Positions 1 through 64,000 of a DNA stretch of 64,000 nt are shown here, piece by piece. Under the pieces are notes generated by a model. It worked only from the letters and a program-made list of their open reading frames with translations. It was not told where the DNA came from and searched no databases. Origin of the DNA: a virus; IMG/VR virus record IMGVR_UViG_3300032240_001667, positions 15,104-79,103 of that record; one strand, written 5' to 3'. Numbering within the stretch: the first letter of the stretch is position 1; every line of letters begins with the position of its first letter. The translations under genes and the position numbers were made by a program.

Positions 1-77
1 TGGCCTTAACAGTCACTCCAGACCCTGCGATCAAGCCAGTCACTGTACGTTTTGCACGTATGGGACTTAAGGCATAA
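1..77 (+). CDS. 3' end of a virion structural/fibre-associated protein (partial)
   Basis: Frame from nt 3 reads ALTVTPDPAIKPVTVRFARMGLKA*, with TAA at 75-77, followed by the SD of the next gene. Confidence 0.6.
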   Translation, partial: ALTVTPDPAIKPVTVRFARMGLKA

Positions 78-93
78 ACAAGGAGATAAAAAA

Positions 94-2346
94 ATGGCAA
101 CAGTAAATAAAGATTTTAAAATTAAGAGTGGGCTTATCGTTGAAGGTACAACAGCGACAGTTAACGGATTTGACATTCTTACAAAAAAGCAGGGAGACCA
201 AGATTACATTGTTAATCTTATTGGTGGAACTGCTACATCAGCAAATACTCCAGATACCGTCGTAAAGCGTGATGAACTCGGTAACTTTGCTGCTGAAAAT
301 GTAACAGTAAATACACTTTATGTTGGTGGTTCAACAGAAAACGGTATTGATGTTGTTAATGGAGATACAGAGATTGGTTCTAATAATGGCATCCTTCTTT
401 CTGCATCAGATGACATTTCACTTAACTCAGGCAATGGAGACATTGTTCTTAATCCAGATGGAACAGCATACTATGGTTCAAAGTCATCAGCAAATATTAT
501 TGCAACACGCTCATATGCAGATGGAGTAGCAAACGATGCAACATCTTCTGCTAATACATACACAGATGCAAAAATTTCAGGAGAAGTTGCAGATAGAAAT
601 GATGCAATTGGTTATGCAATATCAAGCGAAGTTACAAGAAGCAATGATGCGATTTCAACTGCCAAGGTTGAGGCAATTGCTTCATCAAATAATTACACAG
701 ATGGTGAAATTACAACAGCACTTTCAACCGCATCTTCTGATGCAACTACAAAGGCTAATGGTGCAAAAACCTATGCTGATGGATTAATTTCAACAGAAAT
801 CTCAAATCGTAACTCTGCAATTGCAACCGCAAAGGGCGAAGCAATTTCAGAAGCAGAAGGATATACAGATTCTGCAATCTCAACTGAAGTTTCAAATCGC
901 AACTCAGCAATTTCTTCTGCAATTACAGCATTAGATCTTTCAAATACATATGATGCAAAGGGTGCAGCAGCACAGGCTCTTGCTGATGCTAATACATACA
1001 CAGATGGCGAGATCGCTGCTCTTGTAGATTCAGCACCAGAACTTCTTAATACACTTAATGAATTGGCTGCAGCAATTGCAAACAATCCAAATTATGCAAC
1101 AGATGTTGCTTCTGCTGTTTCTGGTAGAGTAGCCAAGTCTGGCGACACAATGACTGGATTCTTAACACTTTCTGGTGCTCCAACACTAGATCTTCATGCA
1201 GCAACCAAAGGTTATGTAGATACAACTGCAGCAACTGCTCAGGGTAATGCAGAAGATTATGCAGATGGAGAAATCACTACTGCTCTTTCAACAGCACAAG
1301 GTTATGCTACAACTGCTCAAACAAATGCAGAATCTTATGCAGACGGAGTAGGAACAGCAGCAGTAACAACTGCTAACTCTTACACAGATGGTGAAATCAC
1401 TACAGCACTTTCTACAGCACAAGGATATGCAGATTCAGTAGCATCAGATCTTTCAGATCACGAAGCACTTTCTTCTGGAGTACATGGAGTAACTGGTTCA
1501 GTAGTAGGTACAACTGATTCACAAGATCTTTCAAATAAACGTTTTATTGATACAACATACTTTACAGATGGTGTAACAATTTCAAATGAAGGACAAATTG
1601 CTGTTAATTCACCAAGTCATGAATTTGAAATTAAAGCAAATGTTGGTCCACTTGGACTTAAGTCTTACAATGATGACATTGTTCTTACACCAGGCTATGG
1701 CAAGGATGTTAAATGGGGTGCAGATGTTTTGGCAACTCAGACTTATGTTGATAACCAAACAACATCTGATATAGAAGAAGGAACAAACCAGTACTTCACA
1801 GATGCTCGTGCTAAGACTTCAGCAGCAGATCTTTTGACTGGTGCAAATCTTACAAATATTACAATTACAGGAACAGGTGCAGGACTCACTATTACCGCAG
1901 AAAATGGTGTAGCAGATTCTACAACTGATGATCTTGATGAAGGTACAACAAATAAATACTTTACACCACAAAGAGCAGTAGATGCTCTTGAAGCAGTTGT
2001 TCCAAACTTTACAGCAGTTGAGTTAAACTCAGTTGCTAAGCAAGTTGCAGCAACTTTATCAGCACCAACAGCAGGAATTCAGGTAGCACATTCTTTTGCA
2101 AAGGCTGACTACCGTTCAGCAGAATATCTTGTAAAGGTTGCTTACGGAACACACACTGAAATTTCAAAGGTTCTTTTGACACTTGATACTTCAGATAATA
2201 TTGCAATTACTGAATATGGAATTGTTGGAACCAATGGCTCAGCATCATCAATTTCAGCAGGTATTTCAGGATCAAATGTAGAACTTCAAGTAACAACCTC
2301 TAACAATAACTCAACAGTTACTGTTGTTGGAACATTACTTGCTTAA
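94..2346 (+). CDS. Tail fibre / virion structural protein with Ala/Thr-rich repeats
   Basis: SD AAGGAG then ATG at 94. Repeats YTDGEITTALSTA and EVSNRNSAI; fibre motif APELLNTLNELAAAI; TTDDLDEGTTNKYFT repeats; C-terminal beta domain (YRSAEYLVKV...ITEYG). Confidence 0.75.
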   Translation: MATVNKDFKIKSGLIVEGTTATVNGFDILTKKQGDQDYIVNLIGGTATSANTPDTVVKRDELGNFAAENVTVNTLYVGGSTENGIDVVNGDTEIGSNNGILLSASDDISLNSGNGDIVLNPDGTAYYGSKSSANIIATRSYADGVANDATSSANTYTDAKISGEVADRNDAIGYAISSEVTRSNDAISTAKVEAIASSNNYTDGEITTALSTASSDATTKANGAKTYADGLISTEISNRNSAIATAKGEAISEAEGYTDSAISTEVSNRNSAISSAITALDLSNTYDAKGAAAQALADANTYTDGEIAALVDSAPELLNTLNELAAAIANNPNYATDVASAVSGRVAKSGDTMTGFLTLSGAPTLDLHAATKGYVDTTAATAQGNAEDYADGEITTALSTAQGYATTAQTNAESYADGVGTAAVTTANSYTDGEITTALSTAQGYADSVASDLSDHEALSSGVHGVTGSVVGTTDSQDLSNKRFIDTTYFTDGVTISNEGQIAVNSPSHEFEIKANVGPLGLKSYNDDIVLTPGYGKDVKWGADVLATQTYVDNQTTSDIEEGTNQYFTDARAKTSAADLLTGANLTNITITGTGAGLTITAENGVADSTTDDLDEGTTNKYFTPQRAVDALEAVVPNFTAVELNSVAKQVAATLSAPTAGIQVAHSFAKADYRSAEYLVKVAYGTHTEISKVLLTLDTSDNIAITEYGIVGTNGSASSISAGISGSNVELQVTTSNNNSTVTVVGTLLA

Positions 2347-2381
2347 TAAAAAATAAAAATAGTTGGAAGAGGGAGTAGTAA

Positions 2382-2831
2382 ATGGCAACAGTCGATAAAG
2401 ACTTCAAGGTTAAGAATGGATTAGTCGTTGCAAACGGCGGTACATTCGGAGATGCAGTAACAGTAGGAGCACCAACTCTTGCTTCACATGCAGCAACTAA
2501 AGACTATGTTGACTCAAGATCAATGGCTGTAGGCGTTAATGCTCCTTCTTCACCAACTAATGGAACACAATGGTTAGATACCTTAACAAATAGAGTTAAT
2601 TTTTATTATGAAGGTTCTTGGTACACACAAGCAACTCTTGATGATACACATAATATTCCACAGCATATTCACGATACAGCAATTGATGGTACAGGCCTTA
2701 TTGTAAGCATGTATGTTGAATCTGGTTTTCCAGATAGCCCAATGACATCTACTACTGATTCTGGAAATGCATTGGATACAGTTTTTACTTCTACCATAGA
2801 TGGTGGAATAGCAATAGATAATTTCAACTAA
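2382..2831 (+). CDS. Small fibre-associated structural protein
   Basis: N-terminus MATVDKDFKVKNGLVV nearly identical to gene 94; HAATKDYVD and PSSPTNGTQWLDT fibre motifs. Confidence 0.65.
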   Translation: MATVDKDFKVKNGLVVANGGTFGDAVTVGAPTLASHAATKDYVDSRSMAVGVNAPSSPTNGTQWLDTLTNRVNFYYEGSWYTQATLDDTHNIPQHIHDTAIDGTGLIVSMYVESGFPDSPMTSTTDSGNALDTVFTSTIDGGIAIDNFN

Positions 2832-2854
2832 AATTGATGTTATAATAAGATACA

Positions 2855-2871
2855 TATGGGCAGCACCCATA
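2855..2871 (+). promoter_or_regulatory. 5'-UTR hairpin (TATGGG-CAGCA-CCCATA) upstream of first Mtd_N fibre gene
   Basis: Perfect 6-bp stem directly 5' of the SD; matches the element at 4835. Confidence 0.5.
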
Positions 2872-2883
2872 AGGGGGAAATAA

Positions 2884-4800
2884 ATGGCAGTTAGACAACA
2901 ACAACGTAGAGGTACCGCAGCACAGTGGACCTCAGCAAATCCAATTCTTTCAGCAGCAGAAATCGGTGTTGAAATTGATACAAGTAAATTTAAGATTGGT
3001 GATGGAACTAATCGTTGGGCAGATCTAACTTATTTTACAACAGATGCTGCAACAGCAGTTACTGCAGAAGTTCAAACCGCAATTAATAATTTAATTGGTG
3101 GTGCACCAGGAATTCTAGATACCCTTAAAGAATTAGCAGACTCAATTGGAAATGATGGAAACTTTGTTGGCACCATCACATCCGATCTTGCTGCAAAAGC
3201 ACCATTAGCAAGCCCAACCTTTACAGGAACTGTATCTGGCGTAACAAAATCAATGGTTGGTCTTGGAAATGTAGATAATACCTCAGACGCTAACAAGCCA
3301 GTGTCAACAGCAACTCAAACTGCCCTTGACCTTAAGGCCAACACAGCAGATATTACAGAACTTTCACAAGATGCTGTTAACTCAGCACTTACTGCGGGAT
3401 CAGGTATTACAAAGACCTATAATGATTCAGCAAATACAATTACAGTTGCAGTAGACTCAACAATTGCAACAAAGACATATGCAGATGGTAAAGCATCTGA
3501 CGCACAGACTGCAGCAGCAGCAGATGCAACCACTAAGGCTAATAATGCTAAATCAGGTGCAGAAACTACAGCAGCAACTGCTCTTGCTTCACATGAAGCA
3601 GATACAACAAATATTCATGGTATTGCAGATACTTCTGCTCTTGCAACAAAAACATATGCTGATAATGCAGCATCTAATGCAGTTTCAGGTCTTTTAAATA
3701 ATGCACCCGCAGCATTTGATACTCTAAAGGAAATAGCAGATGCTTTAACTGCAGACGAATCAGCAGCAGCAACACTTGCTACTTTGGTAGGAACTAAAGC
3801 CCCTATTGCTTCCCCAACATTTACTGGTACAGTTTCAGGTATTACAAAGTCAATGGTGGGATTAGGAAATGTTGATAACACAACAGATACAGCAAAACCT
3901 GTTTCAACTGCACAACAAACAGCATTAGACCTTAAGGCTAATATTGCAAGTCCTACTTTTACAGGAACAGTTTCAGGAATTAGCAAATCTATGGTTGGAC
4001 TTGGTTCTGTAGATAATACTTCAGATGTTAATAAACCTGTTTCAACTGCGACACAGACTGCTTTAGATCTTGAAGTTACAAACCGTAATTCAGCAATAAC
4101 TTCAGCAATTAATACAGAGGTTACAAACCGTAACTCTGCTATTGCGACAGCAAAATCTCAGGCAATTTCAACTTCTGAGGGGTATACAGATACAGCAATT
4201 GCTAATCTTGTAAATTCTGCACCTTCTACACTAGATACACTTAAAGAACTTGCTGATGCATTAACCGCAGACGAAAGTACTGCAACAACTCTTGCAACAA
4301 CTGTTGGAACCAAGGCTCCTTCTGCTAATCCAACATTTACTGGAACAGTAGTATTACCTTCAACAACATCAATTGGAAATGTTTCGGCAACTGAAATTGG
4401 GTATGTTGATGGTGTAACTTCATCAATTCAGACACAGTTAGATTCTAAGGCTCCAACCGCTTCCCCAACATTTACAGGAACGGTATCTGGAATAACTAAG
4501 TCTATGGTTGGATTAACAAACGTAGATAACACTTCCGATGCTAACAAGCCAGTATCATCAGCAACGCAAACAGCATTAGATGCTAAACTATCTACTTCAG
4601 TTGCAACATCAACTTATGAAACAATTTCAAATGTTTCATTAAAAGCACCACTATTATCACCAACATTTACTGGTACACCATTAGCACCAACTGCATCATC
4701 TACAACTAATAACACTCAAATTGCTACAACAGCATTTGTAAAGTCTCAAATTACAAATATTTCAGACTTTAACTTAGTACTTGATGGTGGTGGAGTATAA
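2884..4800 (+). CDS. Tail fibre with Mtd_N (major tropism determinant N-terminal)-type domain
   Basis: QQRRGTAAQWTSANPILSAAEIGVEIDTSKFKIGDG N-terminus; several KAPLASPTFTGTVSGITKSMVGLGNVDNTSDANKPVST repeats. Confidence 0.8.
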   Translation: MAVRQQQRRGTAAQWTSANPILSAAEIGVEIDTSKFKIGDGTNRWADLTYFTTDAATAVTAEVQTAINNLIGGAPGILDTLKELADSIGNDGNFVGTITSDLAAKAPLASPTFTGTVSGVTKSMVGLGNVDNTSDANKPVSTATQTALDLKANTADITELSQDAVNSALTAGSGITKTYNDSANTITVAVDSTIATKTYADGKASDAQTAAAADATTKANNAKSGAETTAATALASHEADTTNIHGIADTSALATKTYADNAASNAVSGLLNNAPAAFDTLKEIADALTADESAAATLATLVGTKAPIASPTFTGTVSGITKSMVGLGNVDNTTDTAKPVSTAQQTALDLKANIASPTFTGTVSGISKSMVGLGSVDNTSDVNKPVSTATQTALDLEVTNRNSAITSAINTEVTNRNSAIATAKSQAISTSEGYTDTAIANLVNSAPSTLDTLKELADALTADESTATTLATTVGTKAPSANPTFTGTVVLPSTTSIGNVSATEIGYVDGVTSSIQTQLDSKAPTASPTFTGTVSGITKSMVGLTNVDNTSDANKPVSSATQTALDAKLSTSVATSTYETISNVSLKAPLLSPTFTGTPLAPTASSTTNNTQIATTAFVKSQITNISDFNLVLDGGGV

Positions 4801-4834
4801 TAGTGTTAGGCATTAAAAATACAATGAATAATAA

Positions 4835-4849
4835 GTACGCAGCCCGTAC
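4835..4849 (+). promoter_or_regulatory. 5'-UTR hairpin (GTACG-CAGCC-CGTAC) upstream of second Mtd_N fibre gene
   Basis: Perfect 5-bp stem; CAGC loop begins 23 nt before ATG, as at 2855. Confidence 0.5.
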
Positions 4850-4862
4850 AGAGGAGAAATAA

Positions 4863-6623
4863 ATGACAACAAGAATGCAACAACGTAGAGGAACTTCTAC
4901 ACAATGGACAGCAACAGATCCAATCCTTGCTGCTGGTGAAATTGGATTCGAATTAGACTCTGGTCAGTTTAAAATGGGCGATGGCGTAAATCATTGGTCA
5001 GATTTAGCATACTTTAAAGATATAAGTGATTTGGGTGCAAACTTAGATTCTTATCTATTAACAACAACTAGAGGTGCAGCAAATGGTGTTGCCTCACTTG
5101 ACGCAAGTGGTCAAGTTCCAATGTCTCAACTTACAAACTTAACCGCTGGTGCACCAGCAGCACTAGATACATTAAACGAACTTGCTGCTGCACTTGATAA
5201 TGATGCAAGTTTTTCTACTAAGGTGCTTGCATCTTTAGCAACAAAGGCTGCATCTACTGCACTTGTTTCACATGTAAACACAACAACTTCAGTTCATGGA
5301 ATTGCAGATACTGCAGAACTAGCAACAAAAACTTATGCTTCTAGTGTTGCAACAAATGCTCAAACTGCTGCAATTTCAAATGCTGCAACTGATGCAACTA
5401 ACAAAGTTTCTAATCACAACTCAACAACAACTTCGGTTCATGGTATTTCAGATACATCTGTATTAGAAACAGTAACTGGATCACAAGCAAAAGCAAACTC
5501 TGCATCTGCTACAGCAGTAAGTAATCACAATTCCGCAACAACCAGTGTACATGGCATTGCTGACACATCAGCACTTGCTACAAAAACCTATGCTGATTCA
5601 GCAGCAACAACTGCTGCAGCAGGAGTAACAAAATCATCTCTTGGTCTTGAAAACGTAACAAATACATCAGATGCCAATAAACCTGTATCAACAGCACAAC
5701 AAACTGCTTTAGATCTAAAGGCCAATTTGGCTTCTCCTACCTTTACTGGTACCGTTGGTGGTATTACAAAGGCCATGGTTGGTCTTGGTAACGTAGATAA
5801 CACTGCAGATACAGCAAAGCCAGTATCTACTGCACAGCAGACAGCACTTGATCTTAAAGAAACAGTAGTAAATGTTGCTCTTAAGGCACCACTTGCTTCA
5901 CCAGCACTTACTGGTGTACCAACTGCTCCAACAGCAGCAGCAGCAACTAACACAACACAAATTGCAACTACTGCTTTTGTTAGAGGAGAAGTAACTGCTC
6001 TTGTAAATGGAGCAACTGCTGCACTAGATACTTTGGGAGAATTAGCAGCAGCACTTACTGCTGACGAAGCAACCGCAGCAACACTTGCTACTTTGGTAGG
6101 AACAAAAGCACCACTTGCTTCACCAACATTTACAGGAACAGTAACAATTCCTGCAGGTGCAAGCATATCAGGTTTTGCTCCACTTGCTTCACCAACATTT
6201 ACAGGTACAAATACTGTAGCAGCACTTACAGTATCTGGTTCTGGATTAATAACAGCATCTTCTGCTGGTATAGCATTTACAGACGGTACACAAACAAAGG
6301 AAGGCGTAGTCTCACGAACACCAATTGTTCAAAAAACAGCATCTTATACACTTTCAGCACTTACAGAAAGAGACTCTCTTATTGAAGTAGCCTCTGCATC
6401 TGCAGTAACAATAACAGTACCAACAAATGCCACAGTAGCATATCCAGTAGGAACATCTATTGACATTCTTCAAACTGGTGCTGGACAAATTACTGTAGCA
6501 GGTGCTGGTGGAGTTACCGTTAACGCAACACCAGGATTAAAGTTAAGAACACAGTGGTCTGGAGCAACACTCTTTAAGAGAGCAACAGATACTTGGGTTC
6601 TTTATGGCGATCTTTCAGCATAA
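4863..6623 (+). CDS. Second Mtd_N-type tail fibre with C-terminal adaptor-like beta domain
   Basis: QQRRGTSTQWTATDPILAAGEIGFELDSGQFKMGDG; TTSVHGIADT repeats; C-terminal YPVGTSIDILQTGAGQIT...WVLYGDL domain. Confidence 0.8.
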   Translation: MTTRMQQRRGTSTQWTATDPILAAGEIGFELDSGQFKMGDGVNHWSDLAYFKDISDLGANLDSYLLTTTRGAANGVASLDASGQVPMSQLTNLTAGAPAALDTLNELAAALDNDASFSTKVLASLATKAASTALVSHVNTTTSVHGIADTAELATKTYASSVATNAQTAAISNAATDATNKVSNHNSTTTSVHGISDTSVLETVTGSQAKANSASATAVSNHNSATTSVHGIADTSALATKTYADSAATTAAAGVTKSSLGLENVTNTSDANKPVSTAQQTALDLKANLASPTFTGTVGGITKAMVGLGNVDNTADTAKPVSTAQQTALDLKETVVNVALKAPLASPALTGVPTAPTAAAATNTTQIATTAFVRGEVTALVNGATAALDTLGELAAALTADEATAATLATLVGTKAPLASPTFTGTVTIPAGASISGFAPLASPTFTGTNTVAALTVSGSGLITASSAGIAFTDGTQTKEGVVSRTPIVQKTASYTLSALTERDSLIEVASASAVTITVPTNATVAYPVGTSIDILQTGAGQITVAGAGGVTVNATPGLKLRTQWSGATLFKRATDTWVLYGDLSA

Positions 6624-6653
6624 AAATTTAAATTAAAAAAGGAGAAGAAAATT

Positions 6654-8195
6654 ATGGCAGTAAATAAGAAAATGGGTGGTCACGCACAAGGTGCTAATGA
6701 CTCACTAATGCCTTTTGCACCAACAATCGGAACAGCCACAAACGTAGGTTCTGGAAGAAATTATAATGATGGTCGAGCAGACATAACATTTACTGCTGCA
6801 GGTCCTTATGCAGCAACATCTTATACTGTAACTTCTTCTCCTGGTGGCTATACCGCTACAGGTGCCTCTTCTCCTTTAACAGTAACAGGTCTTCAGTCTG
6901 GCACTGCTTATACATTTACTGTAACTGCTACAAATTCATATGGAACTTCTGTTGCATCATCAGCATCTAATTCAATTACTGCAACAACTTTGCCACAAGC
7001 ACCAACAATGGTTTCTGCAACAAACCAAGGTTCTAGTCGTCCATATAACCAGGGACAGGTTGCAATTGCTTTTTCTGCAAATGCTACTGGAGGTTCAGCA
7101 CTTGATTCATATGCGGTAAATGCTTTTGATACAAATGGAAATTATTTAGCACAAGTAACAGGTTCAAGTTCTCCTTTAACCTTTACAACACTTTCATCTG
7201 GAGGAGTTTATAAATTTGCTGCTTATTCTCATAACGCAAATGGTTATTCTGCAGCAAGTGCTTTTTCTGGAAATGTAACTGTTACTACTGTTCCAGCGAC
7301 ACCATCAGCACCATCAGCATCATCTCCTTCAGCAGGAACTGATACGGTTTCATGGTCTGCACCAGCAAATGGAGGATCTGCTATTACATCTTATTACTTA
7401 TACGATAATGGTGCAGCAGTTGGAAACGTTGGAAATGTTACATCTTACAATATTGGAGAAACACAAGGTTCAAATCACTATTTCCAAGTTGCAGCAATTA
7501 ATGCAAATGGACAAAGTGGAACATCTGCTGCTAGTGGAACTGTAACTACAACATTTTCATTTGCACCTTTTGGAGCATTTGGTGCTTTTAATTTCTTTGG
7601 AGCATTTGGTGCTTTTGGTGCTTTTGGTGCTTTTGGTGCTTTTGGTGCGTATAACTTTGCTGTTTATGGACAACCAGGATTTAAATTTTCTTCTTCAATT
7701 AACGTAAACACAGAAATTATAATGTATTCAGTAGCAGGACAACCAGAATCAGTAAAGCCTGCTGGTCAACTTCAGGTTGGAGATAAATTGCTTGCATTGG
7801 ATCTTGGTCCAAAACCAACTAATGGTGACTGGAGATCTTGGCAATTACCTACAGGAACAGATATTTCAAATGCTAATTTAGTTGAAACAGAAATTGTTGA
7901 CATTCAAATTGTTCCAGAAAATAAATTTATTTATATTGATGGAGATTTGTTCTCAGAAACTCACTGGATTTTAACTAAAAAAGATGGTCTGGTTAAATTT
8001 ATTAAATCAACAGATATAGATACAACATATCAAAGATATTCTTATAATAATAATGAATTTGTTGACATTATTTTAGTTGAATCATTAGACTTAGTAATGG
8101 ATAAAGTTTCTATTAACTGCGAACCTTATGATAACTTCTTTACTAGACAAATGCTTGTAAAAGATTTCTATGATAACAAACATCCATTAGTTTAA
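6654..8195 (+). CDS. FN3-repeat adhesin/fibre tip with (FGA)n repeat and C-terminal Hint (intein/hedgehog-like) domain
   Basis: Three FN3-like units (GLQSGTAYTFTVTATNSYGTS; VSWSAPANGGSAITSY). Hint-like blocks: SINVNTEI, KPAGQLQVGDKLL, FSETHWIL, SINCEPYDNFFTRQMLVKD. Confidence 0.75.
   Translation: MAVNKKMGGHAQGANDSLMPFAPTIGTATNVGSGRNYNDGRADITFTAAGPYAATSYTVTSSPGGYTATGASSPLTVTGLQSGTAYTFTVTATNSYGTSVASSASNSITATTLPQAPTMVSATNQGSSRPYNQGQVAIAFSANATGGSALDSYAVNAFDTNGNYLAQVTGSSSPLTFTTLSSGGVYKFAAYSHNANGYSAASAFSGNVTVTTVPATPSAPSASSPSAGTDTVSWSAPANGGSAITSYYLYDNGAAVGNVGNVTSYNIGETQGSNHYFQVAAINANGQSGTSAASGTVTTTFSFAPFGAFGAFNFFGAFGAFGAFGAFGAFGAYNFAVYGQPGFKFSSSINVNTEIIMYSVAGQPESVKPAGQLQVGDKLLALDLGPKPTNGDWRSWQLPTGTDISNANLVETEIVDIQIVPENKFIYIDGDLFSETHWILTKKDGLVKFIKSTDIDTTYQRYSYNNNEFVDIILVESLDLVMDKVSINCEPYDNFFTRQMLVKDFYDNKHPLV
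7569..7649 (+). repeat. In-frame 9-bp tandem repeat TTTGGWGCW encoding eight FGA units
   Basis: TTTGGTGCT almost five times perfectly at 7605-7648; eight FGA triplets in total, interrupted once by FNF. Confidence 0.95.
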
Positions 8196-8232
8196 TATTT
8201 AAACTATCAATAGAAAGTGATATACTGATTTT

Positions 8233-8979
8233 ATGAAAAAAAACAAACCTTCAAAGGTAACTTTTATAAACACGCTTCCAAAAATGAAAAATATTTTTCC
8301 TCAACCCGAACCATCTTTTAAAAATATTCCAAATTGGTATAAAAAATTAGAAAGTTTTTATGAAGGAGATCCAACTCCAGAAAATGGAAATCAAAAGTTA
8401 ACTGCAAAAAGGTGTGTTGCGTTTTTAGATATTTTATCTAGTGGTTATATATTAAAATGCCCGTTTGATATTTATATTGATACCACTGAAGGAAAACAAA
8501 TATTTGATATTCCAGCAGCATTAAAACCTTTAACAGATATTGGAAGTAAACAATTTATTGGAAGTCATGATATAAAACAAGTTCAAGGGTACCCTTTTGA
8601 TACAAATCAATATATAGAGTATTTATTTAGAATAAACATGGTATGGGTAGTAAAAACAGAACCAGGATATAGCACCCTTTATTTACCACTTCAACACCAT
8701 GAGATATCTCCTTTGTTTCCAATATCAGCAGTAATTGATTCAGATGAGTATCCATCAAATGGTTTATTATCATTTTTAGTTAAAAAAGATTTTAAAGGTT
8801 TTATTGCAAAAGGAACTCCATTAGTTCAAGTAATTCCTTTTAAAAGACAAGATTTTATTTCAGAGCATCTTGAAACACAAGAAGAGGTTGATAAGTTAAA
8901 TTATATAGGTGCAAAGATTAGAACTGTTTTTAATTCAGGTTATAAAAAATTATTATGGCATAAAAAGTCTTATAGATAA
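8233..8979 (+). CDS. Conserved phage protein, DUF6065/dUTPase-like beta fold (function unknown)
   Basis: IPNWYK...TAKRCVAFLD..SGYI...WVVKTEPGYS...VIDSD...KGTPLVQVIPFKR; paralog of 63093-63830. Family name is from recollection. Confidence 0.55.
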   Translation: MKKNKPSKVTFINTLPKMKNIFPQPEPSFKNIPNWYKKLESFYEGDPTPENGNQKLTAKRCVAFLDILSSGYILKCPFDIYIDTTEGKQIFDIPAALKPLTDIGSKQFIGSHDIKQVQGYPFDTNQYIEYLFRINMVWVVKTEPGYSTLYLPLQHHEISPLFPISAVIDSDEYPSNGLLSFLVKKDFKGFIAKGTPLVQVIPFKRQDFISEHLETQEEVDKLNYIGAKIRTVFNSGYKKLLWHKKSYR

Positions 8980-9011
8980 AGAATTTAAAAAACTCTCATC
9001 TATAACTTTAC

Positions 9012-9046
9012 ATAGAGTTTTGTTTTTTATAAAACTCTGTTATACT
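9012..9046 (+). promoter_or_regulatory. Inverted repeat AGAGTTTT-N9-AAAACTCT abutting extended -10 TGTTATACT of the RNR gene
   Basis: Palindrome at 9014-9038; extra AAAACTCT copy at 8989-8996; TGTTATACT at 9038-9046. Confidence 0.45.
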
Positions 9047-9079
9047 TAGTACTATTCCGTTTTTGAAAGGACGATACAC

Positions 9080-11110
9080 ATGTCAGATTTTTTTAGTTTT
9101 AAACTTCCAGAAGATTTTGTAGAAAATTACAAAAACAAAGAAAATCCATTTGGTTTTAAAGATGCAGCAGAAAACTCACTTGGAGAAATTACTTTTATTC
9201 GCACCTATTCTCGTGTAAAGGAAGATGGAACTAAAGAGCGTTGGCATGAAGTTTGTCGTCGTGTAATTGAGGGTATGTATTCAGTTCAGAAGAATCATGC
9301 TAAAGAAAATCGTTTGCCATGGAATGATTACAAGGCTCAAAAATCAGCACAAGAAGCATTTCAAAGAATGTTTGAACTTAAGTGGACTCCGCCAGGAAGA
9401 GGTATGTGGACATTTGGAACTCCAATGACCATGGAAAAAAGAAATTCTGCAGCACTTCAAAATTGTGCCATGGTTTCTACCAAAGATCTTGACAAAAATG
9501 ATCCAGGAGCATTATTTGCTTGGGTTATGGATGCTCTTATGCTTGGCATTGGTGTTGGTTTTGATACAGTAGGACAGGAAAAGAATTTCTTAATCTATAC
9601 TCCCACAGAACCAGCAGCGATCTTTGATATTCCAGACACTCGTGAAGGTTGGGTAGAATCAGTTCGTATTTTGTTAAACTCTTATCTTCGTCAAAATCAA
9701 TCAATTCAAAAGTTTAACTATGACCTTATCCGTCCTCTAGGAGCACCAATTAAAGGCTTTGGAGGGGTCGCCAGCGGTCCAGCACCACTCATGCAACTCC
9801 ATGCACAGATCGAGAAAGTAATTGGCGGTAGAGCGGGAGAGACCCTAGATAGTCGTGCCATTACAGATATTATTAATCTTATTGGTACCTGTGTGGTATC
9901 AGGAAATGTTCGTCGTTCTGCAACACTTGCTTTGGGTGCAGCAGGAGATGAAGATTTTATTAATCTTAAAAATGCTGAAGTATTCCCAGATCGTAACTCA
10001 TTTGATCCAGAAAACCCAGGATGGGCTTGGATGTCAAATAACTCAATTTCTGCAACAGTTGGAATGGACTATGAAAAGTACACCGATCTAATTGTTAATA
10101 ACGGAGAGCCAGGATTTATTTGGCTTGATGTTGCTCGTAACCATGGTCGTTTAGCAGATCCTGCAGATGGAAAAGACTACCGTGTTATGGGCTTCAATCC
10201 TTGTGCGGAGCAGCCATTGGAGTCGTATGAACTTTGTACTCTTGTAGAAGTTCACTTAAATCGACATGAATCCAAGGAGGACTTCCTCAAGACATTGAAG
10301 TTTGCTTATCTTTATGGCAAGACTGTCACATTGCTTCCAACACATTGGCAGCAAACAAACGGTATTATGCAAAGAAATCGTAGAATTGGTACATCTCTTA
10401 CAGGTATTGCATCATTTGCAGATCAAAAAGGTCTTCCAGCAGTCCGTGAGTGGATGGATGAAGGCTATCAAACAATTCGTAAATACGATCACTCTTATTC
10501 TGAATGGCTATGTGTTCGTGAATCAATTCGAGTAACAACGGTTAAGCCATCGGGATCTGTTTCAATTCTTTCTGGTGCAACACCTGGAGTTCACTGGGGA
10601 CCTGGAGGAGAATTCTTCCTACGTGCTGTAAGATTTGGTGATACAGATCCAATGCTACATTTGTTTAGAGCAGCCAACTATAATGTTGAAAAAGATGTTG
10701 TTTCAGCAAATACATCTGTTGTTTATTTTCCAATTAAGTCTGGACAAAAGCGTTCTGAAAAAGATGTAACATTATTTGAAAAAATTGCTCTTGCAGCAAC
10801 TGCTCAAAAATACTGGTCAGATAATGGTGTTTCTGTAACACTTTCATTTGACAAGGAAACAGAGTCTAAGCATGTTGCTCCAGCACTTCACATGTATGAA
10901 GGGCAACTAAAGGCTGTTTCATTCTTACCAATGGGAAATACTGTTTATCCGCAGCAACCATATACTCAAATTACTGAAGATCAATATACAAGTTATATTG
11001 GTAAACTTAAGCACATTGACTTTAGTGCAATTTACGATGGTGTAGATAATTTGGAAGGATCTGGTGAAGCCTATTGCACTACAGATTATTGCGAAATTAA
11101 AATTGGCTAG
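9080..11110 (+). CDS. nrdJ: Class II (adenosylcobalamin-dependent, monomeric RTPR-type) ribonucleotide reductase
   Basis: RTYSR, PPGRG, LQNC, GNVRRSA, NPCAEQ catalytic loop, TTVKPSG, C-terminal CTTDYC redox pair. Confidence 0.93.
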   Translation: MSDFFSFKLPEDFVENYKNKENPFGFKDAAENSLGEITFIRTYSRVKEDGTKERWHEVCRRVIEGMYSVQKNHAKENRLPWNDYKAQKSAQEAFQRMFELKWTPPGRGMWTFGTPMTMEKRNSAALQNCAMVSTKDLDKNDPGALFAWVMDALMLGIGVGFDTVGQEKNFLIYTPTEPAAIFDIPDTREGWVESVRILLNSYLRQNQSIQKFNYDLIRPLGAPIKGFGGVASGPAPLMQLHAQIEKVIGGRAGETLDSRAITDIINLIGTCVVSGNVRRSATLALGAAGDEDFINLKNAEVFPDRNSFDPENPGWAWMSNNSISATVGMDYEKYTDLIVNNGEPGFIWLDVARNHGRLADPADGKDYRVMGFNPCAEQPLESYELCTLVEVHLNRHESKEDFLKTLKFAYLYGKTVTLLPTHWQQTNGIMQRNRRIGTSLTGIASFADQKGLPAVREWMDEGYQTIRKYDHSYSEWLCVRESIRVTTVKPSGSVSILSGATPGVHWGPGGEFFLRAVRFGDTDPMLHLFRAANYNVEKDVVSANTSVVYFPIKSGQKRSEKDVTLFEKIALAATAQKYWSDNGVSVTLSFDKETESKHVAPALHMYEGQLKAVSFLPMGNTVYPQQPYTQITEDQYTSYIGKLKHIDFSAIYDGVDNLEGSGEAYCTTDYCEIKIG

Positions 11111-11132
11111 TTTATGGTAAAATAGAGTTATA

Positions 11133-14100
11133 ATGTCTACTCCATCTAACCTATATGCAGAAAAAGTTTTTTCCGAGCATCCAACTTCTTTGTGGGCTTT
11201 AGATGATGTAGCAGACTACATTTCTATTATATCTGAAGAGCAAAGATCTTTTGCAAGTTGGAATATTATCGGGGCAACAAAATCTATAATAAATTCAGAT
11301 AGTAGTCCATTTTTAAATAGTGTAACAAATCAATTAACTGCAATTAAACCAGTTGGAGAAATTGGTCAAATAACTTGTGTAAGTCCAGATATTGTCAATT
11401 TCTCTGATTTAAATCATTCTCTTAAAACATTTTCAATAGGAGGATATTTTTATTCTAATACTGCAGCAATTTCTAGTTTTGAAATTGGTTACGAGTACTA
11501 CGATGTTACTACAGGAACAGTTGTTCAAAAACTTAATCTTTTTAATTTGCCAATAAATAAAAAATGGGTGTTTCTTTCCGAAACTTTTGAAATTCCAAAA
11601 GATAATACAACAGCCAGAGTTGTTTTAAAAGTTAATTATTTTTATTCAGAAAACACTGAAGATGCGTATACATTTAACATAAATGGAATTACTTTTGGTC
11701 AGTGGTCAGAGGAATTTAATTCAACTTCTTTGGGTGTTCAAAAAACTTTAATACCAACTGGTATAGTATCAAATAGTAGTGAGTATGGAATACCAGCAGT
11801 TTCTTATGGACTTCAACAAAGCGTTGGCTATTATTTAGTTAACAACAATTCACTTGTTGCAAAAAATACTGGCATTCCATTGGTATATGGTGCATCTAGT
11901 ATTACAAAACTTTCTCCAAATAATGGCAAGCCTTCTCTAATTATTCCTGGTCATGGTTTTTTACATGAAAATGGAAAATACAACAATTACACATTTGAAA
12001 TGTGGCTAAGAGTAAATAATGACTCTTCAACCCCTAAAAGAATTTTTGGACCAATAGGATCTGAAAATGGAATTTATTTAGATGGACCATCTATTATTTT
12101 AAAAATAGATAAATACATTGGAACATATTATGTTGGCGAATGGGGTAAGCCAATGCTGTTAAATATTATATATGGTAGCAATGGTGCAAGCATAGTATTA
12201 AATGGAGAAAAGGTTTTATCTTTGCCATTTAATAGTTCTGACATATCTTTCACCTCAAACGCTATTGACTGGCTAGGGTTTTGGTCATATGAAGATGTTT
12301 CACCAATTGAGGTTGACTCTGTTGCAATTTATTCATATCAAGTTCCAGAAATAGTATCAAAAAGAAGATTTGTTTATGGACAAGGGGTGGAGTTTCCAGA
12401 AAATATTAATACTTCTTATAGTGGCTCTTCTGTTTTTATAGATTATCAATATGCAAATTATACAAACAACTATACATATCCAGATATTGGAAAATGGAAT
12501 CAAGGTATAAAAAATAATTTAATTATTAAAAACAATATTCTATCAACTCCAGAATACACATTGCCATCTTTGATTTTGGAATCAGGAGACCCATCTGATT
12601 TAACAAATATAATTTTTAATGATTCAGTGCAAACAGAAAAAGAAACATTTTTTACTTTTAAACCAAATAATTCTTGGACAAAAAATGGTTATCTTGTTTT
12701 TGATAATTTTAATTTTTTACAAGAGGAAATTAAAGCATTTTATGCCGTTATTAAAACATCAAAAGTTACAACTTCAGATGAAGTTTTGTTATACATAGAA
12801 TCTCAAAGCACATCAAATTATTTTTCTATAGTTTTAAACGGTTCAAATATTGAATATAGATTGCATTATGGAAATAAAGATTATGTTGTTTATACTGCTA
12901 CTGGTGTTACAGTTGGAGGAATTTTTCCAATAGGTTTGGATATTAATAAATTTGCAAATTATTTTGGACAAAATATTTTATCATTTTTTGGAAATAGAAT
13001 AGATTTAAAGTTTTATATTGGTGGAAATAAAAAGTTTGATAAAAGTTTTCATGGAAAGTTTTATAAAGTAGGATTTTGTAATGCATCCAATCTTTCAGAA
13101 ATACAAACATTTTTTAATGAAAGAGGTTGTGTTTTAGAATATGAAGATGTATTTTATTCTTACTTTGTTGAATCATTTTTTGATGCTGGACAATATACAG
13201 GAATAAGTTCAAGTTATTGGTCGTCTACTCTGGATGGCGGTTCCCCATCTGAAATACAATCTACTAATCTTTTACAACATACATCAAGTTATACACTAAT
13301 TACTAAAAAATATTTTAACTCATACTACTTTGATATTGCGGTAAAGTCTTCTTGGAAAGATTATTTGCCACTTACTTATTTTTCTGAATTAGTAAAAGAT
13401 ACAAATGGCGACTATTATTCGGACCTTGATTTTATTCAATTTAATATAGACTATCCATCGCCATCAAAATTTTTAGAAAAATCAACAAACCCTGTTCCGT
13501 GGAAATACGGAAGTCCAACTATTTTAGAAAATGGAGAAATTTTACCATCTTTGCTTGAAGAATACTCAAATCCAACACAAAAAACTTATTCTAATTTAGA
13601 TAATAAACTTTATACAAAATTTAATAATTATGAAGATTTAAAAAATAAATCATTAAAATCTTATGTTTTTGATACATCAAATTCTTATGTTAAATCATAT
13701 GTTACTTTTGAATATATTTCAAATGGATCAAACTCAAATGATTTATATTTTACAAACATTGAAGCACCATCAAAAAATGGAATTGTGGATCCAAAATTAA
13801 ACTGGATAAACACAAAATATGAAGTAGTTGATAACATGATTATTTATCCACCATCTGATGACATAAAAGAATTATCTTTAGTTACAAGACTTGAATTTTT
13901 GGTAGATGGAATATTAACTCATAAAGTAAATGTTAAAACGCTAGAGTATGCCTCTCAAGCATTCAATGATTCATCACCTAATCCTGTTGGAACAAAGTTT
14001 GGAACTCCTATATATCCATATAAAAAATCTGGATACTATTACAACTATAAAGACAAAAACCCTTTTACAATTTATAAAAAAAGCACTCCTTATTTATTTT

Positions 14101-14843
14101 TAAGCAGGTTTAGTGGTATAACTTTAAGGGGAGAGGAAAGTCAATCAGTAGATCGTGGACTTATGATTCCTATAAATCAAACATTGGCAGAAAATTATAA
14201 AGTAATGGCAATGCAGGCAGCAATAAGATATGACCAAGATTTCTTTCCTTATGATCCAATTAAAATTTTTGAAATTGAATCAAAAGATCAGCATATAAAA
14301 TTTTATTCTATTGCAAATAGTTCTGATGGAAATAGAGCAAAAATTTATGCAATAAATGCAAAAACTGGAAAACTTGAAAATGGCATTGCATTTTATTGGA
14401 ATGGCAAACTAGTAAAAGAACCAATCATAACAATAAAAGAGTGGGGCTTTTTGGGAATATCTTTTTCTAATATTCTTGATTTTAAATATACAACAGGATC
14501 TATTAAGATAACTGGACCAATTACATTTAATACAATTTCTTATTATCAAACTACAACTTTACAAGAAGTTCAACAAATAACAACTAGACCTTGGTTTAAG
14601 ATTAAATATCAAGATTTTAATCCTTTAAATTGGAATTTTTGGAGTCCAGCATATAACTGGCAAAATGTTTTGGTTATATCTACAAAAAGTTATTATGGGG
14701 TAGAGCCAGACACTATTTATAATAGTTATGTAGGAACCAACAAAATTATCATTGATGACAGTAAAGTGTTTAAACTTGGTGGTTATGAGTACAACTTTTA
14801 TCAAGATGCGTCATGGCAACAAAATACCGTAAGTGCTATCTAA
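11133..14843 (+). CDS. Large virion structural protein with LamG/ConA-like beta domains
   Basis: 1236 aa, aromatic beta-rich; SEHPTSLWALDD and YTFEMWLR resemble LamG-like segments; lies in the structural region. Confidence 0.5.
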   Translation: MSTPSNLYAEKVFSEHPTSLWALDDVADYISIISEEQRSFASWNIIGATKSIINSDSSPFLNSVTNQLTAIKPVGEIGQITCVSPDIVNFSDLNHSLKTFSIGGYFYSNTAAISSFEIGYEYYDVTTGTVVQKLNLFNLPINKKWVFLSETFEIPKDNTTARVVLKVNYFYSENTEDAYTFNINGITFGQWSEEFNSTSLGVQKTLIPTGIVSNSSEYGIPAVSYGLQQSVGYYLVNNNSLVAKNTGIPLVYGASSITKLSPNNGKPSLIIPGHGFLHENGKYNNYTFEMWLRVNNDSSTPKRIFGPIGSENGIYLDGPSIILKIDKYIGTYYVGEWGKPMLLNIIYGSNGASIVLNGEKVLSLPFNSSDISFTSNAIDWLGFWSYEDVSPIEVDSVAIYSYQVPEIVSKRRFVYGQGVEFPENINTSYSGSSVFIDYQYANYTNNYTYPDIGKWNQGIKNNLIIKNNILSTPEYTLPSLILESGDPSDLTNIIFNDSVQTEKETFFTFKPNNSWTKNGYLVFDNFNFLQEEIKAFYAVIKTSKVTTSDEVLLYIESQSTSNYFSIVLNGSNIEYRLHYGNKDYVVYTATGVTVGGIFPIGLDINKFANYFGQNILSFFGNRIDLKFYIGGNKKFDKSFHGKFYKVGFCNASNLSEIQTFFNERGCVLEYEDVFYSYFVESFFDAGQYTGISSSYWSSTLDGGSPSEIQSTNLLQHTSSYTLITKKYFNSYYFDIAVKSSWKDYLPLTYFSELVKDTNGDYYSDLDFIQFNIDYPSPSKFLEKSTNPVPWKYGSPTILENGEILPSLLEEYSNPTQKTYSNLDNKLYTKFNNYEDLKNKSLKSYVFDTSNSYVKSYVTFEYISNGSNSNDLYFTNIEAPSKNGIVDPKLNWINTKYEVVDNMIIYPPSDDIKELSLVTRLEFLVDGILTHKVNVKTLEYASQAFNDSSPNPVGTKFGTPIYPYKKSGYYYNYKDKNPFTIYKKSTPYLFLSRFSGITLRGEESQSVDRGLMIPINQTLAENYKVMAMQAAIRYDQDFFPYDPIKIFEIESKDQHIKFYSIANSSDGNRAKIYAINAKTGKLENGIAFYWNGKLVKEPIITIKEWGFLGISFSNILDFKYTTGSIKITGPITFNTISYYQTTTLQEVQQITTRPWFKIKYQDFNPLNWNFWSPAYNWQNVLVISTKSYYGVEPDTIYNSYVGTNKIIIDDSKVFKLGGYEYNFYQDASWQQNTVSAI

Positions 14844-14861
14844 TATGGTATACTGGTGGTT

Positions 14862-15266
14862 ATGAATATAGAAAATACAAAGAAAAACAGTAAACCGCTT
14901 CCCAAAATGAAAGGGCAAGTTGGTGAGTCCCGTGCAAAGATTATTGAAAAGCATTATGACTGGGGTCTATACGTTTATAAAAAGTCTAATGGAAAATGGT
15001 TTACAGATGGAACTGGGTCAGTTTTAAACATCGAGTCCATGAAGGGTGATATTTTACAGATTGCAAAATTAAAACAAGCAGCAAAATATTATGGTGATGA
15101 AGGCGATGGAGAATGTGTATTTGTTCCAGGACTTACAAGAATTACAGAAGAAGAATATTCAGAACAAAAAGAAAGACTTGCAGAAGGACTTATCCCATCA
15201 ATGAATGATCTTGGTGCTTGGAAGGCTGCACAGGATACATATAAGAAATATGGAAGTGATGAATAA
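14862..15266 (+). CDS. Hypothetical protein upstream of portal
   Basis: ORF coupled to the portal by TAATG overlap; ATG lies 7 nt after TGGTATACT. Confidence 0.65.
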   Translation: MNIENTKKNSKPLPKMKGQVGESRAKIIEKHYDWGLYVYKKSNGKWFTDGTGSVLNIESMKGDILQIAKLKQAAKYYGDEGDGECVFVPGLTRITEEEYSEQKERLAEGLIPSMNDLGAWKAAQDTYKKYGSDE

Positions 15267-16882
15267 TGTCAGTTGATAAAGAATACAGGGTTCCAGCAAG
15301 AATTGATGATTTACCAGAAATAGATGATACCTTTATTAAACAAGACCCTTTTAATAAAAGTTGGGATGATTTAAAAACATTTGAAGGTTTGGAAAATAAC
15401 TTTAAAAGAAGAGCAGCAAGAATGTCTAAGGTTGATGCCCCTCAATCATACATTGATAATGCTAGGGCAGAAAGCACTGGTATTGGTGGAGCAAAATCAA
15501 AAGAGATTAATCCAGGCTTAATCTATAGAAATGGTTACGGCTTATTTGATGTTATAACTCCTCCATGGAATTTATATGAACTTGCAAATTATTATGATAC
15601 ATCTTTTGCAAATCATGCTGCAATCGATGCTAAGGTAGAAAACATTGTTGGGTTAGGTTATGACTTTGAGGTTTCTTCAAGAACCATGTTAAAACTAGAA
15701 TCATCATCTGATACAAATGCAGTTGATCGTGCTAGAAAAAGAATTGAAAGAGCAAAAATAGAAGTGCGTGATTGGTTAGAATCTTTAAACCAAGAAGATT
15801 CTTTTACTGCTTCTATGGAAAAAGTTTTTACAGATTTACAGGCAACTGGTAATGGGTATTTAGAAATTGGAAGAACTATTAAGGGCGACATTGGATATGT
15901 TGGACATATACCGTCAACAACAATAAGAGTTCGAAGATTGCGTGACGGCTTTGTTCAAGTTATTGCAAATAAGGTTGTTTACTTTAGAAATTTTGGGGCA
16001 ACTAATGCAAACCCATTAGGAACAGATAATAGACCAAACGAACTTATTCATTTCAAATCATATTCACCATTAAATACATTTTATGGAGTTCCAGATATTT
16101 TATCTGCAATAAATTCACTTTATGGCGATGCTCTTGCTTCACAATACAACATTGATTATTTTAGCAATAAAGCAGTTCCAAGATATGTTGTAACACTCAA
16201 GGGTGCCACCTTATCACAACAAGCAGAAGATAAACTTTTTAGATTCTTGCAAACTGGTTTAAAGGGGCAAAATCATAGAACTCTTTATATTCCTCTACCT
16301 GCAGACAACGATACTAACAAAGTAGAATTTGATATGAAGCCAATTGAAAATGGAATTCAAGAAGGATCATTTAAAGAATATCGTAAACAAAATCGTGATG
16401 ATATTTTGGTTGCTCATCAAGTTCCTCTTTCAAAATTAGGTGGATCAGATTCTGCTGCAATAGCAGCAGCACTTGCACAAGATAGAACATTTAAAGAACA
16501 AGTTGCAAGACCAGCACAAGATAAAATGAATAAAATAATTAATAAAATTATTCGTGAAAAAACAGATATATTAGATTTTAAATTTAATGAACTTACACTT
16601 ACTGATGAAATTGCTCAATCTCAAATTCTGGAACGCTATGTTAAAAATCAAATAATGTTGCCAAACGAAGCAAGAACTATTTTGGGCATGCCACAAAGAG
16701 AAGGCGGAGATCAACCATTAACTGTAAAACCAGAAAATACAAATAATGATGCTAATCGTGCCAGAGATGGGCAAAGATTAAATAATCAATCCGATGGGCC
16801 TGCAACACTTGCAGGAAGAAATCCAAAAGGAGAAGGAAGAAAATATGATGAAGTTGACAGTATTGCCGAATTGTCCGAATAG
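15266..16882 (+). CDS. Portal protein (PBSX/HK97-like)
   Basis: GNGYLEI, HIPSTTIR, NELIHFK..SP...YGVP, YFSNKAVPRYVV, PNEAR motifs; position before protease and capsid. Confidence 0.9.
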   Translation: MSVDKEYRVPARIDDLPEIDDTFIKQDPFNKSWDDLKTFEGLENNFKRRAARMSKVDAPQSYIDNARAESTGIGGAKSKEINPGLIYRNGYGLFDVITPPWNLYELANYYDTSFANHAAIDAKVENIVGLGYDFEVSSRTMLKLESSSDTNAVDRARKRIERAKIEVRDWLESLNQEDSFTASMEKVFTDLQATGNGYLEIGRTIKGDIGYVGHIPSTTIRVRRLRDGFVQVIANKVVYFRNFGATNANPLGTDNRPNELIHFKSYSPLNTFYGVPDILSAINSLYGDALASQYNIDYFSNKAVPRYVVTLKGATLSQQAEDKLFRFLQTGLKGQNHRTLYIPLPADNDTNKVEFDMKPIENGIQEGSFKEYRKQNRDDILVAHQVPLSKLGGSDSAAIAAALAQDRTFKEQVARPAQDKMNKIINKIIREKTDILDFKFNELTLTDEIAQSQILERYVKNQIMLPNEARTILGMPQREGGDQPLTVKPENTNNDANRARDGQRLNNQSDGPATLAGRNPKGEGRKYDEVDSIAELSE

Positions 16883-16921
16883 TGATACTTTTGTAAAAAA
16901 GGGCTTATAATATATAATACG

Positions 16922-18358
16922 ATGACTATATCAAAAGCCCATTGGAATTCAGAGGGTGAGAACCTTCGTCTTTCCATGCCATTTAGCAAGGTAGATAAAG
17001 AAAGACGCACAGTCTCAGGTTTTGCGTCCCTAGATAATTTAGACAAGCAAATGGATATTGTCACAGCAGAAGCGTCTATGCAAGCATTTGCAAAGTTCCG
17101 TGGAAATATTAGAGAAATGCATCAACCATCAGCAGTTGGCAAAATGGTTAATTTTAAAGAAGATAAGTATTTTGATCCAGAAGCAAAAAAGTTTTATAAG
17201 GGTGTTTATGTTTCTGCTTATATTTCAAAGGGTGCACAAGATGCATGGGAAAAAGTTTTAGATGGAACTTACACTGGTTTTTCAATCGGTGGAAAAATGA
17301 ATAAGTGGGATGACGCATATGATGAAAAGTCAGATTCACAAATTAGAATTATTAAAGAATATGATTTGGTAGAGTTGAGTCTTGTAGATTCACCAGCAAA
17401 TCAATTTGCAAACATTGTTTCAGTAGAAAAGGTAGATGGTGTTGATATGGTTAAAGGCGATCAAACTGTTATAGAAAATGTTTTTTGGGATAAGCAGTCA
17501 GGAATTGTAACGGTATCAGAAAATGAATCAGAAATTAGTCCAGTATCTGGTGAACTAATGCAAAATATAGGGTTCGTTGAAAAAACGGATAGCGAAAAAA
17601 TAAACATGATAAAATTCTTAGTTGATAGTGCTAAAGGCATTAATACTTCTAAGATTAACAAGGAGGTTAGTCCTATGACAGAAAATACAAATACAGTTGC
17701 GGAAGCAACAAAGTCAGAAGTCGCTCCAAAGGCAGATAACACTAATGAGGTTTTGAAGGCTTCAACATGTCCAGATTGTGGAATGTCTATGGACGCCTGC
17801 AAGTGCGATATGAAGGCTATGAAAAGCCCAGTAAAGGATGAAGCAGAATCTGCTGCTATGGCAGCAAAAGAAACTCCAGCAGACGAAGAAGCAGAAGCAA
17901 AAAAGGCTATGAAGCCAGTTGCAGATGAACAAGAGTCCGCTGCAGAAGCCGCTGCAGAAACCCCAGCAGATGAAGAAGCAGAGGCTAAGAAAAAGCCAAT
18001 GTCTTCAAAATCAGACGAAGTAATTGTTGAGTCACTTGCTGAAATCAAGAATACTCTAACATCAGCCTTTAGCGATTTAGTATCAACAGTAAAGTCCCTA
18101 CAAGCCGAAGTGGAATCACTTAAGGTTTCTAAGGTAGACGTAGATACAGTAAAAAGTTCATTTGATGCAGTTGCAAAAGATATTGCAGCAGTATCAACTG
18201 GATTTAATGAGTTTGGAAAGAGAGTAGATGCTGTGGAAGCAGATACCGCTTTTCGAAAGTCTGGCGATCTCGGCGAGATTGTACAGGATCAGCCTGAAAT
18301 GGTTGAAAAATCCCTATGGGGCGGTAGTTTCCTCAAAACAGCCGATCTATTAAATTAG
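16922..18358 (+). CDS. Prohead maturation protease fused to scaffold
   Basis: GFASLDNLDKQMD, IREMH, TGFSIGG, LVELSLVDSPAN (HK97/S78-like protease); acidic and coiled-coil C-terminal half. Confidence 0.88.
   Translation: MTISKAHWNSEGENLRLSMPFSKVDKERRTVSGFASLDNLDKQMDIVTAEASMQAFAKFRGNIREMHQPSAVGKMVNFKEDKYFDPEAKKFYKGVYVSAYISKGAQDAWEKVLDGTYTGFSIGGKMNKWDDAYDEKSDSQIRIIKEYDLVELSLVDSPANQFANIVSVEKVDGVDMVKGDQTVIENVFWDKQSGIVTVSENESEISPVSGELMQNIGFVEKTDSEKINMIKFLVDSAKGINTSKINKEVSPMTENTNTVAEATKSEVAPKADNTNEVLKASTCPDCGMSMDACKCDMKAMKSPVKDEAESAAMAAKETPADEEAEAKKAMKPVADEQESAAEAAAETPADEEAEAKKKPMSSKSDEVIVESLAEIKNTLTSAFSDLVSTVKSLQAEVESLKVSKVDVDTVKSSFDAVAKDIAAVSTGFNEFGKRVDAVEADTAFRKSGDLGEIVQDQPEMVEKSLWGGSFLKTADLLN
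17675..18358 (+). CDS. Probable nested in-frame scaffolding protein
   Basis: AAGGAGGT SD at 17660-17667 and in-frame ATG at 17675; TGATAAAAT at 17607-17615. Confidence 0.55.
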   Translation: MTENTNTVAEATKSEVAPKADNTNEVLKASTCPDCGMSMDACKCDMKAMKSPVKDEAESAAMAAKETPADEEAEAKKAMKPVADEQESAAEAAAETPADEEAEAKKKPMSSKSDEVIVESLAEIKNTLTSAFSDLVSTVKSLQAEVESLKVSKVDVDTVKSSFDAVAKDIAAVSTGFNEFGKRVDAVEADTAFRKSGDLGEIVQDQPEMVEKSLWGGSFLKTADLLN

Positions 18359-18380
18359 AAAATCACTAGGAGGTGACAAT

Positions 18381-19541
18381 ATGTCGGAACAAAATACAGA
18401 AATCGTAAAGAACCAACCAGGTACCACAGGTACAGGGCACATTGGAGGAACTGAGCCAGGACTCTACCAGGGTCAAGGTGCATTTGCTTCAGGTTCTAAT
18501 GCAGGAGTAAACGTACCAGGTAACTACCTTAACGGTGCAGTACTCGGAAACATCCCTGCAGCAAATCTAGGTCTAACAGATGGACCAAACGCAGTAAATC
18601 CTTCAGGTGAGGCTGGAAGCGGAATTCTTCGCCCAGAGCAGGCACGTCGTTTTATTGACTACGTGTGGGATGCTACAATCCTCGCCCAAGATGGCCGTCG
18701 TGTTACTATGAGAGCCAATACAATGGAACTCGAAAAGGTAAACGTCGGAGAGCGTGTTATCCGTGCAGCAGCACAAGCACTCGGAGATTACACAAACGCA
18801 GGAGCAACATTTTCAAAGGTTGAATTGACTACCAAGAAGATTCGTCTTGATTGGGAAGTTTCTGCAGAAGCACTAGAAGATAATATCGAAGGTGCAGCAC
18901 TTGAAGATCACATCGTACGTTTAATGACAAATGCTTTCGGTAATGATATCGAAGATCTTGCTATTAACGGAGATGGAGCAACAGGTAACTTCTTGTCAAT
19001 CATGAATGGTTTCGTAAACCATGTTAAGACTGACGGAAATGCTCACGAAGCAGTAGTTACAGTTACAAATAGCAACTGGACAACTGATGCAATGCAGAAG
19101 ATCATTCTTGCAATGCCACGTAAGTATCGTGCACTTAAGAACAACCTAAAGTTCTATGCTGGTACAGATGCATTCCAAGGAATTGTTAAGAACAACGGTA
19201 CTCTTGCAGACGCAATTGCAGAGTCTTTTGGTCAATTAATTCCAGGAAGCACACAAGCAAACCGTCAACAATATCTTGACGGAACTGCACAGACATTCGG
19301 TGGAGCACGTACAACTCGTGTTCTCGGAATTGACGTACAAGAAGTTCCTTACTATCCTGCAGGTTATGTAGATCTTACATTCCCTCAGAACCGTGTATGG
19401 GGCTTCCAGCGTGACATCACTGTTAACCGTGAGTACAAGCCAAAGAAGGACACTGTAGAATATACAGTCTTCGTTCGCTTCGGTATTCAATGGGAAGAAC
19501 AAGATGCAATTGCTTGGGCCGATGCTGCAGCAGATGCATAA
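18381..19541 (+). CDS. Major capsid protein (HK97 fold)
   Basis: SD AGGAGG; GILRPEQARRFID, EALEDNIEG, EDLAINGD; follows the scaffold and is followed by a strong hairpin. Confidence 0.9.
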   Translation: MSEQNTEIVKNQPGTTGTGHIGGTEPGLYQGQGAFASGSNAGVNVPGNYLNGAVLGNIPAANLGLTDGPNAVNPSGEAGSGILRPEQARRFIDYVWDATILAQDGRRVTMRANTMELEKVNVGERVIRAAAQALGDYTNAGATFSKVELTTKKIRLDWEVSAEALEDNIEGAALEDHIVRLMTNAFGNDIEDLAINGDGATGNFLSIMNGFVNHVKTDGNAHEAVVTVTNSNWTTDAMQKIILAMPRKYRALKNNLKFYAGTDAFQGIVKNNGTLADAIAESFGQLIPGSTQANRQQYLDGTAQTFGGARTTRVLGIDVQEVPYYPAGYVDLTFPQNRVWGFQRDITVNREYKPKKDTVEYTVFVRFGIQWEEQDAIAWADAAADA

Positions 19542-19560
19542 TCTGTAAACAGTAAAATTT

Positions 19561-19594
19561 AGGGGGAGTAGGAGTTAATTCTCCTGCTCCCCTT
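19561..19594 (+). terminator. Stem-loop/terminator after major capsid gene
   Basis: GGGGAGTAGGAG-TTAATT-CTCCTGCTCCCC; weak U tract. Confidence 0.7.
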
Positions 19595-19631
19595 ATCACT
19601 TATAATGATATAATACTACAAGGAGGTAATT

Positions 19632-20102
19632 ATGGAAAATTTAAACAATCCAATTGAAGAAAAAAATGATGTTTTAATTGTTGAAGAAACTCCAGCAACA
19701 CCAGTTGTTGAAGAGGTACCAGTTGCAGAAACACCAGTAGTTGCAGCAACACCAGTTGTTGAAACAACACCAAATACAGAGTCTGCAGCAGAACCAACAG
19801 CAATCAAAACATCAGATTTTGGTCGTTCAGTTTCAGAAAAACAACAAGTAGGTACAGTAGCAAACGGTGCTATTGGAGTTGCTCCAGCAGCCCCAGTCGC
19901 CCCAAAAAAGCCTACGACCAATAAAACCGAGAAGAAAGAAACTGTAGCAATACATTCTACAAAAAATGTAACTTGGGATGGTGTTGGAAAAGTCTACACT
20001 GGCTACAATATTGTTGAAAAGAAAGCAGCAGATAAATGGCTTACTCGTTCACATGTACGCCTTGCCACACCTGAAGAAGTTGCTAAGGAATTTGGTAAGT
20101 AA
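19632..20102 (+). CDS. Hypothetical head-associated protein (Pro/Val/Glu-rich N-terminus)
   Basis: TGATATAAT at 19606-19614, SD AAGGAGGT; position after capsid. Confidence 0.6.
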   Translation: MENLNNPIEEKNDVLIVEETPATPVVEEVPVAETPVVAATPVVETTPNTESAAEPTAIKTSDFGRSVSEKQQVGTVANGAIGVAPAAPVAPKKPTTNKTEKKETVAIHSTKNVTWDGVGKVYTGYNIVEKKAADKWLTRSHVRLATPEEVAKEFGK

Positions 20103-20105
20103 AAC

Positions 20106-21014
20106 ATGGAAGTAATGAGGGTTCCACCATATCCTTTAATAACAAAATGGACATTGCCTACTCCAAATTATGAGTATATTGTCTATGTTGAAGATTTGGT
20201 GGACCACTCAGTAACTGAAACAAATATTTTTTCAGATGAGAACGGCATTCTTGTTTATCAATTGCCATTATCTCAAGTTGAGTATGATCGCAAGTTTTTT
20301 ATTAAGTTCTATGATACAACTCACACATATACAATTTATGAAGACAACTTAGATATTGTTCGACCTTATGTAAATATAAATGATTTAGCAACGACTGCAA
20401 CAGAACTTACAGAATATAAAATGCATGAATTGCTTGCAAGATCAATAATTGACACATTAATGAATGGTGGATTTTATAACTATAAACAACTAGTTCAATG
20501 TGTTGGTCAAGGAACTGATTATTTACCGTTATGGATTGATTGTTACAGGGTATTAAAAGTTTATGAAAACAATGTTTTAGTTTATGATGTTGAAACTCCA
20601 GAATCAAATGTTTATGACTACAGAATTACTTTAGATAACTCAGCAATCCAAAGAACTATTTCTGGAGAATATGATAGAAGCGAAATTGTTCCACCAAATC
20701 TTCCAGTTGGTCGTGGAGATCTTGGTTATTATGGTTATAGATCTGTTGCATTTCCAAACGGATATGACTATACTTTAATTTTAGATGCTGGTGATAAAAC
20801 AGTTCCAGCAGATGTAGAATATGCAACTAAACTTTTAATAGATGATATAAAATGTGGAAAACTAGACTATTTTACTAGATACGTAAAGTCATATCAAACT
20901 GATCAATATACAATTCAATTTGATAAATCTGGTTTAGTAGGAAGTGGAAATATGTTAGTCGATAAAATACTTGGAAAGTATTTAAATACAATGACTAAAC
21001 CTGGTATTTTATAA
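20106..21014 (+). CDS. Head-tail adaptor/connector
   Basis: ARSIID...VPADVEYATKLLIDD adaptor-like motif; synteny. Confidence 0.6.
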   Translation: MEVMRVPPYPLITKWTLPTPNYEYIVYVEDLVDHSVTETNIFSDENGILVYQLPLSQVEYDRKFFIKFYDTTHTYTIYEDNLDIVRPYVNINDLATTATELTEYKMHELLARSIIDTLMNGGFYNYKQLVQCVGQGTDYLPLWIDCYRVLKVYENNVLVYDVETPESNVYDYRITLDNSAIQRTISGEYDRSEIVPPNLPVGRGDLGYYGYRSVAFPNGYDYTLILDAGDKTVPADVEYATKLLIDDIKCGKLDYFTRYVKSYQTDQYTIQFDKSGLVGSGNMLVDKILGKYLNTMTKPGIL

Positions 21015-21466
21015 TGATTTGCGAACAACCAGACTTTACCTTTCCAATGCAAGCAGATATTTTTTATCCTATCGTTGATCAAGGTGTTTATGGAAATGTA
21101 AAGAAACAATGGGTTGTTGACAGAACCATCATTGGTAATTTTACTCCGCCGTCAAGAGTAAGTAAGGGCAGAGAAGAAATTACTCCAGATGTTAATATTA
21201 CACAAAAAGGAATTCTTATTGGAAGAGTAAAAAATGATATACGTATTTCTAGTAAAGAAAATGATAACTCAATAACAAACATAATAATTTCAAACATTAA
21301 AGATAGATATTCTAATGAAGTATATATAGAAACTTCTGGACCAAGAAAAGGTAAATCAACTATTTATGAAGTTGCTACACAAGAACCATATATGGGTCCT
21401 TTTGGAAAAATTGAATATTATAATATTGTTTTAAGAAGATCAGAAAATCAGGCGGTGGATGCATGA
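21014..21466 (+). CDS. Head closure (stopper) protein, putative
   Basis: Synteny, size, beta-rich. Confidence 0.5.
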   Translation: MICEQPDFTFPMQADIFYPIVDQGVYGNVKKQWVVDRTIIGNFTPPSRVSKGREEITPDVNITQKGILIGRVKNDIRISSKENDNSITNIIISNIKDRYSNEVYIETSGPRKGKSTIYEVATQEPYMGPFGKIEYYNIVLRRSENQAVDA

Positions 21467-22137
21467 TTTCTTTAAGTTTTGATGCTATTGAATTTAACAA
21501 AGAAATGAAAAATTTAATTGATTATTCTGTTGGATTTTTAGAGGGAATACCAGCAGGCAAAAAAGAATTATTTGATAACCTTGGACCATCAATTGCAGAG
21601 TATGCTTCTGAATTTATTGACTCTAATGCAAGGGTAGATCCACAAACACTTCATCATATTTATGAATGGTATCATGTTGGAGATGTAGATAATAGACTAT
21701 TTCAAATTACCTATCATGTAACTAATATAGGTTTATCTTTTAATTCTAACTTTTCTCAATCAAAAAGCATAAAAATGGGATCTACGGTTCCTTTCTATGA
21801 TAAAGCACAAATAATGGAGCAAGGTTCTTCAGTAATAATAAATCCAGTTAAATCAGATGTATTAAGGTTTGAAGTTGGAAATGAAGTTGTTTATACAAGA
21901 AAACCAGTTATAGTTTCAAATCCAGGTGGAAATACAAAAGGACAATTTGCACAAGTCTTTGATACATTTTTTAGCAAATATTTTACACAAGCATTTATGA
22001 GATCAAGTGGGTTAAATAAATATTTTAATAACCCAACTGTTTACAAAGAAAATTTAAAGGCAGGTTTATCTACAGGAAAGTCTAAAGGTTATTCTACTGG
22101 ATACAACTGGGTAGCAAACGCTGGGAAGTTGATATAA
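21463..22137 (+). CDS. Neck/tail completion protein, putative
   Basis: Synteny; KAQIMEQG resembles the HK97-gp10-like E.G motif. Confidence 0.45.
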   Translation: MISLSFDAIEFNKEMKNLIDYSVGFLEGIPAGKKELFDNLGPSIAEYASEFIDSNARVDPQTLHHIYEWYHVGDVDNRLFQITYHVTNIGLSFNSNFSQSKSIKMGSTVPFYDKAQIMEQGSSVIINPVKSDVLRFEVGNEVVYTRKPVIVSNPGGNTKGQFAQVFDTFFSKYFTQAFMRSSGLNKYFNNPTVYKENLKAGLSTGKSKGYSTGYNWVANAGKLI

Positions 22138-22655
22138 TGTCAGAGTCTTTATTTAATACGCCAATGCTGTGGATCAACACATATTTAAAACAAAAGTTAG
22201 AATCAGATTTAGGATTTGATGCAATTCCGTTTTTTCCAGCAACTCCTTCTACCTTGGATGAATTAACTCAATTATTTCCAGATTCACAAATAATGTGTAC
22301 TTGGGATAGAATGTTTAGAATGAGATCTAGACCATTTCCACATATAAAATCTGAACAAGCAATTTATTACTTTTATGCAAAAGGCGATGACCCAATTTTA
22401 AGAATGATTAGATTGCAAGAAAATGTTTTGCGTTTGTTAGATCGTGAAGATGAATCGGCAGAAGAGTTAAATAATTGGGCAAAAGGTAGAGTTATTGATG
22501 GAATGACCTGTCAATTTTATTTTCATAGATTTAGGGTATTTCAACTTCAAGAGGTAAAAGATATTATTAATTTTGGAACTGCAAGAACTTACGCTGGAAA
22601 TAAAGTAATTATTGATTTTGACTATCATCAATCTAATGCCATAGTAAATGGTTAG
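22137..22655 (+). CDS. Tail terminator protein, putative
   Basis: Immediately upstream of the tail tube; size fits. Confidence 0.45.
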   Translation: MSESLFNTPMLWINTYLKQKLESDLGFDAIPFFPATPSTLDELTQLFPDSQIMCTWDRMFRMRSRPFPHIKSEQAIYYFYAKGDDPILRMIRLQENVLRLLDREDESAEELNNWAKGRVIDGMTCQFYFHRFRVFQLQEVKDIINFGTARTYAGNKVIIDFDYHQSNAIVNG

Positions 22656-22754
22656 TCAGCATTTTACCATAAAAAATAACTAAAAAGGCTGTTATACTTA
22701 TGATTGAGGAAACACGCCTACAATTTCAATACAAAGAAAAAAGAGGTGAAATAT

Positions 22755-23378
22755 ATGGCATATACACGAGGTAGTAACGCTAACATTATCGTTGGTGCAG
22801 CAGCCCTCTTCACATACGAAGGTGGCACACTATCAGATACAGATCTTCCAGCATACGTTTCAGGAACATCCTTCAAGGATACCCTAACAGCAGATGCTGA
22901 CTATCGCAATGTCGGTTATACAACTAATGGTTTGGAAATAGATTTCCAGCCAACATTTGGTGAAGTAACCGTCGATCAGGTATTAGACGTAGCAAAGTTG
23001 TTTAAGCAAGGCATGAAGGTCGAACTTAAGACAACATTCGTTGAGTCAACACTTGAAAATCTCCTGTTTTCATTAGCAGGTAAGAGTTCAGATCTATCAA
23101 TAATTGCTAACAACCCTACACTTAGACTTTCTGCTGGAGACATTGGCGAATGCCCAGTCGAACGTGGATTAGTTGCAGTTGGTCCAGGAACTGGCGATTG
23201 TGCAGTAGGTTCAGAATTAGAAAGAGTTTATGTCGCATACCGTGCGTTGTCAATTAACAACGTTCAGGTAATGGCAAAGCGTGATGCAGCAACAGAGTTT
23301 GCTGTAACATTTAGACTTCTTCCAAATGACCATGCTTCATATGGTAAGATCGTAGATCGTACCGTTCCAGCAATGTAA
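22755..23378 (+). CDS. Major tail tube protein
   Basis: SD GAGGTG; NIIVGAAALF, VGYTTNGLE, VDQVLD, FAVTFRLLP; followed by a terminator. Confidence 0.82.
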   Translation: MAYTRGSNANIIVGAAALFTYEGGTLSDTDLPAYVSGTSFKDTLTADADYRNVGYTTNGLEIDFQPTFGEVTVDQVLDVAKLFKQGMKVELKTTFVESTLENLLFSLAGKSSDLSIIANNPTLRLSAGDIGECPVERGLVAVGPGTGDCAVGSELERVYVAYRALSINNVQVMAKRDAATEFAVTFRLLPNDHASYGKIVDRTVPAM

Positions 23379-23392
23379 TAAAACTTAATATG

Positions 23393-23430
23393 AGAAGCCC
23401 AATCCTTTAGGGGATTGGGTTTTTCTTTTT
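23393..23430 (+). terminator. Rho-independent terminator after tail tube
   Basis: AAGCCCAATCC-loop-GGATTGGGTTT followed by TTCTTTTT. Confidence 0.8.
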
Positions 23431-23444
23431 GGTATACTTATATA

Positions 23445-24128
23445 ATGGCAACAGAAATATATGAAACAAAAACTATAAAACTAATTGATGGAACAGAATT
23501 AGAAATTTCACCATTAAAAATAAAGTATCTTAGACTTTTTATGGAAAAGTTTAAAAATGTTAAAATAGCAAAAGATGACTATGAAGCCATATCTGCTCTT
23601 GCTGAATGTGCAAGGGTATGTATGAAACAGTTTAAAACAGAACTATCAGTATCAATTGAGGCATTAGAAGATGCTATAGATCTTAAAACTATTTATGATA
23701 TTTTAGATATAGCAACAGGAATTAAAGTTAATGAAAAATCAGAAGAATCAGTAAAGAAACAGGCAGTTGATAGTGGATCTTCATGGGAAGATTTAGATCT
23801 AGTTAAATTAGAATCAGAAGCATTTTTATTGGGAATATGGAAAGACTATGATGAACTAGAAAGATCTTTATGTATGCAAGAACTTACAGCGGTATTAAAT
23901 ATAAAAAGAGAAGAAGAGTACAATAATAAAAAGTTTCTTGCAGCAATGCAAGGAGTAGATTTAGATGAAAACAAAAAAGAAAATAATGCTTGGGAACAAA
24001 TGAAAGCCAGAGTTTTTAGCGGTGGACAAACAGATGATCCAAATGATATAGTTGCACTACAAGGACAAAATGCAGTTAATGCTGGATTTGGCATTGGACT
24101 AGGCTTAACATATGAAAAAGTAGATTAA
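23445..24128 (+). CDS. Tail assembly chaperone, long form (G-T-like)
   Basis: Between tail tube and tape measure; N-terminal ~100 aa paralogous to 24181-24498, plus a C-terminal extension. Confidence 0.7.
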   Translation: MATEIYETKTIKLIDGTELEISPLKIKYLRLFMEKFKNVKIAKDDYEAISALAECARVCMKQFKTELSVSIEALEDAIDLKTIYDILDIATGIKVNEKSEESVKKQAVDSGSSWEDLDLVKLESEAFLLGIWKDYDELERSLCMQELTAVLNIKREEEYNNKKFLAAMQGVDLDENKKENNAWEQMKARVFSGGQTDDPNDIVALQGQNAVNAGFGIGLGLTYEKVD

Positions 24129-24180
24129 AAAATAAGCCTGTTATGGTATAATTAACTAACAAAACCTATTGGAGGAAATA

Positions 24181-24498
24181 ATGTCAGAAAAGACAAAGGT
24201 AAAAAGCATCACATTATTGGACGGAACTTCTGTTGAAGTTAAGCCATTAAAGATTTCACTACTAAAGCCATTTATGAAAAGATTTCAAGATTTGGCATCA
24301 GTAGCAGAAAACAATGATGCATCTATGGATGTTCTTTTAGATTGTGTAGAAATTGCATTTAAACAATACAAGCCAGAACTTGCAGAATCTCGTGAAGCAC
24401 TAGAAGACAACATTGATTTGCCAACAGTTTATGAAGTCATTGACGCAGCATCAGGTATTCAACTTACTGATACTTCTTCGTTATTAACAACAAGATAA
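24181..24498 (+). CDS. Tail assembly chaperone, short form (G-like)
   Basis: SD GGAGG; ITLLDGTSVEVKPLKISLLKPFMKRF...LEDNIDLPTVYEVIDAASGI. Confidence 0.7.
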   Translation: MSEKTKVKSITLLDGTSVEVKPLKISLLKPFMKRFQDLASVAENNDASMDVLLDCVEIAFKQYKPELAESREALEDNIDLPTVYEVIDAASGIQLTDTSSLLTTR

Positions 24499-24523
24499 AA
24501 AAGAAAATGGGGTGTTATGAAAA

Positions 24524-27500
24524 GTGTCAGATGTAAATGCTAATATTGGTATACATTTTGATACTGCCAACGCCCTTGCACAATTAAGACAGTTACAGGC
24601 TGGTCTTAGTAAGTTTAATCAATCCCTTACAGAGGGAAACATTGCTGCTGCAAATGCACAAAAAGGAATAAATGCACAACTAGTTCAGTCTATAAATTCT
24701 ACTGGACAGTTTGTAGCATCACAAAAATCAATTGCATCAAGTACTGCCTCTTTTACTGATGCACTTGAAAAAAATAAACTTAGCATGGGGCAATACTTTA
24801 GGTATACCTCTGCAGCAGCAACACTTAATAGCAATTCTCTTCAAGGCTTTTTTACAAAAGAAAAAGAAATTTTAACTCGTGCAAGTAAAGATAGAGTTAA
24901 AGCATTACAAAGTCAATACATTCAATTAAATAATGCAAATGGTGAATTTGTAAAAGTATTACAAGTTATGCCAAAACATCTTGCAACCGTAAATGGTCAA
25001 TATGCAGACTATGCAACAAGAGTTCAGATGGCTGCACAACGCCAACAAATGCTTAATCAATTAATTCAACAAGGATCAACACAACTTCTTAATTTTGGTA
25101 AAAATACACAATGGGCTGGAAGACAGTTGATGGTTGGTTTGACTGTTCCACTTACAATCCTTGGCTCTACTGCAGCAAAAACATTTAGGGACATGGAACA
25201 GGCAACTGTAGATTTCCAAAGAGTTTACGGAGATATGTTTACCAGCAATGGTGCAACAGATAAAGCAGTTGCAGACATTAGAGCACTAGGAAAAGAATTT
25301 ACAAAATTTGGTGTCGCAGCAACAGATACAATGAAGTTAGCAGCACAAGTTGCTGCAATGGGATTAACTGGTAGTGCATTAAATGCACAAGTTACAGCAG
25401 CAACAAAACTTTCTGTTCTTGGCCAAGTGTCACAACAAGATGCTCTTAACACAACTATTTCTTTGCAAAATGCATTCGGTATATCATCTGACGAACTTGC
25501 TAAAAAAATTGATTATCTAAATGCTGTAGAAAACCAAACAATTTTATCTATTCAAGATATGACTACTGCAATTCCAAAAGCAGCACCAGTTGTAAAACAA
25601 CTTGGTGGAAATGTTGAAGATTTGGCATTCTTCCTTACCGCAATGCGTGAAGGTGGAATTAATGCATCTGAAGGTGCTAACGCCTTAAAGTCATCTCTTG
25701 CATCTATAATTAATCCAAGCAAAAAAGCAACAGAGTTATTGTCGTCATTTGGAATTAGCATAAAGGGAATTGTTGATGCTAATGCTGGAAATCTCAAGGG
25801 AACTGTAATTGGACTTGCAAAAGCCTTAGATACACTAGCACCACTTGATAGAGCAAGAGCAATTGAAACAATGTTTGGTAAATTCCAGTTTGCTCGTATT
25901 TCTACATTACTTCAAAATATTACTAAATCTGGATCACAAGCAGCAACAGCATTAAGTCTTGCAGGTGCTTCAACTGCGGAACTTGCAATTTTATCTCAAA
26001 GAGAAATGAGCAAAGTAGAAAATGCAGTAGGAGTAAAATTTCAAAAGTCAATTGAAAATATTAAAATTCAATTAATGCCAATTGGAAAAGCATTTTTACA
26101 AGCAGTTACACCAGTTGTACAATTTGTTGGAAAAATATTGGAAAAGTTTAATAACCTTAGTGACGGTACTAAAAAGTTTGTTATTGGAACCATTGCAGTT
26201 CTTGGTGGAATAGCACCAGTTGTTTTGATGACAGTTGGTTTGATTGCAAACGGTGCAGCAAACCTTATGAAATTTTTTGGAATGCTTCGTGGAAGCATGG
26301 CAAAGTTAAATGGTCAAAATTCTGTATTGGGTGGCGGTTTTGATTATTTAACACAAGCAGAAATTGAAAACCTTGCACAATCACAAGCATTACATACATC
26401 ACATAAAGAATTAATATCAACATTTAATGTTGAAGCAGAATCTTTAAACCTTTTAGCAACAGCGTATGCAAATGCTGCATCTCAGGCAAGATCTCTTGCA
26501 TCTGGATCACCAGGATTATTTAATGCAAAGCCTGGTGCAGCGGGTGCAGTTTCAAACTTGCCAAGAACTAAATTTGCAAATGGAGGCGTTGTTCCTGGTA
26601 GTGGAAACGAAGATACTGTTCCTGCAATGCTTACACCTGGAGAAGTTGTCCTTACAAAAGATACAGTTAATAATAACTCAGAACTTGTTTCAGCATTAAT
26701 AAATGGAAAAATTAAAAAATATAGTCAGGGTCCAGGGAAAAAAACAATTGATGGAAGGCAGTCTCTTGCAGTAAGAGCGGCAACCATTCAAAGTAGCCTA
26801 CAAATTCCTGGTGCAGAGGGATGGAATGGAAGAATTGAATCACTTGTTGCAGGAGTTCTTGCCGATGGAGAAAAGGCAACACAAAGAATTGTTCAATTTG
26901 CAAAAGACTCTGGTAGAGATATTTCAGCAAGCCAACTAACTGCTTTAGAAGAAGAGCGTCATAAAATGCTTGATGCATTAGAGTCAGGTGCATCAGAAAT
27001 TCTTAATGATAAAGGCACTGAAAAAGTTAAAAAGGCTAGTGCTAGTGTTGCTAAAAATTGGCTTAAACAAAAGGCTATTGCAGAAGGTGTTCCAGTTGAA
27101 GGAAATACAAATTTATTTAATGCTTTACTTCCACAGGGTAGGCAATCAGAAAATCCACAAGAAGGTCATCAAACATTAGCAAAAATTGTTCCATTAGATC
27201 AGGTTGCTAAAGATATAAACATAGTTAAAGATGCTGCAGTAAAAGATTTAAATACAACTGTCGATGCACTTAAGGAGGCTGGTTATGGAAAACCAGGTGG
27301 ACCTGCAATGCCGTCCACAAGAGTAGTTAGCCTTACAACCGCAGCAGAAACGGGTTCTGTAAATAGGCAACTTGCTGAAACCACACCAGAAGGACAGCAA
27401 GCATATTTAGCAGATTACTCATTAAAGACAGGGAAACAAACATCATCTATGGCAGTGCCATATTTAGAAGATGTTAAAACCCTCGGTCCAGAAAGATGGA

Positions 27501-30500
27501 AAAATGTAACAAAGGCTATGGGTATTAAATTTGATACTGTAGCACAAGATTTTAAAAAGTTTGATGATGACTATGTTAGAAATGTTGAAGATTGGATTTC
27601 TAAAAATCCTGGTGGATTTTTTAATGATTCTGTTAAAGAAGAAATTTTGTCTGCAACTCGTGCCAATGCTCCAAAATCTGTTCAAACAATATTAAATGCC
27701 TCAGATCAAATTTTTGTTGCAATAAGAACATCCCTTGATGAAGTTACAAGAAAAATTATTACCGATTTTGCTAATAAAAATGGTTTAGATGTTCCCTCTA
27801 TTGCAAGAGAAGGAGATAACAATCATGCTCGTTTAGGAAAAATTGAAGCAAGAACAGTTGGTTCTGCAGTAGGAAGCGTTGCTGGTACAACTCCATCTGA
27901 AATTAAAAAGAATACAAAGGCTGAAGTAGAAGCAATTATTTCAGCAAAGAAAGCAGGAGCAGAATTAGGATCGGCAGCAACAGATGGAATAAGAGGTCCA
28001 TCAGGAACCGATGCAAAATCACCATCTAAAAAGGGCATCAATGCAGGTAAGGAAGTTGGCGATGGCCTTATTGTTGGAATGCAAGAAAAAGAACTTGAAG
28101 TTGCATCTCAAGCAGGCAAACTTGGAAAATCTGCAATACCCACAATGCAAGGCGATAAGGTAGATGTTGGTAATAAAGCATTCTATGATGAAATGAATAA
28201 TCCAGCAGATCGTGAAGAAAGGCAAGTCTTTAAATCAGAAGATAGACAGAGAAGAAAACTTGCAACTATAAGCAGTTCAAAACTATCAAAAATAGTTGAA
28301 CAACATACAAAAGATCTTGCAAACTCTACAGAGTCTTCTGTTTTGACTCAACAAGAAATTAATAAGAATCTTAAAGAAAGTGCAATCGCTACAGCAAAAG
28401 CAAAAATAGCAGATCAAAAACTTGCATTGCAAAAAGAAGAGGCTGCATTAATTCCAAATGGATCACAGACTGGAAACATACCATCTACCTATGTAAGTAA
28501 TTCTGAAGCACAAGATATTGCAGCAGATATTGCAAGAGACAAAAATGGTCAAATTATTATGGATCCTCAAACCAATTCTCCATATACTAAAAAACAACTT
28601 AATGAAATTAAGCGGGGAATGCGTAGAGAAAGGGTTGGACAATTTTCTGGTAAAGCAGCAGGAGCATTAGGTGTTGCTACTATGGTATCTGGTGCAATGG
28701 GAGCACCAGGACAAGTTACTGCTGGACTTGGAATTGCATCCACAGTAGCCTCATTAGCCCCAGCACTTGCAGGTATGGGACCTGTAGGAATAGCAGTAAC
28801 ATCAATAGCAGCAGCAGGTGCAGCAGCATTATATCTTAAAAATAAATTTGATGAAATGGTATCTGCACAAGTAAAATATGTTGAGTCTGTTTCTGCAACA
28901 ACAGAAAAAATGAAAAAAATTGGCGAAATAACTGGAAAGGTTGGAGCATCTGAACTTTATACAAAGTTAAGAGCAGAAGGGTCTTCAAACGCCTACACAT
29001 CTTCTTTTGAAAGAGGAAAGCAGCAATTTGGAACAGACTTTTTATCATCAGATGTAGGAAAAGCAATAAATAAAGGTTTTGTTTCAGATCTTGCAGTATC
29101 TGGTTCAAAAAAAGCAGCAGAAACTTTAGCATTACAACTTTCAACATATATTTCTGACGGAGTTCTTAGTGCTGAACAAGCATATAGTGTTGCTAGACAA
29201 ATCGGATTAAATCTTGGAAACATGACACTTGGAACACAAATTCAAGGAAAAATTACAGAACTTGTTGGTCCAGATGGAAAAGATATTTTAAATAATCCAT
29301 TAGATGTTAGAGTAAGAATAATTCAAGAAAAACAACAAAATAATGCTGTTACAGAACAATCTGCATTAAAGAGTAAAAATACAAGAACTTGGTGGCAGTA
29401 CATACTTGGTCTATCAAATCAAGAGCAAGCACAACAGTTTGCAGCATTAAATGCATCTCAATCACAAACACTAGTTACAATTCAGGCACAAAGAGATGCA
29501 CAAAATAAAATGTATGATGATCAAGTCAGAGCACTTGAAGCACAAAAGGCTGCAACAACAGATAAAGCAAAACAACTTGAAATAGATAATAAAATTAAAA
29601 CTGCAAGAAAACAACAAGCAGATGATGATGCTGTTTTTGCAAAAAAATCTGCAGAGCAAAGAAAGAAAATTTTAAAAGATTATAATTTAGCATTAAAAGA
29701 AGATAATAAAGGTCGTGAATGGGCAGAAATTACAGTAAATGCAAATGCAGTATTGCAAGCATCTGCTGCTTCTGTAAAGGCAAAATTTACTGGAGATTCT
29801 GCCCCTATTGCAAATGCTCTTTTAGCAAAAACAAAAGACTTAAAATCACAAGCAATTGAGTTGCAAATAAATACTATGGTTGCTGGAGGAGATTTAGATC
29901 CAACATCAGCAATTGCAATTTTGGATATGTTTGGTAAAGATGAAAAGGGTATGATGAAAACCCTTACAACTGCATTAGAATTACATGACCCAGGTAAAGT
30001 ACAAGAATTAATTACATTAACACAGTCACTTGGTGGAAAACTTGGATTAAAAATATTAGTAGATCTTGGTGCAGAAAAAGATCCTGTAAAATTTGCAAAT
30101 GAAATGAATACTTTGCAACTACTTTCTCAATTAGATAGCAAAGAAATTAATATAAAAGTATTTTTACAAAAATCAGGAAACCTAGAAAGCCTTAGTTCAT
30201 TATTAGATAAAATTGATCAAAAAGTTGGAAAAAATGGAATTACCCTCAAAGTTCTTCAAGATGTTCAAAAGGTTGATCCAAATATGCCTGACCTTAGTGG
30301 GCTTATTGCTGATTGGCAAAAGTATAAAGACCAACCAGCATCTATTCAAAAATCTGTTTTATTAACTTATACCTCTATTTATAAAACAATTGGCACAGAT
30401 GAAATTGCTAAATATAGAGCAGCACATCCAGAAATGGGTGATGCGAGTGATGCTGAAATACAAGGTAAAATTGCTGCTGATCTTGTTCCAAATAAAATAA

Positions 30501-33136
30501 CTGCACCAGTTATTTCAAAAGATCAAAAGAATCCACCACAAGACTCTGGAACTAAAAAAGTAGATCAAGCATTAATTGACATAAATAAAAGATTAAGAGA
30601 TGTTCGTAACTCATCTATCCTTGCAACAGAAAGTATGGCAGAATTATCTGCAGCCCTTGCAAAAACTGGAAGCAAAGCAGTGCTTGATCGTTTTGATGGA
30701 TTGTCACAAAGACTACTTAAATTAGGAAAAACACAACAGTTTACAGATTTCCTTACAGGTTTGGACGAAACTGAATTAGCAAAATATGGAAAGCGTGTAG
30801 TTAAAAAGGGTGTAAATCCTCTTAATGATACAAAAGATAAAACTCTTGATGTTGGTGCTTTTGTATTAAATGATAGAGGTAAAAAGTTTGAGGCTGGAAT
30901 TAATCAATCAATTTCTGGAGACTATAACAAAATACAACTTCAATCTTCTATTTCTCAACAACAAGAATTAGTTGCAAGAAAAAAACTTGTTGCACTTGGA
31001 TTCAATCAAAAAGATATTCAAACAATGCTTGCAGATGAAAACTATAGAACTCTTATTGCAACTGGCAAAGTTACCAATGAACAAATTAGACAAAATGCTG
31101 TTTTAACACAACAAAATAGAATAGTTGCATCAATAAACTCTCTTTATCAAAGTCAAGTAGATGCACAAAAAGTTTCGGATAACCAACAAAGAATTCCAGA
31201 AGTTGTTAAAATGTTACAGCAGGCTGGAGTTAATGCAGAAAGTATTAAAGCAGCACTTTCAGATCCACAAATGCTTCAAACTTTAATTGACGGAATGGAT
31301 AATTTTGCTACAGCCTCTGCAGAAGTTAGAGATAACTTTAATAAAACATTAGGATATATTGATCAAATTCCAGATAGAAAACTTGTTGAAATTGTTTATA
31401 CACAATCAGATGCAGAAAAAACCATTAATGGTGCAAATGCTGCTATGCAATTATTTGATGCATATAAAAAAATTGATGAAAACTCATTAAAAAATGCACA
31501 AGGAAATACTTATGCTGGCTTGCAAACTCAAATGGAAAATCTAAATAATCAAGCCAAAATTGCACAAGATGCAATAAATATGACTCAATCAAAAATTGAT
31601 ACAATGCAACAAGAGGTCGATAAGGCTCAGAGAGATATAGAAACTAATTTTACTAGACCAATTGAAGCAAGACAAAGATCAATAGATTTACTAAATCGTC
31701 AAGTTGAAATAAATTATACAAGACCAATTCAGGCTATACAAGATAGATCAACAATTCTTTCTCATGACCTAGAGGTAATGAATCATGCTGCAGATGCAAT
31801 TAATAAAAAATATGACGATCAACAAACAGCCCTTACAAAAATTGCAGAGATTAATAATCAAATTATTCAACAACAGCAACAACAACTTGGTCTTGCCGAT
31901 GCCTTAACAAAGGGAGATATTTCTGCTGCTGCAAAGGCTGCCCAAGACATGAGGGCAACAGGTGCAGCAAATTATGCTCAAAACGCACAAGATGCACTTC
32001 AAAAAGCAAGACAGAATGAAATTGATGCACTACGTGGTGGGATAAGTGGAAAATCAGCAAAAGATATTCAAGAAGAACAATATCAAAATGGATTAAAAAC
32101 CTACGATCTAGAACAACAAAAGGCTGTTGTTGATAAACAAATTCTTGGACTTCAAGATGAAATTTATCAGTTAGAACAGTCTAGACTTGCAGCCCAAGAT
32201 GCTATTCAAATTAAAACAGATGCAATTGCTAAAATTCAATACGGACTCCTTTTAGATCAACAAAATGCATTAAAGGCAATAAATGATTCTATATTGCCAT
32301 TACAACAACAGAGCGATATATTGTTTAATCAAATTTCTATAAATGATCAAAATAGACAAATATCTGGAAAAACAAGAAAAGAATGGGATGATTTATTGGT
32401 TGCAGCAACTGCAACAAAACTACTTGCAGAAGGAGATCTTGCTAGAGCATTAGGTGCAGCAGACTCTGTATCTGGAAGTATAAAGTCAAGTTGGGATAGC
32501 ATATTAGATAGTTATAATAAAATTAAAAGCAAATCAATTGAAATAAAGCAAACAATTATAACTGACTATATAACTGGAACGAAAAAATCTTCTTCTGGAT
32601 CTACCGCTCCAACAGGCAAAGCAAATGAACCCGATGCTGCTGGTTTAACATATGACCCTAACGGAGAAAAAGGTAAAACTGCTGAAGAGTTAAAGAAATT
32701 TGATGATGCTGCAATAGCAAAATATGCAACAGGTGCAGAAGCGGCTGCAGCAGCAGCAAGATTAGCAGAAAAAGCACGACTCGATGCAATCGCAGCCGAT
32801 GCAGCAATGTTCCCTGGAGGAAGAAGAGCAGGATATTCAATGGGCGGACTTGTACCTGCTTATTTTGCAACAGGTGGATACGCAATAGGAACTGATACCG
32901 TTCCAGCAATGCTAACTCCTGGGGAATTTGTAATGAGCAAATATGCTGTAAACCAACATGGTGTTAATACATTAAGAGCAATGAACAACGGCTCTGCATC
33001 AATAGGAGATTCAGTGTATAATTATAACCTTAACATAAATGTTAGGTCTGATTCAAGTCCAGATGAAATTGCACAAACAGTTATGGCACAAATAAAGCAA
33101 GTAGACTCACAAAGACTTAGGGGAAATAGATTATAA
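24524..33136 (+). CDS. Tape measure protein (2870 aa)
   Basis: TP901-type core (LAFFLTAMREGGINASEGANALKS), long helical and coiled-coil regions, hydrophobic segments, GG..DTVPAMLTPGE motifs. Confidence 0.93.
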   Translation: MSDVNANIGIHFDTANALAQLRQLQAGLSKFNQSLTEGNIAAANAQKGINAQLVQSINSTGQFVASQKSIASSTASFTDALEKNKLSMGQYFRYTSAAATLNSNSLQGFFTKEKEILTRASKDRVKALQSQYIQLNNANGEFVKVLQVMPKHLATVNGQYADYATRVQMAAQRQQMLNQLIQQGSTQLLNFGKNTQWAGRQLMVGLTVPLTILGSTAAKTFRDMEQATVDFQRVYGDMFTSNGATDKAVADIRALGKEFTKFGVAATDTMKLAAQVAAMGLTGSALNAQVTAATKLSVLGQVSQQDALNTTISLQNAFGISSDELAKKIDYLNAVENQTILSIQDMTTAIPKAAPVVKQLGGNVEDLAFFLTAMREGGINASEGANALKSSLASIINPSKKATELLSSFGISIKGIVDANAGNLKGTVIGLAKALDTLAPLDRARAIETMFGKFQFARISTLLQNITKSGSQAATALSLAGASTAELAILSQREMSKVENAVGVKFQKSIENIKIQLMPIGKAFLQAVTPVVQFVGKILEKFNNLSDGTKKFVIGTIAVLGGIAPVVLMTVGLIANGAANLMKFFGMLRGSMAKLNGQNSVLGGGFDYLTQAEIENLAQSQALHTSHKELISTFNVEAESLNLLATAYANAASQARSLASGSPGLFNAKPGAAGAVSNLPRTKFANGGVVPGSGNEDTVPAMLTPGEVVLTKDTVNNNSELVSALINGKIKKYSQGPGKKTIDGRQSLAVRAATIQSSLQIPGAEGWNGRIESLVAGVLADGEKATQRIVQFAKDSGRDISASQLTALEEERHKMLDALESGASEILNDKGTEKVKKASASVAKNWLKQKAIAEGVPVEGNTNLFNALLPQGRQSENPQEGHQTLAKIVPLDQVAKDINIVKDAAVKDLNTTVDALKEAGYGKPGGPAMPSTRVVSLTTAAETGSVNRQLAETTPEGQQAYLADYSLKTGKQTSSMAVPYLEDVKTLGPERWKNVTKAMGIKFDTVAQDFKKFDDDYVRNVEDWISKNPGGFFNDSVKEEILSATRANAPKSVQTILNASDQIFVAIRTSLDEVTRKIITDFANKNGLDVPSIAREGDNNHARLGKIEARTVGSAVGSVAGTTPSEIKKNTKAEVEAIISAKKAGAELGSAATDGIRGPSGTDAKSPSKKGINAGKEVGDGLIVGMQEKELEVASQAGKLGKSAIPTMQGDKVDVGNKAFYDEMNNPADREERQVFKSEDRQRRKLATISSSKLSKIVEQHTKDLANSTESSVLTQQEINKNLKESAIATAKAKIADQKLALQKEEAALIPNGSQTGNIPSTYVSNSEAQDIAADIARDKNGQIIMDPQTNSPYTKKQLNEIKRGMRRERVGQFSGKAAGALGVATMVSGAMGAPGQVTAGLGIASTVASLAPALAGMGPVGIAVTSIAAAGAAALYLKNKFDEMVSAQVKYVESVSATTEKMKKIGEITGKVGASELYTKLRAEGSSNAYTSSFERGKQQFGTDFLSSDVGKAINKGFVSDLAVSGSKKAAETLALQLSTYISDGVLSAEQAYSVARQIGLNLGNMTLGTQIQGKITELVGPDGKDILNNPLDVRVRIIQEKQQNNAVTEQSALKSKNTRTWWQYILGLSNQEQAQQFAALNASQSQTLVTIQAQRDAQNKMYDDQVRALEAQKAATTDKAKQLEIDNKIKTARKQQADDDAVFAKKSAEQRKKILKDYNLALKEDNKGREWAEITVNANAVLQASAASVKAKFTGDSAPIANALLAKTKDLKSQAIELQINTMVAGGDLDPTSAIAILDMFGKDEKGMMKTLTTALELHDPGKVQELITLTQSLGGKLGLKILVDLGAEKDPVKFANEMNTLQLLSQLDSKEINIKVFLQKSGNLESLSSLLDKIDQKVGKNGITLKVLQDVQKVDPNMPDLSGLIADWQKYKDQPASIQKSVLLTYTSIYKTIGTDEIAKYRAAHPEMGDASDAEIQGKIAADLVPNKITAPVISKDQKNPPQDSGTKKVDQALIDINKRLRDVRNSSILATESMAELSAALAKTGSKAVLDRFDGLSQRLLKLGKTQQFTDFLTGLDETELAKYGKRVVKKGVNPLNDTKDKTLDVGAFVLNDRGKKFEAGINQSISGDYNKIQLQSSISQQQELVARKKLVALGFNQKDIQTMLADENYRTLIATGKVTNEQIRQNAVLTQQNRIVASINSLYQSQVDAQKVSDNQQRIPEVVKMLQQAGVNAESIKAALSDPQMLQTLIDGMDNFATASAEVRDNFNKTLGYIDQIPDRKLVEIVYTQSDAEKTINGANAAMQLFDAYKKIDENSLKNAQGNTYAGLQTQMENLNNQAKIAQDAINMTQSKIDTMQQEVDKAQRDIETNFTRPIEARQRSIDLLNRQVEINYTRPIQAIQDRSTILSHDLEVMNHAADAINKKYDDQQTALTKIAEINNQIIQQQQQQLGLADALTKGDISAAAKAAQDMRATGAANYAQNAQDALQKARQNEIDALRGGISGKSAKDIQEEQYQNGLKTYDLEQQKAVVDKQILGLQDEIYQLEQSRLAAQDAIQIKTDAIAKIQYGLLLDQQNALKAINDSILPLQQQSDILFNQISINDQNRQISGKTRKEWDDLLVAATATKLLAEGDLARALGAADSVSGSIKSSWDSILDSYNKIKSKSIEIKQTIITDYITGTKKSSSGSTAPTGKANEPDAAGLTYDPNGEKGKTAEELKKFDDAAIAKYATGAEAAAAAARLAEKARLDAIAADAAMFPGGRRAGYSMGGLVPAYFATGGYAIGTDTVPAMLTPGEFVMSKYAVNQHGVNTLRAMNNGSASIGDSVYNYNLNINVRSDSSPDEIAQTVMAQIKQVDSQRLRGNRL

Positions 33137-33795
33137 TGGCATCAGCAACATATATGACAGGAAGAAAAAAATATGGAAGACCTCAAGGTATTTTATTTTC
33201 AAATAATCCTGGCACATTAGTAAATGGTCTATATGTTCCAAATGGTCATGAAATAGGACAAGATCCAGGATCAGAAACAGATGCATCTATGCTAGATCAG
33301 TTTATAATTTTGTCTGATCACAATCGTGGAGAGATAAAAATAGCGGGGCAAAGAATTGAAAAAAGATCAAGAATGATTAATGGAAATATGCGTTCATATC
33401 ATATTGCAGATAAAGACACATATGACATTCAGTGGAATGCCCTTCCATCACGCTCTTTTAGTTCAAACCCACAGTTCAATGCATCAACTGGTAAAAGCAG
33501 CCTCACAGGCCTTTCTGGGCTACCTACAGGGGTTGATTCTGAGTATACTATAGATGGTGGTGCAGGAGCATCAGAACTATTGAACTGGTATGAAAATCAC
33601 AAAGGTTCATTTTGGATGTTTTTGGCATATGATAAATATAAAAATTTTGGTAACTCTGATTCTGCATATGGGCATTTAAATCAGTACAATCAAATTGTTG
33701 AAGTTTATTTTTCAAAATTTGATTATGGTATTACACAAAGAGGACAAACTACATTTGATCTTTGGAATGTTTCCATGACCTTGGAAGAAGTTTAA
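33136..33795 (+). CDS. Distal tail (Dit-like) protein, putative
   Basis: Directly after the tape measure; ends WNVSMTLEEV. Confidence 0.55.
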   Translation: MASATYMTGRKKYGRPQGILFSNNPGTLVNGLYVPNGHEIGQDPGSETDASMLDQFIILSDHNRGEIKIAGQRIEKRSRMINGNMRSYHIADKDTYDIQWNALPSRSFSSNPQFNASTGKSSLTGLSGLPTGVDSEYTIDGGAGASELLNWYENHKGSFWMFLAYDKYKNFGNSDSAYGHLNQYNQIVEVYFSKFDYGITQRGQTTFDLWNVSMTLEEV

Positions 33796-36700
33796 TGTTT
33801 AACAATTTAGAACTTCAACAACATCTTGAAGAATCTCAAACAATTAAAAGTCAGTCTGCAATTATTGCAGAGTGGAATATGAATATTCCTTCCAATATTT
33901 TAAAAATTGGAAATTATCGTTATAGACCAACAGATAAAGATTCAAAATTTTATTTACTTCCAAACTCATTTGATAATGTAGATCTTGGTGGTTATTATAC
34001 TGGTGCAACAGATGCAGACATTGTAATTGATGGAGGATTTGATGATTCAGGACTTCCTACATTATTGACTGCAAACAAAGATAAACTTAAAACATTATAC
34101 TCTTTAGAAGATTGTTTTAAACAGTTTAGACCTAGGTCTGGAATTAATAAAGCAAAATATTTATCTGGATCTTTTTTACATCATGCAAATATGTCAATGG
34201 CAAATAGACCTAGGTATTATATGCCAGACAAAGCAGATATATTTAAATACTGGACTTCTTTTAGAACTGAAAATAATGTTGAGTATGGCATAGCAAACAA
34301 AACAATAAATAGTGAAAAAGTAATTGAAGATGCTGTTCCGTTTGTTGTTTATAATGAAGTTATTCCAACAAATAGAATTGTTATTAAGATGCAAACTCAA
34401 ATTGGAACCGTTGACCTTGGAACATTTTATAATGCCTCAACAACATTTTTAGATCCTTTTTATGGTGATGCAAATAAATCAACACCATCAAAATGGAAGG
34501 TTCAGTGTTTAAAAGGAAATAATTGGGTAGATGCAATATCTTTTACATCACAATCTTTAAAGGCAGATGGTTCTCCATTAATTGGTCCAGATGGATATGT
34601 TGAACTATCTTATGGATTGAAAGTTCCACAAAGATATAAGAGCAATTTTGCATTTGCAGAAAAACTTTCATCATCAAACTTGTTACCAGAAAAAAATATT
34701 GAAGGATATGCTTATTTAATTATTGAAAATCCAAATACAAATGGATTGTTTTATGTTTGGCATAATGGAATTTATGAAACATTTATTCCAGAATATACTT
34801 GGCAAGTAGCAAATGAAGAAACAGATAGGCTAACAAATTTTGTTACAGATTTAACAAACCCAGACTACTATGGTTTATCAATAGATGGGTCTAAAAAATA
34901 CAGAGAGTTTGATTATATTAAGGGAATTAGAGTAGTAGTAGACTCTATGACTAAAACAAATGCAACATTTGATTTAATAGAATTATCTCCAAGACTTTCA
35001 GTTAATTTAACAGATAAAATTGAAAACTTTTCAATTACAAAAAGTGCTTCTGATTTAGGTCAAAGTGGTTTGCCAGTTGGACAATTATTGGCATCAACTG
35101 GAAAAATAAAAATGTTTGACTACGATGATTCTTTTAATGAAAATAATAAACAAAGTATTATTTGTAATTATATAACAAGGCATATTCAATTTAAGTTTTA
35201 TGAAATACTAGTTGATGTAGGTGGTTATGATTATTTTGTACCCATAAAAACACTTTACTCAGATAGTTTTCCATCTATATCTAATTCAGATAAGACAGTA
35301 GAATTAACCTTAAGAGATATGTTCTTTTATTTGGAATCAACCACAGCACCTCAAATTTTATCTACAAACGTTTCTCTTAGTTCTGCAATTTCTTTACTAT
35401 TAGATTATGTTGGTTTTTCTAATTATACATTTAAAAGAATTGCTGGAGAAACTGAAGTTATTATTCCATACTTTTTTGTTCCACCAGATACAAGCGTTGC
35501 AAAAATATTAGAAGATTTAGCAATATCGACACAGACAGCAATGTTCTTTGATGAATATAACAACTTTGTTATGATGACCAAAAATTATATTATGCCATCA
35601 GAAACTGAAAGAGCAACAGACTTTGTATTATACGGAACACAAGAAATTGAAAAAAATGGAATTATAGAAAATTATAAAACAAACAAAAAATTATCAAATA
35701 TAGTTGAATTAACAAATCAAAATTCTCAGGTATATAATGATGGATCAATTAATTATAATACAAGATACATTCAGAGATCTATAGGATCTTTAAGGCAAGC
35801 AAGTTTAATTGATAATGAAAGAACTTGGATTTACAAGCCAGTTCTTTTGTGGGAAGTTTCAGGAACACAAAATACAAAATCAATAAATGAAGAAGTAGGA
35901 AATCAATCTTCTTATGTTTTGGCTGCTATTCCATTAAACTTAGATTTATCTAATGATGTTCCTATTGTTAAAAACAATATTTTAATTAACAATACCATGA
36001 GTTTGGGAGAGGCTGTTTATTGGATAACAAGATATAATGGATATTTTTATGCAAATGGTGAAATTATAAAATTTGATGCAGTTGAATATAATATTTCTGG
36101 AATTGGAAATGTTTGGATATCTAGTGTACAAGAATATCAAAATTATTTTTCAAAATTGCCTTTTAATGGAAAAATTTATCCAACAGGTTCTATAAGAATA
36201 TTTGCAGAACCAAATTATGAAGAAATAGACGGAGTGCTAAAATTAAAAAATGGTCCAGTTGCAAAACATGGAAGAGGACAGTTTGGAACAGATGTTGTAT
36301 ATCATAATTCAGGATTAAATAATTATTGGTCAGACAATGCAAATATTCGTGGTGTAACAATGAAATCAGATATATTATTTAATACAATGTCTGTAGAACT
36401 TCCAACATCCTCAGATGGATTATCTGTGGGTGCTGCTGGACAATCTTCATTTATTGACTTAGGTGTTCCTGCTACAGATAACCCACAAACAAGCAATGTC
36501 ATTGCACAAAAAACTACTAGAAACGGAATTATAAAAAACTTTCTTTCTTCTACATCTTTAGATCAGTCGACATTAAATTCATTAAAGAGTACACAAACGG
36601 GAACAGTTCAATCTTCTGCTTTAGTTATGAATGGTCCATCATTAACAACTTATCCAAAAGCAGCAGATTTTATTTCATATGTTTATAAACCTTTAACAGA

Positions 36701-38126
36701 TAGTTTTAAACATTTTGGAACTAGAATGAGAGTTATTGGCAAAATTGAAAATAATTTAGATAGAGGTCAATCTGCAACGGGTGGAACAACATATTATGTA
36801 GTTCCTGGAACAACACCAGATCAAAACATAAACATCTCTGCTGGAAGTGGTGGTTTAGCGGTAATGCTAAATTCAGAAACCAATAATGGTTATTATTTTG
36901 AAATAGCAGCACTTGGTTCTACAAGTCTTGCAAATACTGCAACTAGTAATGTAAACAATGTTTTCTTTTATAAATTATTAAAAGATAGTAAGGGTAATGC
37001 TGTTCCAGTAAAACTTTGGGAAGGCCTATCAAACATAATTGTAGATGATGGAAACTTCACTGGACAATATAGGGTTGCTGCTGAACAAAATCCAACAGTA
37101 TATGATTTGTCTGTAGAATATGAAAACATAGGAACATTAAGAAGATTTTATTTATATATTAATGAAACATTAGTTAAGATCGTTGATGACACAAATCCAT
37201 TACCAGTTTATAATAATATGGCATTATTTGTTAGAGGCTCTTCAAGAGTAATGTTTGAAAATATTTTTGCACTTACAAATAATTATTCTCAAAATACATC
37301 TTTTGCTTTAGATACACCAGTCAATTCAATATTTGATAATAATGAAATAAATGTTAATGATTCTTTTAGAAAATATGCAATGAGTGGAATTATCCAGGGA
37401 ACATATCTTAGTGGAATATCTTCAGTAGAACCATCTAAATATAAAATATACTTTGATGAGTTTGGAACAATAATGAGAGAAGCGTCATCATTTAACATAA
37501 GGTATGATAAAGCCTATCCAGCGTTGTACGCAAAACTATCTCCAACATTTAATAGATTAAAGGGATACACTGTTTCTGGATTTAGAGCAGGTTCCTATGG
37601 TGCAGAATTTTTAATTTTTAATGCTACGGATACGGCTCTCAGTCTTGATGAAACTACTGGAAACTATTTAAGAATTCAAGGTATTACGTTTACTCAGCAA
37701 TCACCAAATGTTTTGCGTGTAGATGATTACTTTACAAAAAATTCAAATCTATCAGATCCTTTAATAAATAAAGATGTAGTAATACAATCACCAATGAAAA
37801 TTGCAAAAGACTATGAAGATATTAAAATTAGCAGAATGACTTATGGTAAAAAAGACTTTAGTTTAAATGTTCCATATATTCAAACATCAGATGATGCAAA
37901 CGATTTAATGAAATGGATTATATCAAAAATTATGAAACCAAGAAAGTCTTTAGGAATTAAAATTTTTGCTATTCCAACACTGCAACTTGGAGATATAGTA
38001 GAAGTTAAATATACTGAAAACGGTATAGATAAAGCAGGTACCTCTAGGTTTGTTGTATATAATATAGAATATTCAAAAGCCTTAGAAGGTCCAGATATGA
38101 CAATATTTGTAAGTGAGGTAGTGTAA
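33795..38126 (+). CDS. Tail tip/hub protein, putative
   Basis: About 1443 aa from ATG 33795; AMFFDEYNNFV and C-terminal PTLQLGDIVEV hub-like motifs. Confidence 0.6.
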   Translation: MFNNLELQQHLEESQTIKSQSAIIAEWNMNIPSNILKIGNYRYRPTDKDSKFYLLPNSFDNVDLGGYYTGATDADIVIDGGFDDSGLPTLLTANKDKLKTLYSLEDCFKQFRPRSGINKAKYLSGSFLHHANMSMANRPRYYMPDKADIFKYWTSFRTENNVEYGIANKTINSEKVIEDAVPFVVYNEVIPTNRIVIKMQTQIGTVDLGTFYNASTTFLDPFYGDANKSTPSKWKVQCLKGNNWVDAISFTSQSLKADGSPLIGPDGYVELSYGLKVPQRYKSNFAFAEKLSSSNLLPEKNIEGYAYLIIENPNTNGLFYVWHNGIYETFIPEYTWQVANEETDRLTNFVTDLTNPDYYGLSIDGSKKYREFDYIKGIRVVVDSMTKTNATFDLIELSPRLSVNLTDKIENFSITKSASDLGQSGLPVGQLLASTGKIKMFDYDDSFNENNKQSIICNYITRHIQFKFYEILVDVGGYDYFVPIKTLYSDSFPSISNSDKTVELTLRDMFFYLESTTAPQILSTNVSLSSAISLLLDYVGFSNYTFKRIAGETEVIIPYFFVPPDTSVAKILEDLAISTQTAMFFDEYNNFVMMTKNYIMPSETERATDFVLYGTQEIEKNGIIENYKTNKKLSNIVELTNQNSQVYNDGSINYNTRYIQRSIGSLRQASLIDNERTWIYKPVLLWEVSGTQNTKSINEEVGNQSSYVLAAIPLNLDLSNDVPIVKNNILINNTMSLGEAVYWITRYNGYFYANGEIIKFDAVEYNISGIGNVWISSVQEYQNYFSKLPFNGKIYPTGSIRIFAEPNYEEIDGVLKLKNGPVAKHGRGQFGTDVVYHNSGLNNYWSDNANIRGVTMKSDILFNTMSVELPTSSDGLSVGAAGQSSFIDLGVPATDNPQTSNVIAQKTTRNGIIKNFLSSTSLDQSTLNSLKSTQTGTVQSSALVMNGPSLTTYPKAADFISYVYKPLTDSFKHFGTRMRVIGKIENNLDRGQSATGGTTYYVVPGTTPDQNINISAGSGGLAVMLNSETNNGYYFEIAALGSTSLANTATSNVNNVFFYKLLKDSKGNAVPVKLWEGLSNIIVDDGNFTGQYRVAAEQNPTVYDLSVEYENIGTLRRFYLYINETLVKIVDDTNPLPVYNNMALFVRGSSRVMFENIFALTNNYSQNTSFALDTPVNSIFDNNEINVNDSFRKYAMSGIIQGTYLSGISSVEPSKYKIYFDEFGTIMREASSFNIRYDKAYPALYAKLSPTFNRLKGYTVSGFRAGSYGAEFLIFNATDTALSLDETTGNYLRIQGITFTQQSPNVLRVDDYFTKNSNLSDPLINKDVVIQSPMKIAKDYEDIKISRMTYGKKDFSLNVPYIQTSDDANDLMKWIISKIMKPRKSLGIKIFAIPTLQLGDIVEVKYTENGIDKAGTSRFVVYNIEYSKALEGPDMTIFVSEVV

Positions 38127-38623
38127 TGACTGTAGATGCTACAGCAAATCAACCAGCAACTGCTACTGCAAGTACAAGCACTCCAACAGTAAAGATTGCT
38201 ACACCCGATCTATTTATTTTTAAAGACAGTGTTGTTCCAATTGAGGTAATGACAGATTTAATTTTTGAAGATATTGGTGGAGAAGAATTAATAAGTATAT
38301 CAAGAAACGATATTATTTCTGGTCAAACAATTTCGTATCAACCAATTAAAAATATTAGTCGTTTATATCTTCAATATAATCCACAAAATATTTTAAATTT
38401 GCAAGATACATCTGCTACATTCTTTAAAAATTATCCAATTAAATTTGAAAACTGTATACCATCTAAAGGTACTGGTCCAAACGGAGAGATAGTTTATCTT
38501 GACCCAATAACTGGAGATTTGATTATTAATGTTATCAATTTGGCAACTGATGAACAAGTTGATGTTCAAATTTTAACATCTGGATCAATACTTAATGGTA
38601 CAATATATGAGGTGAAAAATTAA
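38126..38623 (+). CDS. Minor tail protein, putative
   Basis: Coupled ORF in the tail module. Confidence 0.5.
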   Translation: MTVDATANQPATATASTSTPTVKIATPDLFIFKDSVVPIEVMTDLIFEDIGGEELISISRNDIISGQTISYQPIKNISRLYLQYNPQNILNLQDTSATFFKNYPIKFENCIPSKGTGPNGEIVYLDPITGDLIINVINLATDEQVDVQILTSGSILNGTIYEVKN

Positions 38624-39786
38624 TGATAACTAATACTGGAAAAAGCATTATTTCAAAATATTTGATAGGTCAGGCTCCAGCCTATGCCTCATATGTTGCT
38701 GTTGGCTGTGGGGTAAACCCATTAAACTTAACAGACACATTTCCTGACTTTTCTGAAAAAACTGCTTTAGATTTTGAAATGTTTCGTGTTCCTATAGTTT
38801 CTCGTGGATTTGTAAATGAAAACGGAATAAATAAAGTTGTATTAACAGCAGAACTGCCAACAGAAGAAAGATATGAAATTACAGAAATTGGAGTATATTC
38901 AGCAGGATCAAACCCATCTGCTGGTGCTTATGACAGTAGAGTGCTTTATGCTTTTACACAAAATGAAAATTGGGAATATCATTCAAAAACTGCAGCATCT
39001 GCAATAAATGCTGTATACACGCCACTAGATGGTTCAAATGAAGATAATATAATTGTTGAACAAGAAAAAGTTTTTCAAACAAATGCAGATAACAGAATTT
39101 TTACAGATAGTGTAAGACTTAATAGAAATGAAAGATGCAGATTTTTAAATAATATAATTGTTTTATCTGGAGATTTGTCAAAAATAAATGTTTTACAAAA
39201 TGAAAAATTAGATGTTGATTTATCTTGGGTGCAACAAGACACTGGAAGATCTTCAGAACATATTCACTTAAACGGTGTTACTGCAGACTTTAACAAGCAG
39301 TCTCCATTAGATGAACTTAAATTGTGTTTTTCTGTTATTAATAAAAATGGTCATGATGGAACAAGGCCAGATAAAATAAGATTAATTTTAGAGTTTGCAA
39401 CTGATGATGCTTATAGTCAAGGACAATCTGCAAGATTTGAAGTAAACCTATCTCATATTGCTGGCGATCCAATTAAAGATTTTACATCAAACAGATACTT
39501 TGTTGTTTCTAAACAACTACAAGAATTAACAAAAACACAAGCATTTTCTTGGGGATCTGCAAATATACTTAAGGTTTATGCGTCAGTAATTGACACAAGC
39601 GGAAATGTTTCTAGCAACTTTTTAGTTTGTCTAGATGCTCTAAGGATTGAAAATACATCTAGTCAAAATCCATTGTATGGACTTACTGGATATTCTGTTA
39701 TTAAAAATACAAATGCTAGACCAATTGTTAAATCTGCAAATACCACCAACTTTATTGAATTTAGGTTTAATGTTGGTGTTTCATAA
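38623..39786 (+). CDS. Minor tail/baseplate protein, putative
   Basis: MITNTGK...YVAVGCG...ITEIGVY resembles fibre/baseplate attachment N-termini. Confidence 0.55.
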   Translation: MITNTGKSIISKYLIGQAPAYASYVAVGCGVNPLNLTDTFPDFSEKTALDFEMFRVPIVSRGFVNENGINKVVLTAELPTEERYEITEIGVYSAGSNPSAGAYDSRVLYAFTQNENWEYHSKTAASAINAVYTPLDGSNEDNIIVEQEKVFQTNADNRIFTDSVRLNRNERCRFLNNIIVLSGDLSKINVLQNEKLDVDLSWVQQDTGRSSEHIHLNGVTADFNKQSPLDELKLCFSVINKNGHDGTRPDKIRLILEFATDDAYSQGQSARFEVNLSHIAGDPIKDFTSNRYFVVSKQLQELTKTQAFSWGSANILKVYASVIDTSGNVSSNFLVCLDALRIENTSSQNPLYGLTGYSVIKNTNARPIVKSANTTNFIEFRFNVGVS

Positions 39787-40223
39787 TGTTAAATAATATA
39801 AAAAAAGTTGTTATTCCTAAAAATCAATTGCCAGCATTTAATGGAGAAGATCAAACATACATTGTTAGATATAGGATTGTATCTGAAGATAAAAATAGAA
39901 CATCTCATTGGTCTCCGCAATATCATCTTGCAGCACCAACATCTCAAACTGTAGAATATGGAATTTCATTAGATCCTACTAAAAAAATAATAACAGTTGT
40001 TTGGACAGCACCCACAAATACTAATAATATTTTTGACATGTATGTTAAATGGGATAATCAGAGTTGGGAATATTTTGGTTCTGTTTCAACAACAATTTTT
40101 GCACTTGTTGCCAAGTCTGGTGCAACATCAGTAAAAGTATCTGCACAAGTTCCAACATTTCCTAAGAAAAAATTTACCAATGCAACAATATTTGAAACAC
40201 CAACAACGAGCCTAGTGGTATAA
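39786..40223 (+). CDS. Minor tail protein, FN3/Ig-like, putative
   Basis: YIVRYRIVSEDKNRTSHWS, VVWTAP. Confidence 0.45.
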   Translation: MLNNIKKVVIPKNQLPAFNGEDQTYIVRYRIVSEDKNRTSHWSPQYHLAAPTSQTVEYGISLDPTKKIITVVWTAPTNTNNIFDMYVKWDNQSWEYFGSVSTTIFALVAKSGATSVKVSAQVPTFPKKKFTNATIFETPTTSLVV

Positions 40224-40229
40224 TAGATT

Positions 40230-40673
40230 ATGGCAAAAATTCCATTACCAGAGCGTGGTCAACCACTTGATGTATCTTATATTTATCAACTTGCAAATGC
40301 AGTAAATGAATTATCAACACAGGTATCTCCAGCACTTTACAAATATGTAACAATTGATACTCCTGGTGTTGGTCAACAAAATGTAAAAGCCTCAGAGGCT
40401 AGGATTTTGGGCGGATATGTAGAAATCGTAAACAGTGCTTCAAAAACAAAAGGAGACACAGTTCCATTTTCTTATGCCTTTAGTACAGATTTTAAGTATG
40501 CACCAATTGCAGTTGCTACGCCAGTAAACATTGGAAACACCCCTGCAGGTAAAAATGTTTCAGTTGTTTTAAAATCTGTAACAACATCAAAAGTAGAGGG
40601 TGTTGTTCTTTTTAATGAAACAGGTGATTTAACTGTAGCGGTAAACCTAGTAGTTATAGGAATACCAAATTAG
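40230..40673 (+). CDS. Minor tail protein, putative
   Basis: Beta-rich C-terminus (FKYAPIAVAT...VNLVVIG); end of the tail module. Confidence 0.45.
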   Translation: MAKIPLPERGQPLDVSYIYQLANAVNELSTQVSPALYKYVTIDTPGVGQQNVKASEARILGGYVEIVNSASKTKGDTVPFSYAFSTDFKYAPIAVATPVNIGNTPAGKNVSVVLKSVTTSKVEGVVLFNETGDLTVAVNLVVIGIPN

Positions 40674-40864
40674 TGATTAAATGCAACAAGTGTAAAAACA
40701 ACATGTTTGTAGATAGACAATATTCATCTGCAATGCATTTAGAAATTTATTGTATTATTTGCGGAAATAGAAAATTTTATAATCCACCACAGAATTCATC
40801 GGAGGGAAGATGGCTCTTAGAAAAGGAAGCATTGAGAGCGAAGGCTACAATCTCGCCCCTGTAA
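40673..40864 (+). CDS. Small zinc-ribbon protein
   Basis: CNKC...CIICG. Confidence 0.6.
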   Translation: MIKCNKCKNNMFVDRQYSSAMHLEIYCIICGNRKFYNPPQNSSEGRWLLEKEALRAKATISPL

Positions 40865-41352
40865 TACCTGGCAATAAAAAAGTTTGGTTTTTAAATAAAG
40901 ATTTGGTTAGGGTTTATCATTTAAATAAATCAAATGGAATAATGTCTGTTTATAACATTACACAAGATAGAATAGAAAGTTGTTTAATTGGTGATTTTAA
41001 AAGTAAAAGAGAACGAGCCTATACTGTTGGAGAGACTGCAATTCTTGTTAATAGACATAAAAAATATATGCCATCTTTAATGAAACGAGGAATTATTCCT
41101 TTTCCAACTGGATCACAAAAAGGTGGTGCAAGAGGTTTTAGAGTTAGATCTTATTATTCAGAATCTCAAGTTAGAGAGATACGTGATATACTTGCTACTT
41201 ACCATATTGGAAGACCAAGAAAAGATAATTTAATAACAAATGATATGACACCCAGCACTCAAGAGTTGACAAGACGCATGGGGGACGGTATACTTAAATA
41301 CGTAAGAACTGAAGATGGAAGATTTGTTCCAGTTTGGAATGAATCCATTTAA
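40810..41352 (+). CDS. HTH DNA-binding protein (MerR/Xis-like), putative regulator
   Basis: YTVGETAILVNRH...RSYYSESQV pattern. Confidence 0.55.
   Translation: MALRKGSIESEGYNLAPVIPGNKKVWFLNKDLVRVYHLNKSNGIMSVYNITQDRIESCLIGDFKSKRERAYTVGETAILVNRHKKYMPSLMKRGIIPFPTGSQKGGARGFRVRSYYSESQVREIRDILATYHIGRPRKDNLITNDMTPSTQELTRRMGDGILKYVRTEDGRFVPVWNESI
41266..41294 (+). promoter_or_regulatory. Housekeeping-sigma promoter TTGACA-N17-TATACT
   Basis: Consensus -35/-10, embedded in the upstream CDS. Confidence 0.7.
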
Positions 41353-41365
41353 CGAAGGGCATAAA

Positions 41366-41569
41366 ATGGAAGAAACAAAGGTATCTGTAACATTAGGATA
41401 TACGCTTAACCTAGGTAATTTTCAATCTTTAAGACTAGATCTTGGAGTTATTGATTCAAAGCGTGAAGGTGAAAATACAGATCAGGCATTTGAGCGTGTA
41501 TATAAGTTTGTTGAAGATAAGTTAACTGATAAAATTAAAGAAGCACAGACAGAAGCATCTGAGTCATAA
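41366..41569 (+). CDS. Conserved hypothetical protein
   Basis: METKVSVTLGYTLNLGNFQSLRLD-type small protein; ATG at 41366. Confidence 0.65.
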   Translation: MEETKVSVTLGYTLNLGNFQSLRLDLGVIDSKREGENTDQAFERVYKFVEDKLTDKIKEAQTEASES

Positions 41570-41877
41570 TGGCTGAACGCAAAGACCGAATGGCTTTGCT
41601 TAGTAGATACAACAAACTGCATTTGCAAAGATACGAGCAAAAGTCTAACATGAATCTTAATGTAGAACAATGGGCTGCGGATGGCTTGGTTGAGTCATAT
41701 GGAATTTCTCAATGTTATGATTTATTAGATTATTATTTTAATATTGCACAAGATCCAAATTGGAATTTCTTTGCATACAATGCAGAAAAAATTCTTAATG
41801 GTAAAATTGATAAAGAGCAAGATGATAAAGAACGAATAGAGCGTAGGAAAAAAGCAAAGGAGTGGTTAAATCAATAA
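41569..41877 (+). CDS. Hypothetical protein upstream of helicase
   Basis: Coupled ORF. Confidence 0.6.
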   Translation: MAERKDRMALLSRYNKLHLQRYEQKSNMNLNVEQWAADGLVESYGISQCYDLLDYYFNIAQDPNWNFFAYNAEKILNGKIDKEQDDKERIERRKKAKEWLNQ

Positions 41878-43090
41878 TACAGAGGCAAAGTTAATCACTG
41901 CAGTTTTACAAGATAAACAGGTTCATGTATTGCTACAAGCAAACATTGAAAATTTGCTTAGAACGCATAGTGATATTTGGAATTTTATTAGAAATTATTC
42001 TGAACACAATGGAACAGTCCCACCAGTATCTTTAGTGGTGGAAAAGTTTAGAGACTTTGTTCCAGTTGAAGGAATTGGTGCAACCAAGCATCATCTTGAT
42101 GAGTTGCAAGTTGAATATTTAAACGATAGTCTTAAAGATATTATTAGAAATGCTGCAACTGAGATTCAAGGTGGAGAAGGTTCCAAAGCACTTGAAGATT
42201 TAATTACAAAAACATCAGAACTCAAAAAAAATACATCTTCAATTCGTGATATTGATGCAACTGATATTGATTCTGCAATTGCATATTTTGAGAATGTAAA
42301 AAAACAACAAGCACTTGGACACATAGGAATTAAAACTGGTTTGCCAGGATTTGATAATTATTTGCCATCTGGAATTATGCCAGGACAGTTGGGCGTATTT
42401 CTTGCATATCCAGGAATTGGAAAGTCTTGGCTTGCATTGTATTTTGCAGTACAGGCTTGGAAACAAGGAAAGACCCCATTAATTATTTCTCTTGAGATGT
42501 CCGAAACAGAAGTTCGCAATCGTGCTTTTACAATTATGGGTGAAGGTCTTTGGTCGCATAGGAAATTAAGTAATGGTGAAGTTGAAATGGATATGCTTAA
42601 AAAGTGGCATGCAGACAAACTTCAAGGAAAGCCACACTTTCATATCATTTCAAATGATCAAGGTGGCGAAGTTACCCCCTCAGTTATTCGTGGAAAGATT
42701 GATCAATATAAACCAGACTTTGTTATCGTGGACTACTTGCAACTTATGAGTCCAAATCAAAAATCAGATAATGAAACAGTACGAATGAAAAATCTTTCAA
42801 GAGAACTAAAACTTATGGCTATTAGTGAAGAGGTGCCGATCATGGCTATTTCCTCTGCAACCCCAGACGATGTAAAAGACTTAAGTACTGTTCCAACATT
42901 GGGTCAAACTGCATGGTCAAGGCAGATTGCATATGATGCTGATTGGGTTTTAGCACTTGGTCGTGGAACAAATAGCGATATTATTGAATGTGCGTTTAGA
43001 AAAAATCGTAATGGATTTATGGGTGATTTCTTAGTTCAATGTGATTTTGACAGGGGTTATTATAGATATAAAGATTTTGAAGATAAGTAG
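41870..43090 (+). CDS. dnaB: DnaB-like replicative helicase (probable ATC start)
   Basis: Walker A AYPGIGKS, SLEMS, VIVDYLQLM, SRELKLMA, IAYDADWV, KNRNG. Confidence 0.92.
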   Translation: MNNTEAKLITAVLQDKQVHVLLQANIENLLRTHSDIWNFIRNYSEHNGTVPPVSLVVEKFRDFVPVEGIGATKHHLDELQVEYLNDSLKDIIRNAATEIQGGEGSKALEDLITKTSELKKNTSSIRDIDATDIDSAIAYFENVKKQQALGHIGIKTGLPGFDNYLPSGIMPGQLGVFLAYPGIGKSWLALYFAVQAWKQGKTPLIISLEMSETEVRNRAFTIMGEGLWSHRKLSNGEVEMDMLKKWHADKLQGKPHFHIISNDQGGEVTPSVIRGKIDQYKPDFVIVDYLQLMSPNQKSDNETVRMKNLSRELKLMAISEEVPIMAISSATPDDVKDLSTVPTLGQTAWSRQIAYDADWVLALGRGTNSDIIECAFRKNRNGFMGDFLVQCDFDRGYYRYKDFEDK

Positions 43091-43104
43091 GTATAATATG
43101 AAGT

Positions 43105-43431
43105 ATGACACAGTTTCACCATAGGCAGATTAAACATTTTAATTTAAGTGGTATTATTCACGATGAATCTGCTATTGGAAGACTAAAAAATGAATATATA
43201 AGATTAATAACATCAGAAATGAAGTTTGCAGGATATGCTCCAAGGTTTGACTTAGAACCTGATTTTACTGTAGACTATGATGAAAAAAAGAAAATATTTG
43301 AATTTGAATTAACAATATATGGAATATATGTAGGGAAAAGGAAGGCACAATGGATAGCAGGGGTAGACAGGTACAACGCAATACATATACAAAAGAACAA
43401 ATCAAAAGAGTTCTTACAGGAACAGGCGTAA
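43105..43431 (+). CDS. Hypothetical protein
   Basis: 108-aa ORF, ATG 7 nt after TATAAT; overlaps the primase by 82 nt. Confidence 0.6.
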   Translation: MTQFHHRQIKHFNLSGIIHDESAIGRLKNEYIRLITSEMKFAGYAPRFDLEPDFTVDYDEKKKIFEFELTIYGIYVGKRKAQWIAGVDRYNAIHIQKNKSKEFLQEQA

Positions 43432-44294
43432 CCATAGAGTCAGAAGTTGACTCTGACTATATTATCTTTTGTCCTTATCATAATAACAATAAAACCCCAG
43501 CAGGAGAAATTGATAAGTTTAATGGAACCTTTTTTTGTTTTTCTTGTCATCATATTGCAGATCTTGTAGAGTTTGTAATGCATATGTCAAATAGAACTTA
43601 TTTTGAATCTATAAGATATATTAAAAGCAAAGAAACAGAACAAGACCTAGAAAAAGATATTAATCAAAAACTTATTTCAAAACCAGATTTTATACAATAT
43701 GATGAATTAATTCTTAAAAGATTATATAATAATTTAACAATATCAGATAGAGCAAAAGACTATTTTAAATATAGAAAAATTACAACAAATTCTTGGATTA
43801 AATTTTCTTTGGGTTATTCAGAAAAACAAGATATGGTTATTGTTCCTGTTCATAGTCCAGATGGTATTGCTGTTGGTTTTGTAGGAAGGTCTATTGAAGG
43901 AAAAGAGTTTAAGAATACTCCAGGTTTGCCAAAAGCAAAAACATTATTTAATTTAAATCGTGTTAAAACAGCAGACAAGGTTTATGTGGTAGAATCATCT
44001 TTTGACGCTATTCGTTTAGATCAAGTTGGTTTTCCAGCAGTTGCAACCCTTGGTGCAAATGTATCAAACATACAAATAGAATTGCTTCAAAAATATTTCA
44101 ATAATATTATTGTTATTGCAGATAATGATGAAGCAGGAGGAAACATGAAGACTAAGATAATTGAAAAACTTGGCTCTCGTGTATCCGTTATACAACTTAA
44201 TAAAGAATATAAAGACATAGGCGATATGGATGATAAGTCAATTAAAGAACTAGAGTATCAGTTTGACAAATCAATACTATCCATGCTAAACTAA
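43350..44294 (+). CDS. dnaG: DNA primase (CHC2 zinc finger + Toprim)
   Basis: CPYH...CFSC; GFVGR; VVESSFDAI; ADNDEAG; KDIGD. Confidence 0.9.
   Translation: MDSRGRQVQRNTYTKEQIKRVLTGTGVTIESEVDSDYIIFCPYHNNNKTPAGEIDKFNGTFFCFSCHHIADLVEFVMHMSNRTYFESIRYIKSKETEQDLEKDINQKLISKPDFIQYDELILKRLYNNLTISDRAKDYFKYRKITTNSWIKFSLGYSEKQDMVIVPVHSPDGIAVGFVGRSIEGKEFKNTPGLPKAKTLFNLNRVKTADKVYVVESSFDAIRLDQVGFPAVATLGANVSNIQIELLQKYFNNIIVIADNDEAGGNMKTKIIEKLGSRVSVIQLNKEYKDIGDMDDKSIKELEYQFDKSILSMLN
44263..44292 (+). promoter_or_regulatory. Promoter TTGACA-N18-TAAACT (with TG extension) for SSB/DnaE genes
   Basis: Consensus elements. Confidence 0.65.
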
Positions 44295-44317
44295 CATATA
44301 CAATAAAAGGAGAAAAA

Positions 44318-44971
44318 ATGAGCATCATTAAAGGACTAAAAGATATCAGTGCAATACTTGACAAGCCAAAGTTTGAAAGTACAGGACAAAAGGTTCGTTG
44401 GGTAAAGTTGGCAGATGGACAATCTGCAAAAATTAGATTTGTAGAAGAGTTGGATCAAGATTCTGCAAATTATAATGAAAGTCGTGGACTTTCTGTTGTT
44501 GTTTCAGAACATACAAACCCAAAAGATTATAAGCGTAAGGCTGCATGCACAATGGAGTCAGAGGGCAGATGCTTTGGTTGTGAAATGGCAAAGAAGGAAC
44601 CAAAGTCAGGCTGGCGAGCAAGACTTCGTTTTTATTGCAATGTTCTTATTAATGACGGAACAGAAGATGCATACATTGCTGTTTGGTCACAAGGCATTTC
44701 AAAGCAATCAGCATTTAACAATATTCGTGAATATGCCCTTGACACAGGAAGCGTATCTAATCTTGAGTGGAAGTTAAAGCGTAATGGTCAGGGAACTGAA
44801 ACAAATTACACACTTCTTCCAAGCAAGCCAGATTCAGAACCATTTAATTGGGAAGGTTTTGAATACTTCAACCTAGAAAAGGTTGTTCGTGAAGTTCCAT
44901 ATCCAGAGCAAGAAGCATTTTACTTTGGATTTGACACTCCATCTGTTACCAGCACAAATATTGACTGGTAA
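44318..44971 (+). CDS. Single-stranded DNA-binding protein (gp32-like, Zn-binding), putative
   Basis: KIRF..., EH...ACT...CFGC, KRNGQGTETNY, acidic/aromatic C-terminus; between primase and polymerase. Confidence 0.65.
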   Translation: MSIIKGLKDISAILDKPKFESTGQKVRWVKLADGQSAKIRFVEELDQDSANYNESRGLSVVVSEHTNPKDYKRKAACTMESEGRCFGCEMAKKEPKSGWRARLRFYCNVLINDGTEDAYIAVWSQGISKQSAFNNIREYALDTGSVSNLEWKLKRNGQGTETNYTLLPSKPDSEPFNWEGFEYFNLEKVVREVPYPEQEAFYFGFDTPSVTSTNIDW

Positions 44972-44974
44972 TTG

Positions 44975-47900
44975 ATGAATTACGTAGGCTTACATGTACA
45001 TACCCATTACTCGTTATTTGACGGGATTGCTACTCCAGAAGAATACATTGACCGTGCAGTTGAGTTAGGGATGCCAGCAATTGCCATCACTGACCACGGT
45101 ACTTTATCTGGGCATAGGGAACTGCACCGTATTGCAAAAGCAAAAGGTATTAAGCCTATACTTGGTGTAGAAGGCTATATGTGTCAAGATAGATTTGATA
45201 CTAGAGATAAGTCTGAAAGAGACGGAGATCTAGATTTAATCTATAACCATATAGTCCTTCTCGCCAAGAACCAAATTGGTTTGGAAAATCTAAATAAGAT
45301 TAATGAGATTGCATGGACAGAAGGATATTTTAAGAAGCCAAGGTTTGACTTTGAGATTCTTGAAAAGTATTCAGAAGGAATCATGGTTACTTCTGCTTGC
45401 CCAAGTAGTGTACTTGTAAAAGCACTTGAAAATAATGAATTTGCTATTGCTAAAAAACACATTGAATGGTTTAAGCGAGTCTTTAACGATGACTACTATA
45501 TTGAGGTAATGCCACATAACCCAGCAGAAATCAACAAACAACTAATTCAATTAGCAGATGAGTTTGCTGTACAAGTTGTTGTTACCCCAGACTGCCATCA
45601 CAGTTCAACTGATCAAAAAGAAATTCAAGAGTTTAAACTTCTGCTTAACACCCATGTAAAAATTGATAAAGAACATACTTTTGAAAAATCTAAAAAACAT
45701 ACAGATATGATGAAGCGTCTTGATTATCTATACGGAGAAGATCGTCAGATTACTTTTAATAAGTTTGACATTCACCTTCTTTCTTATGAAGAGATGAAGA
45801 CTGCCATGGAAGCACAAGGCATTGATCGTCCAGACATTTATTCCAATACATTACTTGTGGCTGACAAAGTTAAAGATTATGGAATTCAAGAAGGACTAGA
45901 CCTCCTCCCAGTTCAATACAAAAACCCAGATGAAGAATTAAGGTCTTTGGCATTAGAAGGTCTTGTGTCTAGAGGCATTGAAGGAAAAAAAGAATATCTA
46001 GATAGATTAGATGAAGAATTAAATGTTATAAAAGATAAAAAGTTTGCTCCATACTTTCTTGTTGTTCGAAGTATGATTAATTGGGCAAAAAAAGAAGACA
46101 TCATGGTTGGTCCAGGCCGAGGATCTGCTGCAGGTTCTTTACTGTGTTATGCACTTAACATAACGGATATTGATCCTATACAACATGGATTATTGTTTTT
46201 CCGTTTTATTAACCCAGAGCGAAATGACTTTCCAGATATTGATACCGATATTCAAGATTCTCGTAGAGAAGAAGTAAAAGATTATTTAGTTAGACAGTAT
46301 CGACATGTTGCATCCATTGCTACATTTTTATCTTTTAAAGATAAAGGCGTAGTCAGAGATGTTGCAAGAGTTTTAAATATTCCTCTAACAGATGTAAATA
46401 AAGTTCTTAAACTTGTGGACACCTGGGATGAATACTGTACATCAAAAACAACTCAAGAGTTTCGTGATAAATATCCAGAAGTAGAAATTTATGGAGAACA
46501 ACTTCGTGGAAGAATCAGAGGAACGGGTATTCATGCTGCTGGAGTTGTAACCAGTAAAGATCCAATTTTTAGATTTGCTCCAATGGAAACTAGATCTATA
46601 ACTGGTCAAGATGGAAGAATTCCAGTCGTAGCGGTTGACATGGAAGAAGCAGAGAGAATTGGATTAATTAAGATTGATGCTCTTGGACTTAAAACTTTAT
46701 CGGTTTTAAAAGATGCATTAGACATAATTGAAGAACGAGATGGAAAAGTTATTGACCCATTAAAAATTCCAATGGATGATCCAAATGTATACGCAATGCT
46801 TTCTGACGGATATACAAAGGGAGTGTTTCAGTGTGAAGCAGCACCATATACAAATTTATTAATAAAGATGCGTGTTAAGAGTCTTGAAGAACTTTCAGCA
46901 TCAAATGCTTTAGTTCGACCAGGAGCAATGAATACAATTGGAAAAGATTATATTGCTATTAAACATGGTCGTCAAAATCCAGATTATAAACATCAAGTTA
47001 TTAAATCATTTACGGAGGAAACCTATGGTTGTATTCTTTACCAAGAGCAAGTTATGCAAGCATGCGTACAACTTGGCGGTATGTCCATGTCGGAAGCAGA
47101 TAAAGTTAGAAAGATCATTGGTAAGAAAAAAGATGCTAAAGAATTTGATGTATTTAAAGATAAGTTTGTTAAGGGTGCCTCTCAATACATTTCGCCGAAT
47201 CAAGCCTTAGATTTATGGCATGATTTTGAGGCTCATGCAGGTTATTCTTTTAATAAATCTCATGCGGTTGCTTATTCTACATTATCATATTGGACAGCAT
47301 GGTTAAAATATCATTATCCACTAGAGTTTATGTACTCATTATTAAAAAATGAAAAGGACAAAGATGCAAGAACTGAGTATCTTATTGAAGCAAAAAGAAT
47401 GGGGATTAGCATTAAACTACCTCACATTAACGATTCCGATATTGATTTTAAAATTGAGGGTAAAGGCATTAGGTTTGGTTTATCGGGTATTAAGTTCATT
47501 TCCGATAAGATTGCAGAAAGATATATTTCTGCTAGGCCTTTTAGTTCGTATTCTCAACTTGAAGAATTTACTTTTACAAAAGGAAATGGAGTTAACAGTC
47601 GTGCTTTACAAGCATTACGAGTTGTTGGTGCAGCAACATTTAATGATAATCCAAGAAATGAACAAGAGATTAAAGAAAACTTATACGAGTATTTAAATTT
47701 GCCAGAGTTTAATATTTCTGTACCATCACACTATTATGCTTTTATTAATGATATTAATGACTTTGAAGAAAAGGGGTCATACATATTAATGGGAATGGTA
47801 AAATCTATTAAAAGAGGAACTGGTTGGTCTAGAGTAGAAGTTTTAGATAAAACTGGTAGTGTTGGAATTTTTGACGAAGAGCAGACTACAATTGAAACAG

Positions 47901-48247
47901 GTTCTTCCTATATTATTCTTGCAAATGATAATAGAATTTTATCTGCAGTTCCAATTGATGAAATAAAAACATCTGGTACTGGCTTGGTTAAGTTTTTAAG
48001 TTATAAGCAATTACCATACAAAGATGAAGAAATGATGGTTGTTTCTTTTAAGCCAAGGACAACAAAGGCTGGCAAAAAGATGGCATCACTAACACTTGCA
48101 GACTCATCAAGAGATTTACATTCAGTAACCGTTTTTCCAACTCATTTTGCAAAAGCATATATGCATTTAGAAGAAGGAAAGGCTTATAAATTTTCTTTTG
48201 GTAAAACAAAAGATGGAACAATTACATTGGAGGATATAAATGCTTGA
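44975..48247 (+). CDS. dnaE: DNA polymerase III alpha subunit (family C)
   Basis: PHP HVHTHYSLFDG and TDHG; GPGRGSAAGS; FPDIDTD; HAAGVV; KIDALGL; YSFNKSHA. Confidence 0.96.
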   Translation: MNYVGLHVHTHYSLFDGIATPEEYIDRAVELGMPAIAITDHGTLSGHRELHRIAKAKGIKPILGVEGYMCQDRFDTRDKSERDGDLDLIYNHIVLLAKNQIGLENLNKINEIAWTEGYFKKPRFDFEILEKYSEGIMVTSACPSSVLVKALENNEFAIAKKHIEWFKRVFNDDYYIEVMPHNPAEINKQLIQLADEFAVQVVVTPDCHHSSTDQKEIQEFKLLLNTHVKIDKEHTFEKSKKHTDMMKRLDYLYGEDRQITFNKFDIHLLSYEEMKTAMEAQGIDRPDIYSNTLLVADKVKDYGIQEGLDLLPVQYKNPDEELRSLALEGLVSRGIEGKKEYLDRLDEELNVIKDKKFAPYFLVVRSMINWAKKEDIMVGPGRGSAAGSLLCYALNITDIDPIQHGLLFFRFINPERNDFPDIDTDIQDSRREEVKDYLVRQYRHVASIATFLSFKDKGVVRDVARVLNIPLTDVNKVLKLVDTWDEYCTSKTTQEFRDKYPEVEIYGEQLRGRIRGTGIHAAGVVTSKDPIFRFAPMETRSITGQDGRIPVVAVDMEEAERIGLIKIDALGLKTLSVLKDALDIIEERDGKVIDPLKIPMDDPNVYAMLSDGYTKGVFQCEAAPYTNLLIKMRVKSLEELSASNALVRPGAMNTIGKDYIAIKHGRQNPDYKHQVIKSFTEETYGCILYQEQVMQACVQLGGMSMSEADKVRKIIGKKKDAKEFDVFKDKFVKGASQYISPNQALDLWHDFEAHAGYSFNKSHAVAYSTLSYWTAWLKYHYPLEFMYSLLKNEKDKDARTEYLIEAKRMGISIKLPHINDSDIDFKIEGKGIRFGLSGIKFISDKIAERYISARPFSSYSQLEEFTFTKGNGVNSRALQALRVVGAATFNDNPRNEQEIKENLYEYLNLPEFNISVPSHYYAFINDINDFEEKGSYILMGMVKSIKRGTGWSRVEVLDKTGSVGIFDEEQTTIETGSSYIILANDNRILSAVPIDEIKTSGTGLVKFLSYKQLPYKDEEMMVVSFKPRTTKAGKKMASLTLADSSRDLHSVTVFPTHFAKAYMHLEEGKAYKFSFGKTKDGTITLEDINA

Positions 48248-48557
48248 TGATTTAGCAATGCAGTTGCATGCTGTTGCAGTAGAAAAAGGTTTTTGGCCTG
48301 AAGAAGTAGATGATATTTTTATTGCTAAGCAATGCATGATGATTGTTTCTGAAGTTACAGAAACTATGGAAGCAATTAGAAAAGATAAAGGCGAAGAAGA
48401 AATAACAAAAGAGGTTGCAGATATCTTAATTCGAACTTTGGATTTGTATGCAGGATTAGTTGAAGCAGGGTATACTAAGTTATCACTTGATTATTCACTT
48501 GAGGAAAAAACGCAGTTTAATAAAACTAGACCAGAGAAGCATGGAGTAAGATTCTAA
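48240..48557 (+). CDS. MazG-like nucleotide pyrophosphohydrolase
   Basis: SEVTETMEAIRK...EVADILIRTLD. Confidence 0.75.
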   Translation: MLDDLAMQLHAVAVEKGFWPEEVDDIFIAKQCMMIVSEVTETMEAIRKDKGEEEITKEVADILIRTLDLYAGLVEAGYTKLSLDYSLEEKTQFNKTRPEKHGVRF

Positions 48558-49567
48558 TGACAGTAACAGTAGAAGAGGCATTAGCACAACTAGATCCAAA
48601 ACTAAGAAAAAAGTTGGGTAACGGGGTTGGAGTAAATTATGAGTATCAACCAACACCTAGTTATGGTTTAAATCGTGCATTAGGCGGTGGGTTGCCATAT
48701 GGCAGACAGGTTCTTATATGGGGTTCAAAGTCATCCGCAAAGTCCTCTATGTGCCTTCAAATGATTGCTCTAGCACAAGCCGAAGGAAAGTTGTGTGCTT
48801 GGATTGATTCAGAAATGTCTTATTCAGAAGATTGGGCCAGAACTCTTGGGGTAGATCCAGAAAAATTAATTTATTCACAGGCAAGAACTATTAGTGATAT
48901 GGTAGATGTTGGAGTTGGATTAATGAATGCTGGAGTTGATTTAATAGTGGTAGACTCTATTACATCAATGCTTCCTGCAATTTATTTTGAAAAGGATACT
49001 GATGAAATGAAGGCTTTGGAAAACACAAAACAGATTGGAGCAGAATCTCGTGACTTTAGCAATGCATGGAAAATGCTTAATTATGCTAACAATAAGGTTA
49101 AGCCTACTCTTCTTGTTCTTATTTCCCAGTCTCGTAATAATATTAATGCTATGTATACTAGCCAGCAGCCTTCTGGTGGTCAGGCTACTAAGTTTTATTC
49201 TTCTTGTATTATTAAATTATTTAGTTCCGAATCCGACAATCAAGCGATTAAAGGAAAAATTAAAGTAGGAGATAAATTAATTGAAGAAAAGGTTGGAAGA
49301 AAAATTAGATGGGAATTACAATTTTCCAAAACATCTCCAGGATTTCAATCTGGAGAATATGATTTTTATTTTAGAGGTGATGATGTAGGACTTGATGCAA
49401 TTGGTGATCTTGTTGACACTGCAGAACTAAATGGTATCGTAGAAAAAACAGGAGCATGGTATATTCTTCCAGATGGAAGCAAGGTCCAAGGAAGAGAAGC
49501 GTTTGTTAATCGTGTAAGAGAAGATCTTGATTTACAAGATTCTATAAAGAAACAATTAAATGGCTAA
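48557..49567 (+). CDS. recA: RecA/UvsX-like recombinase
   Basis: LNRALGGGLPYGR, variant Walker A GSKSSAKS, WIDSE, IVVDS, ISQSR, GGQATKFYSS, GAWY. Confidence 0.9.
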   Translation: MTVTVEEALAQLDPKLRKKLGNGVGVNYEYQPTPSYGLNRALGGGLPYGRQVLIWGSKSSAKSSMCLQMIALAQAEGKLCAWIDSEMSYSEDWARTLGVDPEKLIYSQARTISDMVDVGVGLMNAGVDLIVVDSITSMLPAIYFEKDTDEMKALENTKQIGAESRDFSNAWKMLNYANNKVKPTLLVLISQSRNNINAMYTSQQPSGGQATKFYSSCIIKLFSSESDNQAIKGKIKVGDKLIEEKVGRKIRWELQFSKTSPGFQSGEYDFYFRGDDVGLDAIGDLVDTAELNGIVEKTGAWYILPDGSKVQGREAFVNRVREDLDLQDSIKKQLNG

Positions 49568-49736
49568 ATATACTGTTTATCATGGTCAATTTAATTGTCA
49601 TGTTTGTAGGGAAGAGGTTTTAAGTTTAAGGCTTTATCCAGAAACTAGAGAATTAACCTGGATGTGTAAAGAAAAACATTTAAGTAAAGTAAAAATTGGA
49701 CAACCAACAAAGAAGGATTATGAGCGAGAAAAGTGA
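49560..49736 (+). CDS. Small zinc-finger protein (not in ORF track)
   Basis: MAKYTVYHGQFNCHVCREE...WMCKEKH...EREK*, 58 aa, fills the gap between recA and the resolvase. Confidence 0.65.
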   Translation: MAKYTVYHGQFNCHVCREEVLSLRLYPETRELTWMCKEKHLSKVKIGQPTKKDYEREK

Positions 49737-50010
49737 AAGTAAAAGAATTGGTGCAAAGCAGCATAAAAATTCTGGTCGCAATACTCAAAAGGGTGATGCA
49801 ACTTGGCAAGGATTTGTGGTTGATTTTAAAGAAGCCTCCAAGTCTTTTACCATAAATAAAGATGTTTGGGCCAAGGCCTGCACAGATGCAATTAGAGCGG
49901 GTACAGATAAAGCACCAGCAATAATTTTAATACTTGGAGAAGGAAATACCAAAGTAAGACTAGCCATTATTGAAATGGACATGTTAGAGCAAGTTATGGA
50001 TGGTGTATAA
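49720..50010 (+). CDS. PD-(D/E)XK Holliday-junction resolvase-like nuclease (Hjc-type)
   Basis: SE...NSG...KGDA...VVDFKE. Confidence 0.65.
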   Translation: MSEKSESKRIGAKQHKNSGRNTQKGDATWQGFVVDFKEASKSFTINKDVWAKACTDAIRAGTDKAPAIILILGEGNTKVRLAIIEMDMLEQVMDGV

Positions 50011-50017
50011 TATAATT

Positions 50018-50707
50018 ATGGATACAGGATACGCACCAAAAAATAATTTTAAACCAAAAATAATAAAAGGCTTTTTTACAGAAAAAGAATTAACAACAAT
50101 TCTTGAAATTGTAGAAAATCAAAAAAATGATAAAGAAATTGATAAATTTTATCAACCTTTTGTTATTGAAAAAATGTCTAGAATGCAAATAGAAGTAATT
50201 TATCCAAAAGAAATAAAAGAAAAACTTGAAAGTTTTGCATCTGAAATTGTTGGTGAAAAAGTTTTAATGCATCATAATAGTTATTTAAGTTATAACTTAA
50301 AGCATGGGAAAGGAGTAAACCCTTCTTTACCACCCCACTATGATTCAGATAATTTTTATTCAAAATTAACAATGGACTATCAATTAAATAAAAATATTGA
50401 TTGGGTTATAAGAATTGAAGAAGAAGAGTTTAATCTTGAATTTGGTGACTTGCTTATTTTTTGGGGTGCTGGAAATGTTCATTGGAGAGATCCAATTTTA
50501 TTTAAAGATGAAGATAATACAGAAGTTTTGACAATGCATTTTTCAACCATGGAAGATCATCTTAAATTAAATTCTATTTCAAGAACACAAGAGGCAAGAG
50601 ATAAAAGAATGTCTATTTGGAATGAAAGATTAGATTATACAAAATATAAAACTGAATATGATTTAAAAGAAAAATTATTAAAAATTAAAAATAAACAAAA
50701 AATATAA
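50018..50707 (+). CDS. 2OG-Fe(II) oxygenase-like protein
   Basis: LPPHYD (HxD) ... GDLLIF..GNVHWR (distal His and Arg). Confidence 0.7.
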   Translation: MDTGYAPKNNFKPKIIKGFFTEKELTTILEIVENQKNDKEIDKFYQPFVIEKMSRMQIEVIYPKEIKEKLESFASEIVGEKVLMHHNSYLSYNLKHGKGVNPSLPPHYDSDNFYSKLTMDYQLNKNIDWVIRIEEEEFNLEFGDLLIFWGAGNVHWRDPILFKDEDNTEVLTMHFSTMEDHLKLNSISRTQEARDKRMSIWNERLDYTKYKTEYDLKEKLLKIKNKQKI

Positions 50708-50717
50708 TGGGGTAAAA

Positions 50718-51017
50718 ATGGAACAAACAACAATAGATATGGTAAATGGTTTGTCAGAAATAGCAGACTATATGCAGGATGAAGAATTAACAACAGCATT
50801 AACATTTATTGCTAAAATAATTATTAAACCAGATATTCCTTTAAATGTTGCAACAGTTGAAATTGTAAGGCTACAAGCAATTGCAGCAAAGATGGCATTT
50901 AAAGCAACATGGATGGCAAATGTAGATAAATCTGACCGTGGAAAAAAGAATCTATATTATACAGCAGCAGAATCTATTAATAATTTGGTATCTGCATTAA
51001 AATATATAATAAGATAA
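50718..51017 (+). CDS. Conserved hypothetical helical protein
   Basis: ORF with SD in the recombination module. Confidence 0.6.
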   Translation: MEQTTIDMVNGLSEIADYMQDEELTTALTFIAKIIIKPDIPLNVATVEIVRLQAIAAKMAFKATWMANVDKSDRGKKNLYYTAAESINNLVSALKYIIR

Positions 51018-51048
51018 TCTGCTATACTTAATAGAACAGAAACGGAAA

Positions 51049-51846
51049 ATGATGACAAAGAGTTTATTGCAACAAATAATGATAAAAAAAGATACACCAA
51101 CACCGAATTCGCTAGATGTTGATTCTTTAGTTGAAAAGATAAAGTCTGGCTATACAGTTAATCGTATAGATAAACATACTCAAAAGAAAACATTTGCTCC
51201 ATCTACCATTGCTTATGGTCACGGAGAGTGTCCGAGATACTGGTACCTTGCTTTTGATGGTCAAACCTTTGAAGATAATGCAGATGCATATGGTGCAGCA
51301 AACATGACTGCTGGAACAAAATCACATGAAAGAATTCAAGAAGCCATGGGAAATGTTGAAAATTTTCTTGTAGATTCTGAATTTAAAATTACATATTCTG
51401 ATCCACCAATTTTTGGTTATGGTGATGTTATGCTTAATTGGCAAGGAGAACCATTGCTTGGTGAAATTAAAACCATGATGAATGAGGGTTTTGAATATCG
51501 CAAAGCACATATGAAGCCTAAAACTGGTCATCTAATTCAATTATTGATTTATATGAAGATTTTAAAAAAAGCAAAAGCAGTATTGATTTATGAAAATAAA
51601 AATAATCACGAACTTTTGGTTTTGCCAGTAGAAGTAAATGATCATTACCGTCAATGGGTAGATCAGGCTTTTGAATGGATGAGAACAGTAAGAAAAGCAT
51701 GGGTAGATAGAACTCTTCCTAAAAAGAATTATAGATCTAATTCAAAGATTTGTAAAAACTGTCCAATTCAAAAAGCATGTTCTTCAGCAGACATCGGGGA
51801 TGTAAAAATAAATTCCTTGGAGCCTCTGACTGATGAAGCATTGTAG
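51049..51846 (+). CDS. Cas4-like PD-(D/E)XK exonuclease
   Basis: ECPR, G..SHERIQ, GYGD, GEIKT, QLLIY, CKNCPIQKAC (four-Cys cluster). Confidence 0.82.
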   Translation: MMTKSLLQQIMIKKDTPTPNSLDVDSLVEKIKSGYTVNRIDKHTQKKTFAPSTIAYGHGECPRYWYLAFDGQTFEDNADAYGAANMTAGTKSHERIQEAMGNVENFLVDSEFKITYSDPPIFGYGDVMLNWQGEPLLGEIKTMMNEGFEYRKAHMKPKTGHLIQLLIYMKILKKAKAVLIYENKNNHELLVLPVEVNDHYRQWVDQAFEWMRTVRKAWVDRTLPKKNYRSNSKICKNCPIQKACSSADIGDVKINSLEPLTDEAL

Positions 51847-52117
51847 TTTTTGTGATAAAACCTTTACTTCAATAATTTCTTATCAAATATATTGTTCTGT
51901 AGACTGCAGAGAATTAGCAACAAAAGAAAAAATATCAGCAAGATATATACACACAAGAAGACAAAAAAGAGTTGGAAAAGATAGAAGATGTAAAAGTTGT
52001 GATAATGTTTTGTCTATATATAATGACGAATCTTTATGTATGGACTGCAATGTTAATCCAGTAGAAGTAAAAAAGATTTTAAAAAAAATAAAAGGAATTG
52101 CAAATGGTAAAGAATAA
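51833..52117 (+). CDS. Cys-rich zinc-binding hypothetical protein
   Basis: CSFC, YCSVDC, CKSC, CMDC. Confidence 0.6.
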   Translation: MKHCSFCDKTFTSIISYQIYCSVDCRELATKEKISARYIHTRRQKRVGKDRRCKSCDNVLSIYNDESLCMDCNVNPVEVKKILKKIKGIANGKE

Positions 52118-52694
52118 ATGGGGAGTAGAAATTAAACCAAAACGCATTTGTGCAATTGATGCAAGTACGAATAGCCTTGCTTATGCAACCTTTGATGATG
52201 AACATTTAAAAGAAGTTGGAAAGATTAAATTTGAAGGAAAAGATATTTATGAAAAAGTTATTGATGCTGGAAGAAAGTCTAAAGAATTATTTAAACATAT
52301 TGTAAATGTTGATGCAATTGTTATTGAGCATACAGTATTTATGAATAGTCCTAAGACTGCTGCAGACCTTGCATTAGTTCAGGGTGCATTGCTTGGTGCT
52401 GCAGGTCAATCAGGTATTCGTATTATTGGCAAAGTAGCACCAATTACTTGGCAAAATTTTATTGGCAATAAGAAAATTTCTAAAGATGAAAAACTATATA
52501 TTAAATCACAAAACCCTGGTAAGTCAGAATCTTGGTTAAAATCTTATGAAAGAGAACTTCGCAAACAAAGAACTATTAACTTTATTAATATTCAATATGA
52601 TAAAACTATTAATGATAACGATGTAGCAGATGCTTGTGGCATTGGGCATTGGGCAATTAAAAATTGGAATAAAGCAACAGGGGTTGACAATTAA
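52104..52694 (+). CDS. ruvC: RuvC-like resolvase
   Basis: AIDASTNSLAYA, IVIEH, PITWQ, NDVADACGI. Confidence 0.75.
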   Translation: MVKNKWGVEIKPKRICAIDASTNSLAYATFDDEHLKEVGKIKFEGKDIYEKVIDAGRKSKELFKHIVNVDAIVIEHTVFMNSPKTAADLALVQGALLGAAGQSGIRIIGKVAPITWQNFIGNKKISKDEKLYIKSQNPGKSESWLKSYERELRKQRTINFINIQYDKTINDNDVADACGIGHWAIKNWNKATGVDN

Positions 52695-52712
52695 CGATAT
52701 GTCTGCTAAACT
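52684..52712 (+). promoter_or_regulatory. Promoter TTGACA-N17-TAAACT (with TG extension) upstream of the terminase region
   Basis: Consensus elements overlapping the start of the small HTH gene. Confidence 0.6.
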
Positions 52713-52854
52713 ATATACAAGTGAAACATTTATGCGTAAACGCTATCTTGTGGATAAAAAAAGTCCAGAAGAAATTGCCAAAGAGTGCTCTGCAAGCGTA
52801 GAAACAATATATGTATATCTTGCAAAATTTGGATTGAGGAAGTCTAAAAGATGA
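52699..52854 (+). CDS. Small HTH protein
   Basis: KSPEEIAKECSASVETIYVYLAKFGL. Confidence 0.6.
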   Translation: MSAKLYTSETFMRKRYLVDKKSPEEIAKECSASVETIYVYLAKFGLRKSKR

Positions 52855-52970
52855 ATAAAAAGAAAATTGTTTTAGCCTTAGCCATTGCTAGTGCGGTTGG
52901 AATTACCTATTCAATTTTAACATTAAAAGATATACCAGACCTTTTTGACTGGGACTTTGATGATGAGTAA
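52851..52970 (+). CDS. Small single-pass membrane protein (not in ORF track)
   Basis: MNKKKIVLALAIASAVGITYSILTLKDIPDLFDWDFDDE*; ATGA overlap with the upstream gene. Confidence 0.55.
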   Translation: MNKKKIVLALAIASAVGITYSILTLKDIPDLFDWDFDDE

Positions 52971-53205
52971 TAATTTAAACATTACGGTAGATCAAGTTAA
53001 TCATCCACAACACTATACAACAGATCCGTCTGGAGTTGAGTGTATTCAAATAACAAGACACAGAAATTTTAATATTGGAAATGCTTTTAAATATTTATGG
53101 AGAGCAGGACTCAAAGATGAATCTAAAACTATTCAAGATTTAGAAAAAGCAATATTTTATATTAAAGATGAGATTAATAGATTAGAGGGCAAGTATGTCA
53201 ACTGA
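52963..53205 (+). CDS. DUF3310 / T7 gp1.7-like nucleotide kinase family protein
   Basis: DQVNHPQHY, ECI, GNAFKYLWRAGLK, DLEKAIFYI. Confidence 0.8.
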   Translation: MSNNLNITVDQVNHPQHYTTDPSGVECIQITRHRNFNIGNAFKYLWRAGLKDESKTIQDLEKAIFYIKDEINRLEGKYVN

Positions 53206-53728
53206 AGACGATGTTATTAAACATTTAGATCAAGTTAATCTTGTTGTTGAAGAATATTTAAAAGGAAATGATCCAACAACAATTTCAAAACAGTTAACAA
53301 TTCCAAGACAAAGAGTGGTTGCTTATATTGATGAATGGAAAGTTGGTGCTTCAAATAACGCAGCGATTCGTGCTAGAGCAAAAGAAGCGTTGTCTGGTGC
53401 AGATGCACATTATAGTAAATTAATTTTAAAGTCTTATGAAGTTATTGATGAAGCATCTATGACAAATAATCTTAGTGCAAAAACTGCTGCAATTAAACTT
53501 GTTATGGATATTGAATCTAAAAGAATTGACATGCTTCAAAAAGCAGGACTTCTTGAAAATAAAGAACTTGCAGATGAAATGGTAGAAATTGAAAATAGAC
53601 AAGAAGTTTTGGTTGGAATTTTAAGAGATATAGCGTCCTCTCACCCAGAGGTTCGTGATTTGATTATGCGTAAACTTTCTGCAATATCCAAAGAAAATGA
53701 AATTATAACGGTAATATCAGATGTATGA
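53195..53728 (+). CDS. Terminase small subunit, putative
   Basis: N-terminal HTH plus helical body directly upstream of the large subunit. Confidence 0.6.
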   Translation: MSTEDDVIKHLDQVNLVVEEYLKGNDPTTISKQLTIPRQRVVAYIDEWKVGASNNAAIRARAKEALSGADAHYSKLILKSYEVIDEASMTNNLSAKTAAIKLVMDIESKRIDMLQKAGLLENKELADEMVEIENRQEVLVGILRDIASSHPEVRDLIMRKLSAISKENEIITVISDV

Positions 53729-55490
53729 TGATTTTTTAGAAGCACTTAAAGACAATAATTTTAAAGAGATTCCAGTAAATGCTAAAGCATTTGTTGAGGG
53801 AAAAGATTATTTAGGTCAACCACCACTTTCAGATATACAATACGATATTGTAGAAGCAATGAGTCAAATCTATAGATTAGAAGATGTTATTGATATTTTA
53901 GGTGAAGTTGAAGGCACAAGATATTATAAAAAATATACAAAGAACGAAGTTATTCTTCAACTTGGCAAGGGATCTGGAAAAGACTTTACATCTACAGTAG
54001 CATGTGCATATATTGTATATAAGTTGCTATGCTTAAAAGAGCCAGCAAGATATTTTGGAAAACCTCACGGTGATGCTATTGATATTATCAATGTGGCTAT
54101 TAACGCCCAGCAGGCAAAAAATGTTTTCTTTAAGGGATTTAAAACAAAGATTGAAAATTCTCCATGGTTTGCTGGAAAGTTTAATGCTAAAGCAGAAAGC
54201 ATTGAGTTTGATGATTCAATAACAGTTTATTCTGGACACTCAGAGCGTGAATCACATGAGGGTTTAAATCTTATTTTAGCAGTGCTTGATGAAATTTCTG
54301 GTTTTGCTCAAGAAGTTAATACTGGAAATGAACAAGGAAAGACTGCTGATAATATATATAAAGCATTTCGTGCTTCAGTAGATTCTCGTTTTCCAGATCT
54401 GGGAAAAGTCGCACTACTTTCATTTCCTCGTTTTCCAGGAGACTTTATTTCACAAAGATATGATGATGTAGTTGCTGAAAAAGAAATTATAAACCACACA
54501 CATAAGTTTATTATGAATCCAGATCTACCAGAAGATGCCGATGGCAATTCATTAGAAATTAATTGGGATGAAGATACAATCCTTTCTTATAAATATCCTG
54601 GGGTATTTGCATTAAAAAGACCAACATGGGCAGTAAATCCAACTAGAAAAATTGATGATTTTAAATTAGCATTCTATACAGATTTAGGAGATGCTATGCA
54701 AAGATTTGCATGCGTTCCAACTTATTCTTCAGATGCGTTTTTTAAACAAATTGAAAAAGTAAGATCATGTATGACATTAAGAAATCCTTTAGATCCATAT
54801 CGCAGATTTGATGAAACCTTTAAACCCGATCCAGATAAAACATATTACATCCATGCTGACCTTGCACAAAAACATGATAAGTGTGCTGTAGCAATAGCAC
54901 ATGTTGATAAATGGGTAAATATTCAAGTAATAAAAGATTATTCTCAGGTTGCTCCTGTTGTAATTGTAGATGCGGTTGCATATTGGGAACCTAAAGTAGA
55001 AGGTCCTGTAAATCTTTCAGAAGTTAAACAATGGATTCAAAATCTTCGTAGACTTGGATTTAATATTGGAATGGTTTCATTTGACCGTTGGCAATCTTTT
55101 GATATTCAAAATGAATTAAAGCAGGTTGGAATGAGAACTGAAACAGTTTCTGTTGCTAAAAAACATTATGAAGATATGGCAATGCTTGTTTATGAAGAAA
55201 GACTTGCAATGCCAGCAATAGACTTATTATTTGAAGAACTTACAGAATTAAAAATAATGAAAAATAATAGAGTTGACCACCCACGCAAAAAATCTAAAGA
55301 TTTAGCAGATGCTGTGTGTGGTGCAATATTTGGAGCAATTTCACATACTCCAAAAAATATGAACACTGAGGTTGAAATTCATACTTTTAGTGATAGACCA
55401 AAAGTTGACACAAACCAAACAAGTGTGATAGAATATAAACCTATGCCAGATGATGTAAAAGAATATTTGGATAGATTTAACCTACTATAA
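53721..55490 (+). CDS. terL: Terminase large subunit
   Basis: Walker A GKGSGKD, Walker B AVLDEISG, nuclease HADLA, SFDRWQS, DHP..KSKDLADA. Confidence 0.9.
   Translation: MYDDFLEALKDNNFKEIPVNAKAFVEGKDYLGQPPLSDIQYDIVEAMSQIYRLEDVIDILGEVEGTRYYKKYTKNEVILQLGKGSGKDFTSTVACAYIVYKLLCLKEPARYFGKPHGDAIDIINVAINAQQAKNVFFKGFKTKIENSPWFAGKFNAKAESIEFDDSITVYSGHSERESHEGLNLILAVLDEISGFAQEVNTGNEQGKTADNIYKAFRASVDSRFPDLGKVALLSFPRFPGDFISQRYDDVVAEKEIINHTHKFIMNPDLPEDADGNSLEINWDEDTILSYKYPGVFALKRPTWAVNPTRKIDDFKLAFYTDLGDAMQRFACVPTYSSDAFFKQIEKVRSCMTLRNPLDPYRRFDETFKPDPDKTYYIHADLAQKHDKCAVAIAHVDKWVNIQVIKDYSQVAPVVIVDAVAYWEPKVEGPVNLSEVKQWIQNLRRLGFNIGMVSFDRWQSFDIQNELKQVGMRTETVSVAKKHYEDMAMLVYEERLAMPAIDLLFEELTELKIMKNNRVDHPRKKSKDLADAVCGAIFGAISHTPKNMNTEVEIHTFSDRPKVDTNQTSVIEYKPMPDDVKEYLDRFNLL
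55405..55434 (+). promoter_or_regulatory. Promoter TTGACA-N18-TAGAAT (with TG extension) for the secreted protein gene
   Basis: Inside the 3' end of terL, 70 nt upstream of ATG 55505. Confidence 0.65.
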
Positions 55491-55504
55491 GAAAAGGAAA
55501 ATGA

Positions 55505-56605
55505 ATGAATTCATTTAAGAAAATCTCTATTGCTACTGCTGCAGCCCTAGCAATTACAGGTCTTTCTGTAACAGCATCTTCTGCTGCCCCATTGGCAGTA
55601 ACAGTTGCAAGTGCAGCAAATACCACTACATCTGCAGCACCATCAACAGTTGCTGTTCCAGTAACAAATGTTATTGATGCAGCACACTCACTTGCTCTTG
55701 CAGCAACAGCAGATACAGGAACATCAGTAGTGTTCACTGCTTCATCAACTGTTAAGTTGGTTTCAGCACTTAATACAACTCTTGCACCAGTTTCTGTTGC
55801 ATCAGGTGTGTCATCAATTTCTGTAACATCAACAGGTGTTGCAACAACAGTGTATGCATATACAACATCAACAGCAGTTGGTTCAGTAACCATTACAAAT
55901 GGTGCATATTCAACAATCGTTTACGTACAGGGAACAGCAGGAGTTGCAGCAAATGTTGCAGTTTCAGTTCCATCAGCAACAGCAGTTGGCACAGTTCCAA
56001 CAATTAATGTTTCTGCAACAGACGTATTTGGAAACCCAGTTGCATCTGAGGCTGTTTCTGTAACATTGATCGGTGCAACATTCTCTGATGCATCAATTAC
56101 AAAGACTCTTACAACTTCTGCAGTAACTTCTGCAGCAGGTGTTACACCAGTAACAGTATTGGGTTCAGCAACAGGTACGCTTGCTACCGCCGTAGCAGGT
56201 ACAGTAACTGTAGTTGCAACAGATGCTTCAATTGCAACAACTGCAACAGGTCTTCCTGCAGCAGTAAAGTCAGCAATTGCAACATTCTCGGTATCTGATC
56301 TTGGTGCACAAATTGCTGCACTTAATGCACAAGTATCATCATTAACTGCACAACTAGCAGCATCACTTGCTGCTCGTGCAGCAGATAAGGTTACAGCAGA
56401 TAAGGCTCTTGCAGATGCAAACGCAAAGGCTGTTTCAGATGTTGCAAAGGCATCAACAGATTCAGCAACAGCACTTGCAACAGCAAAGGCTGCATCAGAT
56501 GCAGCAGCAGTAACTGCTGCAGCAGCATATAAAGCAGAGTACAATGCTCTTGCTACAAAGTGGAACAAGGCTCATCCAAAGGCTAAGGTCGCACTAAAGA
56601 AGTAA
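55505..56605 (+). CDS. Secreted Ala/Thr/Val-rich surface protein (Ig-like beta region plus C-terminal coiled coil)
   Basis: Signal peptide MNSFKKISIATAAALAITGLSVTASSA; ATDVFGNPV Big-like motif; basic C-terminus KWNKAHPKAKVALKK. Confidence 0.7.
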   Translation: MNSFKKISIATAAALAITGLSVTASSAAPLAVTVASAANTTTSAAPSTVAVPVTNVIDAAHSLALAATADTGTSVVFTASSTVKLVSALNTTLAPVSVASGVSSISVTSTGVATTVYAYTTSTAVGSVTITNGAYSTIVYVQGTAGVAANVAVSVPSATAVGTVPTINVSATDVFGNPVASEAVSVTLIGATFSDASITKTLTTSAVTSAAGVTPVTVLGSATGTLATAVAGTVTVVATDASIATTATGLPAAVKSAIATFSVSDLGAQIAALNAQVSSLTAQLAASLAARAADKVTADKALADANAKAVSDVAKASTDSATALATAKAASDAAAVTAAAAYKAEYNALATKWNKAHPKAKVALKK

Positions 56606-56621
56606 CTTAATCCAACAACTG

Positions 56622-56653
56622 GGGGGATTGGCTAAATGCTAGTCCCCCTTTTT
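56622..56653 (+). terminator. Rho-independent terminator
   Basis: GGGGGATTGGC-TAAAT-GCTAGTCCCCC-TTTTT. Confidence 0.85.
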
Positions 56654-56712
56654 GTATAATAAAATGGTATAATCATCTTATCAGACATCTTGTCTATAAG
56701 GGGGAAGGGTAA

Positions 56713-59469
56713 ATAAAAAGATTAATTCAAAGATCAGCACTTGTAGCATTATTATTAATGTTGTGGTTTTTATTTTCTCCACAACAAAAAGCCCATGCTG
56801 ATGAAGCCACAGTACAGGTAGCCCCTACTCTTACACCCATTTCAGACACATCAACTGTCGTAGCGGTCACTATAGCCTCTATACAAGCAAAAATAGATTC
56901 ATCGACAACAATTTTAAATTCACAAGCACAAGTTCAGTCCACAAATATCATAAATACTGTAGTAGCCAATAATCCAACGGTAGATAAACAAACAGCAATA
57001 TCTATTGCCACAACTCAAGAACCAATAAAAACAGCAGTTGAGCAAGCCTCTCAAAAAGTTGGGGATGCAAATAATGCCATCTCTTCAGCACAAACAGCAA
57101 TACAAGTTATCATTGCAGCACAAACAAATGTTGATACTCAAACAGCAACAGTAGCCTCTACTCAAGCAGCAGTAAATTCCCAAACAGCAATAGTAACGCA
57201 ATCCTTTACTATTGTAGATTCTGCAACTGTTACAGTAAATGATGCTCAAACTACTTTAACAACTGAGGTTGCAAAGTTACCAGATCTTAAAGATACTCAA
57301 AGAACAACAGAGTCTGGTTTTTATACAGAAAACTCTAATCTTGGAACTGCTACAAGTAATGTTCAAATAGCAGAAACAAATTTAACTAATGCTATAACAG
57401 ATTTAACTAATAATGGAACTATTCAAACAACAACTAATGGTGTAACTGCAACTGTATATGCTGCAGGTGGAAGATCACCTGCACTTCCCGCCTCAAATGC
57501 AACTCCAATATTAACTACTACTGTTCCTCAAATTACTTATAACTGGGGCAATGGACCAGTTATGGGTACACGATCAGACGGGGTAATTGTAAAGTTTACT
57601 GGAACTATCACCATACCAAATGAAGCAAATTTATTAAGATATGCAGTTTATTCTGATGACGGAGCATTGCTTTATATTGATGGACAAGTAGCAATTAACA
57701 ACTGGAAAGATCAGGGTTCTACTTGGAGCCAATACAGCCAAACATACAATGTTGCAACAGATAAACAACAAGATTTTACTCTTTGGTATTATGAAAATGG
57801 CGGGGGAGCAGTATGCACTCTAGGCTGGATGATTATTAGAGCAGATGGCACAGGTTATTTTACAAGCCCTACAGCAGTAAATTTTGGTACAACTACAACC
57901 ACAGTAGATCCAGTTAAACTTGCTACTGCAGATGCAGCAAAAGCCAATTTGGGTTCTGCTAATTCTGCATATGCTACACAATTAGCAGTTAGAGATGCTG
58001 CATATCAAGCATGGCAAGATGCTATTCATGCAGTAGACGCACAACAATCAATTATTGATGCAGCACAAGCAGCATATGATACTGCTCAACAAAACCTAAC
58101 AACTGCTCAGCAAAACCTAACAATAAAACAACAAAACCTAACAAACTTACAGTCTAATTTAGCAGAAACCTCACAATCTTTGATAGTAGCACAAGAAACC
58201 CTACAAGTCTCAATTCAAACTGCAGACTCTCTTGCAAATACTGCAACAACAAAAGTAAATGAAGCAGTAACTGCAATGACAAATGCTGCTCAAGTTACAC
58301 AAGATTATTATGCAGAGCAAGCAAGAATTGCTGCAGAAGCAGAAGCAGCAAGACAAGCAGCGATTAAAGCAGAGGCTGATCGTCAAGCAGCATTGGCTAA
58401 AGCAGCAGCAGAGAAGGCAGCAGCAGATGCAGCATTGGCTGCACAACAGGCTGCAGATGCACAAGCAAGAGCCGAAAGGGCACAGGCTTTAGCAGAGCAA
58501 GCAGCCAAAGAAAAAGCAGCAGCAGAGTCTGCAGCAGCAGCACAACAGGCTGCAAATGAAAAGGCTGCAGCGGAAGCAAAGGCAGCAGAGGATGCAAGGA
58601 TTGCTGCTGAACAAGCAGCCAAGGAAGCACAAGCAGCAGCAGACAAAGCAGCAGAAGATGCTAAAATTCAAGCAGCAAAAGATGCACAAGCAGCAGCAGA
58701 TGCTGCTAAAGCAGAAACAGATGCAAAAGAAAAGGCTGCACGGGATGCTGCATTAGCAGAGCAAAAGGCTAAAGATGAGGCTGCTCAAAAAGCACAACAA
58801 GAAGCAAATGCTAAAGCCGAAGCAGATAAAGCAAAGGCTGAGGCAGACAAGATAGCAGCAGATCAGGCTGCAAAAGATCAGGCAGCAAAAGATGCTAAAG
58901 TACAAGCAGATGCTGCAATTCAAGCACAAAGAGATGCACAGGCCAAGGCTGATGCACAAAAGGCAGCGGATGATAAAGCAAAACAGGATGCTATTGGGGT
59001 AAAACCAAATAGCCCAGATCAACTTTCAGATACAGTAGTTAAAGAAGCACCAAAAGAAGTGTTAGTTCCACACATACAACAAGACAAGCCAGGAATTGAA
59101 AATGGCGGAATAGAGTTCTTTGGAACAAAAACAGCACCTCAAGTTGTGGGGGAAGATGGAAAAATTACACCACCCGCACCTCCTCCAGGTTCAGGCCTAC
59201 CAATTCCAGCAGATGCGATTACAACGCAGGATACATTTATTGGGCAACCTGGAGGAACAACATTTAATGCACCAGACATCGCAGTACCAGTTATTGAAAC
59301 TCCAGTAACTGGAACACTTGCAATTGTTCCTGGAGTACAAGAACTAAATCATGCATTTGTTGCTATGTCAAATATCGGAAATGATATGTCACCAGTAACA
59401 AGAAAGAAAGCAAAGAAAATATTGGTATTAACCATAGCGGTTGCTGCCATCAGAAGGAGGTTCAATTAA
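56713..59469 (+). CDS. Secreted PA14-domain protein with long Ala/Lys/Glu coiled coil (probable ATA start)
   Basis: PA14: YNWGNG, VKFTGTITIP, YSDDGALLYIDG, WYYENGGGA. Signal peptide ending AHA|DE. C-terminal RKKAKKILVLTIAVAAIRRRFN. Confidence 0.75.
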   Translation: MKRLIQRSALVALLLMLWFLFSPQQKAHADEATVQVAPTLTPISDTSTVVAVTIASIQAKIDSSTTILNSQAQVQSTNIINTVVANNPTVDKQTAISIATTQEPIKTAVEQASQKVGDANNAISSAQTAIQVIIAAQTNVDTQTATVASTQAAVNSQTAIVTQSFTIVDSATVTVNDAQTTLTTEVAKLPDLKDTQRTTESGFYTENSNLGTATSNVQIAETNLTNAITDLTNNGTIQTTTNGVTATVYAAGGRSPALPASNATPILTTTVPQITYNWGNGPVMGTRSDGVIVKFTGTITIPNEANLLRYAVYSDDGALLYIDGQVAINNWKDQGSTWSQYSQTYNVATDKQQDFTLWYYENGGGAVCTLGWMIIRADGTGYFTSPTAVNFGTTTTTVDPVKLATADAAKANLGSANSAYATQLAVRDAAYQAWQDAIHAVDAQQSIIDAAQAAYDTAQQNLTTAQQNLTIKQQNLTNLQSNLAETSQSLIVAQETLQVSIQTADSLANTATTKVNEAVTAMTNAAQVTQDYYAEQARIAAEAEAARQAAIKAEADRQAALAKAAAEKAAADAALAAQQAADAQARAERAQALAEQAAKEKAAAESAAAAQQAANEKAAAEAKAAEDARIAAEQAAKEAQAAADKAAEDAKIQAAKDAQAAADAAKAETDAKEKAARDAALAEQKAKDEAAQKAQQEANAKAEADKAKAEADKIAADQAAKDQAAKDAKVQADAAIQAQRDAQAKADAQKAADDKAKQDAIGVKPNSPDQLSDTVVKEAPKEVLVPHIQQDKPGIENGGIEFFGTKTAPQVVGEDGKITPPAPPPGSGLPIPADAITTQDTFIGQPGGTTFNAPDIAVPVIETPVTGTLAIVPGVQELNHAFVAMSNIGNDMSPVTRKKAKKILVLTIAVAAIRRRFN

Positions 59470-59654
59470 TGAAACAGTTCTTTAAAGATATATCAAAAGA
59501 CTTTTTCAGTGAGATTTGGACATTTGTTGGGCTATTCTCAGCATGGCTCGTTCTTACTGGATCAGCAAAAACAGTAATTGGTAAAGTAACATTAGTATCA
59601 TTTGTTGTTTGGGTAATAACCCTAAGACTAAGAAATCCAAAGGAAGGAGAATAA
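59469..59654 (+). CDS. Small two-TM membrane protein
   Basis: IWTFVGLFSAWLVLTG and VTLVSFVVWVITL. Confidence 0.65.
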   Translation: MKQFFKDISKDFFSEIWTFVGLFSAWLVLTGSAKTVIGKVTLVSFVVWVITLRLRNPKEGE

Positions 59655-59658
59655 AAAA

Positions 59659-59955
59659 ATGGTAAAAAAAATAGAAGAAGTTATAGAAGAACCAACTCAA
59701 GTTGGATCTGGAGCAATTGCAAGTGTAAATAATATTTTAATGCGTATTGTTGCGGTATTTGCGGCATCTGGATTGAGCGTCATCGGAGCAGGTGCTGTTG
59801 TAGGAATTAGCACAGTTAAGGCTGTTATTCTTGCAGGTACTCTTGGAGTTGCTACAGTAGTTGAAAGACTTGCTCGTGGATTCCTTGATGATGGAAAATT
59901 AACAATAAAAGAAATTAATGCAGCATTTTCAGCAGTAGACAAAAAGGCTAATTAA
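59659..59955 (+). CDS. Small membrane protein (holin-like topology)
   Basis: Two hydrophobic segments then LDDGKLTIKEIN. Confidence 0.55.
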   Translation: MVKKIEEVIEEPTQVGSGAIASVNNILMRIVAVFAASGLSVIGAGAVVGISTVKAVILAGTLGVATVVERLARGFLDDGKLTIKEINAAFSAVDKKAN

Positions 59956-59964
59956 TCATATTAT

Positions 59965-59991
59965 CCCTAGGTTTATTATATATTCCTAGGG
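59965..59991. terminator. Inverted repeat CCCTAGG...CCTAGGG, possible terminator
   Basis: 7-bp stem with 13-nt AT loop after the membrane-protein genes. Confidence 0.4.
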
Positions 59992-60047
59992 GTATTTTAC
60001 TTTGAAAAACCTATCTGGTATACTTGATGTATACGAAAGGATTCTTT

Positions 60048-60782
60048 TTGATTATCAATAAAAATTTTGATAGAAATAAAATTCAAGAATTACATGGAAA
60101 AGAACATAAATTTTTTTATAGAGATTTAGATTTAGATTTAAACAAAATTTCAAAAGTTTTACATTTTCAATATGAAAGAATTAAAAAAGCAGAAATGCGT
60201 GGTGTACTACCAGTAGATTTTGATCATCCAGACCGTGAAATATTTATGGAGTCAAATTCTTTTTCAACAATAAAGTCTAGAGAATATAATGCTTTTCAAA
60301 TGTATTACCCATTTATTCATGACATATATTCTTCAGTTGTTGATATGACAATAGAAGCCTGTAAATATTATAATATTGATTATAATGCACAAAAATATTA
60401 TTGTCAGGCTTGGTTTAATATTAACAATAAAAATAATGGTGGAAAGTTAAATTGGCATGACCATGTAACAGAAAATGAATTAGATTCTACAACTTTTCAT
60501 GGATATTATTCTATTAATGCAGAACCATCAGAAACTCATTACATGGTTGATGGTGAAGTTAAAATAAATAAAAATATAAATAATAGAGTTATTATGTCTA
60601 GAGTTGGCTATCAACATGCGATGCAAGATTGGGACTGGGAAGGTCCTAGAATAACAATGGCTTTTGATGTGACACCACTAGAGGGAATAAGGCAAGATTT
60701 ATTTCATTTAAGTAAAATGAAAGAACATGAAACTTTTTGGGAACAACATTATTTTCCTTTGCCACAGTTGAAAAACATATAG
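60048..60782 (+). CDS. 2OG-Fe(II) oxygenase-like protein
   Basis: QAWFNIN..LNWHDH..FHGYYSINA..QHAM..RITMAFD; TTG start after GAAAGG. Confidence 0.65.
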   Translation: MIINKNFDRNKIQELHGKEHKFFYRDLDLDLNKISKVLHFQYERIKKAEMRGVLPVDFDHPDREIFMESNSFSTIKSREYNAFQMYYPFIHDIYSSVVDMTIEACKYYNIDYNAQKYYCQAWFNINNKNNGGKLNWHDHVTENELDSTTFHGYYSINAEPSETHYMVDGEVKINKNINNRVIMSRVGYQHAMQDWDWEGPRITMAFDVTPLEGIRQDLFHLSKMKEHETFWEQHYFPLPQLKNI

Positions 60783-60796
60783 TTTTGTGCTAAACT
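60768..60796 (+). promoter_or_regulatory. Promoter TTGAAA-N17-TAAACT (with TG extension)
   Basis: Upstream of the Ntn-hydrolase gene. Confidence 0.55.
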
Positions 60797-60821
60797 TAAA
60801 TATAACAAAGGGGGATAGTGT

Positions 60822-61346
60822 ATGACATGTATTGCAGTCGTACGCCATGATGATAAAATATACATGGCTGGAGATCGAGGTGCTTCAGATGAAGGCACTA
60901 TCCTTTCTTTGGATGCACCAAAGGTTTGGAAAATTGGACCATATTTAATTGGTTATGCTGGATCTATGGATGGTGAAAGAATTAGGTATAATTTTAAACC
61001 AACCCCACCCAACATTAAAGATACTGATAAGTTTATGCAAACTAGATTTATTAAAGAACTTCGTGAATTTTATAATGAGTTTTGGGTTGATACAACAAAA
61101 GATGCAGACCTTGGTTTAATTATTGCAGTTCGTGGTGAAATATATGAACATAGTTCTGCAGATATGTCTTTATCTAAATATACTCTTCCATATTTAGCAA
61201 TGGGTTCAGGAGCGGAATATGCTTATGGTGTTTTATATGCAACTGATAAACAAAAAAATGCAAGGAATAGAGTAGTTCAAGCAGTGAATGCAGCAATTAA
61301 GTTTAATCCATCTTGTATGGGTCCAGTTGACATAGTAAGCATGTAA
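60822..61346 (+). CDS. Ntn-hydrolase, HslV/proteasome beta-like peptidase
   Basis: MTCIAV (Thr nucleophile), AGDR, PKVWK, GYAG, AMGSG..YA.G. Confidence 0.75.
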   Translation: MTCIAVVRHDDKIYMAGDRGASDEGTILSLDAPKVWKIGPYLIGYAGSMDGERIRYNFKPTPPNIKDTDKFMQTRFIKELREFYNEFWVDTTKDADLGLIIAVRGEIYEHSSADMSLSKYTLPYLAMGSGAEYAYGVLYATDKQKNARNRVVQAVNAAIKFNPSCMGPVDIVSM

Positions 61347-61355
61347 GGGTATACT
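61327..61355 (+). promoter_or_regulatory. Promoter TTGACA-N17-TATACT, leaderless start at 61362
   Basis: Consensus elements; ATG 6 nt after the -10. Confidence 0.7.
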
Positions 61356-61361
61356 TAATAT

Positions 61362-61565
61362 ATGAATCACACACATGATGATTTATCACCAGAAGAACAA
61401 GAGTTTAATATTTGGTTGTCAAATGGTATTGATCGTGGTTGGATAACACCACCATACTGCAATACACACGATGGCGGATATGAATATATTGGTGAAGAAG
61501 AAGCAGAAGAATGGGAAGCAGGGGGCGACCCATGTCAACATGTCGTCAGATTGACGATATCGTAA
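61362..61565 (+). CDS. Small hypothetical protein, possible metal binding
   Basis: GIDRGWITPPYCNTHDG...GGDPCQH. Confidence 0.6.
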   Translation: MNHTHDDLSPEEQEFNIWLSNGIDRGWITPPYCNTHDGGYEYIGEEEAEEWEAGGDPCQHVVRLTIS

Positions 61566-61582
61566 AAACGAAAAGGAATAAA

Positions 61583-62350
61583 ATGAAAAAGATCGTTGCA
61601 TTAACAGCAGTATTATTTTCAATTGTAGTACCAGTTCAAGCACACGGAGAAGAAACAAAATCTCTTGTTATTATTGACTCATATTTTCAGTCAAACATTG
61701 CACCAAACCCAATTACACCAACTGGAACTGCTTGTCCACAAACAAAGCCAGTAGTTGGTGCTACGGCATCTAGTCCATACAATCATGGTACAGCCATGTA
61801 TGCAGTTGCAAAGTTGCAAAATTCAAATATTAATATCATTCCAATCTGTGCAGCAAATTCAACTGCAGATGTTACACCAGCAATGTTTATTAATGCACTT
61901 TCATGGGTAAATAATAACTCTGCAAATATTTCTGCAGTGTCATTTTCAAGATATTTTAATCATGCCACAAAGCCATGCATGCCAATTGCCAGTGCACCAT
62001 GGACTCCAGATACAGCAGATCAAGAAATTCGCAGACTTATTATTTCTTTGAAGAGTAAAGGAATTTATGTTTTTGCGTCATCTGGAAACTTAAATAATAA
62101 AACAGTTACATATCCAGGATGTATTGCAGATACAATGTCTGTTGCACATGCTAATGAAAAAGGACAACCATTGGCTTGGTCAGATCAAAATACAAAGTTT
62201 TTTGTAAGGGTATCTGATGATGGAGCAAACTCAAACTATTCTACAGTTTTTGGATTAGTTGGACACTCTTCTTCTTCAGCAACTGCTGCTGCTGCTGCGA
62301 TGTGGGTAACTAATAAAATTCCTTTTGGAATTGTAAAGGCAAAAGCCTAG
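61583..62350 (+). CDS. Secreted subtilisin-like (S8) protease, minimal/divergent
   Basis: Signal peptide MKKIVALTAVLFSIVVPVQAHG; triad IIDS / HGT / GHSSSATA; oxyanion ASSGN; YPGC. Confidence 0.7.
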   Translation: MKKIVALTAVLFSIVVPVQAHGEETKSLVIIDSYFQSNIAPNPITPTGTACPQTKPVVGATASSPYNHGTAMYAVAKLQNSNINIIPICAANSTADVTPAMFINALSWVNNNSANISAVSFSRYFNHATKPCMPIASAPWTPDTADQEIRRLIISLKSKGIYVFASSGNLNNKTVTYPGCIADTMSVAHANEKGQPLAWSDQNTKFFVRVSDDGANSNYSTVFGLVGHSSSSATAAAAAMWVTNKIPFGIVKAKA

Positions 62351-62357
62351 AAGGTTT

Positions 62358-62430
62358 TGGGGTGTAACTCAGATGGTAGAGTGCCGAACTGTTAATTCGG
62401 ATGTCGCAGGATCGATACCTGCCACCCCAG
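62358..62430 (+). tRNA. tRNA-Asn(GTT)
   Basis: Acceptor TGGGGTG/CACCCCA, D arm ACTC/GAGT, anticodon arm CCGAA-CTGTTAA-TTCGG, T arm GCAGG/CCTGC, discriminator G, no encoded CCA. Confidence 0.9.
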
Positions 62431-62440
62431 CGAGTAAAAA

Positions 62441-63109
62441 ATGAATAGAGATGATTTTTTAAACAAAAATATTCTCGGATCTGAATATTGGGTTAATTCA
62501 GAAAATAAATCTTTTATTGAATTATGTGAAGGCAACATGCTTATGTATAATGATTGGAAGTTTCCAACACATATACAAGAAACTGAGTATAAAGATAAAG
62601 TAATTAAACCAATAAACAAATATGCTTTATATTTTTATCCAAAACCAGAATTAATTAAAAAAAATAATTGCATAGTTTTAAGACAAAAAACACATGCAGA
62701 AATATGGGTAGAACCTAAAAAAAATGGAATATATATATTAGATAGACCATGGCAAAGACAGTTTTATCCATCAAAAAATATTTATAATTTTGAAGAAGAT
62801 TGTTTTGATATGGTTTTAAGATTTTATATGCCATGGTTAATCGATGTAGATCAAAACTTTAAGATTAATTCTGTACAAGGTTCACCATTTAAAATATTGA
62901 ATGAATCCGTTTCTTTTTTTAAATTTAATTATAAAGAAAATAAAGTGGATACTCAATGGATTGATTTTTTTGTAAAAAAGAATTCAGACTACATAGATAA
63001 ATATTCTAATAAAATTTATGGCATTATACAATTAAATACCCCAATGTATGATATAATTATAGAAGATTCAAAAACAATAGAACGGATACTACTTGAGTAC
63101 AACCAATAA
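62441..63109 (+). CDS. Hypothetical protein, distant relative of the 8233/63093 family
   Basis: RFYMPWLID...SPFKI...WIDFFVKK...GIIQLNTPMYDI mirrors the C-terminal half of those proteins. Confidence 0.45.
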   Translation: MNRDDFLNKNILGSEYWVNSENKSFIELCEGNMLMYNDWKFPTHIQETEYKDKVIKPINKYALYFYPKPELIKKNNCIVLRQKTHAEIWVEPKKNGIYILDRPWQRQFYPSKNIYNFEEDCFDMVLRFYMPWLIDVDQNFKINSVQGSPFKILNESVSFFKFNYKENKVDTQWIDFFVKKNSDYIDKYSNKIYGIIQLNTPMYDIIIEDSKTIERILLEYNQ

Positions 63110-63830
63110 GATAACCTTTACTATAGGAAATCTTGATAGTTATTTTGTTGAAAACACTTTGCCACCAATTGAAGCATATAAAAAAATTCCAGATTGGTAT
63201 AAAGACCTTGCTTCATATAGAAGTGGTTCTAGTAACAACATTAAATATTTGTGTCCAGTAAATGATAGAGGACAAGATGGTTCGGATGTGTCAACAAAAC
63301 TTTGTACACCCTTTATTGACGCAATGGTTTCTGGATATATTCAACCACTATCAGAAGATGTAAATGTTAGAGTAGATGAAAATGAAAAACCATCTTTAGA
63401 ATGGAGCAGTACTCTTCAAATTATTGATGTAAGACCAAGCGTAGATTTAGCAATACCACAAGACTGTTATCCAATTCATTTTGGTTGGAAAATGGCTTGG
63501 CACTATGAAACACCTCCTGGATATTCTGTTTTAATTACGCATCCATTTAATAGGTTTGATTTGCCATTTTATGTTCCTTCTGGAATTGTTGATAGTGATA
63601 TTTGGGGCTTGCCAGTATTTTTACCATTTTTTTTAAAAAGAGGTTTTGAAGGAATAATTGAAAAAGGAACACCACAATTTCAAATGATACCAATAAAAAG
63701 AGATAAGTGGGAGTTAGAAATAGATAATTCAAAAGAAACTTTTTTAAAGCATAAAATATTAGAAGAAACTCGCCGTGCAAGTATGACAGGTCATTACAAA
63801 AAAACGGCATGGCAAAAAAAGAATTATTAG
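63093..63830 (+). CDS. DUF6065/dUTPase-like fold protein, paralog of 8233-8979
   Basis: IPDWYK, STKLCTPFIDAMVSGYI, WHYETPPGYSVL.THP.NR, GIVDSD, GIIEKGTPQFQMIPIKR. Confidence 0.6.
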   Translation: MSTTNKITFTIGNLDSYFVENTLPPIEAYKKIPDWYKDLASYRSGSSNNIKYLCPVNDRGQDGSDVSTKLCTPFIDAMVSGYIQPLSEDVNVRVDENEKPSLEWSSTLQIIDVRPSVDLAIPQDCYPIHFGWKMAWHYETPPGYSVLITHPFNRFDLPFYVPSGIVDSDIWGLPVFLPFFLKRGFEGIIEKGTPQFQMIPIKRDKWELEIDNSKETFLKHKILEETRRASMTGHYKKTAWQKKNY

Positions 63831-63863
63831 TTATGATAAACTATACTAAACAAAGGAGTAAAA

Positions 63864-64000
63864 ATGAACGAAAATAATATATATAAGTTACCAAAAACTT
63901 ATGACAAAAAACATAAATTTTTTGAAAAGTTTTTAAATAATGATTTAAATGTTTTATCAGGTTTTTTACAATTAAAATATAAAGAAATTACAGAATCAAA
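63864..64000 (+). CDS. Partial ORF, paralog of the 60048 oxygenase-like protein
   Basis: SD AAGGAG, TGATAAACT at 63834-63842; KHKFFEKFLNNDLN matches EHKFFYRDLDLDLN. Confidence 0.55.
   Translation, partial: MNENNIYKLPKTYDKKHKFFEKFLNNDLNVLSGFLQLKYKEITES

Follow-up and report, generated by a model that had tools for sequence, protein, structure and literature searches.

Phage fibre maturation is known to involve C-terminal domains that remove themselves, and the Hint domain is a known autoprocessing fold. Intramolecular chaperones of the Peptidase_S74 type (endosialidase, T5 pb1) lie at the C-terminus, assist fibre maturation and remove themselves by autoproteolysis at a serine. Among Hint domains, those of the B-type BIL class are summarised as having the N-terminal and block-B motifs, lacking the canonical C-terminal motif, and occurring in variable, non-conserved proteins (Amitai 2003; Dassa 2004; both as summarised in PMC7765530). 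In Tetrahymena BUBL1, the BIL2 domain is flanked by two ubiquitin-like domains and forms an isopeptide bond; it has Cys1 and ends in Asn (PMC8616854). A link between self-removing fibre ends and the Hint fold was not found in the searchable literature.

The protein described here is encoded by an open + strand ORF of an uncultured freshwater phage, within a stretch of 64,000 nucleotides that was analysed as a whole (the window; Table 1). It closes the fibre cluster as the last fibre-type gene, in keeping with the original prediction: three fibre genes lie 5′ of it, and a 248-aa gene and an RNR gene lie 3′. From N- to C-terminus, the protein starts with a leader and three FN3 domains; an aromatic (FGA)n stalk follows, and a junction of 15 residues connects this stalk to the terminal Hint domain. 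When the 513-aa protein was scanned against Pfam and PHROG, FN3 alone was matched and Peptidase_S74 was not, and the FN3 region matched titin FN3 arrays in the PDB (E 2e-22). The three FN3 units and eight FGA triplets (within residues 306-332) reported earlier were confirmed, and the motifs lie exactly where they had been placed: FSFAP at residue 301 (nt 7554), SINVNTEI at 348 (nt 7695), SETHW at 434, SINCEP at 486 and LVKD at 501-504, with nine residues after it. The words adhesin and fibre tip, as applied to this protein, are ones that we infer from domain types and gene order. The leader, whose motif is also present in relatives with Hint domains only about 38% identical, is a candidate anchor to the fibre. 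Relatives of the 248-aa protein fall in Atlas clusters scoring 0.97-0.98, with DUF6065 on 20-23% of members. In gene contexts taken from IMG/VR loci, a gene of this type lies within 150 nt 3′ of the Hint gene at 45 of 79 loci, making it a frequent neighbour whose functional link is positional.

Table 1. Features of the FN3-(FGA)n-Hint locus, in window coordinates.
Feature	Position (nt)	Strand	Length or residues	Basis or remark
Fibre-cluster genes	52-2346, 2884-4800, 4863-6623			Tail-fibre PHROGs and Mtd_N matches
Upstream fibre gene	4863..6623	+	586 aa	Pfam Mtd_N E 2.9e-11, many tail-fibre PHROGs
Domain X	6306..6620	+	Last 105 aa of fibre	gp10/XD-like beta domain; ends GDLSA
FN3-(FGA)n-Hint gene	6654..8195	+	513 aa plus stop	
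N-terminal leader	6654..6719	+	~22 aa	Basic stretch then xANDxLxP; kept among FN3-type members
Three FN3 domains	6720..7553	+	Residues about 23-300	Pfam fn3, 3 stretches, E 4e-14
Aromatic low-complexity repeat	7554..7649	+	Residues 301-332	FSFAP, (FGA)2, FNF, (FGA)6
Junction (YNFAVYGQPGFKFSS)	7650..7694	+	Residues 333-347	First 14 residues identical in paralog
Hint-fold autoprocessing domain (predicted)	7695..8165	+	Residues 348-504	Fold, conservation, profile alignment
Position-1 residue	7695-7697		Ser348	
Block B	7962-7964 (His)		Ser434/His437	
Last Hint residue	8163-8165		Asp504	
C-terminal tail FYDNKHPLV plus stop	8166..8195	+	Nine residues	+1 = Phe
Downstream gene	8233..8979	+	248 aa	phrog_7084, PHROG E 3e-39
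RNR gene	9080-11110			After 8233-8979, past the fibre cluster

The C-terminal domain of 166 aa gives little signal in sequence searches. The 513-aa protein has no Pfam Hint match at E<=1, Intein_splicing is matched at E<=0.01 by just 9 of 99 relatives, and a profile search of PDB sequences gave marginal block-A matches (E about 0.01), among them one to the C. thermocellum BIL domain (E 0.009) that is confined to block A. AlphaFold2 models were made of this domain and of domain X, the C-terminal domain of the preceding fibre. The Hint model reached a pLDDT of 90.1 and a pTM of 0.85, and all 33 Foldseek matches at E<=0.001 were inteins, BIL domains or Hedgehog. VIA-align scored it at Z 14-18.5 against about 25 such structures, spanning model residues 13-175; the top match was BIL2 (6tmm; Z 18.5, rmsd 1.8, 141 aligned), with Hedgehog (1at0) at Z 16.8 and the C. 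thermocellum BIL domain at Z 16.4. Residue 1 of the solved structures aligns to model residue 16, which is Ser348, and their last residue to model residue 172, which is Asp504. As modelled, the domain is a genuine Hint fold, with a resemblance far beyond chance. The original prediction of such a fold, with Ser348 as the position-1 nucleophile, an S-x-x-H block B and a terminal His-Asn changed to Lys-Asp, was thus borne out.

Compared with B-type BIL domains, taken by their description, the phage domain likewise has a Hint fold that keeps the N-terminal and block-B motifs and has lost the C-terminal His-Asn motif; it too would sit in a variable protein of surface or secreted type and not in a conserved enzyme, and N-terminal autocleavage without ligation would be expected. 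It differs in forming a separate viral sequence family with a Ser nucleophile, a terminal Asp and an extreme C-terminal position. As in Hedgehog (1at0; rmsd 1.9 over 131 residues, Cys258 aligned to Ser348), an N-terminal functional part is followed by a non-splicing C-terminal Hint domain that would act at its own N-terminal junction. Unlike Hedgehog, the phage domain uses Ser in place of Cys and has only nine residues after Asp504, without a sterol- or adduct-recognition region, and no counterpart of Hedgehog lipid transfer is evident. BIL2 (6tmm/6y75), the best structural match, shares with it 14% sequence identity and the use of a Hint domain for something other than self-excision, whereas the Cys1, terminal Asn, ubiquitin-like flanks and isopeptide bond of BIL2 are not seen here. 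Unlike inteins, the domain is terminal and not inserted in a conserved host protein, it lacks a homing endonuclease, it ends in Lys503-Asp504 followed by Phe505 in place of His-Asn with a Cys, Ser or Thr at +1, and orthologs without it simply end past the repeat. The likeness to Peptidase_S74 lies in the proposed function only, as an analogy and not a homology, since fold and chemistry are unrelated and the end domain models as Hint.

To assess the active site, we used 157 non-identical Hint domains of 37-87% identity. Position 1 is Ser in 144 and Cys in 2 of the 147 relatives aligned there. Of the 157, 153 retain the block-B His, 148 have Ser or Thr at the first block-B position, and 153 end the Hint domain in Asp (130), Asn (12) or Glu (11). 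The +1 residue is Ser or Thr in 58 relatives and Arg, Gly or another non-nucleophile in 99; the tails after the Hint domain are 3-10 residues long and unconserved, as is a +1 nucleophile, and the domain always lies at the extreme C-terminus. A degenerate selfish intein was considered and ruled out by this terminal placement, the conserved catalytic residues and the absence of an endonuclease. The wider family is large, with 282 IMG/VR contigs and 91 clusters at 50% identity, and Atlas scores of 0.81-0.84 from the sequence searches serve as leads only. In 50,697 cultured phages, the only tblastn match to the full-length protein was to its FN3 part. Among 185,579 prokaryote genomes scanned, one match came up; its 10-kb contig, from a Lake Mendota MAG, has the look of misbinned phage sequence and led to no prophage or host assignment; WhiB, considered as an actinobacterial marker, gave a sub-threshold match only.

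These residues bear on whether the domain acts at all. It could be a structural distal knob, for receptor binding or spacing, with the full-length 53-kDa protein as the virion form. Position 1 is Ser and not Cys, the block-F Asp is mostly Asn in the family (111 of 157), the His-Asn pair is lost, catalytically silent Hint-like folds are possible, and cleavage in family members is so far a prediction. Near-invariance of Ser1 and the block-B His across so wide a range of identity, and the interchange of Ser with Cys at position 1, are nevertheless difficult to account for unless the domain is catalytic. Loss of the entire domain in orthologs and its faster evolution than its neighbours also speak against a knob, and we consider one improbable. 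N-terminal autocleavage is likely, judging from the modelled fold and the conserved residues.

The predicted residues of the 513-aa protein exclude splicing: Phe occupies +1, and Asp stands in place of the terminal Asn. With canonical splicing ruled out, the chemistry to be expected from model and sequence is N-terminal ester formation and cleavage. The earlier statement that the domain cannot splice therefore holds for this protein (Lys503-Asp504-Phe505) but not for all relatives, given the 58 with Ser or Thr at +1 and some that combine Cys1 with a terminal His-Asn. Simple N-terminal cleavage does not explain why the last residue is almost always Asp, Asn or Glu; this could point to C-terminal cleavage or to the activation of another nucleophile. 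In a reaction at this end, Asp504 would cyclise and free the nine-residue tail, or relatives with Ser or Thr at +1 would splice the tail to the N-terminal part. The conserved last residue and the splicing-like relatives, including a cultured Erwinia relative with His-Asn then Thr, lean towards it, and inteins ending in Asp are reported to cleave or splice. In this protein, though, Lys precedes the last Hint residue and Phe follows it, the tails are short and unconserved, and freeing a nine-residue peptide alone has no evident purpose; such a reaction is the least probable of the readings weighed here, and very unlikely.

We propose, with a probability of roughly 60%, that the Hint domain is a self-removing C-terminal pro-domain of an accessory fibre-tip protein, which cleaves at its own N-terminal junction and is discarded. 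After folding, Ser348 would attack the carbonyl of Ser347 in an N-to-O acyl shift assisted by His437, and the resulting ester would be hydrolysed. The products would be a 34.5-kDa FN3-FGA fragment with a free carboxyl at Ser347 and a 19.0-kDa Hint domain, which would be discarded. Until assembly, the Hint domain would keep the very hydrophobic tail soluble, or in register. The terminal carboxylate may, speculatively, activate water. A slow rate or a need for a trigger is possible, as Ser is less nucleophilic than Cys and most of the family has Asn for the block-F Asp.

Orthologs that lack the Hint domain bear most directly on this proposal. The protein of locus L088 has none, yet it is 81% identical over residues 1-346 to the Hint-bearing protein of L087 and stops seven residues past the repeat. 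P0001 and the L088 protein are 59% identical over residues 3-346, matching the predicted N-fragment exactly, and several other clusters likewise end after the repeat without a Hint domain. That proteins so closely related terminate right behind the repeat makes the cleaved form the probable working form. Short basic tails of their own (GRGARIY, RSIRAY, PRFIV) set these orthologs apart from an exact cleavage product. By these alignments they favour a removable cap, the plainest of the roles that the original prediction had offered; the others, covalent coupling, lipidation, cyclisation and host attachment, stay hypothetical. Divergence is also far quicker in the Hint domain than in what surrounds it: at L012 the Hint domain is only 52% identical and domain X 93%, and at L079 the corresponding values are 38% and 83%. 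Such divergence fits a disposable domain.

A second cassette in the same genome encodes a PASTA-(PT)n protein that ends in the same tag and a Hint domain. By BLASTP the two paralogs are 73% identical over 181 aa, with the match starting exactly at the junction, and only junction plus Hint are common to both cassettes. As far as these identities can tell, the second Hint domain is homogenised with the first, and junction plus Hint is a portable module that also caps an unrelated PASTA-(PT)n protein.

What precedes the module varies. The original prediction raised the question of whether an aromatic low-complexity repeat always precedes the Hint domain. It mostly does, with at least 20% aromatic residues among the 40 upstream residues in 120 of 145 members, but always is too strong, as other members have Pro-rich or PT linkers. 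The repeats of the family include (FGA)n, (FGFTP)n, (FFPP)n and Gly/His/aromatic types. A collagen-like triple helix was considered for (FGA)n, which has Gly at every third residue; relatives have period-5 FGFTP and period-4 FFPP, so collagen-like periodicity is not a family property. At the DNA level, a 9-bp tandem array underlies the repeat (7567-7648; 9.1 copies, 78% matches). Across the junction, the pLDDT of the model climbs from 45 to 82.

The setting of the gene suggests where the protein sits. The upstream fibre has Mtd_N at its N-terminus and domain X at its C-terminus, and domain X ends the gene directly 5′ of the Hint gene in all 63 loci with enough upstream sequence to judge. Its model (pLDDT 96.4) matches the C-terminal domain of the Pa223 capsid spike (Z 14.5) and, at Z 8-10, the KP1 baseplate protein and the N-terminal assembly domains of CBA120 TSP4, and its Foldseek matches include T4 gp9 and gp10. 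Domain X is, by its modelled fold, a probable docking platform. The 513-aa protein would probably sit on this gp10/XD-like domain. Its N-terminal leader is the likeliest contact, and the aromatic tail would then lie distally.

In a further possible outcome, the Ser348 ester is not hydrolysed but attacked by a specific nucleophile, leaving the FN3-FGA fragment covalently attached through its C-terminus. The acceptor could be a virion-protein lysine, for instance on domain X, an amine or hydroxyl of the host cell wall, or a lipid, in chemistry of the Hedgehog or BUBL/BIL2 type. Several observations can be read this way. The best structural match, BIL2, forms an isopeptide bond to lysine (PMC8616854); domain X, which always precedes the Hint gene, has an invariant Lys; the terminal carboxylate is conserved without an obvious role; peptidoglycan-binding PASTA domains form the N-terminal part in 21 of 99 relatives; and the two cassettes have nothing but junction and Hint in common. 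Against these, the rank order of Z scores among Hint structures (18.5 versus 16-17) is no evidence of a common function, and the Hint-less orthologs manage without ester chemistry. With only 3-10 residues after the Hint domain, there is no room for an adduct-recognition region. A specific interface between domain X and the Hint domain is weakened by the conservation of X while Hint diverges, and by X subtypes that track the type of N-terminal domain. On balance we regard ester transfer as unlikely, if less so than an unprocessed knob. The particular form in which the Hint domain arms the distal fibre end with an activated ester, to be resolved by a host cell-wall or virion nucleophile, falls between those two in likelihood. 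If true, it would mean a covalent bond through the fibre tip, with Hedgehog/BUBL-type transfer chemistry in adsorption or assembly; the side-chain amine of peptidoglycan is one example of an acceptor, consistent with the PASTA-bearing sister proteins.

Self-removal as a cap remains our preferred reading, and cultured phages carry a relative of the domain. It ends proteins annotated as putative tail fiber or virion structural protein in Erwinia, Dickeya and related jumbo phages (pEa_SNUABM_5 gp108, Y3, Yoloswag, AD1) and is present in 54 cultured-phage records. By hhalign the two are homologous (probability 96.5%, E 9.5e-10), with Asp504 aligned to the terminal Asn of the Erwinia domain, block B (S434-E-T-H437) to its THEH, and an EPYD block-F motif in common. 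Both end a fibre-type protein after a repetitive stalk, and the Erwinia-type domain differs in having the full canonical set (Cys1, THEH, His-Asn then Thr) and in being preceded by a collagen Gly-X-Y repeat. Some papers naming the Erwinia and Dickeya jumbo phages leave the Hint domain unmentioned. Our literature search, beyond whose reach most subscription journals lay, found no account of Hint domains at phage fibre ends, and the earlier impression that the architecture is undescribed holds within that range; a paper may have been missed.

Erwinia and Dickeya jumbo phages that carry this canonical relative are in culture, and it could be tested at once. Nature provides an active-site series, from Ser/His/Asp through Cys/Gln/His-Asn to no Hint domain at all, on the same kind of aromatic or proline-rich tail. 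With this series one could ask cleanly why a sticky end on a fibre should require a cap that can be removed, and whether ligation through the ester occurs in any member. A compact, Ser-based Hint domain that is predicted only to cleave could interest protein engineers. The aromatic repeats that it caps, namely (FGA)n, (FGFTP)n, (FFPP)n and the Gly/His/aromatic type, represent an unexplored class of phage surface sequence.

The putative self-processing gene lies on a linear IMG/VR virus record of 79,103 bp (~73% complete by CheckV; window, bases 15104-79103), with a window G+C content of 27-42% and nearly all genes on the + strand. The FN3 units, FGA repeat and Hint motifs named in the original prediction were all found exactly where it had placed them (see table); the three FN3 stretches match Pfam (E 4e-14) and titin FN3 arrays in the PDB, and the aromatic repeat is a 9-bp tandem array at the DNA level (7567-7648, 9.1 copies). 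As also proposed, the gene closes a fibre-type block, being preceded by genes with fibre PHROG and Mtd_N matches and followed, in order, by a 248-aa gene, a class II ribonucleotide reductase, the portal and the prohead protease. The 248-aa gene starts at most 150 nt after the Hint gene in 45 of 79 loci, and other loci have homologs of window genes 62441-63109 and 63093-63830 some 1.4-2 kb beyond the Hint gene. The portal shares 46% identity with its counterparts in ~127-kb Streptomyces phages, which fits, but does not prove, an actinobacterial host. An ORF of 2870 aa amid the tail genes (24524-33136) presumably encodes the tape-measure protein.

Features of the two Hint cassettes and of a cultured-phage relative (plain nucleotide positions refer to the window; L083, full record of the same phage; L084, Erwinia phage locus)
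Feature	Position	Strand	Remarks
Tail-fibre gene	52-2346		tail-fibre PHROG matches
Fibre gene	2884-4800		Mtd_N and many fibre PHROGs
Fibre gene	4863-6623		Mtd_N and many fibre PHROGs
Domain X, first copy	6306-6620		C-terminal ~100 residues of gene upstream of window Hint gene
FN3-(FGA)n-Hint gene	6654-8195	+	open ORF, 513 aa
FSFAP	residue 301 of Hint protein		
Eight FGA triplets	residues 306-332 of Hint protein		
SINVNTEI	from residue 348 of Hint protein		
SETHW	residue 434 of Hint protein		
SINCEP	residue 486 of Hint protein		
LVKD	residues 501-504 of Hint protein		nine residues follow
248-aa gene	8233-8979		phrog_7084; Atlas relatives partly with DUF6065
Domain X, second copy	L083:8292-8606		C-terminal ~100 residues of gene upstream of PASTA-type Hint gene
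PASTA-type Hint gene	L083:8617-10269		550 aa; 13 kb upstream of window Hint gene
Second cassette with followers	L083:8617-12814		upstream of window; PASTA-type Hint gene and next three genes
pEa_SNUABM_5 "putative tail fiber protein"	L084:2966-4396; MW366843.1 69539-70972		477 aa

Structure modelling, on which the original prediction had staked its assignment, gave a Hint fold, and on this predicted structure the C-terminal domain is a Hint domain. The model of residues 333-513, built with an alignment of 98 relatives, reached a pLDDT of 90.1 and a pTM of 0.85, and all 33 Foldseek hits in the PDB at E<=0.001 were inteins, bacterial intein-like (BIL) domains or Hedgehog. An independent all-against-representatives alignment placed Tetrahymena BIL2 first (Z 18.5, rmsd 1.8, 141 residues), with Z 16.8 to both the Npu DnaB intein and Hedgehog 1at0, Z 16.4 to a Clostridium thermocellum BIL domain, another 25 or so Hint structures above Z 11, and no unrelated structure above Z 2.5. 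Model residue 16 (Ser348) matches residue 1 of solved Hint structures, Hedgehog Cys258 likewise, and model residue 172 (Asp504) matches their last residue. Sequence evidence for this protein is weak: a Pfam scan of the 513 residues returned no Hint hit, and a PDB profile search with the Hint domain reached E ~0.01 over block A only. Among relatives, 9 of 99 reached Pfam Intein_splicing, and a few reached Hom_end_hint, PT-HINT or Hint_2.

Relatives numbered 31 by word-indexed search, 91 clusters when 1.84 billion representatives were searched exhaustively with phmmer, and 282 contigs in an IMG/VR scan, with the Hint domain forming the protein's end in almost all members. Across 157 non-identical, near-complete Hint domains, position 1 is Ser in 144 and Cys in 2, the first position of block B is Ser or Thr in 148, the block B His is kept in 153, and the block-F Asp position holds Asn (111) or Asp (21). 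The last residue is Asp (130), Asn (12) or Glu (11), preceded most often by Phe (67), His (37) or Tyr (32) and followed by Ser (44), Arg (39), Gly (24) or Thr (14). Because the Hint domain studied here ends in Lys-Asp and is followed by Phe, canonical splicing is excluded for this protein, as had been claimed. Unlike inteins, the protein has neither a +1 nucleophile nor His-Asn, and its domain is not an insertion, so that it falls outside the definition of an intein. As far as sequence tells, the conserved residues can support an N-to-O acyl shift at Ser348, after which the resulting ester would be resolved. We consider self-removal of the Hint domain by hydrolysis the most likely reaction, with a probability of about 0.6; a C-terminal reaction in its place is very improbable. 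Assisted by His437, Ser348 would attack the Ser347 carbonyl to form an ester, which water would resolve to give products of 34.5 kDa and 19.0 kDa. The Hint domain would then be discarded, having acted as a self-removing pro-domain for the hydrophobic tail. In the Cys1 relatives P0112, P0136 and the protein at L087:1178-2710, Gln stands where block B otherwise has its His, and the domain closes with His-Asn, after which come no more than one Lys or a few residues. FN3-(FGFTP)n proteins of the same type bear this configuration, so at least two active-site configurations exist on the same kind of protein.

The strongest indirect evidence about the working form comes from orthologs that have no Hint domain. 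Searching with residues 1-300 of the Hint protein recovered several clusters of 304-385 residues that share the leader, FN3 domains and aromatic repeat and end a few residues after the repeat, in GRGARIY, PRFIV, GGFTAAF or RSIRAY. In the IMG/VR locus L088, such a protein stands between a fibre gene ending in domain X and a homolog of the 248-aa gene; the related locus L087 has the same gene order with a Cys1/His-Asn Hint attached, and residues 1-346 of the Hint-less and Hint-bearing proteins share 81% identity. Against the Hint-less protein, the relative P0001 shows 59% identity in an alignment spanning residues 3-346, exactly the predicted N-fragment. The working form is thus probably the FN3-repeat fragment, its C-terminus free, with the Hint dispensable; these orthologs speak more for a removable cap than for ligation chemistry as a requirement. 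That the domain instead persists uncleaved as a structural knob seems rather improbable.

The expectation that an aromatic repeat always precedes the Hint held for 120 of 145 relatives (at least 20% aromatic in the 40 residues before position 1) but not for 20 members below 15%, in most of which a Pro-rich or (PT)n linker takes its place. The repeat units themselves vary between (FGA)n, (FGFTP)n, (FFPP)n and Gly/His/aromatic forms, and what is conserved is the low-complexity character of the stalk, mostly aromatic or rich in proline, and no particular sequence. A collagen-like reading of (FGA)n was set aside, since Gly recurs every third residue here but not across the family.

The same genome encodes a second Hint protein, in which a PASTA domain, (PT)n linkers and Cys-rich modules lead into the junction and Hint. 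The 14-residue junction YNFAVYGQPGFKFS is identical in both proteins and the two Hints are 73% identical over 181 residues; outside junction and Hint, the two proteins share nothing. Two Hint-capped genes within ~7 kb also occur in four loci of the same lineage (L041, L043, L050 and L009), so the arrangement is not peculiar to this genome. Behind the PASTA-type gene come a 265-aa gene that matches nothing in Pfam, a 2OG-Fe(II) oxygenase (PF13640, E 4.5e-17) and a GlcNAc transferase (PF11397, E 2e-50). The two enzymes together recall hydroxyproline glycosylation, for which the (PT)n linkers are an obvious candidate substrate. In L008, L010, L013, L020 and L021, too, oxygenase genes come after PASTA-type Hint genes, and two or three PF13640-type oxygenase genes stand directly after the fibre-tip gene at L087:2719-4897 and L089:2183-4236. 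As such runs occur with a Hint (L087) and without one (L089), any tailoring of Pro/Phe repeats would be Hint-independent.

Both Hint genes are preceded by a gene ending in domain X, whose two copies are 38% identical (E 2e-17). For the X model (pLDDT 96.4) the best match, at Z 14.5, is the Pa223 capsid spike in its C-terminal domain, then a KP1 baseplate protein and N-terminal assembly domains of CBA120 TSP4 (Z 8-10), with T4 gp9 and gp10 also in the Foldseek list; such domains serve as docking platforms in branched fibre complexes. Given the capsid spike match, the X-ended "fibres" might be head or neck appendages instead of tail fibres. In the IMG/VR loci, X ends the gene preceding each of the 63 Hint genes that have enough upstream sequence to judge (51 by HMM, 12 diverged copies by eye), and it occurs nowhere else in those loci. 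The ribonucleotide reductase gene is also conserved nearby, and these phages form one lineage with wider synteny, so adjacency alone is weak evidence of a link; duplication of the X and Hint pair as paralogs is stronger.

X has the invariant residues Pro39, Gly49, Thr71, Asn73, Ser85 and Lys91 and an invariant terminal Gly-Asp-Leu. In the main rival reading, the ester would pass to a different nucleophile, as happens in Hedgehog and BIL2 (PMC8616854). The invariant Lys of X, the PASTA-bearing sister proteins and a conserved terminal carboxylate of no evident role speak for transfer, which we nevertheless regard as unlikely, given that some orthologs do without a Hint, that no adduct-recognition region is present, and that X and Hint fail to co-vary. 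In the PASTA cassette, X has 56-71% identity to its equivalents in other PASTA cassettes and only 37% to the copy before the window Hint gene, whereas the Hint is 50-53% identical to the Hints of those cassettes and 73% to the other Hint of its own genome. X subtype thus goes with the type of N-terminal domain, and the Hint does not. X is also much better conserved than the Hint, with identities of 93% and 52% in L012, and 83% and 38% in L079. This pattern marks junction and Hint as a fast-evolving module homogenised within the genome, and makes a specific X-Hint interface unlikely. An N-terminal leader of ~22 residues is common to FN3-type members, even where their Hints are only 38% identical, and is a better candidate than the Hint for anchoring to X, in which case the aromatic tail would be distal.

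Among 50,697 phage records, tblastn with the Hint domain gave one weak match (E 3e-3), in the Erwinia jumbo phage pEa_SNUABM_5, to a protein of collagen Gly-X-Y repeats with a C-terminal canonical Hint (Cys1, THEH, EPYD, His-Asn then Thr, ten-residue tail) that Pfam assigns sub-threshold to Hint_2 and PT-HINT. Profile-sequence comparison of the family with this Hint (probability 96.5%, E 9.5e-10, 135 columns) brings the two block B motifs together and sets Asp504 opposite the terminal Asn. The domain turns up in 54 records of cultured phages (Erwinia, Dickeya, Yersinia, Salmonella, Alcaligenes), where the annotation reads tail or virion structural protein. Among them are the "hairy" myoviruses Y3 and AD1; according to PMC6143709, the proteins that form their hairs are unidentified. 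The domain goes unmentioned in some papers naming these phages. We found no paper on Hint domains ending phage fibre proteins, in a literature searched thinly for subscription journals.

Closest in logic are the B-type BIL domains, which keep the intein motifs except the C-terminal one, are expected to cleave N-terminally, and are hosted by variable proteins (PMC7765530). The architecture is closest to that of Hedgehog, whose sterol-recognition region is absent here; in function, the proposed self-removal is nearest to the S74-type intramolecular chaperones of phage fibres, whose fold is unrelated to Hint. The finding is solid and testable, and its interest would rise if any member of the family uses the ester for ligation.
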